Shown here in pieces: positions 1 to 64,000 of a DNA stretch of 64,000 nt (position 1 is the stretch's first letter; every line of letters begins with the position of its first letter). The stretch lies in NCBI GenBank assembly GCA_963808975.1, contig CAWEHR010000005.1:2007-66006 (forward strand), given 5' to 3'. This DNA comes from an uncultured Gammaproteobacteria bacterium. GTDB taxonomy: Bacteria; Pseudomonadota; Gammaproteobacteria; Pseudomonadales; JAHEGP01. Under the pieces are notes generated by a model. That model saw only the letters and a program-made list of their open reading frames with translations. It was not told where the DNA came from and made no database searches. The position numbers were made by a program, and so were the translations under genes.

Positions 1-1711
1 GGATGGCAATATCGGCCAGTTGGCTGGCATCCGGGTCCGGGTTGATCGCGCAATCGCCATACACCAGTACCTGGTCGGGGAGCAGCATGAAAAATATCGA
101 GGACACCAGGTTGGCGCCGGGCGCGGTCTTGATCAGCTGCAGGGCAGGGCGAATGGTGTTGGCAGTAGTGTGCACCGCCCCGGAGACAAGACCATCCACT
201 TCATCCAGTGCCAGCATCATGGTGCCCAGTACCACGTTGTCGCGCAGTTGTTCCCGCGCCATGACTGCCTCCAGACCCTTGTGTTTGCGCAGCCCCACCA
301 TGGCTTCAACATAGTGCTCGCGCACGGCACTGGGGTCGATGATTTCTACGCGCTCGCCCAATTCCACGCCCTGTTGGCGGGCAACCCGGTGCACCTCTTC
401 GGGATTGCCCAGCAGGACCGGTACCGCGATGCCGCGCTCTGCGCATATTGCGGCCGCTTTCACTGTGCGGGGCTCGAGCCCTTCGGGCAATACGATGCGC
501 CGCTCCACCGCGCTTGCCAGTTCGACCAACTGGTAGCGAAAAGCAGGGGGGGATAGTTTCATGGTTCTGGCAGAGCCCTTGGTCAGGCTCTCGATCCAGT
601 CTTGATCCATATGATTGGCAAAAAATTCACCGACCAGGTCGATGCGTTCGAAGTCGTCCGGGGGAATATCGCTATTGAAATCCTGCAATCGTTGGGCGGT
701 CTCCCAGGTGTCGCTCGAACTGAGCAGAATAGGCACCCGGCTGGTGATCATGGCGTTTCTGCACAAATCCGCGATAGATGGCTCGATGGCAACGCCGCCG
801 GTCAATAGCACGCAGCCAATCGCGGTGCCGTTCATGGCCGCGAGGCAGATGGCCGTCAGCACATCCGGTCGGTCGCCAGAGGTAACCAGCAAGGATTCCG
901 GTTGCATCAGGTGGATCATGGTGGGAACAGAGCGCGCGCAGAACGCCACGTTCCTGATGCGCCGGCTGTTGATATCGCCCTCATGGAGCACCGTTGCGTC
1001 CAGGTGATCCCGCAGGTCTGCAACGCGGGGAGCGACCAGCGCGGGATTCCAGGGTATGGCGCCCAACTGGGGCAGGGGGCTGTCGTCCATGCTCTCCAGT
1101 TCCAGCGCGCTTTTCTGGGGTTCTGCGGGGGCGGCGTCCAGTTCCTTCAAAGCCTTCGGCGCGCTGCTGCCACGATAAACCGGCGCGTCCATCTTGTTAA
1201 TGATGTATCCCTTGATGTTCTCGCCCCTGGCGCCCCCATATTCGCCCTGGGCCAGTTCCACCCGGTCGCGGATTCGATGCTTGGCCTTCGGGTCGGGGTA
1301 GGACACAAACACGATATCTGCCCCCAGCGCCCGGGCGATCTGGTAGTTAACCCGCGTGGCGAACGGCTGCTCCGGCCTGGGCGCCATACCTTCTATTACT
1401 ACCAGTTCTGCACCGACGGTGCCGCGCTTGCAGCGCTCGACGATCTGTTCCAGCAGGTCTGGAAGACGCTGTCGCGATATATAGTCCTCCGCCACTTCCA
1501 GGCTGAACGGTGCGGGTGGTACCAGCGTGGTCGCATGGCGAATAATCTCGGTGGACCGCTCCGGGCCGTCATAGCCCGGGTCGGGTTGGGCGATGGGTTT
1601 AAAAAAATTGACGGCGACGCCGGCGCGCTGCACCGCGAGGCATACACCTAGGCTGACACAGGTGACGCCGGCGCCCGGCTCCAGGGGAATCAGCATCAGG
1701 ACTCTGGTCAT
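1..1711 (-). CDS. pta: Phosphate acetyltransferase Pta, 3'-partial (runs off the left edge)
   Basis: Not in the ORF track because it is open at the window edge. Manual reverse translation from ATG at 1711-1709 gives MTRVLMLIPLEPGAGVTCVSLGVCLAVQRAGVAVNFFKPIAQP. This resembles the E. coli Pta N-terminus. Further on comes the PTA_PTB domain (...GLVSGAVHTTANTIRPALQLIKTAPG...DCAINPDP). The frame stays open to position 1. It lies immediately downstream of ackA. Confidence 0.9.
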   Translation of the reverse strand, partial: MTRVLMLIPLEPGAGVTCVSLGVCLAVQRAGVAVNFFKPIAQPDPGYDGPERSTEIIRHATTLVPPAPFSLEVAEDYISRQRLPDLLEQIVERCKRGTVGAELVVIEGMAPRPEQPFATRVNYQIARALGADIVFVSYPDPKAKHRIRDRVELAQGEYGGARGENIKGYIINKMDAPVYRGSSAPKALKELDAAPAEPQKSALELESMDDSPLPQLGAIPWNPALVAPRVADLRDHLDATVLHEGDINSRRIRNVAFCARSVPTMIHLMQPESLLVTSGDRPDVLTAICLAAMNGTAIGCVLLTGGVAIEPSIADLCRNAMITSRVPILLSSSDTWETAQRLQDFNSDIPPDDFERIDLVGEFFANHMDQDWIESLTKGSARTMKLSPPAFRYQLVELASAVERRIVLPEGLEPRTVKAAAICAERGIAVPVLLGNPEEVHRVARQQGVELGERVEIIDPSAVREHYVEAMVGLRKHKGLEAVMAREQLRDNVVLGTMMLALDEVDGLVSGAVHTTANTIRPALQLIKTAPGANLVSSIFFMLLPDQVLVYGDCAINPDPDASQLADIAI

Positions 1712-1768
1712 AGTGTCGTACCTTGGAATTGTGGGTTTATCATGGCGCCCTTGGCGCCAGGCCCGGGA

Positions 1769-2932
1769 TCAGTCCGGCTCGCGATGCTGCAGTATCGCCA
1801 GGGTCTGGCGCGCAATCACAAGCTCCTCGTCGGTTGCAATCACCCGCAGTTCTACTTTGGAGCCGGGTGCTGAAATCACACCCTCGTTGTTATCGTTGGC
1901 GGAAGTATCGAACTCGATGCCTAACCATTTCGCTTGTTCGGCAAAGCGAGCCCGGACCGGGCGCGAGTTTTCGCCTATGCCACCGGTGAACACCAGGGTG
2001 TCGATACCGCCCATAGCGGCCACCAGGGCGCCGACCTCTCGATTCAGCTGGTGCACGAAGTAGTCGAAGGCGAGGCGTGCGCCGGCCTCGGGGGATTCCA
2101 GCAGTTGGCGCATATCTGAACTGATGCCCGACAAGCCCAGCAGGCCACTTTGTCGGTACAGCAGGTCTTCGAGGCCCTGTGCATCCATCCCTTCGGACTG
2201 CAGCAGGTAGAGCAATACACCGGGATCGATGCGTCCACAGCGAGTGCCCATGCAAAGACCATCCAGCGCGGAAAAGCCCATGGTGGTTTCCAGCGAGCGG
2301 CCATTTACCATGGCGCAGAGGCTGGCGCCATTGCCCAGGTGCGCTACCAGTACCTTGCCACTGTGCACCTCGGGCAATTCCCGGGCCAGGTAGTGGGAGA
2401 TGTAAGCGTAGGACAGGCCATGGAAGCCGTAACGCCTGACTCCCTGCTGATAGAGGCGCTCGGGCAGGGCGAAGCGCTTAACCAGTTCTGGTTGCGTTGC
2501 GTGAAAGGCGGTGTCGAAACACGCGACGGAGGGCAGGTCATTGGCGGCGCGAACGGCGTCTATACCGCTCAGGTTATGGGGCTGGTGCAGGGGAGCGAGG
2601 GGGTTGAGTGCACGCAGTTGAGCCAGCACCTGGTCGTCTATCAGTACCGGTTTGCTGAAGTTGGCGCCACCATGGGTTACCCGATGGCCAACGGCCAGCA
2701 GTTCGCCCAGGTCGTCCTGCTGTTGTAGCCAGCTCTTCAGGTGCGCAAGGGCCTCGGCATGATTGGCTGCCGGGATCTCGCGGGACAATTCCCCGGCATG
2801 AAACCGTCCCCGTCCACCGATATTTTCGATCTGGCCCTTGGTTTTCGGGGTCAGATCCGATCCCGTAACCTGGTAGACGGCAAACTTGATGCTGGACGAT
2901 CCAGCGTTGAGAACTAACAGGCTTTCGGCCAT
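1769..2932 (-). CDS. ackA: Acetate kinase
   Basis: 387 aa. The N-terminus LVLNAGSSSIKFAVY and the overall sequence are typical of AckA. It forms an ackA-pta operon arrangement. Confidence 0.95.
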   Translation of the reverse strand: MAESLLVLNAGSSSIKFAVYQVTGSDLTPKTKGQIENIGGRGRFHAGELSREIPAANHAEALAHLKSWLQQQDDLGELLAVGHRVTHGGANFSKPVLIDDQVLAQLRALNPLAPLHQPHNLSGIDAVRAANDLPSVACFDTAFHATQPELVKRFALPERLYQQGVRRYGFHGLSYAYISHYLARELPEVHSGKVLVAHLGNGASLCAMVNGRSLETTMGFSALDGLCMGTRCGRIDPGVLLYLLQSEGMDAQGLEDLLYRQSGLLGLSGISSDMRQLLESPEAGARLAFDYFVHQLNREVGALVAAMGGIDTLVFTGGIGENSRPVRARFAEQAKWLGIEFDTSANDNNEGVISAPGSKVELRVIATDEELVIARQTLAILQHREPD

Positions 2933-3070
2933 GGCCCCTAAACTCGCTTGGTTGTACTGTTGGTCAGGGCGCCGGCGACAATGACCGGCGCTCTCTTGGC
3001 CTGGATTGATCTATGCAAACCCCGGGTAAAAGGGTTTGGCAAACTCAGGAGGAGAGGGCAAACCTGCCCA

Positions 3071-4036
3071 CTACTGCACGGTTTCCGCGTCGCTCCACAT
3101 GCCCTCGAACAGTGCCGACGACAGGTAGCGCTCGGTGAGGTCCGGCAGGATCACCACGATGTTCTTACCCCTGTGTTGCTCCTGCTTCGCTACCCGGTCG
3201 GCCGCTGCCATGGCCGCTCCACAGGAAATACCCGCCAGAATGCCTTCCTCCCGCATCAGGCGGTGGGTCCACTCCATGGCTTCCTCGTTGCTTACCCGTT
3301 CCACTTGGTCGACCATATCGAGGTCCAGGTTCCCGGGCACAAAGCCGGCGCCGATGCCCTGGATTTTGTGCGGGCCGTGGGTGGGCTCCTCCCCGGCCTT
3401 GGCCGCGGTAATCACGGTAGTGGAGTCGGGTTCAACAGCAACCGCGGTGATCGCTTTACCCTGGGTACCCTTGATGTAGCGGCAAATACCGGTCAGGGTT
3501 CCACCGGTGCCGACGCCACTGACCAGCACATCGATGTTGCCGTCGGTATCGCGCCAGATTTCCGGCCCGGTGGTCTGCTCATGGATTTGCGGGTTGGCGG
3601 GGTTGGTAAACTGCTGTGGCATGTAGTATCTATTCGGGTCGCCAGCGGCGATTTCAGCCATCTTGGCAAGTGCTGCCGGCATACCCTTTGCGCCTTCCGT
3701 CAACACCAGCTTGGCACCCAGTGCCTTGAGTAGCTTGCGCCGCTCCAGGCTCATGGTGCTGGGCATGGTGAGGGTAATAGGGTAGCCCCGCGCCGCCGCG
3801 ACGAAGGCCAGGGCGATACCGGTATTGCCGCTGGTGGCTTCCAGTATTTCCATGCCGGGCTTGAGTTCACCGCTTTTTTCGGCCGCCCAGACCATACTGG
3901 CGCCAATCCGGCACTTGACCGAGTAGGCCGGGTTGCGGCCCTCTATCTTGGCGTAGATATTGCCATCGCTGATGCGGTTGAGCTTGACCAGCGGCGTGTT
4001 GCCGATGGTTTCACTGTTGTCGTTGAAAAGTGGCAT
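3071..4036 (-). CDS. cysK: Cysteine synthase A (O-acetylserine sulfhydrylase)
   Basis: 321 aa. Contains [11 protein letters not shown], a PLP-lysine context [11 protein letters not shown], and SGNTGIALA. Confidence 0.88.
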
Positions 4037-4100
4037 GCGCTGCGCCTCCCTGATTATTTTTAATCAAGCGCCTAGCCTATGCGCAATCATTTCCTATGTC

Positions 4101-4132
4101 CAGAAAGTAAAGTGCCGACACGAAGTCGGCAC
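4101..4132 (-). terminator. Candidate rho-independent terminator after rpoD
   Basis: The minus strand reads GTGCCGAC-TTCG-GTCGGCAC followed by TTTACTTTCT, about 20 nt after the rpoD stop. Confidence 0.55.
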
Positions 4133-4151
4133 AACGGGGCTTGAATTCTCG

Positions 4152-5960
<1,809 letters not shown>

Positions 5961-6043
5961 GGTGGCCCTTGTGCAGTGCGTTGGGAAAAAACAGCCCTGT
6001 AGTATAACTTACTAACGGTATATGCTGCCAGAATCAATTATTT

Positions 6044-6076
6044 AAAGGGCGGGCCAGGCCACTATGTCTGGCCCGC
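6044..6076 (-). terminator. Hairpin between dnaG and rpoD (weak terminator or attenuator candidate)
   Basis: The minus strand reads GCGGGCCAG-(10 nt)-CTGGCCCGC followed by CCTTTAAATAA. The stem is 9 bp but the T-tract is short. Confidence 0.35.
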
Positions 6077-6080
6077 TCCA

Positions 6081-7946
6081 TCAAGTGTGGCGACTGTTGT
6101 TTGCCTGTAGTGCGGTCAGTACCTCCTTGTAGCGCATTTTTTGCTCCGCCGACATCGATCCACATCGGTTCAGCTCCAACCACTCCTGTTCCAGTGCCCG
6201 GCGCTCTATGTCGCGGCGAATACGCTTCAGAGCGCCGGCGAACTCCTCCCGGGCCTTGTTTTCATCTTCCAGCAGGTCTTCGAAACCGAGCAGCGCGGTG
6301 GCGAGGTCGTGTTTGTCGGTATTGAGCCAGGAGCCGACCAGTGTGTGAGTGCGGGTGTCGGGCTCGCGCCGCAGCAGGTCCAGCATTTCCACCAGTAACT
6401 GGGCTTCGATGGAGTCCAGGTCGCGCAGTTCATCGGGCTCGGGCGCCAACGAAGCCAGCCCGGGGTAGAGCAGGAGAGTAGCCAATGCGGCACGCAGGGG
6501 TGTTTTTTCAACCAGCTGGCGCTGGGCTTGACGCAACACCGGGCCCGGTGTTGTCGCCTGATCGCCCGGCGCGGGTGGCAGTGGGGTGGGCGCAACCGCA
6601 GGGACAGGGCCGTCCGGCTCTGGGGCCATGGGTTCCCGGCGACTGGCAATCCCTGCCATGGTTTCTCTATCGAGACCGGTAAGGCGCGCCAGTTCCTGCA
6701 TCAGTAGTTCCTTAAACACCCCGTCCGGGGCTTGCCTGATCAACGGCAGGCAAAGATTACTGAATCGACTACGGCCGTCGGTTCTACCCAGGTCGATGCC
6801 TGCGGAGAAGCTTTCAAACAGGAAGTCGGCAATGGGCTGGCTGGCTTCGAATTGGCGCTCGAAAGCCTGCTTGCCAATGTTGCGGACCGTGCTGTCCGGG
6901 TCCTCGCCCTCGTCGAGAAATAGAAAGCTGGCCTGTCTGCCATCACTCATCAGGGGCATGGTAGCTTCGAGGGCCCGCCGGGCAGCGCTGCGCCCCGCCT
7001 TGTCGCCGTCGAAGCAAAAAATCACCCAGGGTGTATGCCGAAATATGCGCTCCAGGTGCGCCTTGCCGACGGCGGTGCCCAAAGTCGCGGCGGCATAGTC
7101 GATACCGTGCTGGGCCAGGGCCACGACGTCCATGTAACCCTCTACGATGACCAGTCTGGTCAGGTCGCGGTTGGCCCGGCGAGCCTCGTAGAGGCCATAC
7201 AACTCGCGGCTCTTGCTGAAGACCGGCGTTTCGGGTGAGTTGAGATACTTGGGCGTGTCATCACCGAGCACGCGCCCGCCAAAGGCGATAATGCGCCCGC
7301 GAATGTCGTGAATGGGAAACATGATGCGGTCGCGAAAACGATCGTAGTAGCCTTTGTCGTCGCGCGCTACCAGCATGCCGGCCTCGCTGAGCAGAGCTCG
7401 CTGTGCTTCAGTTTGCGCCTGGGCCTTGATCAGGTTGTCCCAGCCGGGCGGCGCGTAGCCGATGCCGAACTGCCTGGCGATCTGTCCGGTGAGTCCACGG
7501 CCTTTCAGGTAATCCACCGCGCGCCGGGCCTCGCTGTGCCGGCGCAGCTGATGCTGGTACCAGCGGCTGCAATTGTTCAATACCGCGTAGATCGGCTCGC
7601 TGCGTATACGCCGTTGCTGGTCGCGCCCGCCGTCTTCCCGGGGCACTTCGAGGCCGGCATTGCGAGCGAGTTGCTCAACGGCTGCGGGAAATTCGAGGCG
7701 GTCGTGCTCCATCAGGAAGCCGATGGCGTTACCCCCGGCGCCACAGCCAAAACAGTAGTAAAACTGTTTGTCTCCGTTGACTGAGAAGGAGGGTGTTTTT
7801 TCCTTGTGGAAAGGGCACAGGCCCTTGTGATTGCGGCCGGTTCGCTTCAGCTCGACGCGGGCTTCCACCACCTCGACAATATCGACCCGGTTGAGAAGCT
7901 CATCGATAAAAGACTGTGGAATTTTGCCGCGCATGGCCCCAATCAT
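6081..7946 (-). CDS. dnaG: DNA primase
   Basis: 621 aa. Contains a zinc ribbon (CPFHKEKTPSFSVNGDKQFYYCFGCGAGGN) and a TOPRIM region (VIVEGYMDV). The start may instead be the ATG at 7934 (MRGKIPQSF...). Confidence 0.95.
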   Translation of the reverse strand: MIGAMRGKIPQSFIDELLNRVDIVEVVEARVELKRTGRNHKGLCPFHKEKTPSFSVNGDKQFYYCFGCGAGGNAIGFLMEHDRLEFPAAVEQLARNAGLEVPREDGGRDQQRRIRSEPIYAVLNNCSRWYQHQLRRHSEARRAVDYLKGRGLTGQIARQFGIGYAPPGWDNLIKAQAQTEAQRALLSEAGMLVARDDKGYYDRFRDRIMFPIHDIRGRIIAFGGRVLGDDTPKYLNSPETPVFSKSRELYGLYEARRANRDLTRLVIVEGYMDVVALAQHGIDYAAATLGTAVGKAHLERIFRHTPWVIFCFDGDKAGRSAARRALEATMPLMSDGRQASFLFLDEGEDPDSTVRNIGKQAFERQFEASQPIADFLFESFSAGIDLGRTDGRSRFSNLCLPLIRQAPDGVFKELLMQELARLTGLDRETMAGIASRREPMAPEPDGPVPAVAPTPLPPAPGDQATTPGPVLRQAQRQLVEKTPLRAALATLLLYPGLASLAPEPDELRDLDSIEAQLLVEMLDLLRREPDTRTHTLVGSWLNTDKHDLATALLGFEDLLEDENKAREEFAGALKRIRRDIERRALEQEWLELNRCGSMSAEQKMRYKEVLTALQANNSRHT

Positions 7947-8041
7947 ATCAGGGGCTGAAGCTACACCCCAAGTCTGTTGCTAAACCGCTGCGGTGCCGGC
8001 AATAGCGCCGTGATCGTTACGTTTGCCGGCCACGATTTTTG

Positions 8042-8494
8042 TTATTGCAGCAGGGCTTTTACCATTTTGCTGACTGCGCCCATGTCGGCGCGGCCCTGGG
8101 TCTGGGGCTTGACCAGCGCCATTACCTTGCCCATGTCCTGCATCGAGCTGGCGCCACTGTCGGCAATTGCCGCGCGCACGATGGCTTCGAGTTCTTCCTG
8201 CCCCAGCCTGGCGGGCATAAACTCCTCGATAACGCTGATCTCAAAAGCTTCCTGGCTGGCGAGGTCGTCCCGTCCGGCAGCCTGGTACTGGCTGAACGAA
8301 TCCCGCCGCTGCTTGAGCATCTTGTCGAGTATTGCAAGCACGCGCTGGTCGTCGAGTTCTATACGTTCATCGACCTCAACGCGCTTCATTTCTGCCATCA
8401 TCAGGCGAATGGCGCCCAGCCGGGGCTTGTCGCCCGCTTTGAGAGCGGATTTCATGGCGCTGTTGATTGTCGCTTTCAAGTTTTCCTGGGTCAT
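8042..8494 (-). CDS. GatB/YqeY domain protein
   Basis: 150 aa, with a YqeY-like sequence. It occupies the conserved position between rpsU and dnaG, as in Pseudomonas. Confidence 0.85.
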   Translation of the reverse strand: MTQENLKATINSAMKSALKAGDKPRLGAIRLMMAEMKRVEVDERIELDDQRVLAILDKMLKQRRDSFSQYQAAGRDDLASQEAFEISVIEEFMPARLGQEELEAIVRAAIADSGASSMQDMGKVMALVKPQTQGRADMGAVSKMVKALLQ

Positions 8495-8572
8495 AGCGTG
8501 GACCGCCTGTAGCGCAAAAAGCCCTGACGGGCACCGCCAGAGCTGGAATGGGAAATTCGGGTGCCGGGATGT

Positions 8573-8788
8573 CTAGTAGAGACGCTGCATCCTGCGATTT
8601 TCGCGCTGCAGTTTCTTCAGGTGACGCTTCACCGCCGCAGCCTTGTTGCGCTTGCGCACGGTTGTGGGCTTTTCGTAAAACTCACGACGCCGCACTTCAG
8701 CCATAATGCCGGCTTTTTCGCAGGAGCGTTTGAAGCGGCGCAGGGCAATATCGAAGGGCTCGTTTTCTCTAACTCTAACTTCTGGCAT
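8573..8788 (-). CDS. rpsU: 30S ribosomal protein S21
   Basis: 71 aa: [27 protein letters not shown]... Confidence 0.97.
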
Positions 8789-8952
8789 CTAGTTCTCTAT
8801 CCGATTTGGCTGACACAATAAGACCAGCCGACTACGCGCTGGTTTAAGGGGGCGAGATGATATACCTCTGAACCGCAAAATGCAAAGCGCTCTTTTCGCT
8901 GCTGGCACCATGCTTTAGAATGCGCGTTCAGCAGGGCAGGCAGTGCAATCAG

Positions 8953-10035
8953 ATGCGAATATTGGGTATTGAAACATCCTGCGACGAAACCGGCGTGGCG
9001 ATTTACGACAGCGAGCGCGGCTTGCTCGCAGACCGCTTGTACAGCCAGGTAGCGCTGCACGCAGAGTACGGTGGTGTGGTGCCCGAGTTGGCGTCGCGTG
9101 ATCACATTCGTAAAACCCTGCCTATGATCACCCAGACCCTGGCGATGGCGCGGCTCGAAGGCACCGATATCGACGGTGTGGCCTACACCGCAGGTCCGGG
9201 ACTGGTGGGTGCCCTGATGGTAGGGGCGGCCATCGCGCGCTCCCTGGCCTATGCCTGGTCGGTGCCCGCGGTGGCGGTGCATCATATGGAGGGCCACCTG
9301 TTGGCGCCCATGCTGGAATCGGAGCCCCCCGGGTTTCCCCTGGTAGCGCTGCTGGTTTCGGGGGGGCATACCCAACTGGTGAAGGTCGAGGGTATCGGTC
9401 GCTACCAGCTACTCGGTGAGTCCCTCGACGATGCTGCGGGGGAGGCCTTCGACAAAACCGCGAAGATGCTCGGCCTGCCGTATCCGGGTGGTCCCCATGT
9501 CGCCCGCCTGGCGAGCCAGGGCAATGCGCGCCGCTACCGGTTTCCCCGTCCCATGACCAACCGGCCGGGACTCGACTTCAGTTTTAGCGGGTTAAAAACC
9601 TTCACCTTGAATACCATTGCCGCTGAAACGCGTGATGGCGCTCCCCTGGATGAGCAGACCCGCGCCGACATCGCCGCGGCTTTCGAGGAGGCGGTGGTCG
9701 ATACCCTGGCCCTGAAATGTCGCCGCGCCCTCGAGCAAACCGGGTTGCGCCAACTGGTGATTGCCGGCGGCGTAAGCGCCAATGTCCAGTTGCGCCGGAA
9801 ATTGCAGGCGATGTGCGCCGGGCTCGATAGCCGGGTGTTTTATGCCCGTCCGCAATTTTGTACCGATAACGGCGCGATGATTGCCTACGCCGGCTGCCAG
9901 CGACTGCTGGCCGGTGAGCAGCAGGACCTGGGGATCGCGGTCAGGGGGCGGTGGCCGCTGGAAGAACTGAGCGCGGTTGATATTGGCAGCGCCCAGCCGA
10001 CTCTGGGCTTCGGCGAGAATTCCACATCTCGCTAG
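8953..10035 (+). CDS. tsaD: tRNA N6-threonylcarbamoyladenosine synthesis protein TsaD
   Basis: [20 protein letters not shown] moved the start from the track ORF (8920) to the ATG at 8953. It is divergent from rpsU. Confidence 0.93.
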
Positions 10036-10084
10036 ATTTGATGGCCGGGCGCATGCGCAGGAATGGACAAGGTTTGGAGTACAG

Positions 10085-10441
10085 ATGGATAAGGTTTATA
10101 TACGGGATTTGCGTGTCGACACAGTGATCGGCATCTACGACTGGGAGCGGGAGGTTCGCCAGACCGTGAGTATCGACCTGGAAATGGCCACCGATATCCG
10201 ACGCGCAGCGCGCTCTGACAGTATTGAGGACACCCTCAATTACAAGGCCGTAGCCAAGCGCTTGATTCAGTTCATTGGCGACAGCGACTTCCAGTTGGTT
10301 GAAACCCTCGCCGAGCGCTGTGCGGCGCTGGTACTGGACGAGTTCGATGTCCCTTGGTTGCGCCTGCGTCTCAGCAAGCCGGGTGCGGTTCGTGGCTCGC
10401 GGGATGTTGGCATTATCATCGAACGCTCCGGGCAGTCATGA
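10085..10441 (+). CDS. folB: Dihydroneopterin aldolase
   Basis: MDKVYIRDLRVDTVIGIYDWEREVRQTVSIDLEM, a FolB signature. Start set at the ATG at 10085. Confidence 0.85.
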   Translation: MDKVYIRDLRVDTVIGIYDWEREVRQTVSIDLEMATDIRRAARSDSIEDTLNYKAVAKRLIQFIGDSDFQLVETLAERCAALVLDEFDVPWLRLRLSKPGAVRGSRDVGIIIERSGQS

Positions 10442-10442
10442 T

Positions 10443-10949
10443 ATGACCCAGGTATTCCTGTCGCTTGGCAGCAACATCGAGCCCCATGCTCACCTGCGGC
10501 AGGCAATAGCGGCATTACGCGCCAATTTTGGTGAACTGGTGTTGTCTCCGGTGTACGAGAGTGTGGCCGTGGGCTTCAAGGGCTCCAATTTTCTGAATCT
10601 GGTAGTGGCGGTGGACACCGATCTGCCGGTGGGTGCCCTCAGCAGCCTGATGCGCGAGATAGAAGCGAGTAACGGCCGCCGTCGCGACACCGAAAAATTT
10701 GCTTCGCGCACCCTCGATATCGATATCCTGACTTACGGTGAGACCGTGGGCGTGGTGGACGGTGTGACGCTGCCCCGCGATGAGATTGAGCGCTACGGTT
10801 TCGTGATTAAGCCGCTGGCCGATATTGCCGCCGATCAGGTTTACCCGGTTACCGGCGAGCGCTATGCCGATTTGTCCCGGCGCCTGACCGCTAACGACGA
10901 TTCGCTGTGGCGGGTGGATGTGGAGCTGAATTCTGAACCTGGGGATTGA
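10443..10949 (+). CDS. folK: Hydroxymethyldihydropterin pyrophosphokinase
   Basis: MTQVFLSLGSNIEPHAHLRQAIAAL...SPVYES...RTLDIDIL. The ATG lies 1 nt after the folB stop. Confidence 0.88.
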   Translation: MTQVFLSLGSNIEPHAHLRQAIAALRANFGELVLSPVYESVAVGFKGSNFLNLVVAVDTDLPVGALSSLMREIEASNGRRRDTEKFASRTLDIDILTYGETVGVVDGVTLPRDEIERYGFVIKPLADIAADQVYPVTGERYADLSRRLTANDDSLWRVDVELNSEPGD

Positions 10950-10990
10950 GCCGCTGTGCCTGAACCGGGCGCAAGCATCGGCGTAGCACC

Positions 10991-11740
10991 TCAGCTCACT
11001 ACTGACCGGCCTCCGTCCACGGCAATGATCTGGCCACTGATATAGGGCGCCTCGCTGGCGAGGAACCATGCCGTGCGAGCGATATCGCCCGGCTCGCCAC
11101 AGCGCCCGAGCGGGATCCTGGCGAGAACATCCTGTTTATCGTCCGCATCGGGGGTGGCTTCGCCCTCGGGCCAGAGAATGGCGCCCGGGGAAATGCCATT
11201 CACCCGCACCTCGGGGCTGGCCTCACGGGCAAGCGCTTGCGTTAGCATGGCCAATCCGGCCTTGGCGGCACAGTAGACACTGTGCCCGGCAAGTGGACGC
11301 TGGGCATGGATGTCGACCAGGTTGATAATGCAGCCGCGGGTTGTCCGCAGCGCCGGCAGGCAGGCCTGACTCAGGAAAAACGGTCCCTTCAGGTTGCTGT
11401 CGATCAAGGCATTCCATTGGGCATCGTCGACCTGGCCCAACGGGGTTGGGTAAAACTGCGAGGCGTTGTTGATCAACACGTCGAGACGACCCCAGTGTTT
11501 GAGCAATAGCTGGGCCAATGCAGCGAGCGCGGCGGTATCTCCGAGGGCAGCGCCCAGCGCCAGGGCGCTGTCGCAGCGTTGTTGACACAGCTCTGCAGCC
11601 AGGGCCCGGGCAGCATCGCCTGAGCTGTTATAGTGAATTGCCACGCGAAATCCGCGCTGGTGAAAATACCGGGCCGTGGCAGCGCCCAGTCGGTGCGCGG
11701 CACCGGTGATCAGGGCGACCCTGGTCGTTCCATCGTTCAT
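10991..11740 (-). CDS. SDR-family pteridine reductase-like oxidoreductase (FolM-like)
   Basis: Contains ALITGAAHRLG (Rossmann fold) and a YCAAK catalytic motif. Start set at MNDGTT (11740), just after the cca stop. Confidence 0.75.
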   Translation of the reverse strand: MNDGTTRVALITGAAHRLGAATARYFHQRGFRVAIHYNSSGDAARALAAELCQQRCDSALALGAALGDTAALAALAQLLLKHWGRLDVLINNASQFYPTPLGQVDDAQWNALIDSNLKGPFFLSQACLPALRTTRGCIINLVDIHAQRPLAGHSVYCAAKAGLAMLTQALAREASPEVRVNGISPGAILWPEGEATPDADDKQDVLARIPLGRCGEPGDIARTAWFLASEAPYISGQIIAVDGGRSVVS

Positions 11741-11753
11741 GTGTAAAGCCTCG

Positions 11754-12992
11754 TTATCGCTGGCCAGGGTGCCCTGGTCTTGGCACCCGGTGGATTGCCT
11801 CGATACGCCGGGCGGCAATCTGCTCGCCGAGGCGCTTGCCGTTATAGCCTGCGGCTACCAGTTGCTGGTGGTCGACGCAATCGGCGGCCTGTAAGGCCGC
11901 CAGCAAAAAGCCTGACTGCAGGTAGGGCCGATCCTCGAAGCCCAGGCGACCGCGGCTATCAGCCTCGCAGCACTGGAGAAACTCGATAAACCGCTCCGGG
12001 CGGCGCAGCGCATCGGTGGCGGTGAGCAGCTTCAGGACGGTGCTGTCCCTCACCGTGAGAATGCGGTGCGCGAGGCCGTGGTAACGACAACACAGCAGGG
12101 CCAGGTCGCGGTGGTCGTTGGGCACGCGCAGGCGCTGGCACAACCCCCTGATAATGTCGATGCCGCGATGTTCATGGGCGATATGTTGCGGCAACTCGGC
12201 CTCCGGGGTCGTGCCCTTGCCCAGATCGTGCACCAGCGCGGCGAATCGTACCCGGGTTTGGCCGCTGAGCTGCGCCGCCTGCTGCAACACCATCAGGGTG
12301 TGCGTCCCGGTGTCGATTTCGGGGTGGTGCCTGGCCGGTTGCGGGACGCCAAACAGGCGTTCCAGTTCCGGCATGATACTGGCCAGCGCCCCACAATCAT
12401 GGAGCTCCTGAAAGTAGACCTCGGGGTGGTCTGAGGCCAGGGCCTTGCTGGTTTCCTGCCAGACCCGCTCCGGGACGAGATAGTCGAGCTCACCACTGGC
12501 AGCAATTTGCCCCATCAGCTCCCTGGTTTCGCCGGCAACGCGAAAACCGAGCCCGGCAAACCGGGCCGCAAAGCGGGCAACCCGGAGTACCCGCAACGGG
12601 TCTTCCACAAAGGCGTCGCTGACATGGCGCAGCAGGCGCCGTTGCAGATCCCGCTCGCCGTTATAGGGGTCTATAAGCGTGCCGTCGTCGGCTTGTGCCA
12701 TGGCGTTGATGGTCAGGTCGCGCCGTTGCAGGTCCTGTTCTAGGGTGGTCTCGGGGGAGGTGAAGAACTCGAATCCCGCATAGCCGTGGCCATTTTTACG
12801 CTCGGTGCGGGCGAGGGCGTACTCTTCTTTACTCTGGGGATGCAGGAACACCGGAAAGTCCTTGCCTACCGGGCGGTAACCGGCTGCGCTCATCTGGGCA
12901 GGGGTTGCGCCGGTAACGACCCAGTCACGCTCGTGTACCTCAAGCCCGAGTAATTGGTCTCTGACGGCGCCACCGACCAGGTAGATGTTCAT
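11754..12992 (-). CDS. cca: Multifunctional CCA-adding enzyme with HD domain
   Basis: 412 aa. Contains [16 protein letters not shown] and an HD domain (HDLGK). Confidence 0.92.
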
Positions 12993-13049
12993 AAGGCACG
13001 ACCGTTGTTGGGAAGGTTTTCCCCTCGTTGGTTATCTGATGGGCAACTG

Positions 13050-13859
13050 CTAGCGGCATTTGCAGCGAAAAAAGCGGCCATCCTCCAGCCGCATCAGGGT
13101 GAGCCTTCCCCCCCAGGCACAGCCAGTGTCGAGAGCAAAAATATTTTCTACTTCCATTTTGCCGTCCAGGGCAGCCCAGTGACCGAATACCAGTTTGTGG
13201 TTTTCCAGGCTCGGGTTGGGAAAACGATACCAGGGGAGAAACCCTAGACGCGACGATTCCGAGTGAGATTTATCCAGCAGGTCTAGGGTGCCATCGGCGG
13301 TACAGAAACGCATCCTGGTAAGGTAATTGGTTATCACGCGCAAGCGCTCCATGCCCCGCAAGTCCTTGCTCCAGCGCAGCGGTTCATCGCCGTACATGGC
13401 ATCCAGAAAATCCAGGTAGCGGGACGAGCACAGCATCTGCTCAACTTCGTGGGCACGCTTCTGGGTTCTGGCGAGGGTCCAGCCGGGGGGAATGCCGGCG
13501 TGCACCATCGAATAACCCAGTGCGGCATCGGTATAAAACAATGGCTGTTGGCGGAGCCAATCAACCAGCGCATCGCGTTCCGGCGATTGCAATACCGCGT
13601 CGAGGGTGTCCTTGGCGCGCGCGGGCCGCATTCCAGTAGCGACCGCCAGGAAGTGCAGGTCGTGATTGCCCAGCACGATTTTGGCCTGGTCGCCCAGGGA
13701 GCGCGCCAGTTGCAGCACTTCCAGCGACTGTGGCCCACGGTTGATAAGATCGCCGACAAACCACAGTTGATCCTTGCCCTGGTCGAACTTCACGCGTTTC
13801 AACAGGCCCATCAGGGGTTTATAGCAACCCTGGACGTCACCTACTGCATAAGTCGCCAT
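13050..13859 (-). CDS. apaH: Bis(5'-nucleosyl)-tetraphosphatase, symmetrical
   Basis: 269 aa. Contains MATYAVGDVQGCY, GDLINRGP and GNHDLH metallophosphatase motifs. Confidence 0.92.
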   Translation of the reverse strand: MATYAVGDVQGCYKPLMGLLKRVKFDQGKDQLWFVGDLINRGPQSLEVLQLARSLGDQAKIVLGNHDLHFLAVATGMRPARAKDTLDAVLQSPERDALVDWLRQQPLFYTDAALGYSMVHAGIPPGWTLARTQKRAHEVEQMLCSSRYLDFLDAMYGDEPLRWSKDLRGMERLRVITNYLTRMRFCTADGTLDLLDKSHSESSRLGFLPWYRFPNPSLENHKLVFGHWAALDGKMEVENIFALDTGCAWGGRLTLMRLEDGRFFRCKCR

Positions 13860-13936
13860 GGCTTATGCTACGCTCCCGCAGCAACACCCGTGGTTGCCTC
13901 GCCCGCGGATCGAGCCTGACCTGCCTGTGATTGATT

Positions 13937-14323
13937 TCAATGCAACGCCCTGGGATCTTTCAGACTGAAGCGTTCGATGACGGCGTCGAAGTAATCGCCG
14001 GAGTCGGTGACCATTTGATAGCTACCCTCCATGGTACCAACCGCCGTGTTGAGCATCGCGCCACTGGTATATTCGAAGGTGTCCCCGGGGGGGATATAGG
14101 GCTGTTCTCCGACCACGCCCTCACCATGCACTTCCTTTTTATCGTTGTTGCCGTCGGTTATCAACCAGTAGCGACTGAGCAGGCGCACGGGTTCGGTGCC
14201 GCGGTTGCTGATAGCGATGGTGTAGGCAAAGGCGAAGCGTCCATGTTCCGGGTCGGACTGCTCCGGTAAAAAGCGCGTGCTGACACGAATATCAATGTTT
14301 TCGTTTCGGGAACTTTGGGGCAT
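13937..14323 (-). CDS. apaG: ApaG
   Basis: Contains FAFAYTIAISNRG...RYWLITDGNN...GEGVVGEQP. Start chosen at MPQSSRN (14323), which gives 128 aa. It overlaps the rsmA 3' end by 32 nt. Confidence 0.85.
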   Translation of the reverse strand: MPQSSRNENIDIRVSTRFLPEQSDPEHGRFAFAYTIAISNRGTEPVRLLSRYWLITDGNNDKKEVHGEGVVGEQPYIPPGDTFEYTSGAMLNTAVGTMEGSYQMVTDSGDYFDAVIERFSLKDPRALH

Positions 14324-15116
14324 GAGACTCCGTGCTAGGGTCTGATATTGCGTTGCTGATGGCGACATAGTCCGCCAGTGACAAATTCTCGGGACGCATT
14401 TTACTATCAATTTGCAATTGAGTAAGTGCTTCTTCGCTGATTATTCCCTTGAGCGCATTGCGCAGCGTTTTGCGACGCTGCTGAAAAGCGGCATTGACTA
14501 CGTGGCCAAGCTGGCGCGGATTCGTCGCCGGATGCGGTAACTGCTGCCAGGGTTGCAGGCGCAACACAGCCGATTCAACCCTGGGAGCGGGGTGGAAAGC
14601 ACCCGGTGGCACCTCGAATAAGGGGTCGACCCGGCAGGCATACTGTACCATTAGGCTCAACCTGCCGTAATGTTTGCTCCCAGCAGTGGCGGCCATCCGC
14701 TGGACCACCTCCTTTTGCAGCATGAAGTGCATATCGGCGATAGCGTCAGCATGGGTTAAAAGGTGAAACAGCAACGGGGTCGAGATGTTGTAGGGGAGGT
14801 TGCCCACAATGCGCAATTTTTGATCATCGCGGCGCATCTCACTGTAGTCCTGGAGCAGGGCATCGGCCTGGATGACGGTGAAATTGGCGGCAAGACCAAA
14901 GCGAAGCAACAAATGAGGCACCAGGTCCCGGTCGATTTCGAGGGCGGTAATTTGTGCGCCGCTCGCAACCAGCGCCTCACTCAGCGCGCCTTCACCCGGC
15001 CCTATTTCCACGATGTGCTGCCCGGGTCGCGGTGCGATGGCAGTGATTATCTTGTCGATAACGCTGCTATCGCGCAGAAAATTCTGGCCGAACCTTTTGC
15101 GGGGGCGATGATTCAA
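14292..15116 (-). CDS. rsmA: 16S rRNA (adenine1518/1519-N6)-dimethyltransferase
   Basis: 274 aa. Contains RKRFGQNFLRD and EIGPGEGALS. Confidence 0.93.
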   Translation of the reverse strand: MNHRPRKRFGQNFLRDSSVIDKIITAIAPRPGQHIVEIGPGEGALSEALVASGAQITALEIDRDLVPHLLLRFGLAANFTVIQADALLQDYSEMRRDDQKLRIVGNLPYNISTPLLFHLLTHADAIADMHFMLQKEVVQRMAATAGSKHYGRLSLMVQYACRVDPLFEVPPGAFHPAPRVESAVLRLQPWQQLPHPATNPRQLGHVVNAAFQQRRKTLRNALKGIISEEALTQLQIDSKMRPENLSLADYVAISNAISDPSTESHAPKFPKRKH

Positions 15117-15158
15117 CGGCTTGTCCTGCAGTGTCGTTAAGCTAAGCGTGTCAGTGGG

Positions 15159-16712
15159 CTATTGTGTTTGATCAAGCCCGGAGAACGGGATACCTGCCAG
15201 GCGGGCCATGGGCCAGTCGAGAGTGGCGAGGTCGTCCCGGCTGAACTGGTTGAGGTGACTATGGCCACAGGCCCGCGCCATGACCTTCATCAGGTCCACT
15301 GACGCCTGCAGAAAGTTGCGCAGTTGCCCGGCTGATGCTTCGATATCCAGGCGCGCTCGCAGTTGGGGTTTTTGCGTCGCTATACCGGCGGGGCAGTTGT
15401 TGCTGTTGCAAATGCGAGCGGCAACGCAACCAATGGACTGCATGGCGCTGTTTGCCAGCGCGATACCATCGGCGCCCAGCGCTAGCGCCTTGATGAAGTC
15501 GTTGGGGACGCGCAGTCCGCCGGTGATCAGCAGGGTGACATCGCGGCCGACACCCCTGCTATCGAGGTGTCGCCTTGCCCGGGCGAGGGCGGGAATGGTC
15601 GGTACACTGATATGATCCCGGAACAGCAGCGGTGCGGCACCGGTGCCGCCGCCACGGCCATCGAGGATGATATAGTCGGCGCTCGCCTGCAGCGCAAAAT
15701 CGATATCTTTCTCGATGTGGTTGGCGCTCAGCTTGAAGCCGATGGGAATGCCGCCGGTGAGTTCCCGCACCCGGTCGGCGAAACGCTTGAAATCGTCCGG
15801 GGTGTCGAGATCGGCAAAAGTGGGCGGTGATATCGCGGGTTCGCCCTCGGGAATGCCGCGCACTGCGGCGATCTTGCCGACGTTCTTCGCCGCCGGCAGG
15901 TGGCCGCCGGTGCCGGTTTTCGCGCCCTGACCGCCCTTGAAGTGAAAGGCCTGGACGTTTTGCAGCAGCTTTTCGTTGTAACCGAACTGCGCGCTTGCCA
16001 GTTCATAGAAGTAGCGGCTGTTGGCCGCCTGTTCTTCCGGCAGCATTCCGCCCTCGCCTGAACAGATGCCCGTTCCGGCCAATTCGGCACCTTTGGCCAG
16101 GGCGATCTTGGCCTCTTCAGAGAGTGCACCGAAACTCATATCGGATACCAGCAGCGGAATATCCAGCCGCAGGGGCTTTTGCGCCCTGGGACCGATGATC
16201 AGCTCACTGCCCACCTCGACATCGTCCATCAGGGGTTTGCGCGCCAATTGGGCGACCATGATCTGGATAGTGTCCCAGAGGGGTAGCTGGTTCCGGGGCA
16301 CGCCCATCGCCGCCATCGGCCCGTGGTGACCGAATTTCGACAGGCCATCGCGGGCCAGTGCATGAATGAGTTCAACAGTGGGCTCTTCGGCTGTTGCTTT
16401 CGCCGCTGGTTTGCCGCCTTTTGCCTTGGCATCTACGCCGGGGCCTTCCGCGCCGACCTGCCCGGCCGAGAAGCGCGCATGGGTGCCATCGCAGAAAGGC
16501 GCATTACCCGTGTGTTTGCAGGCGCAAAGGGTGGCTTCCTGGCTCTCGTCCACCACAAACGCCCGCGGTGTGAAGCCGGTGCCGGCGTGTGAACCATCGC
16601 AGAAGGGCTGGTTGCTCGAGCGTCCACAGGCGCAAAACTGGTATTCCTCGCCGGCGGACAATTGGACTTTGACGGGTTTATTGTCGGCAATAACTGGATT
16701 CGGCATGGGCAT
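15159..16712 (-). CDS. Fusion protein: two CDGSH iron-sulfur motifs plus a glutamate-synthase-type FMN domain (GltB domain-2-like)
   Basis: 517 aa. The N-terminus has CACGRSSNQPFCDGSH and CACKHTGNAPFCDGTH. The rest resembles the GltS FMN domain (GEGGMLPEE, KGGQGAKTGTGGHLP, DGRGGGTGAAP). Confidence 0.85.
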   Translation of the reverse strand: MPMPNPVIADNKPVKVQLSAGEEYQFCACGRSSNQPFCDGSHAGTGFTPRAFVVDESQEATLCACKHTGNAPFCDGTHARFSAGQVGAEGPGVDAKAKGGKPAAKATAEEPTVELIHALARDGLSKFGHHGPMAAMGVPRNQLPLWDTIQIMVAQLARKPLMDDVEVGSELIIGPRAQKPLRLDIPLLVSDMSFGALSEEAKIALAKGAELAGTGICSGEGGMLPEEQAANSRYFYELASAQFGYNEKLLQNVQAFHFKGGQGAKTGTGGHLPAAKNVGKIAAVRGIPEGEPAISPPTFADLDTPDDFKRFADRVRELTGGIPIGFKLSANHIEKDIDFALQASADYIILDGRGGGTGAAPLLFRDHISVPTIPALARARRHLDSRGVGRDVTLLITGGLRVPNDFIKALALGADGIALANSAMQSIGCVAARICNSNNCPAGIATQKPQLRARLDIEASAGQLRNFLQASVDLMKVMARACGHSHLNQFSRDDLATLDWPMARLAGIPFSGLDQTQ

Positions 16713-16817
16713 AAACTCGCAGTTAGTGGCTGATGGTTATAACGCAGCTATTACGCCGTGCGCCGGCCGTGGGCCGAGGTGTGGACCTGACCTCGACACC
16801 GATGGCCGGTACCGCAC

Positions 16818-17822
16818 TCAAGCCAAGGCAGCGTTACTGCCCCTGCTTGCTGCGGCCATGGTGGCCGCCAGGTCGATGGCCTGCAACAAGCTGGCATTGC
16901 TCGCCCGCCCGCTGCCTGCCAGCTCGAGTGCCGTGCCGTGATCCACCGAGGTGCGCACTATTGGCAGGCCCAGGGTGATATTGACGCCGCCACCAAAGCT
17001 CCTTGACTTGAGCACCGGTAGGCCCTGGTCGTGGTACATCGCCAGGAACGCATCGAACCGCTCAAGGTTCTGTGGCGAAAATGCAGTGTCGGCGGACAGT
17101 GGCCCACTGAGTTGGTAACCTCTTTGCCGACAGGCGCGCAACACTGGTTCGATAATTTCGATTTCCTCGCGCCCCATGTGTCCGCCCTCGCCGGCGTGGG
17201 GGTTCAGCCCCAGCACGGCGATGTGGGGCTGGCTGATGGCGAAGTAGTGCTGCAAGTCGTGTCGCAGGATATCGATGGTGTGGCGCAGCAAGGTGGAATT
17301 GATGGAATCGCTGACCGCCCGCAGCGGCAGGTGCGTGGTTACCAATGCTACCCGCAGTTGCTCGCTGGCCAGCATCATTACCACCTTCGGGGTGTCGGTT
17401 CTTGCCGCCAGGTATTCGGTATGGCCGGTGAAAGGGATGCCCGCTTCGTTGATCACGGCCTTGTTGACCGGTGCGGTGACCATGCCCTGGTAAAGCCCGG
17501 CCTGGCAGCCGTTGATGGCCAGGTCGAGGGTCTGTAGTACGTAGCGGCTATTGGCCGGGTTGAGTTGTCCTGCCTGGCAGCTTGCACCGAGCGATACCGA
17601 ACGCACCCATAGCTCGCCGGCGGGAGCCGGGCGCGAGGGCGGTTCTGCGTCGATCTCGACAATCCTCACGGCCAGCCCCAGCTGCCGTGCGCGCTCGCGC
17701 AGCAGCGCCGCATCGGCGATGGCAATGGTGCGCACTGCGTGGGCCTGCATCGCGCTCTGCAGTACGATGTCGGGGCCGATGCCCGCAGGTTCTCCGGGTG
17801 TTATGGCGAGGCAGGGTGTCAT
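16818..17822 (-). CDS. pdxA: 4-hydroxythreonine-4-phosphate dehydrogenase
   Basis: 334 aa. Contains ITPGEPAGIGPD, HTEYL and GLNPHAGEGG. Confidence 0.93.
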   Translation of the reverse strand: MTPCLAITPGEPAGIGPDIVLQSAMQAHAVRTIAIADAALLRERARQLGLAVRIVEIDAEPPSRPAPAGELWVRSVSLGASCQAGQLNPANSRYVLQTLDLAINGCQAGLYQGMVTAPVNKAVINEAGIPFTGHTEYLAARTDTPKVVMMLASEQLRVALVTTHLPLRAVSDSINSTLLRHTIDILRHDLQHYFAISQPHIAVLGLNPHAGEGGHMGREEIEIIEPVLRACRQRGYQLSGPLSADTAFSPQNLERFDAFLAMYHDQGLPVLKSRSFGGGVNITLGLPIVRTSVDHGTALELAGSGRASNASLLQAIDLAATMAAASRGSNAALA

Positions 17823-19147
17823 GCGTTCTTGATGTCTACATAAGCTTCGTCACGGATTTTTTGCAGCCAGGCGTCCAGTTCATCCTGGAACTTGCGCTGG
17901 TACAGGTAGCGCCGGGCCTGTTCTCGGTCGTTCTCCGCGCTGATATCGTACTTGCGGCGCTGCTCAACCTGCAGGATATGCCAGCCGAATTGGCTGCGGA
18001 AGGGTTGGGATACCTCGCCAATATCGAGGTTGTTCATGGTCTTCTCGAACTCGGGAACGAACTGCCCGGGGCGCGACCAGCCGAGTTCACCGCCTTCCTG
18101 CGCCGAGCCATAGTCTTCGCTGTACTGGCGCGCGAGATCGGCAAAGTCCTCGCCTGACAGTACTTGCAGGCGCAGATCCTGTAACAATTGCTCGCTCTGC
18201 TGCTCGGTTCGAATTTCGGACGGTTTGACCAGGATATGGCGGGCGAGGGTCTGGTCGATTATCTGCGGCCCGCCACGTCGGTCGACCAGCTGCACCAGGT
18301 GCATGCCCGCCCCACTGCGAATGGGACCGGCGACCTGGCCGGGCTCCAACGAGGGTACGAATTCGGCAAACACGGCGGGTAGGTCGCTTTCCTTGCGCCA
18401 GCCCAGATCTCCTCCCTGGATCTCCCGGCCGCCATCCCTGCGGTATTGCGCCAACCACTCGAGCAGCGGGGTCCCCGCTTCGATCTGTTGCCGGGCGCGT
18501 TCGAATTCCCTGCGCTGGGGGACTTCGTCTGACGCCATTCCGATGTCATCCATGCTCAACAGCAAATGCGAGATGCGGTACTGGGGCGCGGTACGCGTCT
18601 TGCCTTCTTTCGACTGCAGAAAGTTATCGACCTCCTGATCGGTAATCTCGACCCGGTTGTTGATGTTGCCCGCCTGCACCTGCTGGATGATCATCTCATT
18701 GCGAATTTGCTCGCGGGTTGCGGTGTAGGATATGCCCTGCTGCTTGAGCATTGCGCGAAACTCCTCAAGGTTCAGGTTGTTCTGGGCAGCGACCCGGGTC
18801 ATGGCATCGTTGAGCTGGGCGTCGCTGATGCGCACCCCGGCCCGGCGCGCCATTTGCAGTTGCAGGTTTTCGACGATCATCTGGTTGAGGATCTGGCGGC
18901 GCATTTCGTCTGCGGGCGGTAACGGTCTGTCCTGGGAGCTTATCTGGGCCTTGACCTGGTTGATGCGCTGCTCCAGCTCGCTCTCCATTACCACGTCATC
19001 GTCGACGATGGCTGCCACCTGGTCGAGCAACTCGAGCCCAAGGGCGGTGTTGCTGCCACCAAGCAGTAGCGCCAGTGTGGCCAGCCATAGTCTGCCGTGG
19101 AAGCGTATCTGTGTCTTAAAAATGGTCACGTTCTTCATATTCCTCAA
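17819..19147 (-). CDS. surA: Periplasmic chaperone/PPIase SurA
   Basis: 442 aa with a signal peptide and two parvulin domains. It overlaps the pdxA start by 4 nt. The start may instead be at 19138. Confidence 0.92.
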   Translation of the reverse strand: MRNMKNVTIFKTQIRFHGRLWLATLALLLGGSNTALGLELLDQVAAIVDDDVVMESELEQRINQVKAQISSQDRPLPPADEMRRQILNQMIVENLQLQMARRAGVRISDAQLNDAMTRVAAQNNLNLEEFRAMLKQQGISYTATREQIRNEMIIQQVQAGNINNRVEITDQEVDNFLQSKEGKTRTAPQYRISHLLLSMDDIGMASDEVPQRREFERARQQIEAGTPLLEWLAQYRRDGGREIQGGDLGWRKESDLPAVFAEFVPSLEPGQVAGPIRSGAGMHLVQLVDRRGGPQIIDQTLARHILVKPSEIRTEQQSEQLLQDLRLQVLSGEDFADLARQYSEDYGSAQEGGELGWSRPGQFVPEFEKTMNNLDIGEVSQPFRSQFGWHILQVEQRRKYDISAENDREQARRYLYQRKFQDELDAWLQKIRDEAYVDIKNA

Positions 19148-21506
19148 ATCCTACGATGGAGTCTTCAAGCACCGACTTGACACCGGTATCGGTGCCCCCG
19201 AGGCCCTTCATTTCGAGTTGGAAGTAGATACCACGGTCGGTTTCCAATGACGAGTCGAGGCCTTTCTGGTAGGCCAGTCGCGCCTTCCAGCAACAGGAGT
19301 TGTATTCGATGCCGAACACCTGTCCCAGGGTGCGGGTGTTGGTATGGTCATAGTTGTAGCGGCCCAGCAGTGCCCAGTGGCGGCGCAGGGGGATGATCGC
19401 CGAGACATCGGTCTGGCGAATGGTATTGTCAATGGCCACACCATTGATGCTGAGCTCTCCCTGGCGTCGGTAGTTGTAACCCAGGTTAAGTACCATGCCT
19501 CGATCGGTATTGTAGCGAAAACGGGCCCCGGCCTGATTCAGCTGATTGTCGCCGGTTTCGTAAAGAGCCGACACATAGCTGCGCAGGTTGCGGGTCCACT
19601 GGTAGCCCATTTCACCGGCGAGCTGGGAGCTGTCGCTGGTGTCGATGATATTGTTGCCCTCCAGGATGTTGACCTTGCGATCGATAAAGTAAAGGATCTG
19701 ACCGAGGCTGGCCCAAAGAGTTTCAGTGCCGCTGCTATCCTGGATCAGGCGCGAGGTGACACCGATGGATAATTGGTTGGCGTCGGGAATGCGATCGTAG
19801 CCGGTAAAACGGCTCTCCCGAAAGAGTTGGTTGTAGTCGAAGGTAGTAAAACCGGTATCGAACAGAGGTTGGTCAGTCTGGTCTTCGAACTTGTTGTACA
19901 GATAGTAGATTCGAGGCTCCAGGGTGGTGGTGAAAGACTGGTCAAACCACCGGCTTGGGCGTTCGAAATACAGGCCGGCATCCAGGCTCGCCATCGGTAG
20001 GGTTGCCGCTGGTCGCTCGTCTTCAACGGGCTGGCCGGGAAGCAGGTCATGGTCGTCGTTGAGGTCGTAGCGTACCGACTTCAGCTTTACCGTGGGCGTG
20101 ATGTACCCCCAGGGACGATACATGGGGAAGCTTATTCCCGGCTCGAGATAGATTCGGGAGCCGATGGCGCGATCGGGGTTATCGATATCGAACTGGGTGA
20201 GTTGGGCTTTCAGCAGCCAGGTCGGGCGAAACGACTGGTTGTCGGTGCTCACATTGAGGAATAACTGGGGCAGGCGGCGATACTGCTCTGCCACAAACTC
20301 GTCGATGACCTGGTACTGCACAAACTGGGCCGAGAAGTTGAAATAGCGGCCTGCCTTGGCAATCAGGGCACTTTGTTCCAGGCTTGTGCTGCGCTTGATC
20401 TCCAGGCTGGTGGCTCCACTGAGGTCGGTGAAGTAGTCCTGGTCGCTCACCTCGGTGTAGTTGATGCGATGAAACCAGCCCCCGGGCAGAATACCGTTTT
20501 CGTTGACGGCGTAAAACCAGCGGGAATCGCCGTATTCCTTGTCGTCGATCCAGGATCCGGCGACTACCCAACTACTATAGCGATTCAGGTGTCGGGCCTC
20601 GACTTCGGCGGCGGTTCCCCGCGAGGCAATATATCGAGCGGCAAGGGTGGCGTCCCAGTTAGGCGCAATATTCCAGTAGAAGGGTACTGACAAATCAAGG
20701 CCCCCCGAACTCGAACTGGCGCTGATGGAGGGGAATAGCAGGCCGCTGCGGCGCCGATTGTCGATGGGAAACGTGAGGTAGGGCCAATAGAAGATGGGAA
20801 CGCCGGCAACGCGAAGCTTGGCGTGTCGGGCGGCGCCAAAGCCGGTTTCCTGGTCGAGCTCAATTTCATCGGCTGTCAGGCGCCACGCCTGGCTATTGGG
20901 CGCACAATGGGTATAGGCGCCGTTGCTGAGCTTGACGACGGTTTTTGATTCTCGTTCGACCTGGTCCGCCGAGCCCCGTGCATGAGCTTCGTGGAAAACG
21001 TACTGCGCGCCGTCCAGGGTTCCGGTGCCCGCCTCGACATCGACCTGCGCCGAACTGCCGCGAACCAGCAGGCCCCTGTCCCGCAGTTCAATATTGCCCT
21101 CGGCCCGGAGCTGTCCGGTCTCGGAGTCGTAGGTCGCCTCGTCGGCTTTTAGCAGCAGGTCGCCCTTGGCCAGGCTGACATTGCCATAAAGCCGCGCGTT
21201 CTGGTTTTTGCTTAGTTCTGAATTATCGGCGGAGCCCCTGAGCGGGGATTTTTCCGGGTCTTGCCCTGCTTCCGGGTTTGTGTTCACCGGCTCGACGTAC
21301 GCGCCTTCACAGTAGGACGGGGTAATTTCAAGTTGTTGTGGGCTCAGTTCGTCTACCGCATACCAGTCCAGCGATCGATTATAGGCACGCTCTGCCTCAC
21401 CCGCACTGGCAGCGCCCGTTGCACCGATGCTGGCGGCGGCCACAGCCAGCAGCAGGATCGGTGCTGCCTGTGGCGACAGTCGATTGACAGGCTTTATTAC
21501 CGCCAA
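19116..21506 (-). CDS. lptD: LPS-assembly outer-membrane protein LptD
   Basis: 796 aa with a signal peptide, and OstA-like and beta-barrel regions. The lptD-surA-pdxA order is conserved. Confidence 0.93.
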   Translation of the reverse strand: MAVIKPVNRLSPQAAPILLLAVAAASIGATGAASAGEAERAYNRSLDWYAVDELSPQQLEITPSYCEGAYVEPVNTNPEAGQDPEKSPLRGSADNSELSKNQNARLYGNVSLAKGDLLLKADEATYDSETGQLRAEGNIELRDRGLLVRGSSAQVDVEAGTGTLDGAQYVFHEAHARGSADQVERESKTVVKLSNGAYTHCAPNSQAWRLTADEIELDQETGFGAARHAKLRVAGVPIFYWPYLTFPIDNRRRSGLLFPSISASSSSGGLDLSVPFYWNIAPNWDATLAARYIASRGTAAEVEARHLNRYSSWVVAGSWIDDKEYGDSRWFYAVNENGILPGGWFHRINYTEVSDQDYFTDLSGATSLEIKRSTSLEQSALIAKAGRYFNFSAQFVQYQVIDEFVAEQYRRLPQLFLNVSTDNQSFRPTWLLKAQLTQFDIDNPDRAIGSRIYLEPGISFPMYRPWGYITPTVKLKSVRYDLNDDHDLLPGQPVEDERPAATLPMASLDAGLYFERPSRWFDQSFTTTLEPRIYYLYNKFEDQTDQPLFDTGFTTFDYNQLFRESRFTGYDRIPDANQLSIGVTSRLIQDSSGTETLWASLGQILYFIDRKVNILEGNNIIDTSDSSQLAGEMGYQWTRNLRSYVSALYETGDNQLNQAGARFRYNTDRGMVLNLGYNYRRQGELSINGVAIDNTIRQTDVSAIIPLRRHWALLGRYNYDHTNTRTLGQVFGIEYNSCCWKARLAYQKGLDSSLETDRGIYFQLEMKGLGGTDTGVKSVLEDSIVGFEEYEERDHF

Positions 21507-21646
21507 GCTGGTTTCTCCGGGGTCGGGCGGTTATCGATGAGCCGCTGATTTTTCGAAGTGCTGTTTTCATTGTTTTAAAAGAACGGCGATAATAAAACAT
21601 TAGTCAGCCGCTGCCCAGCGGTGGTACGGAATCGGGGGAGTTTTCA

Positions 21647-22645
21647 GTGCAGAAAGTCGAAACGGCGAGGTCGGGCGGGCGCCGTCAGGCCCTGGATGCG
21701 TGGGTGGCAGCACAACTGGGCGAGACGCAATTGGCGATGAAGCCCGCTTCCAGCGACGCCAGCTTTCGTCGCTATTTTCGTGTTACCAGCGGAGGTAAGA
21801 GTCTGGTAGTGATGGATGCGCCACCAGGACAGGAAGATTGCCGGCCGTTCGTCAAGGTTGCCGAGTTGTTCGGCCGTGCAGGAGTGAACGTGCCGACGGT
21901 CCTGGCCAGCGATATCGAGCGTGGTTTCCTGCTGCTCGAGGATCTTGGCTTGCAGACTTACCTGGACGTGCTCGATGCCGATAATGCGGATGCCCTTTTT
22001 ACCGACGCCATCGGCGCGTTGATCCGAATCCAGCAGGCAAGTCGTCCCGGGGTACTGCCGGCATACGATGCCGTGCTGTTGCGACGCGAACTGGAGCTCT
22101 TCCCCGAGTGGTACCTCGGGCATGAACTGGGCTGGACCCTGGATGGCGAACTGCGTGCCGAGCTCGATGAGCTGTTTGCATTGCTGGTGAGCCGGGCGCT
22201 GTCCCAGCGGCGGGTATTCGTGCACCGCGACTACATGCCCCGAAACCTGATGATCAGCGCGCCCAACCCGGGGGTCATCGATTTCCAGGACGCGGTTTAT
22301 GGGCCAATCAGTTACGACCCAATCTGCCTTTTCAAAGACGCCTTCATCAGTTGGCCCGAATCCCGGCTAATGATCTGGTTGGAGCAATATTGGCTGGGTG
22401 CGCAGGAGGCGGGTTTACCAGTGCCTGCCGATTTTGACGATTTCTATCGCGACTGCGATTTAATGGGCGCCCAGCGCCACCTCAAGGTGATCGGCATTTT
22501 TGCGCGCATCTGCCACCGAGATGGCAAACCGGGATATCTGCAAGATGTGCCCCGGTTTCTGGCTTACCTGCGTGGAGTTGCCGATCGCAACCCGGAACTG
22601 GGCTCCCTGCGGCGGCTGCTGGACCGACTGGAGCCCGCAACGTGA
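21647..22645 (+). CDS. amgK: N-acetylmuramate/N-acetylglucosamine kinase (aminoglycoside-phosphotransferase fold)
   Basis: 332 aa with a GTG start. Contains SDASFRRYFRV and an HRDYMPRNLM catalytic loop. It is paired with murU and divergent from lptD, as in Pseudomonas. Confidence 0.8.
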   Translation: MQKVETARSGGRRQALDAWVAAQLGETQLAMKPASSDASFRRYFRVTSGGKSLVVMDAPPGQEDCRPFVKVAELFGRAGVNVPTVLASDIERGFLLLEDLGLQTYLDVLDADNADALFTDAIGALIRIQQASRPGVLPAYDAVLLRRELELFPEWYLGHELGWTLDGELRAELDELFALLVSRALSQRRVFVHRDYMPRNLMISAPNPGVIDFQDAVYGPISYDPICLFKDAFISWPESRLMIWLEQYWLGAQEAGLPVPADFDDFYRDCDLMGAQRHLKVIGIFARICHRDGKPGYLQDVPRFLAYLRGVADRNPELGSLRRLLDRLEPAT

Positions 22646-23310
22646 AGGCTATGATTCTCGCTGCAGGGCATGGCAAGCGTATGCGTCCGCTAACCGCGAC
22701 CACCCCCAAGCCTTTATTGCAGGTTGGCGGCAAGCCCCTACTGCAATACCACATAGAGGCGCTGGTGGCCTCGGGCATGGTCGATATTGTTATCAACACC
22801 GCCTGGTTGGGAGAGCAGATTGCGGCATTCGTAGGTGATGGCTCGCAATTCGGTGCCCGTATAGCGGTGTCTCCCGAGGGTACGCCGCTGGAAACCGCAG
22901 GCGGTATCAGGCGCGCGCTACCGCTGTTGGGTGAAGGCCGGTTTGTGGTGGTGAATGGCGATATCTGGACCGACTACGACTTTGCCAGCCTGTGGCGTGT
23001 CGACCCAGCAGTGACGGCGCATCTGGTGCTGGTGCCCAATCCACCACAGCACCCGGCGGGGGATTTCTGCCTGGATAATGCCGGTGTAGTCAACCCGGTC
23101 GACGGCCCGCGTTACACCTATTCCGGAATCAGCATGTTGTCTGTGGCGATGTTCGAATCGCTAGCTGACGGGCCGTCGGCACTGGCTCCCCTGCTGCGGG
23201 CGCAGCCCGCCGGTGCGGTGACCGGAGAATACTATCGAGGGCGCTGGTTCGATGTAGGTACGCCCCGGCGCCTGGCCGAACTCGATACGCAGCTTAGTGT
23301 CACTCACTGA
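22642..23310 (+). CDS. murU: N-acetylmuramate alpha-1-phosphate uridylyltransferase
   Basis: 222 aa. Contains the nucleotidyltransferase motif MILAAGHGKRMRPLT. It overlaps the amgK stop by 4 nt. Confidence 0.8.
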   Translation: MKAMILAAGHGKRMRPLTATTPKPLLQVGGKPLLQYHIEALVASGMVDIVINTAWLGEQIAAFVGDGSQFGARIAVSPEGTPLETAGGIRRALPLLGEGRFVVVNGDIWTDYDFASLWRVDPAVTAHLVLVPNPPQHPAGDFCLDNAGVVNPVDGPRYTYSGISMLSVAMFESLADGPSALAPLLRAQPAGAVTGEYYRGRWFDVGTPRRLAELDTQLSVTH

Positions 23311-23334
23311 ACAACTCCTCGGGAGATACCTGTT

Positions 23335-24000
23335 ATGGAATACCTTATCGCACCTTCGATTTTGTCAGCGGATTTTGCCCGGCTGGGGGAAGCCGTTGAA
23401 CTGGTCCTGGAAGCAGGGGCGGATGTGGTCCACTTCGACGTGATGGACAATCACTACGTTCCCAACCTCACCATCGGGCCCATGGTCTGCAAGGCGCTGC
23501 GTGACTACGGTATCGAGGCACCGATTGATGTTCACTTGATGGTCAGTCCGGTGGACAGCCTGATAGAACAGTTTGCCGGTGCCGGCGCGTCCTGGATCAC
23601 CTTTCACCCGGAGGCCAGCCAGCATATTGATCGCTCGCTGCAGCTGATTCACGATCTCGGGTGCAAGGCCGGCCTGGTGTTCAATCCGGCGACACCGCTG
23701 GACTGCGTGTCCTATGTGATTGACAAGCTCGACATGATTCTGCTGATGTCGGTCAACCCCGGATTTGGTGGACAGAAGTTTATTCCCTCCGCCCTGGCCA
23801 AACTGCGAGAGGCTCGCGCCGTCATCGATCGGTCGGGGCGCGATATTCGCCTAGAAATCGACGGTGGCGTAGGCCCGGGCAATATCGCTGAGATCGCCCG
23901 GGCCGGTGCCGATACCTTCGTCGCTGGTTCAGCTATTTTTGGCGCCCCTAGTTATCGCGGTGCCATCGATGCAATGCGCGCCGAGTTGAGTAAGATCTAG
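23335..24000 (+). CDS. rpe: Ribulose-phosphate 3-epimerase
   Basis: 221 aa. Contains [29 protein letters not shown] and [12 protein letters not shown]. Confidence 0.95.
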
Positions 24001-24689
24001 TGGGGTGGCTCGATTTTCCGCAAGTGGCAGTGCCGAAGGCGTTGCTGTTCGATCTTGACGGAACCCTGGTAGACAGCGCGCCGGACATTGCAGTTGCGCT
24101 GGATGCCGCTCTGCGGCAACTGCAGTTCTCGCCCGCCGGAGAGCCTGCGGTCAGAATGTGGATCGGCAACGGTGCCCCCATGCTGCTGCGGCGCGCCCTG
24201 GCCAATGCCACTGGCTGTTCGCCGGAGCAAGTGCCCCAGGCCCTTTTGCAAACTGGCCTTGAAGCCTTTTTCGTCCACTATGAGGCCTGTTGTTGTCGAG
24301 CCACGACAGCCTACCCGGGGGTGATGCCGGCGCTGGAGGGCTTGCAGGCCCGGGGCATTGCCATGGCCTGTGTGACCAACAAGCCCGAGCGTTTTACTAT
24401 CCCTCTGTTGGCCGGTCTTGGGTTGCAACCTTATTTTCCGGTGGTTCTGGGCGGTGATTCGCTGGCACGGAAGAAGCCCGACCCGGCGCCCCTGCGAGCG
24501 GCCGCGCAGGGACTGGGCATAGTGCTTTCCGATTGCGTTATGGTGGGCGACTCCGGTACCGATGTCGGTGCTGCTCGCAACGCCGGTATCGGGGTGGTCG
24601 TCGTTAGCTACGGTTACTCCCGCGGTGTTGATGCCGGGCAGCTGGGTGCGGATCGGGTGGTTGACAGCCTGCTTGAATTGCTGGCTTGA
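24000..24689 (+). CDS. gph: Phosphoglycolate phosphatase (HAD)
   Basis: 229 aa. Contains the HAD motifs LLFDLDGTLVDS and VGDSGTDVGAARNAG. The GTG start overlaps the rpe stop by 1 nt. Confidence 0.85.
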   Translation: MGWLDFPQVAVPKALLFDLDGTLVDSAPDIAVALDAALRQLQFSPAGEPAVRMWIGNGAPMLLRRALANATGCSPEQVPQALLQTGLEAFFVHYEACCCRATTAYPGVMPALEGLQARGIAMACVTNKPERFTIPLLAGLGLQPYFPVVLGGDSLARKKPDPAPLRAAAQGLGIVLSDCVMVGDSGTDVGAARNAGIGVVVVSYGYSRGVDAGQLGADRVVDSLLELLA

Positions 24690-24888
24690 CGCTGGGGCTC
24701 TGGCTCCAATCCGCGACCACGGTTACAATCCGCCCTCACCTCGATTCGCAGTTGTTTTTGGAGTAGTCGGTGTTTGTACAATACAGCATGGTGTTTCCCG
24801 GTGCGGAGAATCTTTGTCGGTGGGCTTGTTGGCGAAGGCGTTAGTCCAAATGTAATTTTCTCCCATACTGGTTTTCCAAGGGTCGCTT

Positions 24889-26382
24889 ATGGAACGTGAA
24901 CAGTTTGAAGCCCTCGCCCGGCAAGGTTACAACCGCATCCCCGTCACTCTTGAAGTTCTGGCTGACCTGGATACTCCGGTCAGCAGCTACCTCAAGCTTG
25001 CCCGCGGCCCCTACACCTATCTGTTAGAATCGGTTGAGCAGGGCGAGAAGTGGGGCCGCTATTCGATTATTGGCCTGCCGTGCCGCACGGTGCTGCAGGT
25101 ACGGGGCGAGGAAATCAGCGTGCGCACCGACGGTGAGGTGGTAGAGTCACTGCAAAGTGATGACCCGCTGGCCTTCATCGAAGATTTCCAGGCTCGTTTC
25201 CGGGTTGCCTCGACTCCCAAGCTGCCGCTTTTCAACGGTGGGTTGGTCGGGTATTTCTCCTACGATACCGTGCGCTATGTCGAGAAGCGCCTTGCCGCGA
25301 GCTGTCCGCCAGATACGCTGGATACGCCAGATATACTGCTGATGGTTTCGGAAGATGTCCTGGTGTTTGACAACCTGTCCGGCATACTCACCCTGGTGAC
25401 CCTCGCCGACCCCGGCGAGCCTGATGCACTGGAGGCTGCGCAAGCACGACTATTGCAGTTGGAGCAGAAACTGCCGATGACGGCGCCGAGTATGCCGGTC
25501 ATTCTGGCGCCGGATCAGGCGCGCTCCGATGACACCGTTGGTGAGCAGGATTTCCGGTCTGGTTTCACCCAGGCGAAGTTCGAAGCGGCGGTCGAACTGA
25601 TCAAGGAATACGTGTTGGCCGGTGACGTAATGCAGGTTGTGCCATCCCAGCGCCTGACCATTGACTTCGACGCAGAGCCACTCAATCTCTACCGCGCCCT
25701 GCGGCGCTTTAACCCCTCGCCGTATATGTACTACCTGGACCTTGGTGACTTTCACATCGTTGGTTCCTCGCCCGAGATCCTTGCCCGCCTCGAAGATGGC
25801 AGCGTCGCCGTGCGACCCCTCGCCGGAACCCGCAAACGCGGTCGCACCAGCGAGGAGGATCGGGCGCTCGAGCGGGAGTTGCTGGCCGACCCGAAAGAGA
25901 TCGCCGAACACCTGATGCTGATCGACCTGGGTCGAAACGACGTCGGCCGGGTGGCCGAGATCGGCTCGGTGGAGGTTACCGACCAGATGGCCGTCGAACG
26001 CTATTCCCACGTGATGCATATCGTTTCGAATGTCAGCGGCAAGCTGCGCGAGGGCATGACCGCTATGGATGTGTTACGAGCCTCGCTCCCCGCTGGCACC
26101 CTCAGCGGCGCCCCCAAAATACGCGCGATGGAGATCATTGACGAGGTTGAACCGGTAAAGCGCGGTGTATACGGCGGCGCAATTGGTTATCTTGCATGGA
26201 ACGGCAACATGGACACGGCGATTGCGATTCGCACTGCCGTGATCAAGGATGGCCAGCTACATATTCAGGCGGGTGCCGGTATCGTCGCGGATTCGGTCCC
26301 GCGGTCGGAGTGGGAAGAGACAATGAACAAGGCCCGGGCGATGTTCAATGCCGTGGCAATGGTGCAGGATAAATCCGGTTAG
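24889..26382 (+). CDS. trpE: Anthranilate synthase component I
   Basis: 497 aa. Contains [34 protein letters not shown] and IAIRT. Confidence 0.96.
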
Positions 26383-26419
26383 TTTGGCCCCGGGTCACCG
26401 GGTGACGCCTGTGATCCGT

Positions 26420-26575
26420 TTAGGCGCTTGCCCGGGCACTGATTGCATTGTAGGAAAGCATGGCACTGGCAAGCAGTACCAGTGCTAGTGCGAGACTGAA
26501 GCCCAGCAGCATTAGTAGGGCGTTGGATATGGTGCGTTTTACTTTACGGTGAAGCTGTTGCACGGTGCTTGGCAT
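26420..26575 (-). CDS. Hypothetical small membrane protein (51 aa)
   Basis: MPSTVQQLHRKVKRTISNALLMLLGFSLALALVLLASAMLSYNAISARASA. It has one clear TM helix. I recognised no homology. Confidence 0.25.
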   Translation of the reverse strand: MPSTVQQLHRKVKRTISNALLMLLGFSLALALVLLASAMLSYNAISARASA

Positions 26576-26828
26576 GGAGTTTCTCCGGCGTCGGCCAGGA
26601 TGCTTCATCGACGACCAGTGGGCTGTGGGATGAACCGCCAAAGTCGACCGCCGCGGGCTCTGTGGCGGTTTTTTCGCCGACCACGGCGAAGGTGTAATAC
26701 GCCAGCGTGATATACCCAACGATAGCCAGCAGCAGGCCCGCGTCACCCAGCCAATTAATCGTGCCGTGCCGGGATTTTCCCCGGGGGCGGGATAGTTGTT
26801 GCGAGCTGTGTGTGCGGGTGGTTTGCAT
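26544..26828 (-). CDS. Hypothetical membrane protein (94 aa)
   Basis: It has a basic N-terminus followed by one TM helix (WLGDAGLLLAIVGYITLAYYTFAVV). It overlaps the 51-aa ORF by 32 nt. I recognised no homology. Confidence 0.3.
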   Translation of the reverse strand: MQTTRTHSSQQLSRPRGKSRHGTINWLGDAGLLLAIVGYITLAYYTFAVVGEKTATEPAAVDFGGSSHSPLVVDEASWPTPEKLHAKHRATASP

Positions 26829-27127
26829 AAATGCCTAACCAGGCGTCGGCGATGAACTTATGGGTAGAAGTTAGCGCCATTGCCATTTCATGTCTGCGGG
26901 ACTTGTACGCAAGAAGGGTGTGAACAATGTCTGGATCCTCGCCAGCGCTATCATGCAGTTGCATATTCGGCGGAGTAGTGTGACATGGTCGTCTGCAGCG
27001 CATGCCGGGCATTCGTGTTTGCCCAGTCAATCCCTGTCCGATTATCGGAGTCTGGAGCAGCCTGGGCGCGAAACTGACTTTCGTTCACTTCAAAAAAAGG
27101 TCAGAATTGCCTGCTTATCGTTTTCGC

Positions 27128-27168
27128 ACGAAGGGGTTGGGGGTGCAGCCCTTCGTTTTCGTTTTTTT
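27128..27168 (+). terminator. Terminator-like hairpin 24 nt upstream of the left trpG' repeat
   Basis: ACGAAGGG-(13 nt)-CCCTTCGT followed by TTTCGTTTTTTT on the + strand. Confidence 0.45.
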
Positions 27169-27192
27169 GTAGTCCAGTAGGTTAAACACACT

Positions 27193-27209
27193 ATGTTGCT
27201 GATGATCGA
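27193..27209 (+). repeat. Left copy of the 17-nt direct repeat (putative attL core)
   Basis: ATGTTGCTGATGATCGA, identical to 42043-42059, which is the first 17 nt of trpG. The integrase ATG lies 145 bp to its right. Confidence 0.6.
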
Positions 27210-27325
27210 AAAGAATCATGTGGGTTTGAACAGATCCAGCCAAGTCCAACGGTCCTCCTAAGTAGCTGTAGAATAAAAATATAAATTCCAGTCAATTACA
27301 GGAAAGTCCGTCGCCAGCCGGGGCA

Positions 27326-27355
27326 ATTGTGAGTACTCTTCGAGTTACTCACAAT
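27326..27355. promoter_or_regulatory. Inverted repeat over the integrase start (candidate integrase arm/operator sites)
   Basis: ATTGTGAGTA-(10 nt)-TACTCACAAT. The right arm includes the int ATG. The same 10-mer recurs at 41979-41988. Confidence 0.45.
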
Positions 27356-27935
27356 GCCGCTTACAGATTCAAAAGTTCGAAACGCCAAGCCCCGGGACAA
27401 GGTTTACCGCGTGGCCGGCGAGAAGGGCCTGTGCCTGAAGTTCCGCCCCTCAGGTTCCAAGTGGTGGCGCTACCGATATCGAATCAATGGAATGGCCGGC
27501 ATGTATGCCCTCGGTCAGTATCCTTACATGTCCTTGGCTCAGGCGAGGGTAGAGCACGGCAAGGCCATGGGCTTAGTGAAGTAGGGCACACCCCCGATTG
27601 AACATCTAAAGACGGCAAAGCACCAAGAGCAATTGGCAGAGGAGCAGACTTTCAAAGCCGTCACTGAAGCCTGGTTGGCAGAGAACTCCAATCATTGGAC
27701 GAACCGCTATCGGGCCCAGACCCAGAAGGCCTTAAAAAAGTACATCTACCCGAGTATTGGTTATGCCCCTATTAAGGAGGTGGCAGCGCCCGCGTTACGA
27801 GTTGTGATCAAGACCGCGGCAGAGGAAGCGCCGAGCGTGGCAGTCATGCTCCGGCAATGGTGCTCTGCTGTCTTTCGTTACGCTGTTCTCCAAGGTCTGG
27901 CCGAGCAGGATCCGGCTGCGGCACTCAAGGGGCTG
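27354..27935 (+). pseudogene. P4-type tyrosine integrase remnant (in-frame TAG, catalytic domain missing)
   Basis: The N-terminus MPLTDSKVRNAKPRDKVYRVAGEKGLCLKFRPSGSKWWRYRYRINGM is DUF4102-like. An in-frame TAG sits at 27582-27584. The same frame then continues through the SAM-like domain (FKAVTEAWL...YIYPSIGYAPIKEV...) until similarity ends near AAALKG. I saw no R..HxxR..Y catalytic domain. Confidence 0.8.
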
Positions 27936-28031
27936 GAATCGGTGGGGAAGGGTGCCAGTGATGGCGGTTCAGTAGGTCTAGTCCGCAGCGATTGTGTGCT
28001 TTATTCTACTTTTACCCATACCATTGCGCAC

Positions 28032-29638
28032 TCATAGTTGCGAGTCGATTGGCAGCAGCCGCATCAGGCTAACAGCTAAGCGTTGCCAGATATTGGTATG
28101 GGGCTCGACATCGAATACCAGCCGCCCTCCCTGGTCGTAACCGCTCCAGAGCAGCTGCTCGCCCCCATCCCCGTCGTCTTCCAGTGTGACCTGGAAGGCA
28201 ACCCGCTGGACGTTCAGGTCAAACCAGCCACCCAACGACTGTGCAATCTCGGGGACGTCGATTACCACACCAACCTCCGAGTTTTCGACAACGGAGCGTG
28301 GATCGAGATTGAGCGAGCCGATGAAGAGCCAGCGTCTGTCAGTGGCGAAGGACTTCGCGTGCAGGCTCGCCTTCGATGAGCCGGTGAAAAGCTTCCTGCC
28401 TTCTTGCTGCTTGGGTGTCAGTTGCCGGTTCATCTCGTAGAGCTCGACCCCGGCACGCAACAGCGCGCGGCGGTGACGTGCGTATCCTGCATGGACCAGA
28501 GGAACATCGGTCGAGGCGAGCGAGTTGGTGAGAATGCGCACGCGCACCCCGCGCTCGACCAGAGCAGTGAAATAATCAACGCCCTCACGGCCCGAAACGA
28601 AATAGGGTGAAAAGATAATCAGCTCCTGCTCAAGATCCCTGAAGTAGGGACCGAGCGCCTCGGTGAGGTGCAGCTCTTTTTTACTGCGGCTGGTGATCAG
28701 CTTTTCGGGATCATCGGCAACGACGTCAGCGCCTCCCCACAGTAGTCCCAGCTCACCCGCTTGCAGTTGTCTTGCAGCTGTGAGGTCTGCAATGCGCGTG
28801 AGTATTTGGAGTCGGTTTCAGAAGCTCTCAGGGCCTCGTGCCAGGCGCGCAGGCCGGCGACTTTTTCGTCATCCGGCAACTGGTCCACCAGAATCGAGGC
28901 AGGATAGGCCAGGGTATGATTCCAGTAGGCATCGAACGACACGGAAACTTCGCTAGCGACCGGGCCTATGCCGAGTACGTCGAGGTCGCCGAAGGCGAGC
29001 GCCGGATTTGCCTCAAAATACTCGTCACCGATATTGCGACCGCCCAGCACTGTCTCCTGGCTATCAACCGTGAAAGACTTGTTGTGCATGCGTCGAGTGA
29101 CGCTCCCGAAGCGGGTGACGAACTGCGAAAGCCGGCTCACATTACGCGCGAATGGATTGAAGATACGCACCTCGACGTTCGGGTGCGTATCGAGTGCCGC
29201 GACGCCCACGTCACGCCCCTCAAGATCCATGTCGTCTACCAGCAGCCGTACCCGCACACCGCGGTCTGCCGCCTTGAGCAACTAGCCAATGAAGAAATGT
29301 CCGGTCAGGTCATCATGCAGCAGGTAGTACTGTGCATCAATGCTGCGCTCGGCCGCACGCGCCAACGCAGAGCGAGCCACCAAGGCGTCAAGCCCGCTCC
29401 CGAGGAGCAGGAAACCGGAGCGATCGGGATGCGCTTCGCGCTGCGCCAGGAATGCCCGTCCGAGCCTCGTGTCCTGAGTATCGGCGGAACTGAAAGACGG
29501 AGTGCGATGCTCGTTGCCCGGCAATGTTGCGCACCCACCACTCGAAACAAATAGTAGCGACAGGACATACGATCGGGCCGGAATCTTCGAAGTCCGTGCC
29601 GTGAGATGCGGGCAGCATCGTCTTACGTGCCGGATCAC
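28032..29638 (-). pseudogene. Phospholipase D-family lipoprotein pseudogene (two HKD motifs)
   Basis: Three ORF pieces. The first has a lipobox (LLFVSSGGC) and ends at an in-frame TAG at 29282-29284. The second carries HKD motif 1 (RMHNKSFTVDSQETVLGGRNIGDEY). A frameshift near 28745 (LWGGADVVADDPEKL is in the other frame) leads to the third piece. That piece carries HKD motif 2 (SLHAKSFATDRRWLFIGSLNLDPRS). Confidence 0.8.
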
Positions 29639-30124
29639 CGGTACTGCCAGCAGCAGGATGTCACCGTGTTCCAGGCGTGACGATGAGAAATTGGCGCGTG
29701 GATCACTTCAAGCATGCCGCAATCGCCCGGCAGACAACCCCATGCACCCGTCCAATCAGTTGCGGGAGACCGGCGAATTGATATCTCAATTGAAACGAAA
29801 ATCTCAGCACCCATTGGCGTCTCGATTTCTCCGGTAAAACCTAATAGGCCAATAGCTGAACTCTCTGGCCAGAAGTCCGCCCCCTGGCGATGGTCTTCCC
29901 CTTGGATGGCAAGAGATTCGCGCCCCGCCTGATTCGGAGGGTACATCGCGACCCGGGCACTACAGCCACCAATGATTACCTCAAAAAAATACCCATCGCG
30001 CACCGTCGATTAAAGGCTCGGCGTTGTCGTTTCACCATACCATCGAGAATGTTTCCTTGCACGTGCCTGGCAGAGGCAGCCATGGCCAGATCCGGCATAT
30101 TGCAACCTGTTCGAAAAATAGCCT

Positions 30125-30427
30125 CTATTCCTGATCAGCATGGGGTAGGCTGCCAAAATAGTTCGACAAATCAGCATTCACAATATCCGGATGACCGCGA
30201 AACATTCGCTCTTCCACGTCAACCACCGCCTGCTGCGCATTACGCCGTGGACGGTAGGCGTGCATTTCCTCGGGAAGGTTCGCCTCGAAGATCGGCTCCA
30301 GCACCAGCAACGCTGCGGTCATGCAAACACGATCCCGCAGTGTAGAAATGCCCAGTGGCCGAAGCTTGCCGTTGGCTTTAGGAATAAACACACGCCTGAT
30401 GGCGCCCGGTCGATAGGTCTCCTCTCT
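30125..30427 (-). pseudogene. Group II intron reverse transcriptase fragment
   Basis: TYRPGAIRRVFIPKANGKLRPLGISTLRDRVCMTAALLVLEPIFEA...AYRPRRNAQQAV...ADLSNYFGSLPH. Only about 100 aa of the RT domain remain. I found no maturase domain or intron RNA domains. Confidence 0.7.
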
Positions 30428-30826
30428 CTCGAAAGCTGTCGTTCGCTCAGGGCCGGCGCCTCGGTCGATACACCAGCATGCAGCGAGACCCCCCGCTTCC
30501 TTAGCCACTCGGCCTGAGTCGCCTGAGCTATCTTCATCAGGGGGCAACGTCTGCAACGTGAGGACCTTCCTTCCCTGCTGAGGCCCTGTGGTATTGCTGG
30601 AGGTGATCGAACGGCCTTCCAATTGCACCATCGCGTCGTCATCATCTGGTTCCAGCGCCAGATAACTGCGCTCAGCATCGCGCTCGAGAAACCCTTTTTT
30701 CTTACGGAATCGGACTACAAGGAGACTGATCGCATGCAGCAGCGCTTTGAGTTCATCCTCGTTTGGCGCTTTTATCCGGTGAAAGCGCAAGCCCCCATAG
30801 TCATTATCCCCATACACGCCGTCTAG
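30425..30826 (-). pseudogene. IS91-family-like transposase, C-proximal fragment (frameshifted)
   Basis: ALDGVY...LRFHRIKAPNEDELKALLHAIS...ERDAERSYLALEPDDDDAMVQLEGRSIT...GPQQGRKVLTLQTLP, then GVSLHAGV in another frame. It is cut on one side by the Tn3-type IR and on the other by the RT fragment. The family assignment is from memory. Confidence 0.55.
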
Positions 30827-30929
30827 GGCACCTCTGATCAATTCGGTACTAGCTCAGCGAAGCCTTTGGTGATGGCTTGCAAGGCGCGGCGCTAAGCCTG
30901 AGGTGACACCGAATTAATCAGAGGTGCCC
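30826..30929. mobile_element. 104-bp miniature element bounded by inward-facing Tn3-family-like 38-bp IRs (TIME-like)
   Basis: IR-A at 30826-30863 is GGGCACCTCTGATCAATTCGGTACTAGCTCAGCGAAGC. IR-B at 30892-30929, reverse-complemented, is GGGCACCTCTGATTAATTCGGTGTCACCTCAGGCTTAG. They match at 27 of 38 positions, including 21 of the first 22. Confidence 0.55.
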
Positions 30930-31208
30930 TAGGATAAGCATGTGAAGCTGAGTTAACCATTGCCGAGATAGAGCACCTACTGGATTACAGCGAGACGATG
31001 AATTTTCGCCGGGCGCTTGTTCGCTGGAACGAGGTAACGCCCATTCGGTGGCGGAAAGCCTGATCCACTTTAGCGGGCAGAATTTAATCGTGGCCTGTCC
31101 TCGTTATTAGTGCGATAAAGAGATACTTGGAAATCTACCAATGGATTTGGCTGCCAACGAGAGGGAATAGATATCTTCAATCGTGATTTTTGGTTTGGCA
31201 AAAAGAAA

Positions 31209-32447
31209 ATGACCGAGAATGCGAGCGTGGGTCCTCGTGAGCGCGAGTGGCGTGAGCGCGGAGCTGCCGTACTCGCCCAGCCTTATGCGCCGAACCTCTG
31301 GCATCGGCATGGGCTACGCGAGCGCTCGCCCTGGTATTTTGCGAGCGCCCGAGGCGCCAGGGTTCGGGACCACGATGGTCGCGAGTTTATCGACCTGGAG
31401 ATGGGGCTCGGGCCCGTGCTTCTGGGCTATAACCATCCCATTGTTGAAGCGGCCCTTCTGGAAACTGCGCAGACGCCAGCTGTCACCACGCTCCTGCACC
31501 AAACGGAGGTTGAGGTCGCCGAGTTACTTGTTGACATGATTCCAAGCGCGGAAGTTGCAGTGTTCGGTAAGAACGGCTCGGACGCCTGCACTGCGGCTGC
31601 ACGGATAGCGCGAGCGGCCACCGGTCGCAATGTAATCTTGACCTGCGGGTTTCATGGCATTCACGATTGGTTTATAGCCGACGTATATCCCAGTGGTGGC
31701 CTCGTGCCCTCTTTTCGTGGCTATGTGAAGGACTTCGCGCTCAACGATCTGGAGGCCCTCACGAGATTGGCGCAAGAGCATTCGAAAGATCTCGCGGCCA
31801 TCATGATCGATCCGGCGAATAGGGCTACCCCTGAGCAGGGTTTCCTTGAGGGGGCACGACGAATCGCTGATCAGCACGGCGCGCTCTTGGTATTTGATGA
31901 GGTGTTCACGGCCTTTCGCGTTCACAGAGGCGGAGCCCAGACAATCTATGGTGTCACACCGGATCTCACCTGCGTCGGTAAAGCGCTGGCAAACGGACTT
32001 CCCCTCAGCGCAGTTGTGGGGCGCCGCGATATCATGAAGTTTTTAGACGAGGTGTTTTATGCACTGACCTTCCAGCACGATTCCGTGGCTTTGGCTGTCG
32101 CGCGGGCATGTTTACAATACTACCGAGATAATGATGTGGCCGCGGACGTGGGCCGCAAAGCGGAGCAGCTTCGAACTTTATACGATCAGGCAGCAGCCTC
32201 CGCAGGTCTTGAGGGGCGAGCTATGAAAGTTCCCGGGCGCATTGGCCTGCGTTTATTACGTTCCGGAAAGGCCACGGCGGCCCAGCAACAGGTCGTATTC
32301 GGTCATGCGCTGCTTGAGCGAGGCGTGTTGCCGGCTCGAATAGCGCTCCCTTGTGAACTACTAACGGATGCTGATATTGAACAGGTAGGGCTTGCATTCG
32401 AACACGGCTGTCAGGAAGTAGCGCGCTACATTCGCGAACAGAATTAG
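31209..32447 (+). CDS. Class-III (GSA-aminomutase-like) PLP-dependent aminotransferase
   Basis: 412 aa. Contains FIDLEMGLGPVLLGYNHP, FGKNGSDACTAAARIARA, LVFDEVFTAFR and a putative PLP lysine in CVGKALANG. Confidence 0.85.
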   Translation: MTENASVGPREREWRERGAAVLAQPYAPNLWHRHGLRERSPWYFASARGARVRDHDGREFIDLEMGLGPVLLGYNHPIVEAALLETAQTPAVTTLLHQTEVEVAELLVDMIPSAEVAVFGKNGSDACTAAARIARAATGRNVILTCGFHGIHDWFIADVYPSGGLVPSFRGYVKDFALNDLEALTRLAQEHSKDLAAIMIDPANRATPEQGFLEGARRIADQHGALLVFDEVFTAFRVHRGGAQTIYGVTPDLTCVGKALANGLPLSAVVGRRDIMKFLDEVFYALTFQHDSVALAVARACLQYYRDNDVAADVGRKAEQLRTLYDQAAASAGLEGRAMKVPGRIGLRLLRSGKATAAQQQVVFGHALLERGVLPARIALPCELLTDADIEQVGLAFEHGCQEVARYIREQN

Positions 32448-32504
32448 CGCAGGGTGTATAGTGGCCCCCATGGTTCAGGCAAATAATGTAGAAGGGTACC
32501 GGGT

Positions 32505-33482
32505 ATGATAGTGGATATCGAGGTGACCAATCGATGTAACGCGACCTGTACCTTCTGTCCCCGTGAACGCACCCCGGCCCAAGGGAAGATGGCCCCAGAG
32601 ACCTTCGCCGCAGCCCACGATCGGGTGTTCGAGTTTCGCGCGGGCTTAAAATACGATGCTGATCGCGCCAACCTCCGGGTCTCCTTCTGCGGTCTTGGTG
32701 AACCGTTACTGCACCCCCAGCTCGGCGATTGGATCAGGCGCTTTACTGAGTGTGACATCGGCGTCTCCCTCTCCACGAACGCGTCGCGGCTCGACGAAGG
32801 ACGGACGCAAGAGCTTCTGGATGCGGGCCTCGACATGATACATGTCAATCTCGGCGCGGAAGGCGGCGAGTATGAGACCATCTATGGGCTGTCCTACCAA
32901 GAGACCCGCCGTAATCTCGACCGGTTCATCGCGCTGGCCGCAGGCCGTTGTCGGGTTCGCGTCGCGGTGGTCGACTACCACGACACTCCTGACACCGCTA
33001 ACCGTCTTTCCCAAGCTTGGCTCGACCGGGGAGTGGCCTCCTATGTCTTCAAGCTGATCAATAGATCCGGGTCCCTGGTTGCCGACACCCGCCTCGAAAC
33101 GCTGGATCGTCGCCACCACGTTCGCGCCTGCACCCGGCTCACCGAGCTCATCGGTGACCAACCCGCCTGCGCGGTGCCGTTCAGGTTCTACTTCATCGGG
33201 TGGGACGGGTGTTACTACCTGTGCTCGTCCGATTGGGAGAAGCGGTCAGCCCATGGATCGGTTTTCGACCAATCATTGGCCGAGGCATCTGTGTCAAAAC
33301 TGGTTACTGTTCGTTCCCGGTCGCCGATCTGTGTCTCCTGTACCCATGATCCGATAAACCGTTTGGCTACGGCCTTCGGCGCGGGTGCCGAGCAACCCGA
33401 ACTCGCCGCACTCGAACGGGAGCTGGTTACGGCCAATGCGAGCGACACAACCCTCCAGCGCCACATTTTGCCTGCGTCCTGA
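32505..33482 (+). CDS. Radical SAM enzyme with C-terminal Cys-rich (SPASM/Twitch-like) domain
   Basis: 325 aa. Contains CNATCTFC (CxxxCxxC) at residues 11-18, GLGEPLL, and C-terminal cysteines (ACAVPFRFYFIGWDGCYYLC...SPICVSC). Confidence 0.85.
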   Translation: MIVDIEVTNRCNATCTFCPRERTPAQGKMAPETFAAAHDRVFEFRAGLKYDADRANLRVSFCGLGEPLLHPQLGDWIRRFTECDIGVSLSTNASRLDEGRTQELLDAGLDMIHVNLGAEGGEYETIYGLSYQETRRNLDRFIALAAGRCRVRVAVVDYHDTPDTANRLSQAWLDRGVASYVFKLINRSGSLVADTRLETLDRRHHVRACTRLTELIGDQPACAVPFRFYFIGWDGCYYLCSSDWEKRSAHGSVFDQSLAEASVSKLVTVRSRSPICVSCTHDPINRLATAFGAGAEQPELAALERELVTANASDTTLQRHILPAS

Positions 33483-33573
33483 ATATTTTGGGTCAGAGTA
33501 GAATGGCACTTACTAAGCCTAAGCCGCTGAAATACTGAAGGAAAAATGATCGACCTCGATGGTAAGGGGATTA

Positions 33574-33591
33574 AGGGTCAGGTCACGAATT
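33574..33591. repeat. Inverted copy of the RAYT-flanking motif
   Basis: AGGGTCAGGTCACGAATT is the reverse complement, at 17 of 18 positions, of AATTCGCGACCTGACCCT. That sequence is the core of the triple repeat at 34457-34553. This copy overlaps the transposase stop codon. Confidence 0.5.
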
Positions 33592-34431
33592 ATTACCCTT
33601 GCGGACGATTACTCCTACTGTGCTCGGGTGTAATTGAAAATACTCACCAATTTCTCGTTGACTGTAAGCACCCGTTGAGTAAGCGGTAATAATCGCGGCG
33701 TCCCTTCCTTTGGTTGCCTGCACTATCTCGGCCAAAGGCGGTGCTAAAGGTCGTTTTTGCTTTTGCGGTATATTCACATCGTCTTTTTCCTTGCCGATTT
33801 TTCGCTGCATACTGGACATGAAGGCTTCATCACCAAGATAAATTTGCCCTTTCAAGTCTGACCAGATATCGAGCTTGCTTTGAATCCCTTCGGCTACAAA
33901 TTGCCAATATTTTTTCATAGAACGTTCTTTTCGTGTTCCGAATTGGGATAACAACCAATCAGTTGTCAGCCAATCTGGTTGCGGCGCAACTCCAACCATT
34001 GCCAGGTAACTACTCCAAGGCCAATCTTCGATACGGTCAACCATTCCCTTGGCTCTCACTGGGTTAAGGACTACATACCGGGCAAGTTCGAGCAAATAAC
34101 TTTCCTTGTCAACCAGGATCGCCTTGTATCAGCCCTGAAAAAGGTGTCCACTACGTTTGTGCCGGCGGTTTGACGCTTGGGTATACACGCCATTGAGCTG
34201 ACGCATACCTTTCGATAAATTGCCGTCGAGGGTTTCGATGATCAGATGGTAGTGGTTGCCCATCAAACAATAGCCATGACATAACCAGTTATAATCTCTC
34301 ACGACGGCGCCTAAGATTTCGAGGAATTTCTCTCGGTCGTCATCGTCTTCATAGATATCTTCTCTACGATCTCCACGCGAAGTCACATGATAAAGAGCAT
34401 TCGGAAATTCGAGCCGCAGTGGTCTAGTCAT
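33583..34431 (-). pseudogene. Y1 (HUH) transposase, IS200/RAYT-like with C-terminal HTH, interrupted by an in-frame TGA
   Basis: MTRPLRLEFPNALYHVTSRG...CLMGNHYHLIIET...SGHLFQG-TGA(34129-34131)-YKAILVDKESYLLELARYVVLNPV... The sequence is in frame across the stop. Homologues typically have Arg there (QGRYKA). Confidence 0.75.
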
Positions 34432-34456
34432 ACTTCTGAAGTGGACACCCTTTATG

Positions 34457-34553
34457 CGCAATTCGCGACCTGACCCTACAGCCCCCCTTTATTCGCAATT
34501 CGCGACCTGACCCTACAGCCGCTTTTCGCAATTCGCGACCTGACCCTACAGCC
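34457..34553 (+). repeat. Three tandem copies of a 27-bp direct repeat upstream of the Y1 transposase
   Basis: CGCAATTCGCGACCTGACCCTACAGCC occurs at 34457-34483, 34494-34520 and 34527-34553, with periods of 37 and 33 bp. Confidence 0.85.
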
Positions 34554-34790
34554 GCTACAGCCGGTGGAAATGATAGGGTGAGGAGGAGTCCATCCCATTG
34601 CTCTAAGCGAAGCCCCGCAGGGCGGGCCTCTGGCGCCCATTGGACAAGGGGGCGGCCATCCGCTTGCGCCACTCGTCAAGGACAACCAGCCTTGACCTTC
34701 GCGGCGCGCCTTGCCAATGAACGCCAGAGGCTCCGCTGAAGCATTACCGAATTGATCAGAGTTGCCCTAATTGTTCTATACACCCGTGAC

Positions 34791-35522
34791 TTATCTATGT
34801 CGGTATAAGAAATCCCAATTTCTGCAAACGCCTCTTCCAGTATCACCGCCATCACGAGTTTCCACACCCCAATTACCATTCCAGTCCAAAGTAAATTTGA
34901 TGAACCTTGGATAGTGCGTACCTTCACCTCCATACGCGTATACGTCCAGTTCGAGATGGTTAGCATGAAAGACGGAATGCACTGGATATGCAGCGTCAAT
35001 ATATCTGCCTTCAGGCACTTCGCACACGACACTTAAAATTCCGCCCGCTTTTATCGCAGTAAACCGCTGCCACCTATCGGGCCTTGCTTCATCTCTGTCA
35101 AAGTCGGTAAACGTCCAGTCGTTATATCCTTGTAAAGGATATAACGGCCTGCCGACATATTGTACTGCGGGCACGAAATGAGCTTCGAGTGATACTCCTT
35201 CGATGCTTTGTCCATACATACTTGATATAACTTTGCCAGGTACATCAAAAGTACAGACTTGTCGTTCTTCGTTTAGATGTTCAGGTGCAGTTGGGCAATT
35301 GTTCCAATGGGAAAATTTCCATCCCTCATAAGGTCGGGCGGTATAAGTTTCTGTGTAATCGCCAATCACGACAGCTTTGCAGCGCTCCGGAAAGTCGCCT
35401 GAATTCTCACAGTTTCTAGTGCCGCTAGAAGAGATCACCGAACCCTTTCCATGCACGGCTATTCCGTGTTCGCAGCCGAAAAGTATTGCAGACAGAAAAA
35501 CTACGACTAAACGAAACAGCAT
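34791..35522 (-). CDS. Hypothetical lipoprotein
   Basis: The start is set at MLFRLVVVFLSAILFGC, a signal peptide with a lipobox. The segment is visibly AT-richer than its surroundings. I am not confident of any homology. The track ORF (304 aa) fuses it artificially to transposase-derived sequence. Confidence 0.5.
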   Translation of the reverse strand: MLFRLVVVFLSAILFGCEHGIAVHGKGSVISSSGTRNCENSGDFPERCKAVVIGDYTETYTARPYEGWKFSHWNNCPTAPEHLNEERQVCTFDVPGKVISSMYGQSIEGVSLEAHFVPAVQYVGRPLYPLQGYNDWTFTDFDRDEARPDRWQRFTAIKAGGILSVVCEVPEGRYIDAAYPVHSVFHANHLELDVYAYGGEGTHYPRFIKFTLDWNGNWGVETRDGGDTGRGVCRNWDFLYRHR

Positions 35523-35597
35523 CAGCACCACCCTCGTACAAGAACGTCGCTTATAGATGCAATTGTGCGGAATCAGGCCTATTGAGACATTGACCGG

Positions 35598-35928
35598 GGT
35601 CAACAAGTGGGTGGAGATTACCCGCTGAACAATGCCCAGCACCTTACCCATGAGCTCTGGGTAACTGGCCAGTAGTAACCGGAGCTGGAACGGAAAACTC
35701 AACACCTACTGGCGAATCGGCTGATGGGGCAGAACATCGTCGACCAGCAGCGCGGCACTCTCGGCCATCCGTCTGGCGCCACAGCTGGGACAAATGCCGC
35801 GTCGCTCGCTTAAGGCGCCTACTTTTGGTACAACTGAAAGCCACCAGGCGCTCGTGATGACAGCCCTCGCAGCGCACACGTAAAAAGCCATGTTCCAAGC
35901 GACCGCACTGGAGGTAGTCGTCGAATTC
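35598..35928 (-). pseudogene. IS91-family-like transposase, N-proximal fragment (zinc-ribbon region)
   Basis: EFDDYLQCGRLEHGFLRVRCEGCHHERLVAFSC, a frameshift, then GICPSCGARRMAESAALLVDDVLPHQPIRQ. An in-frame TAG at 35706-35708 is followed by VLSFPFQLRLLLASYPELMGKVLGIVQRVISTHLL. Similarity ends near 35598. Confidence 0.6.
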
Positions 35929-35929
35929 C

Positions 35930-36323
35930 CTCGCTGCCGCAACTGTACAACCTGCTGGCGGGGGACATGAGCCTGGTGGGTCCACGTCCCATGCCGGGGG
36001 TCCACGTGGACGCCCTCGACAGCGCAACACGTGCGACATTGCTCTCGGTACGCCCGGGAGTGACCGACCCCGCCTCAGTCCTGTTTTTCGCCGAGGATGC
36101 GGTATTGGCCGGGCGGCCCGATGCGGAGGCACAGTACCTGCGCGTGCTGCTCCCCGCCAAGGCCCGGGTGCAGGTGGAGTACCTGCGCCACTGGCATCCT
36201 TGGCGGGACGTCAGCGTCATTTTCCAGGCGCTGGCATGGGTCTGGTCACCTGCAGCGCGGCATGACTCCAGGCGGCGCGTTCGGGAGATACTCTCGGGTG
36301 GTGCGCAGGAGGAAGATCGGTAA
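35930..36323 (+). pseudogene. Bacterial sugar transferase (polyprenyl-phosphate glycosyl-phosphotransferase) C-terminal fragment
   Basis: LPQLYNLLAGDMSLVGPRP...RPGVTDPASV. Only the C-terminal roughly 130 aa are present. It abuts the transposase fragment. Confidence 0.6.
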
Positions 36324-36346
36324 CCCCGGGTTCAGCCCGCTGTGCG

Positions 36347-38128
36347 TTAATGGAAGGGCCAGATAAACGGGGACAGGGCGACAGTTACCAGGCCCAGCAC
36401 GATATTGAGCGGCAATCCAATCCGCAGGTAGTCGGAAAAACGGTAGCCACCGGGCCCATACACCATCAGGTTGGTCTGGTAGCCGATGGGCGTCGCAAAG
36501 CTTGCCGACGCCGCCAGCATCAGCACCGCGATGAATGGCCACAGTGAGACGCCCATCGCCGCCGCCGTGGCCTGAGCAATCGGGAACATCAGCACCGCCG
36601 CCGCATTATTGGTGATTACCTCGGTCATGATACTGGTGAGCGCATATATCATCAGCAGCACCAGCCAGGGCCGCTGGCCTGCCAGGTCCAGACCAACGTG
36701 TGCGATCGCCTGGGCCGCCCCGCTGACTTCCATCGCCGATCCCAGGCCCAGCGACGCGCCAATCACCACCAGCACCGACCAGTCGATACTGGCCCTGGCC
36801 GAGCCTGCCGTGGTGCACTGGGTGACCAGCATCAGTCCGCCCGCCAGCAGGGCCGCCTCCAACATCGACAGCCAGCCCGCTGTTGCCGCCACCACCATGA
36901 CAACCAGGATAGACGTGGCCAGCCAGGCGCGATCGTGGCGCGGCACGGCATCGCCTCGCAGGGGATGGATCAGCAGGAAATCCCGGTTGTGCTGGTGTTG
37001 CTGGAAAAATGTGGGGCGCGCTTCCAGCAGCAGGGTATCACCGGGGTGCAGCACGATATCGCCGATCCGGCCTTCGATTCGCGCCCCATTGTGCGCCGCC
37101 GCGATGACGACCGCCTCGTAATGGGAGCGAAACTTGGCATCGCGAATGGTCTGCCCAACCATCGGACAGGTTGCGGAGATGACCACCTCGATGAGTTGTC
37201 GATTGCTGCGGGGGGTCGCCAGGTCGTGCCGGTTCTCAGTCACCGGGGTAAGCCCCGGCTGGCGCACCAGCTCAATCACCGAATGCACGGCGCCGACAAA
37301 TACCAGCCGATCATCGGCCTTTAGCACCTCGGTGGGTGGCACCGCCACCAGCATATTGTCATCGCGCCAGATGCCGGACAGGAAGACCCCGGGCAGGTGG
37401 CGCAAACCGGCGCGCTCGATGCTCCTGCCCACGAGGGGGCCGCCCCGCTCGACCTTGAACTCGATCGTATATTCACGCGCGCTCTCGCTGAGTTGCAGCG
37501 GGGGAATGCGCTCCGGCAGCAACCACCGCTGGGTGAGCAGGACAAAAAAGAAGCCGACCACCGCAACGGGCAATCCCACCGCTGCGATTTCAAAGAAGCC
37601 CATGGGTCCGAGCTCCGTGTGCTCCAACACCAGCCCGTGGACCACCAGGTTGGTACTGGTGCCGATCAGCGTGCAACAACCCCCCAGGATTGCGGCGTAA
37701 CTCAGGGGCAGCATGAGCTTGGATACCGAGAGGTGATGCCGTCGACACCATTCCTCCACCACCGGCACCAACATGGCCACCACCGGGGTGTTGTTCAGGA
37801 ACGCACTGATGCCCATCACCGGCACCATCATTCGCGTTTGCGCGCCGACGATACTGCGCGGCCGCCCGAGCAACCTGGCCCCGAACACCTGCACCGCTCC
37901 GGTATCGACCAGGCCGGCAACCACGACATACAGGACCGCGACCGTCGCCAGGCCGGGATTGGCGAATCCCGACAGGGCCTGGTGAGTATCCAGGACCCCG
38001 AACAGCAACAGGCTGGCCAGTGCCCCCACCATGACGATTTCCGGGGAGAACCGATTGCTGACCAGGCACGCGAGGCTTGCTGCCACGACAAGCAAGGTGA
38101 GCCAGGCATCGGGGGACATGGCCGCCAT
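36347..38128 (-). CDS. SLC13/DASS-type permease with two central TrkA-C (RCK_C) domains
   Basis: 593 aa and polytopic. Two TrkA-C-like soluble segments lie in the middle (GPLVGRSIERAGLRHLPGVFLSGIWRDD... and CPMVGQTIRDAKFRSHYEAVVIAAAHNG...). Confidence 0.85.
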   Translation of the reverse strand: MAAMSPDAWLTLLVVAASLACLVSNRFSPEIVMVGALASLLLFGVLDTHQALSGFANPGLATVAVLYVVVAGLVDTGAVQVFGARLLGRPRSIVGAQTRMMVPVMGISAFLNNTPVVAMLVPVVEEWCRRHHLSVSKLMLPLSYAAILGGCCTLIGTSTNLVVHGLVLEHTELGPMGFFEIAAVGLPVAVVGFFFVLLTQRWLLPERIPPLQLSESAREYTIEFKVERGGPLVGRSIERAGLRHLPGVFLSGIWRDDNMLVAVPPTEVLKADDRLVFVGAVHSVIELVRQPGLTPVTENRHDLATPRSNRQLIEVVISATCPMVGQTIRDAKFRSHYEAVVIAAAHNGARIEGRIGDIVLHPGDTLLLEARPTFFQQHQHNRDFLLIHPLRGDAVPRHDRAWLATSILVVMVVAATAGWLSMLEAALLAGGLMLVTQCTTAGSARASIDWSVLVVIGASLGLGSAMEVSGAAQAIAHVGLDLAGQRPWLVLLMIYALTSIMTEVITNNAAAVLMFPIAQATAAAMGVSLWPFIAVLMLAASASFATPIGYQTNLMVYGPGGYRFSDYLRIGLPLNIVLGLVTVALSPFIWPFH

Positions 38129-39066
38129 TACGGCCGCGCATCCTCACCCGGCGCAACCTCCGGGAGGGGGAACAATTCCTCCCGCTGCGCGTCGAGGGTC
38201 AGGAGCAGGCTGGAGGCGATATAGATGGACGAGTAGGTCCCCACCCCGATACCGACAATCAGGGCGACGGAGAAGCCGAACAGGGCCTCCCCGCCTAACA
38301 GGCACATCGCAGCCAACACCAGCAGTGTCGTGAAGGAGGTAGCCAGTGTGCGGTCCAGGGTGGACGATATCGCCGTGTTGATGACCTGGCTAGTGTCCAG
38401 TTTGCGCGTCGTGCGAAAGACCTCCCGGATACGGTCGAACACCACGATCGTATCGTTGATCGAGTAGCCGATGACCGCCAGGATTGCCGCCAGCACGGGC
38501 AGGCTGAACTCCCAACGGGTCACCGAGAAGCAGCCCAGGGTAATGATGACGTCGTGGACCAGGGCCAGCAGGGCACCGGCGGCAAACTTGAGCTGGAAAC
38601 GGAAGGTGATATACAGCGCCACCAGGCCCAGCGCCAACAGTATTGCCAACCCGCCACGCTCGCGCAATTCCTCGCCCGTGGACGGCCCCACATATTCCAT
38701 GCCGAGCAGTTGTATGCCCGGGTCTATACTGTCCTGGAATTCCTCGACCAGCTTGTCACCCAGCAGGGGGTCATTGTCTACCGCCAGCCGAACCATCACC
38801 TCCGTATCACTGCCGACGGCGACCACCGATGCATTCCGGTAGCCGTTCGCGTCCAGCTGCTGCCGGATGCTGTCCACCGGGTTTGTCCCGGGGGCAACCC
38901 GGGGGAAATCCAGTTGGAGCGAGACACCGCCGGTGAAATCGAGTCCGAAGTTGAGCCCCTGGACGACCAGCGACACCAGCGACCCGGTGACCAGCACCAG
39001 TGAAAGGAGCGACACCGCGAGGCGCCGGCCCATAAAATCCATCGGTCCCTTACGCACAGCAAACAT
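38128..39066 (-). CDS. secF: Protein translocase subunit SecF (no adjacent secD)
   Basis: 312 aa. Contains GLNFGLDFTGG, YVGPSTGEELR, HDVIITLG, GYSINDTIVVFDRIRE and GTYSSIYIAS. The stop TAA shares one nucleotide with the ATG of the downstream permease (TAATG). Confidence 0.9.
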   Translation of the reverse strand: MFAVRKGPMDFMGRRLAVSLLSLVLVTGSLVSLVVQGLNFGLDFTGGVSLQLDFPRVAPGTNPVDSIRQQLDANGYRNASVVAVGSDTEVMVRLAVDNDPLLGDKLVEEFQDSIDPGIQLLGMEYVGPSTGEELRERGGLAILLALGLVALYITFRFQLKFAAGALLALVHDVIITLGCFSVTRWEFSLPVLAAILAVIGYSINDTIVVFDRIREVFRTTRKLDTSQVINTAISSTLDRTLATSFTTLLVLAAMCLLGGEALFGFSVALIVGIGVGTYSSIYIASSLLLTLDAQREELFPLPEVAPGEDARP

Positions 39067-39081
39067 CTCTCAAGCCTCTTT

Positions 39082-39132
39082 TTTACTCATGGGTAAGCGC
39101 GCAGTGATGCGGGGCGCTTACCCGTGAGTAAA
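39082..39132. repeat. 19-bp-arm near-perfect inverted repeat in the secF leader
   Basis: TTTACTCATGGGTAAGCGC-(13 nt)-GCGCTTACCCGTGAGTAAA, with 18 of 19 positions paired. It ends 16 nt upstream of the secF ATG. Confidence 0.6.
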
Positions 39133-39295
39133 GCTCCGGTAAGGGCAGAAATGGTCGCTGGTTCACAATGCTGGTTTGCGGGTTAGCGTGAAAAAGTGCT
39201 GGCTCAACCTGTCAGCGCGCCGGTGTAGCGCCGTCGCGACATCGCGGGCGCGACCGGGAGGCAGGGAGTGCAAGTGGTATGAGCATAATCGCCTG

Positions 39296-39325
39296 GTGCA
39301 AACAAGGCCCGCCACAGGGCGGGCC
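39296..39325 (-). terminator. Candidate terminator after the CaCA antiporter gene
   Basis: The minus strand reads GGCCCGCC-CTGT-GGCGGGCC followed by TTGTTTG. Confidence 0.45.
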
Positions 39326-39366
39326 GCCGATGCGCGTATCATATAGCCGGAATAACGGGGCAGCAA

Positions 39367-39398
39367 TGGGCCCGGATAAAATTGGGCCCGGATAAAAT
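39367..39398. repeat. Perfect tandem duplication of a 16-mer
   Basis: TGGGCCCGGATAAAAT repeated twice with no spacer, in the CaCA-secF intergenic region. Confidence 0.85.
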
Positions 39399-39459
39399 CC
39401 ACGGGAATTCAGTCAAACTGTGAAAATTACCGGCAGCGACCCCACCCCCGGCAGGCCCG

Positions 39460-40422
39460 TCAGCCCCGTTGCACCACGTACACCATATAGGCGACATAGA
39501 CCGCCACGAATACCGCACCCCAACGGCGCGAAATGGTGGCGGCGCGGCTGCTCACAATGGCGAGCAAAATCAACAAGGTGGCCACGATGACCATGATGAT
39601 GTCGAAGTTGCTGATCACGTTGAACGGGAGCTCGTGGATACTTGAGGCCACGCCCACAATCCAGAGGATATTGAAGATGTTGGAACCCACAACATTGCCG
39701 ACCGCGATATCCGTCTCCTTGCGGTAGGCGGCCATGGCGGACGCCACCAGTTCGGGCAGGGAAGTGCCAATCGCGACAATCGTCAGCCCGATCAGCGCTT
39801 CGTCAACGCCCCACTCTTTGGCCAGGGCCACGGCGCCATCGACAGCCCACAGGCCGCCGAAATACAGGCCCGCCACGCCGAGCAGGATAAACACGATCGA
39901 CCGCACCAACGATGCCTCGGACAGGGATTCCCGACCATCAACACCGTCATTGTCACTTTTCGATATCGAGTAGATGTAGAGCATGAAGAGCAGGAAAAAT
40001 CCCAGCAGGATTGCGCCATCGAGACGACTGATACTCAGTTCATGCTTGGGGCTAAACAGGGCGGCATTGGCAAGAAAACCGAGCAGGATAGCCGCGCTGA
40101 GAGAGAAAGGAATCTCCGAGACCACCGTCGAGCTTTGCACTCGAAGCGGGTAGATCAGAGCGGCCACCCCCAGCACTACCAGTATGTTGAAGATATTGCT
40201 GCCCAGTACATTGGCGACAGCGAGATCCGCATTGCCTCGTGCCGCGGCGACGACACTGACCAGCATCTCCGGCATGGAGGTGCCAAATGACACGACCGTC
40301 AGCCCGATCATCAGGGGAGATACGCCGTATCTTGCGGCGATGGAGGAGGCGCCCTTCACCAGGAAATCCGCTCCCAAAAGCAGCAAAACGAGGCCCAGCA
40401 GGATCAACAGTGCATCAGTCAT
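39460..40422 (-). CDS. CaCA-family cation/Ca2+ antiporter (YrbG-like)
   Basis: 320 aa. Contains two alpha-repeats (GTSMPEMLVSVVAA...GSNIFNILVVLG and GTSLPELVASAMAA...GSNIFNILWIVG). Confidence 0.88.
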   Translation of the reverse strand: MTDALLILLGLVLLLLGADFLVKGASSIAARYGVSPLMIGLTVVSFGTSMPEMLVSVVAAARGNADLAVANVLGSNIFNILVVLGVAALIYPLRVQSSTVVSEIPFSLSAAILLGFLANAALFSPKHELSISRLDGAILLGFFLLFMLYIYSISKSDNDGVDGRESLSEASLVRSIVFILLGVAGLYFGGLWAVDGAVALAKEWGVDEALIGLTIVAIGTSLPELVASAMAAYRKETDIAVGNVVGSNIFNILWIVGVASSIHELPFNVISNFDIIMVIVATLLILLAIVSSRAATISRRWGAVFVAVYVAYMVYVVQRG

Positions 40423-40632
40423 GGATAAATGGTCTCAAGCTACAAGCCGACAGCAAAACTAACATATCTGCGTCAATTACTTGAGCACACTCCCTGAAAA
40501 ATTGAGGGCGGCCGGTGGGAGACCCCACGGATTGCGTGTGCCGCCCGCTGCCGGGTAAAGTCCACTGTGCTAGTCTCACCACTTTGCAGGTCGGCCCAAA
40601 CACGGGCCCGAGCGCCAACGGGAAGCCCCGCT

Positions 40633-40902
40633 ATGGAAAACTGGATGTCGGATTCCGTGGGAATGCTGGGAACGCTGCTGGTGGTTCTCGCCTATTTCCT
40701 CCTACAGCTGGAGCGGCTCAATCCACGCGGCCTGGGTTACAACCTGATCAACCTGCTGGGCGCTACCTGTCTCCTGTTCAGCCTGTTGTTCACCTTCAAC
40801 CTCGCCAGCTTCGTCATTGAGCTGTTCTGGATCGCCGCCTCACTGATCGGCCTGTGGAAGTTCCGGCAGCGCCAGACACGCGACAGTCAGTCTTCCAGCT
40901 GA
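40633..40902 (+). CDS. Small three-TM membrane protein (CBU_0592-like family, from memory)
   Basis: MENWMSDSVGMLGTLLVVLAYFLLQLERLNPRGLGYNLINLLGATCLLFSLLFTFNLASFVIELFWIAASLIG. Start moved to the ATG at 40633. Confidence 0.55.
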   Translation: MENWMSDSVGMLGTLLVVLAYFLLQLERLNPRGLGYNLINLLGATCLLFSLLFTFNLASFVIELFWIAASLIGLWKFRQRQTRDSQSSS

Positions 40903-41460
40903 TAGCAGGGCCGGTATTGCTCGCCGCCGAGTTTCATCCGGTTTTCGCGCGCCAGCATTTGCAGTAACCGGTCGAGGGCGGCGACTACCTGCCGGTCGCC
41001 GGTCAGCTTGTAGGGACCGTGGCGCTGCACCTCCTGGATACCAAATGCCTTCACGTTGCCGGCGACCAGACCCGAGAAGGCACAGCGCAAATTTCCGGCC
41101 AGTTCGTGTTTCGGAAGCGAGGCACGCAATTCAAGTGCCGCCATGCCGGCGTGGTCCGGCACGAAGGGCGCCTGCAGTTCCGGCGCGATCTGCAAGGCCC
41201 AGTTGAAGTAGTAGGCCTGCCGAGAATCGCGTCGGCGGACCTGCACCCCGTCCGTGGCCTCGCGCACCCGGCAGTGTTCCCTCACCTCCTCCCCCAGGCA
41301 TTGGACCAGGAAGTGCTGCAGCTCTTCGAAGTAGGCGCGACAGGGTTCGGGGCCGGTAAGGACCAGCGGGATAGCCTCTTTGTTCTCGGGGTGCATGAGG
41401 ATGGCGAGCAGGTAGAGGATTTCCTCCACGGTGCCGACGCCCCCGGGGAATGCGCTTGAC
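40887..41460 (-). pseudogene. PpnN/YgdH-type LOG-family nucleotide nucleosidase, 5'-truncated
   Basis: Starts within FPGGVGTVEEILYLLAILMHPENK...PLVLTGP. Only the C-terminal roughly 190 aa are present, compared with a full-length family size of roughly 450 aa (from memory). Confidence 0.7.
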
Positions 41461-41690
41461 AAACACCAGAGCGGAAAGGGCCTGCTTGGATCGGCTACCA
41501 TAGGGCTGCTTTTTCTCTGGGGTATCGATCTCGGCCAGTCTGATTTTTTACCTGCCAGTTATCGACCGTGAGGAGAGTGACGGTATCGCCGTCAGTGATA
41601 CCGACGATCTTGCCGCCTGGTAGCCCAGACGCGTGGACATGAACGGCAATTAGCCATATCAGTGGGAACAGGGGTTGCTTAGCGAATCCA
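41460..41690 (-). pseudogene. Staphylococcal-nuclease-like (thermonuclease) remnant
   Basis: Manual translation gives LIWLIAVHVHASGLPGGKIVGITDGDTVTLL. After a 1-nt frameshift in an A-run (41541-41550) it continues VKIRLAEIDTPEKKQPYGSRSKQALSALVF. There is no start codon, and it is fused to the truncated ppnN. Confidence 0.45.
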
Positions 41691-41966
41691 ACTACACAAT
41701 GTGAAAAGAGCCGCTTGACGTGCTAATTTCTTAGGTCTGAGAAGAGGGTTAAGGACTCCGGTAGGACCTAGTCCCAAGGCATCTGTTTCAGCCATCCCTC
41801 GTGGCGGGACATTCAGTGGCCCGAATTCAGATCTGGGTCATGGGTTTAATAGCAGCGGATTTGATACGGCTCAAAACATTGGCTCGAGCAGCAAGTCGTC
41901 GAAAACTGCTTCCGTTTGCAGTCAATTGCCTTCAAAATTGCCCGTTTGCCGGGCGGTAACAGTCGT

Positions 41967-41990
41967 AAAGTGAGTAACATTGTGAGTAAC
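41967..41990 (+). promoter_or_regulatory. Direct repeats of GTGAGTAAC near the right island end (candidate integrase arm sites)
   Basis: AAAGTGAGTAACATTGTGAGTAAC. GTGAGTAAC also occurs inverted at 27344-27352, and ATTGTGAGTA at 27326-27335. Confidence 0.45.
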
Positions 41991-42042
41991 AAGGCGTGAT
42001 ATCGATAATGTATATTATAAAAAACATAGGGATGTGCAAATA

Positions 42043-42059
42043 ATGTTGCTGATGATCGA
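42043..42059 (+). repeat. Right copy of the 17-nt direct repeat (putative attR core), which is the trpG start
   Basis: ATGTTGCTGATGATCGA, identical to 27193-27209. Confidence 0.6.
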
Positions 42060-42621
42060 TAACTATGACTCGTTTACCTACAACGTGGTGCAATACCTGG
42101 GTGAGCTGGGTGCCGAGGTAGAAGTGCATCGCAATGACGAGATCAGCATTGATGACATACGCCGATTGCAGCCCGAGCGCATCGTCATTTCTCCGGGCCC
42201 CTGCACGCCCAACGAAGCGGGGATCTCAATGGCCGTTATCGAGGCCTTCGCCGGCGAACTTCCGCTGCTGGGCATCTGCCTTGGTCACCAGAGTATTGGC
42301 CAGGTGTTTGGCGGCAGGGTGGTGCGTGCCCGCAGGGTAATGCACGGTAAAACCTCAATGATTCATCACAGCGATAGCGGCGTCTTTGCCGGGCTTCCCC
42401 AGCCGTTTGAGGCCACCCGCTACCATTCCCTGGTGATCGAGCGAGAGTCATTGCCTGATTGCCTCGAAATTACCGCCTGGACCGAGACGCAGGATGGCGA
42501 CATTGATGAAATCATGGGCGTTCGCCACCGGGACCATAAAATAGAAGGGGTGCAATTTCACCCGGAGTCTATTCTCACGCGCTGTGGCCATGATTTGTTG
42601 GCCAATTTCCTCAAACTTTAA
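42043..42621 (+). CDS. trpG: Anthranilate synthase component II (glutamine amidotransferase)
   Basis: [19 protein letters not shown]...GICLGHQ...HPES. Start set at the ATG at 42043. The track ORF begins at an upstream GTG (42034). Confidence 0.93.
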
Positions 42622-42632
42622 ACCTGGGGCAC

Positions 42633-43679
42633 ATGGAACCGATGACTATGCAAGAGGCGATAGCCCAACTGATCGAACATCGCGATCTCGATAGCGCCAG
42701 TATGACCAGCGTCATGCGTCAGATCATGACTGGCCGGGCTACTGCAGCCCAGATTGGTGGGTTTCTGGTGGCCTTGCGCATGAAGGGCGAAACCATCGAT
42801 GAAATCGCCGCGGCGGCGCAGGTCATGCGCGAGTTATCCACTGGGGTGGATGTCACTGGCGATCACCTGGTCGACATCGTTGGCACCGGTGGTGATTCCG
42901 CGGGCCTGTTTAACGTGTCTACGGGAGCCAGTTTTGTCGCCGCCGCGGCCGGTGCGCAGGTAGCCAAGCACGGCAACCGCTCCGTAACCTCAAGCTCGGG
43001 CAGCACCGATTTGCTGGAAGCGGCTGGGGTGGCGCTTGACCTGGGCCCACAGCAGATAGCGCGCTGTATCGAGGAGGTTGGCGTGGGTTATATGTTTGCC
43101 GTGCAGCACCACACGGCGATGAAACATGCGATCGGGCCGCGACGCGAGCTCTCAGTCCGCACACTGTTCAACCTGTTGGGGCCGTTAACGAATCCAGCGG
43201 GGGTAGCGAATATGCTGTTGGGTGTATTCAGCGAACAATGGCAACGACCCTTTGCCGAGGTGCTTAATAAACTGGGCGCTCGCCATGTGCTGGTGGTGCA
43301 TTCCAACGACGGCCTCGACGAAATTAGCATCGCGGCACCCACCCGTGTAGTAGAGTTGAATGGCGGTAAGATTAGTGAGTACAGCATCGCGCCCGAGGAC
43401 TTTGGCCTGGATCGGGCGCCTTTGGATAGCCTGGTCGTGGCAAATGCCGCCGATAGCCTGGCGCTGATAAAGCGGGCCTACAGTGGCGAAGCTGAAGCGG
43501 CGCGGAATATGCTGGCGCTGAATGCCGGCGCCGCGCTGTATGCGGCCGGCGTAAGCCGCGATATTGCAGAGGGTGTAAGCTTGGCAGATGACGTTATGTC
43601 GTCTGGACAGGCTTGGGAAAAGCTGCAGGAATTTGCCCGCTTTACTGAACTGCTCTCTGCAGCCAGCGGTGGCGGCTGA
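42633..43679 (+). CDS. trpD: Anthranilate phosphoribosyltransferase
   Basis: 348 aa. Contains [22 protein letters not shown] and KHGNRSVTS. Confidence 0.95.
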
Positions 43680-43680
43680 T

Positions 43681-44505
43681 ATGAGCGCTCCCACCATCCT
43701 GAAAACGATCATCGCGCGCAAGTTCGAGGAGATTGATGAGCGCCAGGCTCGGGTGCCCATTGCCAGGCTGCGTGAGCGAATTGCTCAACAGCCTGCTTGC
43801 AGGGGGTTCGAGGCGGCGCTTCGGCGGCAGGTGCAGTCGGGTGATCCGGCGATTATTGCCGAAATCAAAAAGGCGTCGCCCAGCAAAGGTGTCATCCGGG
43901 AAGATTTTGATCCCGGCCTGCTGGCGCGTAGCTATGAGGCCGGGGGGGCTACCTGTCTGTCGGTGCTGACTGACATCGATTTCTTCCAGGGCGCCGACAG
44001 CTACCTGCAGCAGGCGCGCGCTGTTACGTCGTTGCCGGTCCTGCGCAAGGACTTTATGGTTGATGCCTACCAGATCTACGAAGCGCGGGCTCTCGGCGCA
44101 GATTGTGTACTGCTGATCGTGGCGGCGCTCGCGGCTTATCCCGGCAGGATGTCAGAGCTGGAACAATTGGCGCTGGAGCTGGGCATGGATGTATTGGTGG
44201 AGGTGCACACCGGTGCCGAGCTGGAACTGGCGCTGGCGCTGGAAACATCGCTGGTGGGAATAAACAATCGCGACCTGCACAGCTTTGCGACCTCGCTGGA
44301 TACCACGATAGAACTGTTACCGAGGGTGCCCGCCGACAGCCTGCTGGTGACGGAGAGCGGTATTCACAGTCGAGCAGATGTGGAGAAAATGCGGGCTGCG
44401 GGTGTCAATGCATTCCTGGTGGGTGAGGTGTTAATGCGAGCCCCGGACCCGGGGCTTGAATTGCGTCAGTTATTTTTTGAGGGTGAGAGTCAAGAGGGGC
44501 GGTAA
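43681..44505 (+). CDS. trpC: Indole-3-glycerol phosphate synthase
   Basis: [18 protein letters not shown]...[13 protein letters not shown]...LRKDF...INNRDL. The ATG lies 1 nt after the trpD stop. Confidence 0.93.
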
Positions 44506-44512
44506 GGCGGTG

Positions 44513-45148
44513 TCAGCGGGTGCCGTAAACTACCATGGTCTTTCCCTTGACCGACACCAATGCCCGTTCTTCAAGGTTCTTCAGCACCCGGCCGACCATC
44601 TCGCGTGAACAGCCAACGATACGGCCGATCTCCTGGCGTGTGATTTTGATTTGCATGCCATCGGGGTGGGTCATGGCATCGGGTTCCTTGCTCAGGTCGA
44701 GCAGTGTGCGGGCAACGCGGCCGGTCACATCAAGAAAAGCCAGGTCTCCCACTTTACGGGTGGTTTTACGCAGGCGCGCGGCCATTTGCCGGCCCAGTGT
44801 CATATGTATCTGGGGAAAGCGCTGGGAGATCTCGGCGAAACGTGAGTAGCTGATTTCAGCAACTTCACAGCTACCCTTGGCGCGTACCCAGGCACTGCGA
44901 GAATCCTCGTTGTCGAACAGGCCCATCTCGCCAAAAAAATCGCCGTCGTTGAGATAGGCTACGATCATTTCTTTGCCATCGTCATCTTCAATGGCAACGG
45001 TTACCGAGCCCTTGATGATGTAGTACAGCGACTCGCAATTATCGCCGGCATAGATGATGGTGCTCTTGGCGGGATATTTGCGACGATGACAGTAACCCAG
45101 GAATTCATCCAGGTGCTCAATCTTGGGTGTCAGTTGTAAGGTAAGCAA
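44513..45148 (-). CDS. crp: cAMP receptor protein (Crp/Vfr)
   Basis: 211 aa, near-identical in long stretches to P. aeruginosa Vfr as I recall it ([26 protein letters not shown]...[22 protein letters not shown]). There is no in-frame ATG near the N-terminus. The apparent start is TTG, with GGAG upstream. Confidence 0.92.
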
Positions 45149-45404
45149 ACTCTCACTCCGTTTTTTTTTCGCGTGGCGTTGGGTATTTCCCAGTATGGTA
45201 CGTACTTTATAGAACTGCCAATTTCCCTCAGGTTTTAACGGGCCTTATTGTGACGTGGGTTAAGTTTTTGCGGGCTGGAGGCAGGGCTGGTCGTTATTGG
45301 GGCATTGGGTATAATGGCCGCCGCAAAGCCTAGCCTGTCTACAGGTATTGTGGCGACCAATCGCGATAGCTATCGTAAGTTGAATATTTCAGGAGAGTTT
45401 ACTG

Positions 45405-45836
45405 GTGAAGGCAACGGTAAAGTGGGTCGATGGCGCCATGTTTTTGGGCGAGTCCGGCAGCGGCCATACTGTGGTGATGGACGGCGCACCGGAGCACGGC
45501 GGTCGCAATGCCGGTATTCGTCCGATGGAGACGCTGTTGGTTGGAATGGGCGGCTGCGCGTCCTTCGACGTGATGAGCATCCTGCGCAAGTCGCGGCAGA
45601 AGGTGCAGCATTGCACCGCTGAGCTCAGTGCCGAGCGCGCAGCGGAAGCGCCGGCCGTGTTCACCAGCATACATATTCATTTCAAGGTGGTGGGAGATAG
45701 GCTCAAGGAAGCCCAGGTCAAGCGGGCGGTTGAGTTGTCTGCAGAAAAGTATTGCTCTGCATCCATCATGATGGCGCGTGCCGGTGCCGAGGTAAGCCAT
45801 AGCTACGAAGTGCTCGCCACCGAGCAGGCGGGTTAA
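45405..45836 (+). CDS. OsmC-family peroxiredoxin-like protein
   Basis: 143 aa with a GTG start. Contains [13 protein letters not shown] and EKYCSAS, the two conserved Cys contexts. Confidence 0.8.
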
Positions 45837-46471
45837 ACCCGGTAAGTCGTCTCCGTCATGACCCGGGACAACAGCGTCATCGCGCGCTTGGCGCGGTCAT
45901 TGAACTGCACGCCCCCGGCCTCGATTGCCTGGGTCGCATGCTCCTCCTCATCGCGCAGCATCTGCTGGAGAATCGAGCGGCTCCTGGTATCGTCTCTGGG
46001 TAATTGCTCGAGGTGTGATTGCAGATGCTTGCATACCTGTTGCTCGGTAGCGGCGACAAAACCCAGGCTCCACTTGTCGCCGGCAATCCCGGCCAGGGCG
46101 CCGATCCCGAACGACAGGGCATAAAAGGCCGGGTTGAGTGCGCTGGGGCGGCTCTGGAGTTCACGCAATCGATCCTCGCACCAGGCGAGGTGGTCGATCT
46201 CTTCGTCGGCGGCTTTTGCCATGCTGTCCTTGATGTCTGGCCGACGGGCAGTGAGTGCCTGGCCCTGGTACAGAGCCTGGGCGCAGACCTCACCGGTGTG
46301 GTTGACGCGCATTAAGCCAGCCGCATGCTTTTTCTGGTCGGCATCGAGCTCACCCTCGTTGCCCTGTTGTGCAGGGTTGCTGCGCTGGGCCCGGGTACTG
46401 CCGGGGGACAGTGTTTTCAATGCGCGATCGAGACTGATGACTAACTTGTCGCCAAGGGATGCTGCCGCCAT
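45833..46471 (-). CDS. coq7: Demethoxyubiquinone hydroxylase Coq7
   Basis: 212 aa. Contains [29 protein letters not shown] and the di-iron motif DEEEH. Confidence 0.87.
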
Positions 46472-46528
46472 TGTGATCTCCGATTCTGTTGCGGGTGTAT
46501 CTGCTACGCTCGCTTGCTGCTTCCAGGC

Positions 46529-47821
46529 TTATCTGTGCGACCGCTCCCGGGCTATCGCTCGGTAGCCGATATCATTGCGGTAATAGACATTATCCCAGTG
46601 AATTCGTTTAACCAGCTCGTAGGCTTTTTGTTGTGCTTCCTCTACGGAATTGCCCAACGCGGTGGCGCACAATACGCGCCCGCCGTTGGTCAGCACCTGG
46701 TCGTTCTCGATTCGCGTTCCGGCATGGAAAACCATGGCATCATCCGCCGACAGGGGTGGCAGCCCGGTAATGACCTGCCCTTTCTGGTAGCTGTCAGGGT
46801 AGCCACCCGCCGCCATTACCACGCCGACAGACGCGCGGGAATCCCATTCGGCTGTCGCCTGATCGAGCGCGCCGTCGATCGCCGCCTGGCACAGGCTCAC
46901 CAGGTCTGATCGCAGGCGCAGCATGATGGGCTGGGTCTCCGGGTCGCCGAAGCGGCAATTGTATTCCAGCACCCGGGCGTTACCGGCGCCGTCGATCATA
47001 AGGCCCGCATAGAGAAAACCGGTATAGGTGTTGCCCTCTGCAGCCATGCCCCGCACGGTGGGGAGGATGACTTCCTGCATGACCCGTTCGGCGATGGCGG
47101 GTGTTACAACCGGGGCGGGGGAGTAAGCGCCCATCCCCCCCGTGTTCGGACCCCGGTCACCGTCATCGCGCGCCTTGTGATCCTGGCTGGAGGCCATGGG
47201 TAGCACGTGCTCGCCGTCAACCATAACGATAAAACTCGCCTCCTCGCCCACCAGGAACTCCTCGATCACTACCCGGTGGCCGGCTTCGCCAAAGGCATTG
47301 CCGGCAAGCATGTCCTCGACCGCGGCATTGGCTTCGGCAATGGTTTGCGCCAGGATAACCCCCTTACCGGCAGCCAGGCCGTCCGCCTTGACTACGATCG
47401 GGGCACCCATTTGCCCGATGTATTCCAGTGCGGGGGGAATCTCGGTAAACGTTTGGTATGCGGCGCTGGGTATTGCATGTCGGGCCAGAAAATCCTTGGT
47501 GAACGCCTTGGAGCCCTCGAGCTGCGCTGCGCCCTGGCTGGGCCCAAAGCAGCGCAATTGGCGGGCGCGGAAAAAATCGACCACCCCGGCAACCAGCGGT
47601 GCCTCGGGGCCGACGATCGTCAGGCCGACGTCGTTGTCGCTGGCGAAATCCGCCAGCGCCTGGAAGTCCATGGCGTCGATGGCGACATTGCTTACCCCTG
47701 TGGTAAGTGCTGTGCCGGCATTGCCCGGAGCAACGAAAACCGTTGCGACATCGCCTGCTTGGGCCGCCTTCCAGGCGAGGGCATGTTCCCTGCCGCCGCT
47801 ACCGATTATCAATACATTCAT
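46529..47821 (-). CDS. purD: Phosphoribosylamine-glycine ligase
   Basis: MNVLIIGSGGREHALAWK. Start set at the ATG at 47821. Confidence 0.93.
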   Translation of the reverse strand: MNVLIIGSGGREHALAWKAAQAGDVATVFVAPGNAGTALTTGVSNVAIDAMDFQALADFASDNDVGLTIVGPEAPLVAGVVDFFRARQLRCFGPSQGAAQLEGSKAFTKDFLARHAIPSAAYQTFTEIPPALEYIGQMGAPIVVKADGLAAGKGVILAQTIAEANAAVEDMLAGNAFGEAGHRVVIEEFLVGEEASFIVMVDGEHVLPMASSQDHKARDDGDRGPNTGGMGAYSPAPVVTPAIAERVMQEVILPTVRGMAAEGNTYTGFLYAGLMIDGAGNARVLEYNCRFGDPETQPIMLRLRSDLVSLCQAAIDGALDQATAEWDSRASVGVVMAAGGYPDSYQKGQVITGLPPLSADDAMVFHAGTRIENDQVLTNGGRVLCATALGNSVEEAQQKAYELVKRIHWDNVYYRNDIGYRAIARERSHR

Positions 47822-47883
47822 GCCGTGGGTTCCTGTGAGCAAATTGATCCTTGAGTTACAACATCCGGGTGATCAGCAGCCTG

Positions 47884-49452
47884 TCAGTGGCGGAAATGGC
47901 GCATGCCGGTAAATACCATCGCCATCCCATGTTCGTCGGCCGCCGCAATCACCTCGTCATCACGCATCGACCCCCCAGGCTCAATGACCGCGCGAATGCC
48001 GACGCTGGCGGCGTTGTCGATGCCATCGCGAAAGGGAAAGAATGCGTCGGAGGCCATCACCGAACCCCTGACCTCAAGACCCGCGTGTTCCGCTTTGATG
48101 GCAGCGATCCGCGCCGAGTTGACCCTGCTCATCTGGCCGGCACCAACGCCGATGGTGCGCTGCTCACTGGCGTAGACAATGGCGTTGGACTTGACCATTT
48201 TGGCGACCTTCCAGGCGAACAACAGATCGCGGATCTCGGCCTCGGTCGGTGTTCGATCGGTGACCACTCTCAATTCGCTGGCGGTCACCATGCCAAGGTC
48301 CCTGTCCTGCACCAACAGGCCGCCGTTGACCCGCTTGTAATCCAGGGCAGGGCGTGGGGTCTTCCAGTTGCCGGAGCTGAGTACCCTGATATTTTGCTTC
48401 GCTGCGGTAACGGCGAGCGCATCCTGGTGCACGGATGGTGCGATGATTACCTCGACAAATTGCTGCGCAACTATCGCCTTGGCTGTGGCTGCATCAAGTT
48501 CGCGGTTAAAGGCAATGATGCCGCCGAAGGCCGATTCGGTATCGGTCCTGAAGGCCGCCTGGTAGGCCTGCTCGATATTCTCTGCCAGTGCTACACCGCA
48601 GGGGTTGGCATGTTTGACTATAACGCACGCCGGTTGCTGGAATTGCTTGACGCACTCCAGCGCGGCGTCAGTATCGGCAATGTTGTTGTAGGACAGTTCC
48701 TTGCCCTGTAGCTGGATTGCGCTGGCGATGCAGGCATCATGGAGGTCAGACTCGACGTAAAAGGCTGATTTCTGATGAGGGTTTTCGCCGTAGCGCATGT
48801 CCTGCTTCTTGCTGAATTGCAGGTTGATTGTCGCTGGCAAGCCGTTGCTGCCATTGGCACTGCGCTGCCCTAGATAATTGGCAATCGCACCGTCATACGC
48901 GGCGGTGTGCTCGAAGGCCTTTACCGCCAGCTCAAAGCGCAAGGCTGCATCGAGCTGGCAGGCGTTTCCCCGCAGTTGCTCGACGATGCCATCGTAATCT
49001 CCAGTGTTGACCACAATTGCGACATCGCGATGGTTCTTGGCCGCGGCTCTTACCATGGTGGGCCCGCCGATATCGATATTTTCTATGGCTGTCGCCAGCT
49101 CGCAGTTGGGGTCTGCCACGGTCTGCTCAAAGGGATACAGATTGACCACCACCATATCGATCGGGTTGATGCCATGTTGTGCCATCACTGCGTCGTCGGT
49201 GCCGCGGCGACCCAGGATCCCGCCGTGCACTTTGGGGTGAAGGGTTTTGACCCGCCCGTCCATCATTTCCTCGAATCCGGTGTAGTCGGAAACTTCCATC
49301 ACCGGGATACCCTTTGCCTGCAGCAGGCGAAAGGTACCCCCGGTTGACAGCAGCTCTATGCCGAGGTCGCTCAGGGCGCGGGAAAAATCAACGATGCCGG
49401 ATTTATTCGAGACGCTAATCAGCGCGCGACGGACGACGACGGAGTTGGACAT
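47884..49452 (-). CDS. purH: Bifunctional AICAR transformylase / IMP cyclohydrolase
   Basis: 522 aa. Contains [20 protein letters not shown] and FTGMRHFRH. Confidence 0.96.
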
Positions 49453-49489
49453 GGGGTGTTTTCCTGGGTAGACATTGAATGATGAGTTG

Positions 49490-49810
49490 TCAGAGCAGAT
49501 CGTACTGTTTCAACTTCTTGCGCAGTGTTCCCCGATTGAGGCCAAGTATCGTCGAGGCGCGGGTCTGGTTGTTGCGGGTGTAACGCAGCACTGCCTCCAG
49601 CAGAGGCTGCTCGACCTCAGCCAGCACCATATTGTACAGGTCACTGGCCATCTGCCCATCGAGATGGGTGAAGTAATTGTCAAGGGCCGCTTCGATACTG
49701 TCTCGCAGAGTCTGGTTTTCCCCCACTTTCGACTGGCCGAAGTGTTCCTGCAGGTTTTCGACCTGGGCACCTTCGGTCAGACCAGCGCCACTGTCTTCGC
49801 CGTTGTTCAT
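49490..49810 (-). CDS. fis: DNA-binding protein Fis
   Basis: 106 aa. The C-terminus is [23 protein letters not shown]. Confidence 0.93.
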
Positions 49811-50790
49811 GCTGCAATGTCCCTCTGTAGCGTTGTTTCGGATAATTGCGCAATAGCATCAATTTGCGCAGCCGCGCACTCTAGCGTGTTGAAGTCCCGG
49901 CGCCAACCGGGAACACTCAGCCACTGCGCGTACCAGCCTATGTGCTTGCGCGCGATCCTTACTCCCTGCCCTGTGCCGTAAAAACGGTGCAGTGCCCGTA
50001 AATGCAGATTCATCATCGCTACGACCTCGGTGGCGCCGGGTGGAGCCAGCGCATCGCCGCTTTGCAGCAGCTGTGCGCTACGCGAAAAAATCCAGGGGTT
50101 ACCCTGGGCGGCGCGCCCGATCATCACGCCGGCAGCACCGGTATACTGCTGCACCCTGCGCGCTTGCTCGGGGGAGTCGATATCGCCATTGGCGATCACG
50201 GGGATCGACAGCGCATCCACTACCCTGGCGATAGTATCGTACTCGGCTTTACCGGCGAAGCGGCACTGGCGGGTGCGACCGTGAACAGTCAGCGCGCTCA
50301 CGCCACAGTCCTCGGCTATGGTGCCGATAACGGTAGCGTTCACCTGCTGCGGGTCCCACCCGGTGCGAATTTTAAGGGTCACCGGAACCTCGACCGCTGC
50401 CAGTACCGCGCGCAGGATAGCCTCAACCAGCGGCTCATCCCTGAGCAGCGCCGAACCGGCCGCACGGTTGAGAACCTTCTTCGCCGGGCAGCCCATATTG
50501 ATATCGATGATGTCCGCACCCTGCTCGACATTGAAGCGCGCCGCCGCGGCCATGGCCCGTGGATCAGCGCCGACGATCTGGACGACCCGGGGAGCGGTCT
50601 CGCCGGTATGATCAATGCGCTGCCGAGTTTTACGACTGTTGCGCTGGTCGGGGTTGCTGATGACCATTTCCGAGACGGCAAGCCCGGCTCCCATGCGGCG
50701 GCAGATCTTGCGAAAGGGCAGGTCGGTAACCCCCGCCATGGGCGCCAGGATCACGGGGGTCGATATTGTAAAGGGGCCGATAGCAAACAC
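49807..50790 (-). CDS. dusB: tRNA-dihydrouridine synthase B
   Basis: 327 aa. Contains [20 protein letters not shown] and an overlap with fis, giving the dusB-fis operon arrangement. Confidence 0.93.
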
Positions 50791-50918
50791 GATTTCCCCT
50801 GCAGGTGCTGGTCACGTAATTGGCGGGAAAAAAGGATGGTTATGATAGCGTTTGCCGGCGAAGCATTAAAGCGCTATCAGCCGAAAATGTTACCAAGAGG
50901 TAACCTAAGGCCAATGGC

Positions 50919-52229
50919 CTAAAGGGCGGGTTTTTCCTGATCAGGCGAAAGTAACTGGACGCGATAGTTGCTGGCGTCCTCGCCGGGATCACGTAACTCC
51001 AGTGACAAATGGATGGGCTGGCGCACCGGCATCATGGTCTCGCCCGCCAGGTCGGCACCGAGGTATTCGTCGGGGCCGAATGCCCGGGCGGCGACTGTTT
51101 GGTCCTGTAAGTTGCTGAAGCGCACATAGATCACCGGGAAAGGTTGTTCAAAGCCGGCATGGTTGGTGATGATGGTGTCGAGCAGCAGGGCGCCCTCGAC
51201 CCTTGGGTGTTTCAGCACCACTAGATTACTGTTCTTGATACGGGATATGTCGATTCTGGCGGGCAGTGGGCAACCGCTCAACTGGCAGAAATGGGCAATC
51301 AACGGGCGATACTTCGGGTTGGCGCCCAGATCCTGGGCATTGAACCATACGTACTGAGCCAACAGCGCAAAGGCAGCGGTGGTGATACCCACCAGGGTCA
51401 GGCCATGGCGTACCCAGGGGTTGATATAGCGGCGCCAGTGCATTTCCACGGGTTCTGCTTCTATGCTCTCAAGTAGCGCGCTGTTCTTGCGGAAAATCTC
51501 GGGCACATACTCCTTGTCGGATTCCGACCCTGAAGAGACCGGGGGTGCAGGGGCCTGGATTGGCGCCTCGAATGCAGGCTCCTCTGGCTGCCCGGGGCCC
51601 AGCAGCTCTTGCATCCACGATTCAGTGGTCTCTAACTCCAGCGGATCGTACGGATCATTTCCACGGTCCCGGGCTTGGGTGGCACCAACCGGCTTGTGCC
51701 CGAGCGTCGAGCGCCCCGGATTCTCCTGAATCGCCTGCAGGGCGCGCTTGCCGGGTGAGGCTTCGGACGCCGCTTCAGCCTCCAGCATCTGCAATGCCCA
51801 GTCCTCTTCGCCCTCCGGGTCAGCGTCGTCGTCGCTTGATTCCACCAGGGGGAAGGTCGACGAGTCGAGGCTATCAAGGGCCATGAAGGCATCGCTGAAC
51901 TCAATTGTTGCACGATTTTTAAGGGCGGATACCGGCATGGCGCAGTCGGTCTGCCCGGGGCGCGCTGGCTGGTCATTGCTGTCGACTGGCCGCGCCGTTA
52001 CGGCGACGACGGGTGACTGATTCAGGGTCTGCCCACCGCTTGGTTCCGTATCTACCCAGTGTTGTGCAGCAACGAAGACATGGAGACAGGAGCCACAGCG
52101 GACCCGGCCAGCCGCGAGCTCCAGCTGTCGAGCGGCAACTCGAAAAACCGTTTCACAATTGGGGCACTCGGTAAACTGGCTTGCAGTGCCAGTGGAGGTG
52201 TCGATGGTCGAAGCGGTCTGGTTGGGCAT
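50919..52229 (-). CDS. Zinc-ribbon (MJ0042-type) / DUF3426 membrane protein
   Basis: 436 aa. The N-terminus is CPNCETVFRVAARQLELAAGRVRCGSCLHVF. This is followed by an acidic low-complexity linker, one TM helix and a C-terminal domain. It sits between prmA and dusB, as in Pseudomonas. Confidence 0.7.
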   Translation of the reverse strand: MPNQTASTIDTSTGTASQFTECPNCETVFRVAARQLELAAGRVRCGSCLHVFVAAQHWVDTEPSGGQTLNQSPVVAVTARPVDSNDQPARPGQTDCAMPVSALKNRATIEFSDAFMALDSLDSSTFPLVESSDDDADPEGEEDWALQMLEAEAASEASPGKRALQAIQENPGRSTLGHKPVGATQARDRGNDPYDPLELETTESWMQELLGPGQPEEPAFEAPIQAPAPPVSSGSESDKEYVPEIFRKNSALLESIEAEPVEMHWRRYINPWVRHGLTLVGITTAAFALLAQYVWFNAQDLGANPKYRPLIAHFCQLSGCPLPARIDISRIKNSNLVVLKHPRVEGALLLDTIITNHAGFEQPFPVIYVRFSNLQDQTVAARAFGPDEYLGADLAGETMMPVRQPIHLSLELRDPGEDASNYRVQLLSPDQEKPAL

Positions 52230-52381
52230 ACGGGTTTTCGCTGTCGGCGTCTTGGGGCGTACTTTTGCCTATGCAAGAGTGGTTTGCGGTTGTTTCAAGT
52301 CTAGCCTCTCGGCGAAATATTTCATTGCGATGGCTTGCTTTTGCCAAGCCAGTCGCGGCTTCCGGTCATTCTCCCGGGTAT

Positions 52382-53266
52382 TCAGCTCGCACGCCGGTGT
52401 GCCTGCAGCATTACCCAGCCTTCCTGATGTTGGGTTTGGCCAAACTCAAACCCGGGATAGGCCGCCATAAGCTGTTGGGCCTGCGGCTCGAGAATGCCAG
52501 ACAGGACCAGAATGCCCCCCGGTTTGACCAGGGTGCTGATCCGTGGCGCCAGTTGCGCCAGGGGTCCCGCCAGAATATTCGCCATTAGCAGGTCGGCGGG
52601 CTCAGCACCGCGCAATGCATCGGGATGGCAAAGCTGGAGCTGCTGGTCAGGAATGCCGTTGCGGCGGGCGTTGTCCCGGGTTGCGGTAATCGCCTGGCTA
52701 TCGATATCGGTGGCGACAACTGAGTCTGCTCCCAGTAACAGGGCGGCAATAGCAAGAATGCCGGACCCGCAGCCGAAATCGAAAACGTGTTTACCACGCA
52801 GCTCTGCGCTATCCAGCCAGTGCAGGCACATGGCCGTGGTGGGGTGAGTGCCGGTGCCAAATGCCATGCCCGGATCGAGGATGAGGTTGACCGCATCGGG
52901 GTCGGGGGGTGCCAACCAACTGGGGCAGACCCATAGCCGATGGCCCATGGCCATGGGCTGGTAGCTGTCCATCCAGGCCCGGACCCAGTCCTTGTCCTCA
53001 AGAATCTCCTGATAGTGATGTCCGATGCCCAACTCGGTGCGGCGGGCAAGGCGCTTTGCCAGGGCGTCGATGTCGGTGGTGGCGTCAAACATACCGCTGA
53101 TCCTTACCTGGCGCCACAAGCGGGTCGACTCCCCAGGCTCGTCGAACAAAGGCTGGTTGGCGCTGTCCTGCAGCGACACGGTGGCGGCGCCGCTCTCCAG
53201 CAGTGCGTCTTCGATCCCGTCGCAGTGGTGCTCGTCGGTTTCAATGTGAAGCATTATCCAGGGCAT
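52382..53266 (-). CDS. prmA: Ribosomal protein L11 methyltransferase
   Basis: 294 aa. Contains GMAFGTGTHPTT and DFGCGSGILAIAA. Confidence 0.92.
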   Translation of the reverse strand: MPWIMLHIETDEHHCDGIEDALLESGAATVSLQDSANQPLFDEPGESTRLWRQVRISGMFDATTDIDALAKRLARRTELGIGHHYQEILEDKDWVRAWMDSYQPMAMGHRLWVCPSWLAPPDPDAVNLILDPGMAFGTGTHPTTAMCLHWLDSAELRGKHVFDFGCGSGILAIAALLLGADSVVATDIDSQAITATRDNARRNGIPDQQLQLCHPDALRGAEPADLLMANILAGPLAQLAPRISTLVKPGGILVLSGILEPQAQQLMAAYPGFEFGQTQHQEGWVMLQAHRRAS

Positions 53267-53286
53267 CGGCTGGTACCCACTAGCCG

Positions 53287-54627
53287 CTAGAGGCCGAGTT
53301 TCTTTTCGAGGTAGTGAATATTGACGCAGCCCCGGGAGAACGCAGCGTCGCGCAGCAAATCCTGGTGCAGCGGCTGGTTGGTGCGGATGCCCTCCACCAG
53401 AAGTTCATCGAGGGCGTTGCGCATGCGGCCCATACATTCATCCCGGTTGGCCCCATAACTGATGATCTTGCCGATCAGCGAGTCATAATAGGGAGGTACG
53501 GTGTATCCGCTGTAGACGTGGGAATCTACCCGAATGCCGTTGCCGCCCGGAGGATGAAAGCGCTTGATGGTGCCGGGGTAGGGGAGAAAAGTCTTGGGGT
53601 CTTCGGCATTCAGTCGACATTCCATGGCGTGGCCGCGCATGACGATGTCGTCCTGAGTCAACGACAAGCGCTCGCCGCCAGCAATTCGCAACTGCCATTT
53701 CACGATATCGACACCGGTGATCATTTCGGTTACCGGGTGCTCTACCTGAACCCGGGTGTTCATCTCGATGAAGTAGAAGCAATTGTTCTCGTAGAGAAAC
53801 TCAAAAGTGCCTGCACCGCGGTAGCCGATCTTGATGCAGGCATCCACGCAGGATTGGGCCACATCTCGCCGTACGTCCTCGGGAATGCCGGGGGCGGGTG
53901 CCTCTTCGATGACTTTCTGGTGGCGGCGTTGTAGCGAGCAGTCGCGGTCTCCCAGGTGGATTGCGTTACCTTGGCCATCGGCCAGTACCTGGATCTCCAC
54001 ATGGCGCGGATTCTCGAGGAACTTTTCCATGTAGACCGTATCGTCGCCAAAGGCTGCCTTGGCTTCGGTGCGGGTGACATAAACCGCGTTCAACAGTGCC
54101 GCCTCGCCTTTGACGGTGCGCATCCCCCGGCCACCGCCGCCCGCTGCCGCCTTGATGATGACCGGATAGCCGATGCGCTTGGCGGTTGCGATAATTTCGT
54201 CCCCATCCTGCCCCAGTGCACCATCAGAGCCGGGCACGGTGGGTACACCCGCCTTGCGCATGGCCTCGATGGCTGACACCTTGTCTCCCATAAGGCGGAT
54301 GACGTCGGCGCTGGGGCCAACGAACAGGAAGCCACTTTTCTCCAACTGCTCAGCAAAGTCGGCGTTTTCGGACAGGAAGCCGTAACCGGGGTGAATCGCC
54401 ACCGCGTCCGTCACCTCCGCGGCACTGATGATGGCGGGGGAGTTGAGATAGCTGGACACGGAGGGGGGCGGGCCGATACAAACCGACTCATCCGCCAGGC
54501 GCACATGCATGAGGTCTTTGTCGACCGTGGAGTGGACCGCCACTGTGCGAATGCCCAATTCCTTGCATGCGCGAAGAATTCGAAGCGCGATCTCGCCGCG
54601 ATTGGCAATAACAACTTTATCCAGCAT
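53287..54627 (-). CDS. accC: Acetyl-CoA carboxylase biotin carboxylase subunit
   Basis: 446 aa. Contains [34 protein letters not shown] and [14 protein letters not shown]. Confidence 0.96.
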
Positions 54628-54670
54628 GAGAGCCTCTTGTAAATCCGGGTGGCCTGTACGAACCAGCCGC

Positions 54671-55126
54671 TTAGACGATCGTTATCAGTGGCTGGTCAAA
54701 TTCTACGGGCTCTCCATCCTCCACCAGAATGGCCTCCACGGTTCCAGCTTTATCGGCTTCTATCTGGTTCATCATTTTCATCGCCTCGACGATGCATACG
54801 ACGTCGCCGATCTTGACGTTCTGGCCTACGTCGACGAACACCGGTGAGCCTGGTGATGGCGAACGATAGAAGGTTCCCACCATGGGCGAGGTCACCACAT
54901 GGCCCGTGAGTTTTTCGACCTCCGGCTCAGGTGCCGCTGTGGTGCTCGCCGTGACTGCCGGCGCGGCGGCTGCAGCCGGCGCATACCCCGGAGCTGCATA
55001 GACCGGCTGGCCTTTATTGGCATGGCGACTTATGCGGACGGACTCCTCTCCCTCCTTTATCTCGAGTTCATCGATATCGGATTCTTCCAGCAACTCGATG
55101 AGCTTCTTGACCTTTCGAATATCCAT
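54671..55126 (-). CDS. accB: Biotin carboxyl carrier protein
   Basis: 151 aa. Contains an Ala/Pro linker and the biotinylation motif EAMKMMN. Confidence 0.93.
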
Positions 55127-55155
55127 GGTGATCAGGTTCTCCCCGTGTAATACCT

Positions 55156-55605
55156 TTATTGTTGATCGCGGCTGACAAAGTGCATCGCTCCTTGCAGCGC
55201 CAGTTCATAGCCAAGGCCGCCAAGGCCGCAGATGACCCCAACTGCCAGTTCCGAGAAATAGGACTGCCGGCGAAACCCTTCCCGAGCATGCACATTGGAC
55301 AGGTGCACCTCAATAAACGGTATCTGCACCGCCGCCAGGGCATCCCTGAGGGCAATGCTGGTGTGAGTAAAAGCGGCGGGATTGAAAATAATGAAATTGA
55401 CTCCCTCACGGCTGGCATCGTGGATGCGCTCGATCAATTCGTATTCGGCGTTGCTCTGCAGATGTAGCAGGTGATGGCCACTGGCATGTGCTTCTTCGCT
55501 CAGCTGCCGGTTGATGGACTCCAGCGTTTGGCTGCCATAGACACCGGGTTCGCGGCTACCCAGCAGATTCAGGTTGGGGCCGTGCAGCACCAGAAAAGTG
55601 GCCAT
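55156..55605 (-). CDS. aroQ: Type II 3-dehydroquinate dehydratase
   Basis: 149 aa. Contains [29 protein letters not shown] and [11 protein letters not shown]. Confidence 0.93.
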
Positions 55606-55832
55606 CTTGCCTTGAGCTCGCAGTTTGGATGATTAAAGTTGATGTACTTTATCGTTTGGGCGCAACCACACGGTAATGCGGTGTCGCCCGCGACGGATAC
55701 TGAATATGTGGGCCCGAATTGTGCATGAAAAGATGAGATGAGTCCAACTTTTTGTTGATTCGTGGGAGATGGCGGTAAAGTTCCGGCGCGTTTGCTGCAA
55801 GTTTTAGCGGGTGATTTCCCCGGAGGCCTTCT

Positions 55833-57578
55833 TTAGCGGGGTTGGCCAGCATCCGTAGGGGCGATTACGCTCAACACCAGGTCCACAGACAGTATCTGCG
55901 GCAGCATCTGGGCCGGGAGGCTTCGATCTGCAGGGTAATAAAGGTAGAGGGGAATGCCGGAGCGACCCCACCGCTCCAGCGTGGCCGAAATTGCCGGGTC
56001 ATAGTTGGTCCAGTCCGCCTTGAGGTACGCGATCTTGTGTTGATTGAAGGCCTCGGTCACTGCGTCCGTACTCAACACCCATTTTTCGTTGGCGAGACAG
56101 GTGATGCACCAGTCTGCGGTAAAGTTGACGAAAACCGGTACACCCTCGGCCCTCAACTGCTCTACCCGTGCCTCACTAAAGCTTTCAAAGCCCTTCTCAG
56201 CGTTGCTGGTATTGCGCAACAGGGGGTTGCTCAACAGCAGCAGTGCTCCGCCAAACAAGCCCAGGCGGGCCAGTTTTACCGCCGGCTGTCCGCCGTTTAG
56301 CCACAGCGCCACCGCAATCAGCAGGCAGCCGCACAATACCAGCGCCACCGCATCTACCCCATTCTGGCGCCCGATGACCCACAGCAACCAAATCGCGGTG
56401 GCAATGAGGGGGAAGGCGAGAAATTCCCGGAAGCGTTCCATCCAGGCACCGGGTTTGGGCAGCCATCGGCCGAGCCGGGGCAGGTAGCTCAGCAGCAGAA
56501 AGGGTGAGGCCATGCCCAGCCCAAGGCAAACAAAAACCATCAGGGCGACCAGGTTGCCCTGGGTGAGGGCAAAGCCCATGGCGGTTCCCATGAAGGGCGC
56601 GGTGCAGGGGCTGGCGACCAGCACCGCCAGGGCGCCGGTGAAAAATGATCCGCGATAGCCGCCCCCGCTCGCCAGCGCCTGGCCAAATCCCATCCACTGG
56701 CCACTGAAGTCGGCGGCGCCCGCCAGGAGAAAGGCCATCAGGAAAAACAGGTAGACCAGGACGCCGACAAACCAGCTACTTTGCAACTGGAACCCCCAGC
56801 CAACAGCGCTGCCGGCGGCTTTCAAGCCGAGCAGCATCGCTGCGATGGCGCAGAAGCTGAGCACGATACCGGCCGTGTACCACCAGCCGTGGGCGACACG
56901 TTGGATATAACTCTGGTGGGAAGTAGCCAGGCCAAGCGCCTTTAGCGACAACACCGGCAGGACGCAGGGCATCAGGTTGAGAATAACCCCCCCAAGAAAA
57001 GCGAATAGTGCCGCCAGCGGCAGGGTGATCAGCGTCTTGTCGTCGACTCCTGGAATGGCGTTGATGGCGGTCGCCTTGGGAGCTGCGGCTTTGGCGTCGA
57101 GGTCGATCTCTCGAAATGAGCCGTCGGCTCCATCGAGCTCGAAGCGCTGTTTGTAGGGTGGATAGCAGAGCCCCTCGTCAGAGCAACCCTGGGACTGCAC
57201 ATCGAGCACCAGTGGTGGTTCGCCCGCGAAGGGCAGATCGACCACCATGTCGCGGTAATAGATTTCCACCTCACCGAACAATTCATCGGTTTTGGCGATG
57301 CCGTTTGGCAGCCTTGCGCTGGCGCTGACGTCATTGCCGTTGATGGCGGCCTTGAATCCGTGGCGATAGAGAAAGTAGCCATCAGTGATCCGCCACCGCA
57401 GTTTGAGTTGTCCCGGGCTGTAATCGATATCGACCTGGTACGCCTGCTCAACCGGCAGGAAGGTTGGTCGCTCCTGGCCGGGCAAGCCGCTACCCGGTGT
57501 GGTCCCGAATGGTTCGGATATTCCCTGGCCAAAGGCCAGCGTTGCCAACAGGAGGAAGCTGAAGAAAAAGTATCGCAT
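55833..57578 (-). CDS. dsbD: Thiol:disulfide interchange protein DsbD
   Basis: 581 aa. Contains an N-terminal periplasmic domain, a TM core with NLMPCVLPV and SPCTAP, and a C-terminal thioredoxin domain with WCITC. Confidence 0.9.
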   Translation of the reverse strand: MRYFFFSFLLLATLAFGQGISEPFGTTPGSGLPGQERPTFLPVEQAYQVDIDYSPGQLKLRWRITDGYFLYRHGFKAAINGNDVSASARLPNGIAKTDELFGEVEIYYRDMVVDLPFAGEPPLVLDVQSQGCSDEGLCYPPYKQRFELDGADGSFREIDLDAKAAAPKATAINAIPGVDDKTLITLPLAALFAFLGGVILNLMPCVLPVLSLKALGLATSHQSYIQRVAHGWWYTAGIVLSFCAIAAMLLGLKAAGSAVGWGFQLQSSWFVGVLVYLFFLMAFLLAGAADFSGQWMGFGQALASGGGYRGSFFTGALAVLVASPCTAPFMGTAMGFALTQGNLVALMVFVCLGLGMASPFLLLSYLPRLGRWLPKPGAWMERFREFLAFPLIATAIWLLWVIGRQNGVDAVALVLCGCLLIAVALWLNGGQPAVKLARLGLFGGALLLLSNPLLRNTSNAEKGFESFSEARVEQLRAEGVPVFVNFTADWCITCLANEKWVLSTDAVTEAFNQHKIAYLKADWTNYDPAISATLERWGRSGIPLYLYYPADRSLPAQMLPQILSVDLVLSVIAPTDAGQPR

Positions 57579-57797
57579 GGGGCTCCGCTTCAGGAGTCAA
57601 TGGACCTTTGGACAGGTTGTCCGCGGATTCATTCACTCGGGGCTGTGTTTGGCCGTGTAACCTAATACAATTGCCGGTTGATGGGAATAGTATAGGGAAG
57701 TCCCCGCGTCGAAGTGGGGTTTATCGGTGTGACCACGGGTAAAGGTCGGGGCGGACACAATGGCATGCCGGCCAACAATCGAAAGGAGGAGGGTCAG

Positions 57798-58247
57798 ATG
57801 TTTGGAGCCCACGCGATCAGGAGCAATTATGTGGCGTTGGTGGCAAGCCTGTTGTTCGTGCCGATCTTGGCGTGGGCCGAACTGCGGGCGGAGGAGGGGT
57901 ATGTGCGCGGGCTGCCGCCGGGCCAGAAAGTCACCGCGGCTTTTATGACGCTGACGAACTCGGGCACTGAGGACCTGGTGTTGACCTCGGGAAGCTCGAT
58001 GGTTGCAGAGAAAATTGAATTCCATCAACACAGCCACGTCGATGGCATGATGCGAATGCGCCAGGTGCCGGAATTGGTAGTGCCGGCGGGTGGCGAATTA
58101 CACCTCGAGCCCGGCGGCCTGCATCTAATGCTGATCGGGTTGCAGCAAGTTTTGCAGGAGGGTGATAAAGTAGTGCTCGAGTTATGTGCCGCGAACGGCG
58201 GTTGCAAGGCCATCGAATTGCCCGTGATCAGCGTTCTCAACGAATAG
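57798..58247 (+). CDS. Copper chaperone PCu(A)C (DUF461)
   Basis: Start at the ATG at 57798, preceded by AAAGGAGGAGGG. Contains a signal peptide, AAFMTLTN and the H-x-M Cu-binding region HQHSHVDGMMRM. Confidence 0.75.
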   Translation: MFGAHAIRSNYVALVASLLFVPILAWAELRAEEGYVRGLPPGQKVTAAFMTLTNSGTEDLVLTSGSSMVAEKIEFHQHSHVDGMMRMRQVPELVVPAGGELHLEPGGLHLMLIGLQQVLQEGDKVVLELCAANGGCKAIELPVISVLNE

Positions 58248-58305
58248 CTGGTCGAATTGAATAGCTGGCAAAGCCAGAAAACCACAGTACAGCAGGGAGA
58301 AACGC

Positions 58306-59355
58306 ATGTCATCGGAGTCTCTATGGGGCAGGATTAAGGGCTTTGGTCAAGGAGTTGGAGGCGGTTCGGGTTCAACCATCGTCAAGTCCCTGCTGCTCGC
58401 TTTGGGAATCTACGCACTGATTTGCCTGGTTGTGGGCTGGTACTGGAGCCGTGAGCCCGACATGTTCTCGGTGGAGGAAAACGCGCAGGCGATGCTGCCT
58501 ACCCTGGCCCAACGGCCGATAGTCGGGGCTGTCACCACCGCTACGGCGATCAAGGTTGCCCGGGTGCTGCTCGATAAGCCCGGTGGTTATCTCAGCAATG
58601 ACATCATGCCCCCCGGTGTGCTGTTGGATAACATTCCCAGTTGGGAGTACGGCGTTCTCACCCAGCAGCGTGACCTGGTGCGCACCCTGAGGGACAGTTT
58701 CAGCCGTTCCCAGTCGCAATCCACCGAAGATCCCGACCTGGCGCTTGCTGATCCACGCTTCAGTTTCACCGCTGACAGCTGGATGCTGCCGTCATCGGAA
58801 AGCATGTACCGGGAGGGTGTAGAAAAGCTCGAATCCTATCTCTCACGGCTGATCGATCCAACCAATCCTGATGCGCAATTCTATTCCCGCGCCGACAACC
58901 TGCGAATATGGCTGGAGGTGGTATCGACCCGAATGGGCTCGTTGTCCCAGCGTCTCAGCGCCAGCGTCGGTCAGTCTCGCCTCAATACCGACCTTGCCGG
59001 CGACGCGGAGGCCCGCCATTCGACGGCAAGGGATTCTGAATTACAGGTCAAAACACCCTGGTTGGAAATTGACAATGTATTCTATGAGGCCCGGGGCGCG
59101 ACCTGGGCGCTGATCCATTACCTGCGGGCGATGGAGGTCGATTTTGCCGAGGTATTGCAGAAGAAAAATGCGCTGGTCAGCTTGCAGCAAATCGTGCGGG
59201 AACTCGAGCAAAGCCAGGAACCGGTGTTTTCGCCAATTATTCTCAATGGTACCGGTTTTGGGCTGGTGGCGAATCATTCCCTGGCCATGGCATCGTATAT
59301 TTCCCGAGCCAATGCCGGCTTGATAGACCTCCAGGGATTGCTGTCCCGGGGCTAG
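58306..59355 (+). CDS. DUF2333 family membrane-anchored protein
   Basis: 349 aa with one N-terminal TM helix. Family recognised from YLSNDIMPPGVLLDNIPSWEYGVL. The call is from memory. Confidence 0.65.
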   Translation: MSSESLWGRIKGFGQGVGGGSGSTIVKSLLLALGIYALICLVVGWYWSREPDMFSVEENAQAMLPTLAQRPIVGAVTTATAIKVARVLLDKPGGYLSNDIMPPGVLLDNIPSWEYGVLTQQRDLVRTLRDSFSRSQSQSTEDPDLALADPRFSFTADSWMLPSSESMYREGVEKLESYLSRLIDPTNPDAQFYSRADNLRIWLEVVSTRMGSLSQRLSASVGQSRLNTDLAGDAEARHSTARDSELQVKTPWLEIDNVFYEARGATWALIHYLRAMEVDFAEVLQKKNALVSLQQIVRELEQSQEPVFSPIILNGTGFGLVANHSLAMASYISRANAGLIDLQGLLSRG

Positions 59356-59433
59356 TGGAGCGGGTGGTCTCAGAAGATGATGGTAATGGCTCGCTGAGGG
59401 TTGGAGCTTCGGCAACAGTGGCGGGCGATGCAG

Positions 59434-59465
59434 AAAGGCCGGGCGCGATGCCCGGCTTTTTATTG
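59434..59465 (+). terminator. Intrinsic-terminator-like hairpin enclosing the polB ATG
   Basis: AAAG-GCCGGGC-GCGAT-GCCCGGC-TTTTTATTG. The stem is 7 bp and all G:C. The ATG at 59448 lies in the loop and right arm. Confidence 0.5.
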
Positions 59466-61799
59466 TCCCGCCACTGGCAGGATCGGCCTCAGGGGATCGA
59501 GCTGGAATTCTGGGCGGCCACCACTGAAGGTCCAGCCCTATTGGTCTTCGACGCGGCACAGGCGGTATTTTTTATTGCCCTCACCGATTACGACCGGGCA
59601 AGACCTGTCTTCGACGAGCAACGCTGCGAGACTCGCGAGCTGACCCTCAGGACATTTAGCGGTGACGCGGTAGTAGCCTGCTACTTCCCCAGTCAGCGCG
59701 CATTGCGGGCATCACGACAGCGCCTGGAACAGTTGGGTGTTGCAGTGCACGAAGGGGATCTGCGGCCGGATGATCGCTTTCTGATGGAGCGCTTCGTGAC
59801 GGGCGGACTTGAGATCTTCGGGCCATACCAGCGTCGCGGCAAAGCCCTGCATTTTCGTAATCCCCTGATTCGCCCGCGCGAGTGGCAACCGGAATTAACG
59901 GTAGTATCACTGGATATCGAAACCGCTGTCGGTCGGCTGGCGTTGTTCTCGATCGGGGTGGTGACCGCAGAACAGCAACGGGTTTTTATGGTAGGCAACG
60001 GCGCGGATACTCCCGCAGTCTGTTTCTGTCCCGATGAATACCAACTGGTGCACCGGTTTTTGATCTGGATGGACCAGTGTGACCCGGATGTCATCATCGG
60101 CTGGAACGTGGTGGGCTTCGACCTTTGGTACCTGCAACGGGTCTGTGATCGCTACGGGATTCGCCTTTCACTGGGGCGTGCTGGCCAGTGCCTGCGCTGG
60201 CGCGGCCAGGAGGAAGCCGCAGAGCGTCGACACTGTGCGGTGCCCGGCCGGGTTGTGCTGGATGGCATAGAAGTGATCAAAGCCGCCCAATACCGCTTCG
60301 ACAGCTATTCTCTGCAATCGGTGTCGGAGCAGTTACTGGGGCGCGGCAAGCTACTGCAGGGAGCCGATCGGGGGCGGGACATCGAACAGCTCTTTCACAA
60401 CGACAAGGCTGCACTGGCCGCCTACAACCTGGAAGACTGCCGCCTCGTGTGGGATATTTTTGTCGAGCGTGGGCTGATCCCCTTTTGCCTCGCCCGCAGC
60501 CAGTTAACCGGCCTCACGCTGGGTCGCACCGGCGGGTCGGTAGCGGCGTTTGATTTTCGGTACTTGCCACTACTGCACCGTCGGGGCTATGTGGCACCGC
60601 CCCCGCGTAGCGACCCGGCGCAGGCACAGCACTCACCGGGCGGCTATGTGCTTGACTCTGAGCCGGGCATCTACGACAACGTACTGGTGTTTGACTTCAA
60701 GAGCCTTTACCCGAGCATAATTCGCACTTTCTTCATTGACCCTTTGGGTATGGCGCTGGCCAGCAGTGACGCCGACCCGGCTGCGACCGTTGCGGGATTC
60801 AAGGGCGCAAGCTTTTCCCGCAGTGGACACGTGCTGCCGGGACTGTTAGCCCAGTTGTGGCGGGCTCGGGATGTCGCCCGCAACGAGGGCAATGTCGCAC
60901 TTGGGCAGGCTATCAAGATCCTGATGAATTCCTGTTACGGTGTGCTGGGTTCCCCCGGTTGCCGGTTTTTCGATCATCGCCTGGCATCCTCGATAACCTT
61001 GCGCGGTCACCAGATTATTCGCCAGAGCAAGGAGTATATCGAGCAACGCGGTTATCGGGTGATTTACGGCGATACCGACTCGCTATTCGTTTGGTTGCAG
61101 CAGCCCATTGCTGAGCAAGGTGCCCGTGAGCTCGGTAGTCGACTGGCGGCGGACATCAACAGTTGGTGGAAGTACCGGCTGCGGCGGGAATCGGGGCTGG
61201 AAAGTTTGCTGGAGGTGCAGTTTGAAACGCATTTCCTGCAGTTTTTGATGCCGACCACACGGGGCACACAGCACGGTAGCAAAAAGCGTTATGCGGGGAC
61301 GGTTCGGGTGGCGCAGGGCAACGACCCGGCAGCATTTGACCTGATATTCAAGGGTCTGGAATCGGTGCGCAGCGACTGGACGCCACTGGCACGGCGCTTC
61401 CAGCGTCAGCTCTACCGCAGGGTTTTTGCCCGGGAGCCTGCCGAGGAGTTCGTGCGGTCGACGGTTGGCGCATTACTCGCCGGAAGCCTCGACCACGAAC
61501 TGACCTATCGCAAACGCCTGCGCCAGCCACTGGAGGCCTACACCAAGAACGTGCCGCCCCATGTGCAGGCCGCTCGCAAGGCGCTGGCGGGAGGTGCCCG
61601 CGAGGACTTGTTCCGGCGGGGAAGGGCGGTGGAATATGTCGTGACAACGGCGGGGCCCGAGGTGCTGGGTTTTGTCGCCAACACCTTGGATTACGAGCAC
61701 TACAAGGACCGCCAGTTAGCCCCCGTCGCCGATGCGATACTGGGTTTCCTTGGAACCCGCTTCAGCGCCATTGCCGACGGACAGATAGCGCTCTTTTAA
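59448..61799 (+). CDS. polB: DNA polymerase II (family B)
   Basis: MPGFLLSRHWQDRPQGIELEFW aligns with the E. coli Pol II N-terminus (GFILTRHWRDTPQG). It gives 783 aa. Contains exonuclease motifs and YGDTDS. The alternative GTG start at 59355 overlaps the upstream stop. Confidence 0.9.
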   Translation: MPGFLLSRHWQDRPQGIELEFWAATTEGPALLVFDAAQAVFFIALTDYDRARPVFDEQRCETRELTLRTFSGDAVVACYFPSQRALRASRQRLEQLGVAVHEGDLRPDDRFLMERFVTGGLEIFGPYQRRGKALHFRNPLIRPREWQPELTVVSLDIETAVGRLALFSIGVVTAEQQRVFMVGNGADTPAVCFCPDEYQLVHRFLIWMDQCDPDVIIGWNVVGFDLWYLQRVCDRYGIRLSLGRAGQCLRWRGQEEAAERRHCAVPGRVVLDGIEVIKAAQYRFDSYSLQSVSEQLLGRGKLLQGADRGRDIEQLFHNDKAALAAYNLEDCRLVWDIFVERGLIPFCLARSQLTGLTLGRTGGSVAAFDFRYLPLLHRRGYVAPPPRSDPAQAQHSPGGYVLDSEPGIYDNVLVFDFKSLYPSIIRTFFIDPLGMALASSDADPAATVAGFKGASFSRSGHVLPGLLAQLWRARDVARNEGNVALGQAIKILMNSCYGVLGSPGCRFFDHRLASSITLRGHQIIRQSKEYIEQRGYRVIYGDTDSLFVWLQQPIAEQGARELGSRLAADINSWWKYRLRRESGLESLLEVQFETHFLQFLMPTTRGTQHGSKKRYAGTVRVAQGNDPAAFDLIFKGLESVRSDWTPLARRFQRQLYRRVFAREPAEEFVRSTVGALLAGSLDHELTYRKRLRQPLEAYTKNVPPHVQAARKALAGGAREDLFRRGRAVEYVVTTAGPEVLGFVANTLDYEHYKDRQLAPVADAILGFLGTRFSAIADGQIALF

Positions 61800-62821
61800 C
61801 CGGCGCTCTGCCTGCTCTGGACGGGCAGAACTTCAGCAAGCAGCCGGGCATGGCTGCTTGCCGGCAGCCGCGGCCCATACTGGCAGACCAGTTCAGCGGC
61901 ACTGCGGCAGGCCAGTCGACCCGCAGCGGCGAAATCGTGGCCATGGGTAATGGCATATAAAAACGCTCCGGCGAACATATCGCCGGCGCCGTTAGTGTCG
62001 ATCGCCTTGACCGGGTAAGGCGCTATCGGTAACAGTTGTTGGCCATCAAAGACCAGCGCACCATCGCCTCCCAGGGTGATCGCAAAAGTGTTTGCATCCC
62101 GCTTGAGGTGCTCTGCAGCCTCTTGCACGGTTTCGGCCCCGGTCCATTGCAGGGCTTCGTCGCGATTGCAGAACAGCATGTCGACTCGGTCGCCAATCAT
62201 CTCCCTCAGCCCCTGTTCAAAAAATTCGACCATGCCGGGGTCGGAAAGGCTGATAGCGGTTTTCACTCCATTTTTCTGCGCCAGATTGCGCGCCCTGATG
62301 GCGGCTTCGCGGGCCGAATCGGAAGTGACCAGATAGCCTTCAATGTACAGGTATTCAGAATCCAGCAGGGCGGTCTCGTCGAGCTCGCGTTGGGACAGGC
62401 TCCCGCTAACGCCGAGAAACGTGTTCATTGTGCGTTCGGCATCGGGCGTAATCATCACCAGGCACTTGCCGGTGATGCCGCTGTCCTTGCTGCCGTGGGG
62501 GTTGGAGGCGACACCTGCAGCGGCAAGGTCGTGCAGGTAAAAGTGACCGTTATCGTCATCGGCCACCTTGCAGGAGTAATAAGCCCTGGCACCGAAATAG
62601 CTTGCGGCGATGACGCTGTTGGCAGCCGATCCGCCACTGGCGCGTTTACTGCCTACCAGGTGGCCCTCCAACATCTCCAGCAGCTGGTGCTGTCGATCCT
62701 CATCCACCAGGGTCATATGGCCCTTATCGATGCCAGCTTGTTGCAGGAACTGGTCGCTAACCTCGATTTCGGTATCGACCAGGGCAGCGCCCAGGCCATA
62801 AATATGGTACTGCTTGCTCAT
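61796..62821 (-). CDS. PfkB-family kinase (adenosine-kinase-like)
   Basis: MSKQYHIYGLGAALVDTE...GGSAANS...DTNGAGDMFAGAFL. Start set at the ATG at 62821. It converges on and overlaps polB by 4 nt. Confidence 0.75.
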   Translation of the reverse strand: MSKQYHIYGLGAALVDTEIEVSDQFLQQAGIDKGHMTLVDEDRQHQLLEMLEGHLVGSKRASGGSAANSVIAASYFGARAYYSCKVADDDNGHFYLHDLAAAGVASNPHGSKDSGITGKCLVMITPDAERTMNTFLGVSGSLSQRELDETALLDSEYLYIEGYLVTSDSAREAAIRARNLAQKNGVKTAISLSDPGMVEFFEQGLREMIGDRVDMLFCNRDEALQWTGAETVQEAAEHLKRDANTFAITLGGDGALVFDGQQLLPIAPYPVKAIDTNGAGDMFAGAFLYAITHGHDFAAAGRLACRSAAELVCQYGPRLPASSHARLLAEVLPVQSRQSAG

Positions 62822-62944
62822 AGTGTCGTGCTTCTTTGTTAGGGGTGACGCCATTATCCTGATTGCAGCGCCGATTAAAAGCACCACTGAGGAAAATGGC
62901 AAAAGTTGGTTATACTGCGCGGTTTAATTCGGGTGCGGCAACTG

Positions 62945-64000
62945 CATGGCTGTCAGGAAATCGAAACGGGCGCCCCGTCGCCCGTCGGCTAAAAAACGCG
63001 GGATCAGGTGGCGGAGCCTGCTGCTGAAATTGGCGGTGGTATCGGGCCTGTTGCTGCTTTGTGGTGTGGTGTATCTCGATGCCCGGGTGCGCTACACCTT
63101 TGCTGAGCGCAAGTGGGCGGTGCCGGCCCGGGTTTATGCGCGGCCCCTGGAACTCTACCAGGGCAAGCCGCTGAGCGCGGGGGAGTTAAGCGCTGAGCTT
63201 GAGCAGTTGGGCTATCGCTCGGTGCCCAGGGCCAGCAAGGCCGGAGAGTATTCGGTCAGTGGCGGCAATTACCGTATCTACACCCGTGGCTTTCACTTTT
63301 GGGATGGGGAAGAGCAGGCCGATGCGGCGCGTTTGCGGTTCAGCGGTGAGCAACTCGCGGCTTTTGAGTCACGCTCGGGCAGCGCCCTGTTGCGGCTGGA
63401 ACCCCTGCAAATCGGCAGTATCTATCCGGCGCACAATGAGGATCGTATCCTGGTGCAGCGGGACGATGTTCCCCAGGCGCTGGTTGATATGCTGGTGGCG
63501 ATGGAAGATCGAAATTATTACCACCACTTCGGTGTGGCTCCGCTCGCCATTCTGCGAGCGGCCTGGGTAAACCTGCGCGCCGGTGAATACCAGCAAGGCG
63601 GCAGTACCCTGACCCAGCAATTGGTGAAAAACTTCTACCTGACGCCGGAGCGAAGTCTTGGCCGCAAGCTGGTGGAAGCGGTGATGGCGATATCCCTCGA
63701 TTTTCATTACAGCAAGGACGAGATACTCGAGGGCTACATCAACGAGATATTTCTAGGCCAGGACGGCCCCCGCGCGATTCACGGCTTTGGTCTCGCCAGC
63801 CAATACTACTTCAATCAACCGTTGAAAGACCTGCAGTTGCCCCAGTTGGCAACCCTGGTAGCCCTGGTGCGTGGTCCCAGTTATTACGATCCCTGGCGGC
63901 ATCCGCAACGGGCGATCGATCGTCGCAACCTGGTGCTGGCGACGCTGGAGGCACAGGGCTTTGTCGACCCGGAGGAGGCGCGCCTGGCGCAGTTGGAACC
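62945..64000 (+). CDS. mrcB: Penicillin-binding protein 1B, 3'-partial (runs off the right edge)
   Basis: Not in the ORF track because it is open at the edge. Manual translation from the ATG at 62945 gives a basic N-terminus, a TM helix and a UB2H-like region. Glycosyltransferase motifs MEDRNYYHHFGV, GGSTLTQQLVKN and RKLVEAVMA follow. Confidence 0.88.

Follow-up and report, generated by a model that had tools for sequence, protein, structure and literature searches.

A 14.85-kb island lies between trpE and trpG in the window, the whole 64-kb stretch of DNA that was analysed, and is very probably the decayed remnant of an integrative element inserted site-specifically by a P4-like tyrosine integrase. 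The host is an uncultured gammaproteobacterium and not Pseudomonas; the genome matching it best, with TrpE 93% identical, is a MAG of an uncultured gammaproteobacterium. The ends of the island and the flanking genes are composed of the following features.

24889..26382, plus strand: trpE, left-flank core gene, with Chorismate_bind and Anth_synt_I_N domains
26420..26828, minus strand: two small conserved host-native genes between trpE and trpG, with homologous open reading frames in relatives
27078..27192, plus strand: native leader of trpG, at present the attL B arm, aligning with the trpG upstream region of empty-site relatives; contains a conserved 32-nt element (27078-27109), a terminator-like hairpin and T run (27132-27165) and the native Shine-Dalgarno region
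27193..27209, plus strand: attL core, displaced trpG 5' end (17 nt), exact repeat of 42043-42059
27210..27353, plus strand: P' arm, with sites ATTGTGAGTACT at 27326-27337 (+) and ATTGTGAGTAAC at 27344-27355 (-) over the int start
27354..27935, plus strand: integrase pseudogene, P4-like N-terminal stump of ~194 of ~400 codons (domain hits, translation, tblastn)
41909..42042, plus strand: P arm, the present trpG leader, with a copy of the 32-nt element, tandem arm sites, a promoter-like site and an SD-like AGGGA
41970-41978 and 41979-41990: predicted tandem arm-type sites in the P arm, GTGAGTAAC and ATTGTGAGTAAC, respectively
42043..42059, plus strand: attR core, first 17 nt of the restored trpG, exact repeat of 27193-27209
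42043..44505, plus strand: trpG (42043-42621), trpD (42633-43679) and trpC (to 44505), all intact

Two exact copies of the 17-mer ATGTTGCTGATGATCGA, at 27193-27209 and 42043-42059, bound the element as direct repeats (attL and attR) and place the island exactly at the trpG start codon. The window contains only these two copies even when one mismatch is allowed, compared with 0 in 100 shuffles. The second copy forms the first 17 nt (codons 1-6) of an intact 192-aa GATase gene, trpG, the reading frame of which was undamaged by the insertion. The first copy ends 145 bp 5' of an open reading frame with Arm-DNA-bind_3 and Phage_int_M domains, and the integrase thus adjoins one of the two repeats. 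Identity between the copies reaches 19 of 20 nt; their flanking bases differ at -1 and +18, which places the crossover within the 17 nt. A first-pass annotation of this DNA had reported the 17-mer at both places, with the second as the 5' end of trpG. An exact repeat search confirmed this, its coordinates and distances (17-mer, 145 bp to int, repeats) were all correct, and no further copies of the 17-mer are present in the 64-kb window.

The integrase gene is an N-terminal stump that keeps the arm-binding (Arm-DNA-bind_3) and central SAM-like (Phage_int_M) domains, with profile hits to PF13356 (6.5e-18) and PF22022 (3.6e-25), one on each half, and an in-frame TAG at codon 77 (27582-27584). It is 39-57% identical to intact integrases of 402-403 aa that carry all three domains, and PF00589 is present in the intact homologues L097 and L133. 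The homology of the stump to 25 homologues in tblastn stops at 27881-27932, about residue 194, and no remnant of the catalytic domain was found by tblastn with homologues anywhere in the 64-kb window. The window integrase is therefore read as a dead member of the P4-like type, from which the catalytic Phage_integrase domain has been deleted. Because only the N-terminal stump is left, the island is unable to move by itself.

The 10-mer ATTGTGAGTA occurs in three exact copies, at 27326 (+), 27346 (-) and 41979 (+), against 0.02 expected. The search agrees with the earlier description of an inverted pair over the int ATG and a third copy near the right repeat. The shorter pattern GTGAGTAMY is present in 4 copies (0.6 expected), all within 150 bp of the two core repeats. 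The GTGAGTAAC repeats are predicted arm-type sites in the P and P' arms, to which the integrase would presumably bind. The start of the P' arm fits the family pattern WAAnnnnCAT...TCC, and the closest integrase homologues (L096, L097, L108 and L112) have GTGAGTA sites likewise placed, two direct and one inverted. Identical tandem CTGTGAGTAACATTGTGAGTAAC sites at an equal distance from the trpG ATG were found in the unrelated viral contigs L266 and L276, and another motif, GCGGGTAT, occupies those P-arm positions in prophages L258 and L267. The positions of the arm repeats are fixed (-74 and -62 from the trpG ATG, and just 5' of int). The motif varies by subclade: GTGAGTA is found in the window, L096/L097, L108/L112, L266 and L276, and GCGGGTAT in L258, L267 and L293.

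The same core accompanies homologous integrases elsewhere. The first-pass annotation had proposed that the att sites of intact homologues be inspected, and 61 of 80 metagenomic homologue loci (39-57% identity) proved to carry the trpG-start core 5' of int and on its strand. The distance between core and int is mostly 175-205 bp, reaching ~1.15 kb in a few loci (161 bp in the window). The core is absent from the remaining 19 loci, some of which lack upstream sequence; others may have a different target. In viral contigs that include upstream sequence, the core is present in most at identities of at least 41% and absent at 39% or below. The flanks upstream of the core are diverse, which speaks for a junction at the core and against its being part of an element gene; trpE ends directly 5' of it in many loci, and no tRNA genes were found in the 35 homologue loci scanned. 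The other end of the element is visible in IMG/VR prophages of 29-48 kb, in which an element arm is followed by the core and an intact trpG; the prophage contigs L258, L267, L266 and L276 contain such attR ends, with the P arm as the element arm. A search of the phage collection revealed neither a circular nor an attP form of the element or a close relative. This association of integrase and core is family-wide across the loci, and on such sequence comparison the group is a widespread, barely described P4-like one with the first ~17-23 bases of trpG as its predicted target.

The first-pass annotation had also predicted an empty site in close relatives, and this was found in L093 and L095. The site of L093 reads GTTAAACAAACT|ATGTTGCTGATGATCGA|TAACTATGAC, with one mismatch in 39 nt relative to the prediction. 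Unoccupied attB is present in the related genomes L093, L094, L095 and L083-L088. The native flank of the relatives is collinear with the left flank of the window to the ATG and then with the trpG of the window. TrpG of L093, L095 and L083-L088 is 94%, 91% and 90% identical to that of the window, respectively, and these genomes carry trpE, the two small genes and trpG, with a gap of 0.46-0.9 kb. The small minus-strand open reading frames, of 51-55 and 93-95 aa, occur in L083, L084-L087, L093 and L095; only the 51-aa one was called in L088. A second occupied/empty pair was obtained from another host (L178, L179 and L158 versus L259 and L278).

According to the proposed mechanism, the original element would have been a genomic island or a prophage-derived island. 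The recombination partners, and with them the presumed crossover chemistry, would be attP of the element and an attB consisting of the first 17-23 nt of trpG, with the element carrying its own copy of these trpG bases, ATGTTGCTGATGATCGA. After the crossover, the native leader and the displaced 17 nt would remain at the left (attL), pointing into int, and at the right the P arm and the element's 17 nt would continue in frame into the remaining trpG (attR). The P arm would thereby bring arm sites and a Shine-Dalgarno sequence, as well as five and a half codons from the ATG on and, probably, a promoter, so that trpGDC, still intact, would lie under upstream sequence supplied by the element. Later loss of the catalytic domain of the integrase, accompanied by a gain of IS and intron debris, would have fixed the element in place.

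The integrase may have made the insertion in another lineage, with homologous recombination across the trpE and trpGDC flanks then bringing in the integrated and perhaps already decayed island from a relative, but this route is considered rather unlikely. It agrees with the finding of the same decayed island in another sample, on a contig 99.85% identical over 10.5 kb aligned. It also agrees with the patchy state of the island within the clade, since relatives of similar TrpG identity are either empty (L093) or filled by a different insert in the trpE-trpG gap (L002 and L089). Synteny with L002 extends along the left flank of the window as far as position 26938 (81% DNA identity) and resumes at the trpG ATG on the right (84%); the P arm is nearer to the L002-type trpG upstream region than to the window's own native leader. 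Against this route, the B arm of the window is continuous with its own left flank and resembles L093, and no recombination breakpoint was detected in the flanks. Homologous acquisition would alter only the route of arrival and not the nature of the element.

The two leaders bear on which end of the island is native. The B arm aligns with the trpG upstream regions of L093, L094 and L095 right to the ATG. A second copy of the 32-nt element is found in the P arm (41909-41940), although this motif is otherwise specific to native trpG leaders of the host clade. A simple attP does not predict it, and it counts against the integration reading. It would fit a native right leader (41909-42042), with the left copy (27078-27209) being a segmental duplication or translocation that arrived with the island, and the resemblance of the right leader to the trpG upstream regions of L002 and L089 points the same way. 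This arrangement is nevertheless very improbable. The left copy is base-for-base like the empty-site leaders near the ATG, GTAGTYCAGTAGGTTAAACAMACT, and is contiguous with the trpE-side synteny, whereas the tandem GTGAGTAAC sites of the right copy match element arms of unrelated hosts (L266 and L276). The upstream regions are also too diverged for a duplication that left a non-coding 17-mer perfect.

On the preferred reading of integration by the P4-like integrase, the P arm probably supplies the trpG promoter. It contains an SD-like AGGGA at 42028-42032, at the native 10-nt spacing, and one promoter-like site, TTGTGA-18-GATAAT (41980-42009), which is no more than chance gives. The first-pass annotation had held that the island regenerates the start codon; this stands, but the right arm replaces the entire trpG leader, which is more than was claimed.

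The interior of the island is a mosaic of gene fragments and a few intact genes with a GC content of 51-65%.

28032..30841, minus strand: decayed cargo, all scores far under curated cut-offs
28032-28547 and 28697-29281, minus strand: PLD-like gene split in two open reading frames
30125-30841, minus strand: chimeric open reading frame of an ISCR/IS91 transposase fragment and a group II intron RT fragment
31209-32447, plus strand: class-III aminotransferase, intact
32505-33482, plus strand: radical SAM/SPASM protein, intact
33564..36323, minus strand: REP-like repeats, RAYT-like open reading frame and IS91/ISCR transposase fragments
within 33564..36323, plus strand: Bac_transf fragment
36347-38128, minus strand: CitMHS/TrkA_C transporter, intact
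38128-39066, minus strand: SecF-like protein, intact, above curated cut-off
39460-40422, minus strand: Ca/Na antiporter, intact, above curated cut-off
40887..41650, minus strand: ppnN, 5'-truncated, fused to a thermonuclease-like fragment

The aminotransferase and radical SAM pair (31209..33482) is flanked on both sides by palindromic repeats. Given the mosaic interior, some of the 14.85 kb may have been added later than the integration. The ISCR/IS91, group II intron RT and REP/RAYT pieces and the heterogeneous GC could suggest that such elements built the whole insert, with an incidental integrase and a 17-nt repeat due to chance or target-site duplication, but this is extremely improbable: the 17-mer was unmatched in the shuffles, arm repeats occur at both ends, over 75 independent loci have the same core beside homologous integrases, mostly with conserved spacing, and the diverse upstream flanks of these loci argue against an artefact of redundant contigs. 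IS91-type elements are not known to make target duplications.

The R/F-type pyocin and other Pseudomonas tailocin clusters lie in the same trpE-trpG chromosomal gap as the island. The tailocin clusters of L259-L291 stop immediately at this att site, the trpG ATG, and no integrase, direct repeat or arm repeats were found in them within the sequence covered. In the same hosts, the tailocin-trpG boundary also serves as an insertion point for members of the integrase family. Beside attR, full-size family prophages have tail genes and an endolysin that shares its PHROG with that of the tailocins, arranged in the tailocin order and orientation, and the DNA of prophages and tailocins is 68-76% identical over the endolysin and ~80% just upstream of trpG. 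It is tentatively suggested, as a possibility short of an even chance, that the unrelated Pseudomonas tailocins at trpE-trpG (R/F pyocins, R-syringacin and others) are grounded prophages that entered via the trpG-start att site used by this integrase family. Subsequent loss would have removed int, the genes for head and replication, and attL, so that only the tail and lysis genes next to trpG were left. Such decay on a small scale would be exemplified by the relic P arm of relatives L002 and L089. The junction had been described in the first-pass annotation as a hotspot for unrelated elements. The different insert in L002 and L089 and the tailocins abutting the site in other hosts bear this out in part, but some of the occupants may be relics of the same family. 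In the tailocin literature examined, the trpE-trpG location is treated only as a hotspot; if true, the grounded-prophage reading offers a testable mechanism for it.

Since the att core ATGYTGCTGATGATCGA codes for the first beta-strand of TrpG/PabA, which is conserved, it is present in many Proteobacteria, and trpG integrases are thereby candidate broad-host-range tools for site-specific insertion. The trpG-start site is also a precise boundary for annotating islands and prophages adjacent to trpG, among them the P. aeruginosa inserts of unexplained nature that separate pyocin clusters from trpG. In a lysogen, trpGDC would be severed from its native leader and int would lie downstream of the host trp promoter, which may have regulatory consequences.

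Among known systems, phage P4 and Pseudomonas phage phiAH14b (KU708005) share with the intact homologues the three domains Arm-DNA-bind_3, Phage_int_M and Phage_integrase, and the integrase of L097 is ~42% identical to those of both. The P4-like attP layout is common to both kinds of element and consists of the core, a P' arm of ~180-230 bp with two direct and one inverted arm repeat, and int reading away from the core; the tRNA-targeting phiAH14b has GTGAGTAG repeats in a matching layout. In P4-like tRNA elements, the core is the 3' end of the tRNA gene and the int-proximal junction restores the gene, whereas the core of trpG elements corresponds to the 5' end of a protein gene, restored at the int-distal junction. 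Translation signals, and presumably transcription signals, therefore have to come from the far arm. The island is a clean, sequence-defined case of a P4-like integrase lineage that moved from a tRNA 3' end to a protein-gene 5' end and kept its attP geometry, so that the far arm was forced into the role of replacement leader to an essential biosynthetic operon.

The SXT/R391 elements are conjugative and give prfC a new promoter and N-terminal codons; their integrase clade and target differ from those of the trpG island. Hochhut and Waldor reportedly described in 1999 their tyrosine integrase and a 17-bp core at the prfC 5' end. The TIGER/Islander islands Aba171.49.trpG, Dsu1.43.trpG and Dda2.10.pabA (supplementary file 3, PMC7192596) were, going by their names alone, likewise mapped computationally to trpG or pabA, and are not discussed in the main text of that paper. 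The integration site of the dusA islands and prophages lies within the 5' end of a conserved housekeeping gene; they are bounded by semiconserved direct repeats of 21-28 bp and bring a replacement 5' end and putative promoter; their cargo varies greatly, the integrase being the sole common feature, and their excision has been demonstrated by PCR (Farrugia et al. 2015, PMC4482086). The dusA-associated integrases (DAI) form a separate tyrosine-recombinase family nearest Rci and are not P4-like. Membership of the window integrase in the DAI family was rejected: its domains and best matches are P4-like, and the DAI are set apart by description. The trpG island is like the dusA islands in its integration at the 5' end of a housekeeping gene, its direct repeats, its replacement 5' end and its variable cargo, and differs in the target gene; it is comparable in kind to SXT at prfC and to the dusA islands.

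The 17-mer ATGTTGCTGATGATCGA occurs in exactly two copies in the 64-kb window, at 27193-27209 and 42043-42059, as reported in the first-pass annotation, and gave no match in 100 shuffles. The right copy is, as had also been read there, the beginning (17 nt) of trpG, which is intact and is followed by trpD and then trpC. The identity of the two core copies reaches 19 of 20 nt, and their flanks diverge at -1 and +18, which places the crossover within the 17 nt. An integrase (int) ORF starts 145 bp from the end of the left copy. No tRNA genes were detected in the window, and an Rfam search of 24000-45000 gave no match. The genes and repeats of the trpE-trpG region are as follows.

24889-26382: trpE
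30125-30841, minus strand: chimeric single ORF, part ISCR/IS91 transposase fragment and part group II intron reverse transcriptase fragment
34129-34461: RAYT-like (Y1_Tnp) ORF, lying between REP-like repeats with a 170-aa ORF
34448-34553: three tandem REP-like repeats of 36 nt, with an inverted partner at 33564-33591
40887-41650, minus strand: thermonuclease-like N-terminal fragment (frameshifted) fused to ppnN lacking its 5' half
42043-42621: trpG, intact, encoding a 192-aa glutamine amidotransferase
within the island: PLD-like gene, split in two
within the island: aminotransferase and radical SAM/SPASM pair, intact, bracketed by palindromic repeats
within the island: CitMHS/TrkA_C transporter, SecF-like protein and Ca/Na antiporter genes, intact
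within the island: IS91 fragments

The host is not a Pseudomonas. Among genomes, the top TrpE match comes from the uncultured gammaproteobacterial MAG L002 (contig CAVVVC010000005.1, 93% identity), followed by Marinobacter and Oleiphilaceae (~70%), and an exact-protein search with the window TrpG and TrpE returned no identical record. Relatives were found by TrpG similarity and their contigs were then read for the content of the trpE-trpG gap, which exists in three states within the host clade. The gap is empty in L093 and L094 (TrpG 94% identical), L095 (91%) and L083-L088 (90%), where trpE, two small minus-strand genes, a leader of 230-460 bp and trpG follow one another. A different insert is present in L002 (12053-19811), which contains a 904-aa ORF, isochorismatase and glcDEF, and in L089, L090 and L092, which contain a 904/905-aa ORF and isochorismatase without glcDEF. 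The 904/905-aa ORF of these four relatives (TrpG identity 93%) has no Pfam match. The third state, the window's own island, was also found in a contig from another sample (L001) that is 99.85% identical across a 10.5-kb overlap.

By alignment, the empty site of L093 reads ...GTAGTTCAGTAGGTTAAACAAACT-ATGTTGCTGATGATCGA-TAACTATGACTCG, that is, the left flank of the window, the core and the window trpG, and it differs by one base from the empty site that had been predicted from the window. The sequence left of 27193 is therefore the native trpG leader (B arm), and the sequence left of 42043 arrived with the insert (P arm). The opposite assignment, a native right-hand leader with a repeat longer than 17 nt, was rejected by this alignment and by the element arms of two viral contigs (L266 and L276). 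A second occupied/empty pair is formed by L178, L179 and L158, which are 98% identical to L259 and L278 until 22 nt into trpG and continue past that point with the P' arm (the element side next to int) and int; the identity block in that pair is ~23 bp.

The two halves of the integrase ORF match Arm-DNA-bind_3 and Phage_int_M, with an in-frame TAG at 27582-27584 between them. The part homologous to 25 related proteins spans residues 1 to ~194, with its end at 27881-27932, and no remnant of the catalytic domain was found anywhere in the 64-kb window. The intact homologues L097 (403 aa) and L133 (402 aa) contain Arm-DNA-bind_3, Phage_int_M and Phage_integrase, and the L097 integrase shares ~42% identity with its counterparts in phage P4 and Pseudomonas phage phiAH14b. 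These domains and homologues agree with the earlier reading of a P4-type integrase N-terminus directed into the island. Judged by its sequence, the window integrase is the dead stump of a P4-like integrase (27354-27935, plus strand); since the catalytic domain is missing, the island would be unable to excise by itself. The in-frame stop leaves a 76-aa ORF (27354-27584) that spans the arm-binding domain, and the sites that this fragment presumably binds overlap both the start of its ORF and the promoter-like sequence ahead of trpG.

The stump used as a single-protein query gave no matches in metagenome contigs, and an alignment query was needed. With the stump and 16 homologues aligned as the query, the scan yielded 80 loci with 39-57% identity. 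The trpG-start att core (short form ATGYTGCTGATGATCGA), in the form ATG(C/T)TGCTGATGATCGA, lies upstream of the int start on the same strand in 61 of these 80 loci, which answers the question of which att sites the intact homologues of the stump use. The distance between core and int is usually 175-205 bp (several hundred bp to ~1.15 kb in a few loci) and is 161 bp in the window. A P' pattern, WAAnnnnCAT...TCC, is conserved after the core across loci and is shared by the window. The sequence 5' of the core varies, as expected for different hosts, and many loci have the end of trpE there. The full layout of rpe, trpE, 13 nt, core, P' arm and int is present in L293, a locus in an NCBI assembly in which the protein carries the label Pseudomonas sp. 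No tRNA genes were found in a scan of 35 homologue loci. Most IMG/VR loci with upstream sequence and at least 41% identity carry the core, and none of those at or below 39% does. A Ralstonia megaplasmid homologue with 44% identity lacks the trpG core, so specificity is no simple function of identity.

The far end of the element was found by searching viral contigs with a trpG 5'-end pattern, which returned the opposite ends of two prophage contigs already matched by int. L258 is the other end of the L211 contig (48 kb) and L267 that of the L194 contig (40 kb); both contigs have int at one end and trpG at the opposite end, oriented as in the window. In the P arms of L258 and L267, GCGGGTAT occurs twice with a spacing of 12 bp, at positions -74 and -62 relative to the trpG ATG. 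At that position, L266 (40.6 kb) and L276 (28.8 kb) carry the tandem CTGTGAGTAACATTGTGAGTAAC, the same sequence as window 41970-41990, in hosts whose TrpG is only ~70% identical to that of the window. The same tandem in the same place in unrelated hosts indicates that the repeats belong to the element and not to the host.

In the window, ATTGTGAGTA occurs in three copies (0.02 expected) and GTGAGTAMY in four (0.6 expected), and none of these copies lies more than 150 bp from a copy of the 17-mer. Just before int, the P' arms of the nearest integrase homologues (L096, L097, L108 and L112) contain two direct and one inverted GTGAGTA, and L293 has this layout with the motif GCGGGTAT. The tRNA-targeting phage phiAH14b shows the same P' repeat layout, but with the motif GTGAGTAG. 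Positions are fixed in both arms, whereas the motif switches with the integrase subclade (GTGAGTAAC versus GCGGGTAT). These counts and family-wide positions support the putative arm-site layout first noticed in the 10-mer repeats. The repeats behave as expected of arm-type binding sites, at which the integrase would bind.

A phage record collection contained no attP or integrase DNA of this family; the best protein identities were 42% to L097 and 52% to L133 (Yersinia phages YeP4-6). Upstream of int in phage YeP5 (L292, MK733263, 1240-1500), tandem CCGGATAA repeats lie 12 bp apart, and direct and inverted CCGGATAA copies are present just before int, an arm geometry like that of the trpG family. 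An ATG-initiated core suspected in YeP5 was dropped, as the published junction of YeP4 maps elsewhere.

The attP layout of the family is the one known from P4-like elements that target tRNA genes: the core is followed by a P' arm bearing arm sites and then by int, which points away from the core. The core itself, however, is the 5' end of a protein gene. Insertion into a tRNA gene restores the whole gene on the int side, whereas in the trpG island the restored gene lies at the far junction, and the P arm must therefore stand in for its leader. The window P arm carries AGGGA 10 nt before the trpG ATG, and AGGT-N10-ATG spacing is common to native leaders and the P arms of other elements. A promoter-like TTGTGA-18-GATAAT in the P arm overlaps an arm site; one such match equals the chance expectation. 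A terminator-like hairpin with a T run behind it (27132-27165) lies in the native leader, ~30 bp from the ATG; L093 has a similar one, and this hairpin may be an attenuator. The native leader now points through the displaced 17 nt into int, with the hairpin between the host promoter region and int. This arrangement may have regulatory consequences.

A 32-nt element, CTTYCGTT-N15-YCARAATTG, is present once upstream of trpG in 12/12 clade relatives (L002, L083-L093). The window has two copies, one in the native leader (27078-27109) and one in the island P arm (41909-41940); related elements of other hosts lack it in their P arms. The trpG upstream region of L002 and L089 contains a degenerate GTGAGTA-type tandem (TTGTCAGTATG/AAAGTGAGTACT) at -74 and -62, and a degenerate tandem is likewise present in L090 and L092. 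L002 and L089 lack a B arm, and a left core repeat and int are absent from all four relatives. In the simplest reading, this tandem is probably the relic P arm of a related island.

The island interior is a mosaic with a GC content of 51-65%, part of which may have arrived after integration. A palindromic element of ~110 bp with 35-nt arms (30823-30932) has an inverted copy 3.8 kb away (34697-34769). The palindrome-bracketed aminotransferase/radical SAM pair may be a mobile cassette.

Most of the IMG/VR loci L259-L291 are tailocin-like clusters whose end directly abuts the trpG ATG; the products of L259 include baseplate, sheath, tape measure and endolysin proteins. Elements with family integrases insert at the tailocin-trpG boundary in the same hosts (L178, L179 and L158). 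The prophages L258 and L267 of the family have, beside attR, tail genes and an endolysin assigned to the same PHROG, and their DNA is 68-76% identical to tailocin DNA over the endolysin and ~80% just upstream of trpG. The shared endolysin PHROG and the similarity of the attR-side DNA suggest the hypothesis that the tailocin clusters between trpE and trpG are prophages that came in through the trpG-start site and were grounded there. No second displaced core or integrase was found within the tailocin-locus sequence searched, and a scan of the viral contigs for trpE, which would mark the other tailocin edge, gave no match. If true, this origin may explain the trpE-trpG tailocin hotspot.

SXT/R391 at prfC is a known case of an element that inserts at the 5' end of a protein gene and restores that gene. 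The dusA islands also integrate in this way and restore their target gene (PMC4482086); their integrases are Rci-like, whereas those of the trpG family are P4-like. The TIGER supplementary tree names islands "...trpG" and "...pabA", on which the main text is silent. In the literature searched, these names were the only trace of a trpG or pabA 5'-end integrase family, and no paper on a trpG-start integrase clade or its att site was found. A recent paper on pyocin annotation (PMC13624779) reports that the endolysin-trpG gap of some P. aeruginosa genomes holds non-pyocin genes that are unexplained, and an integrase, and these inserts fit the trpG-start family; genomes named there with non-pyocin genes in this gap are NZ_CP029090.1, NZ_CP194326.1, NZ_CP081202.1 and NZ_CP155048.1. 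The window island is a new decayed example of the known 5'-end-integrating elements, and its integrase family is apparently undescribed in the literature searched.
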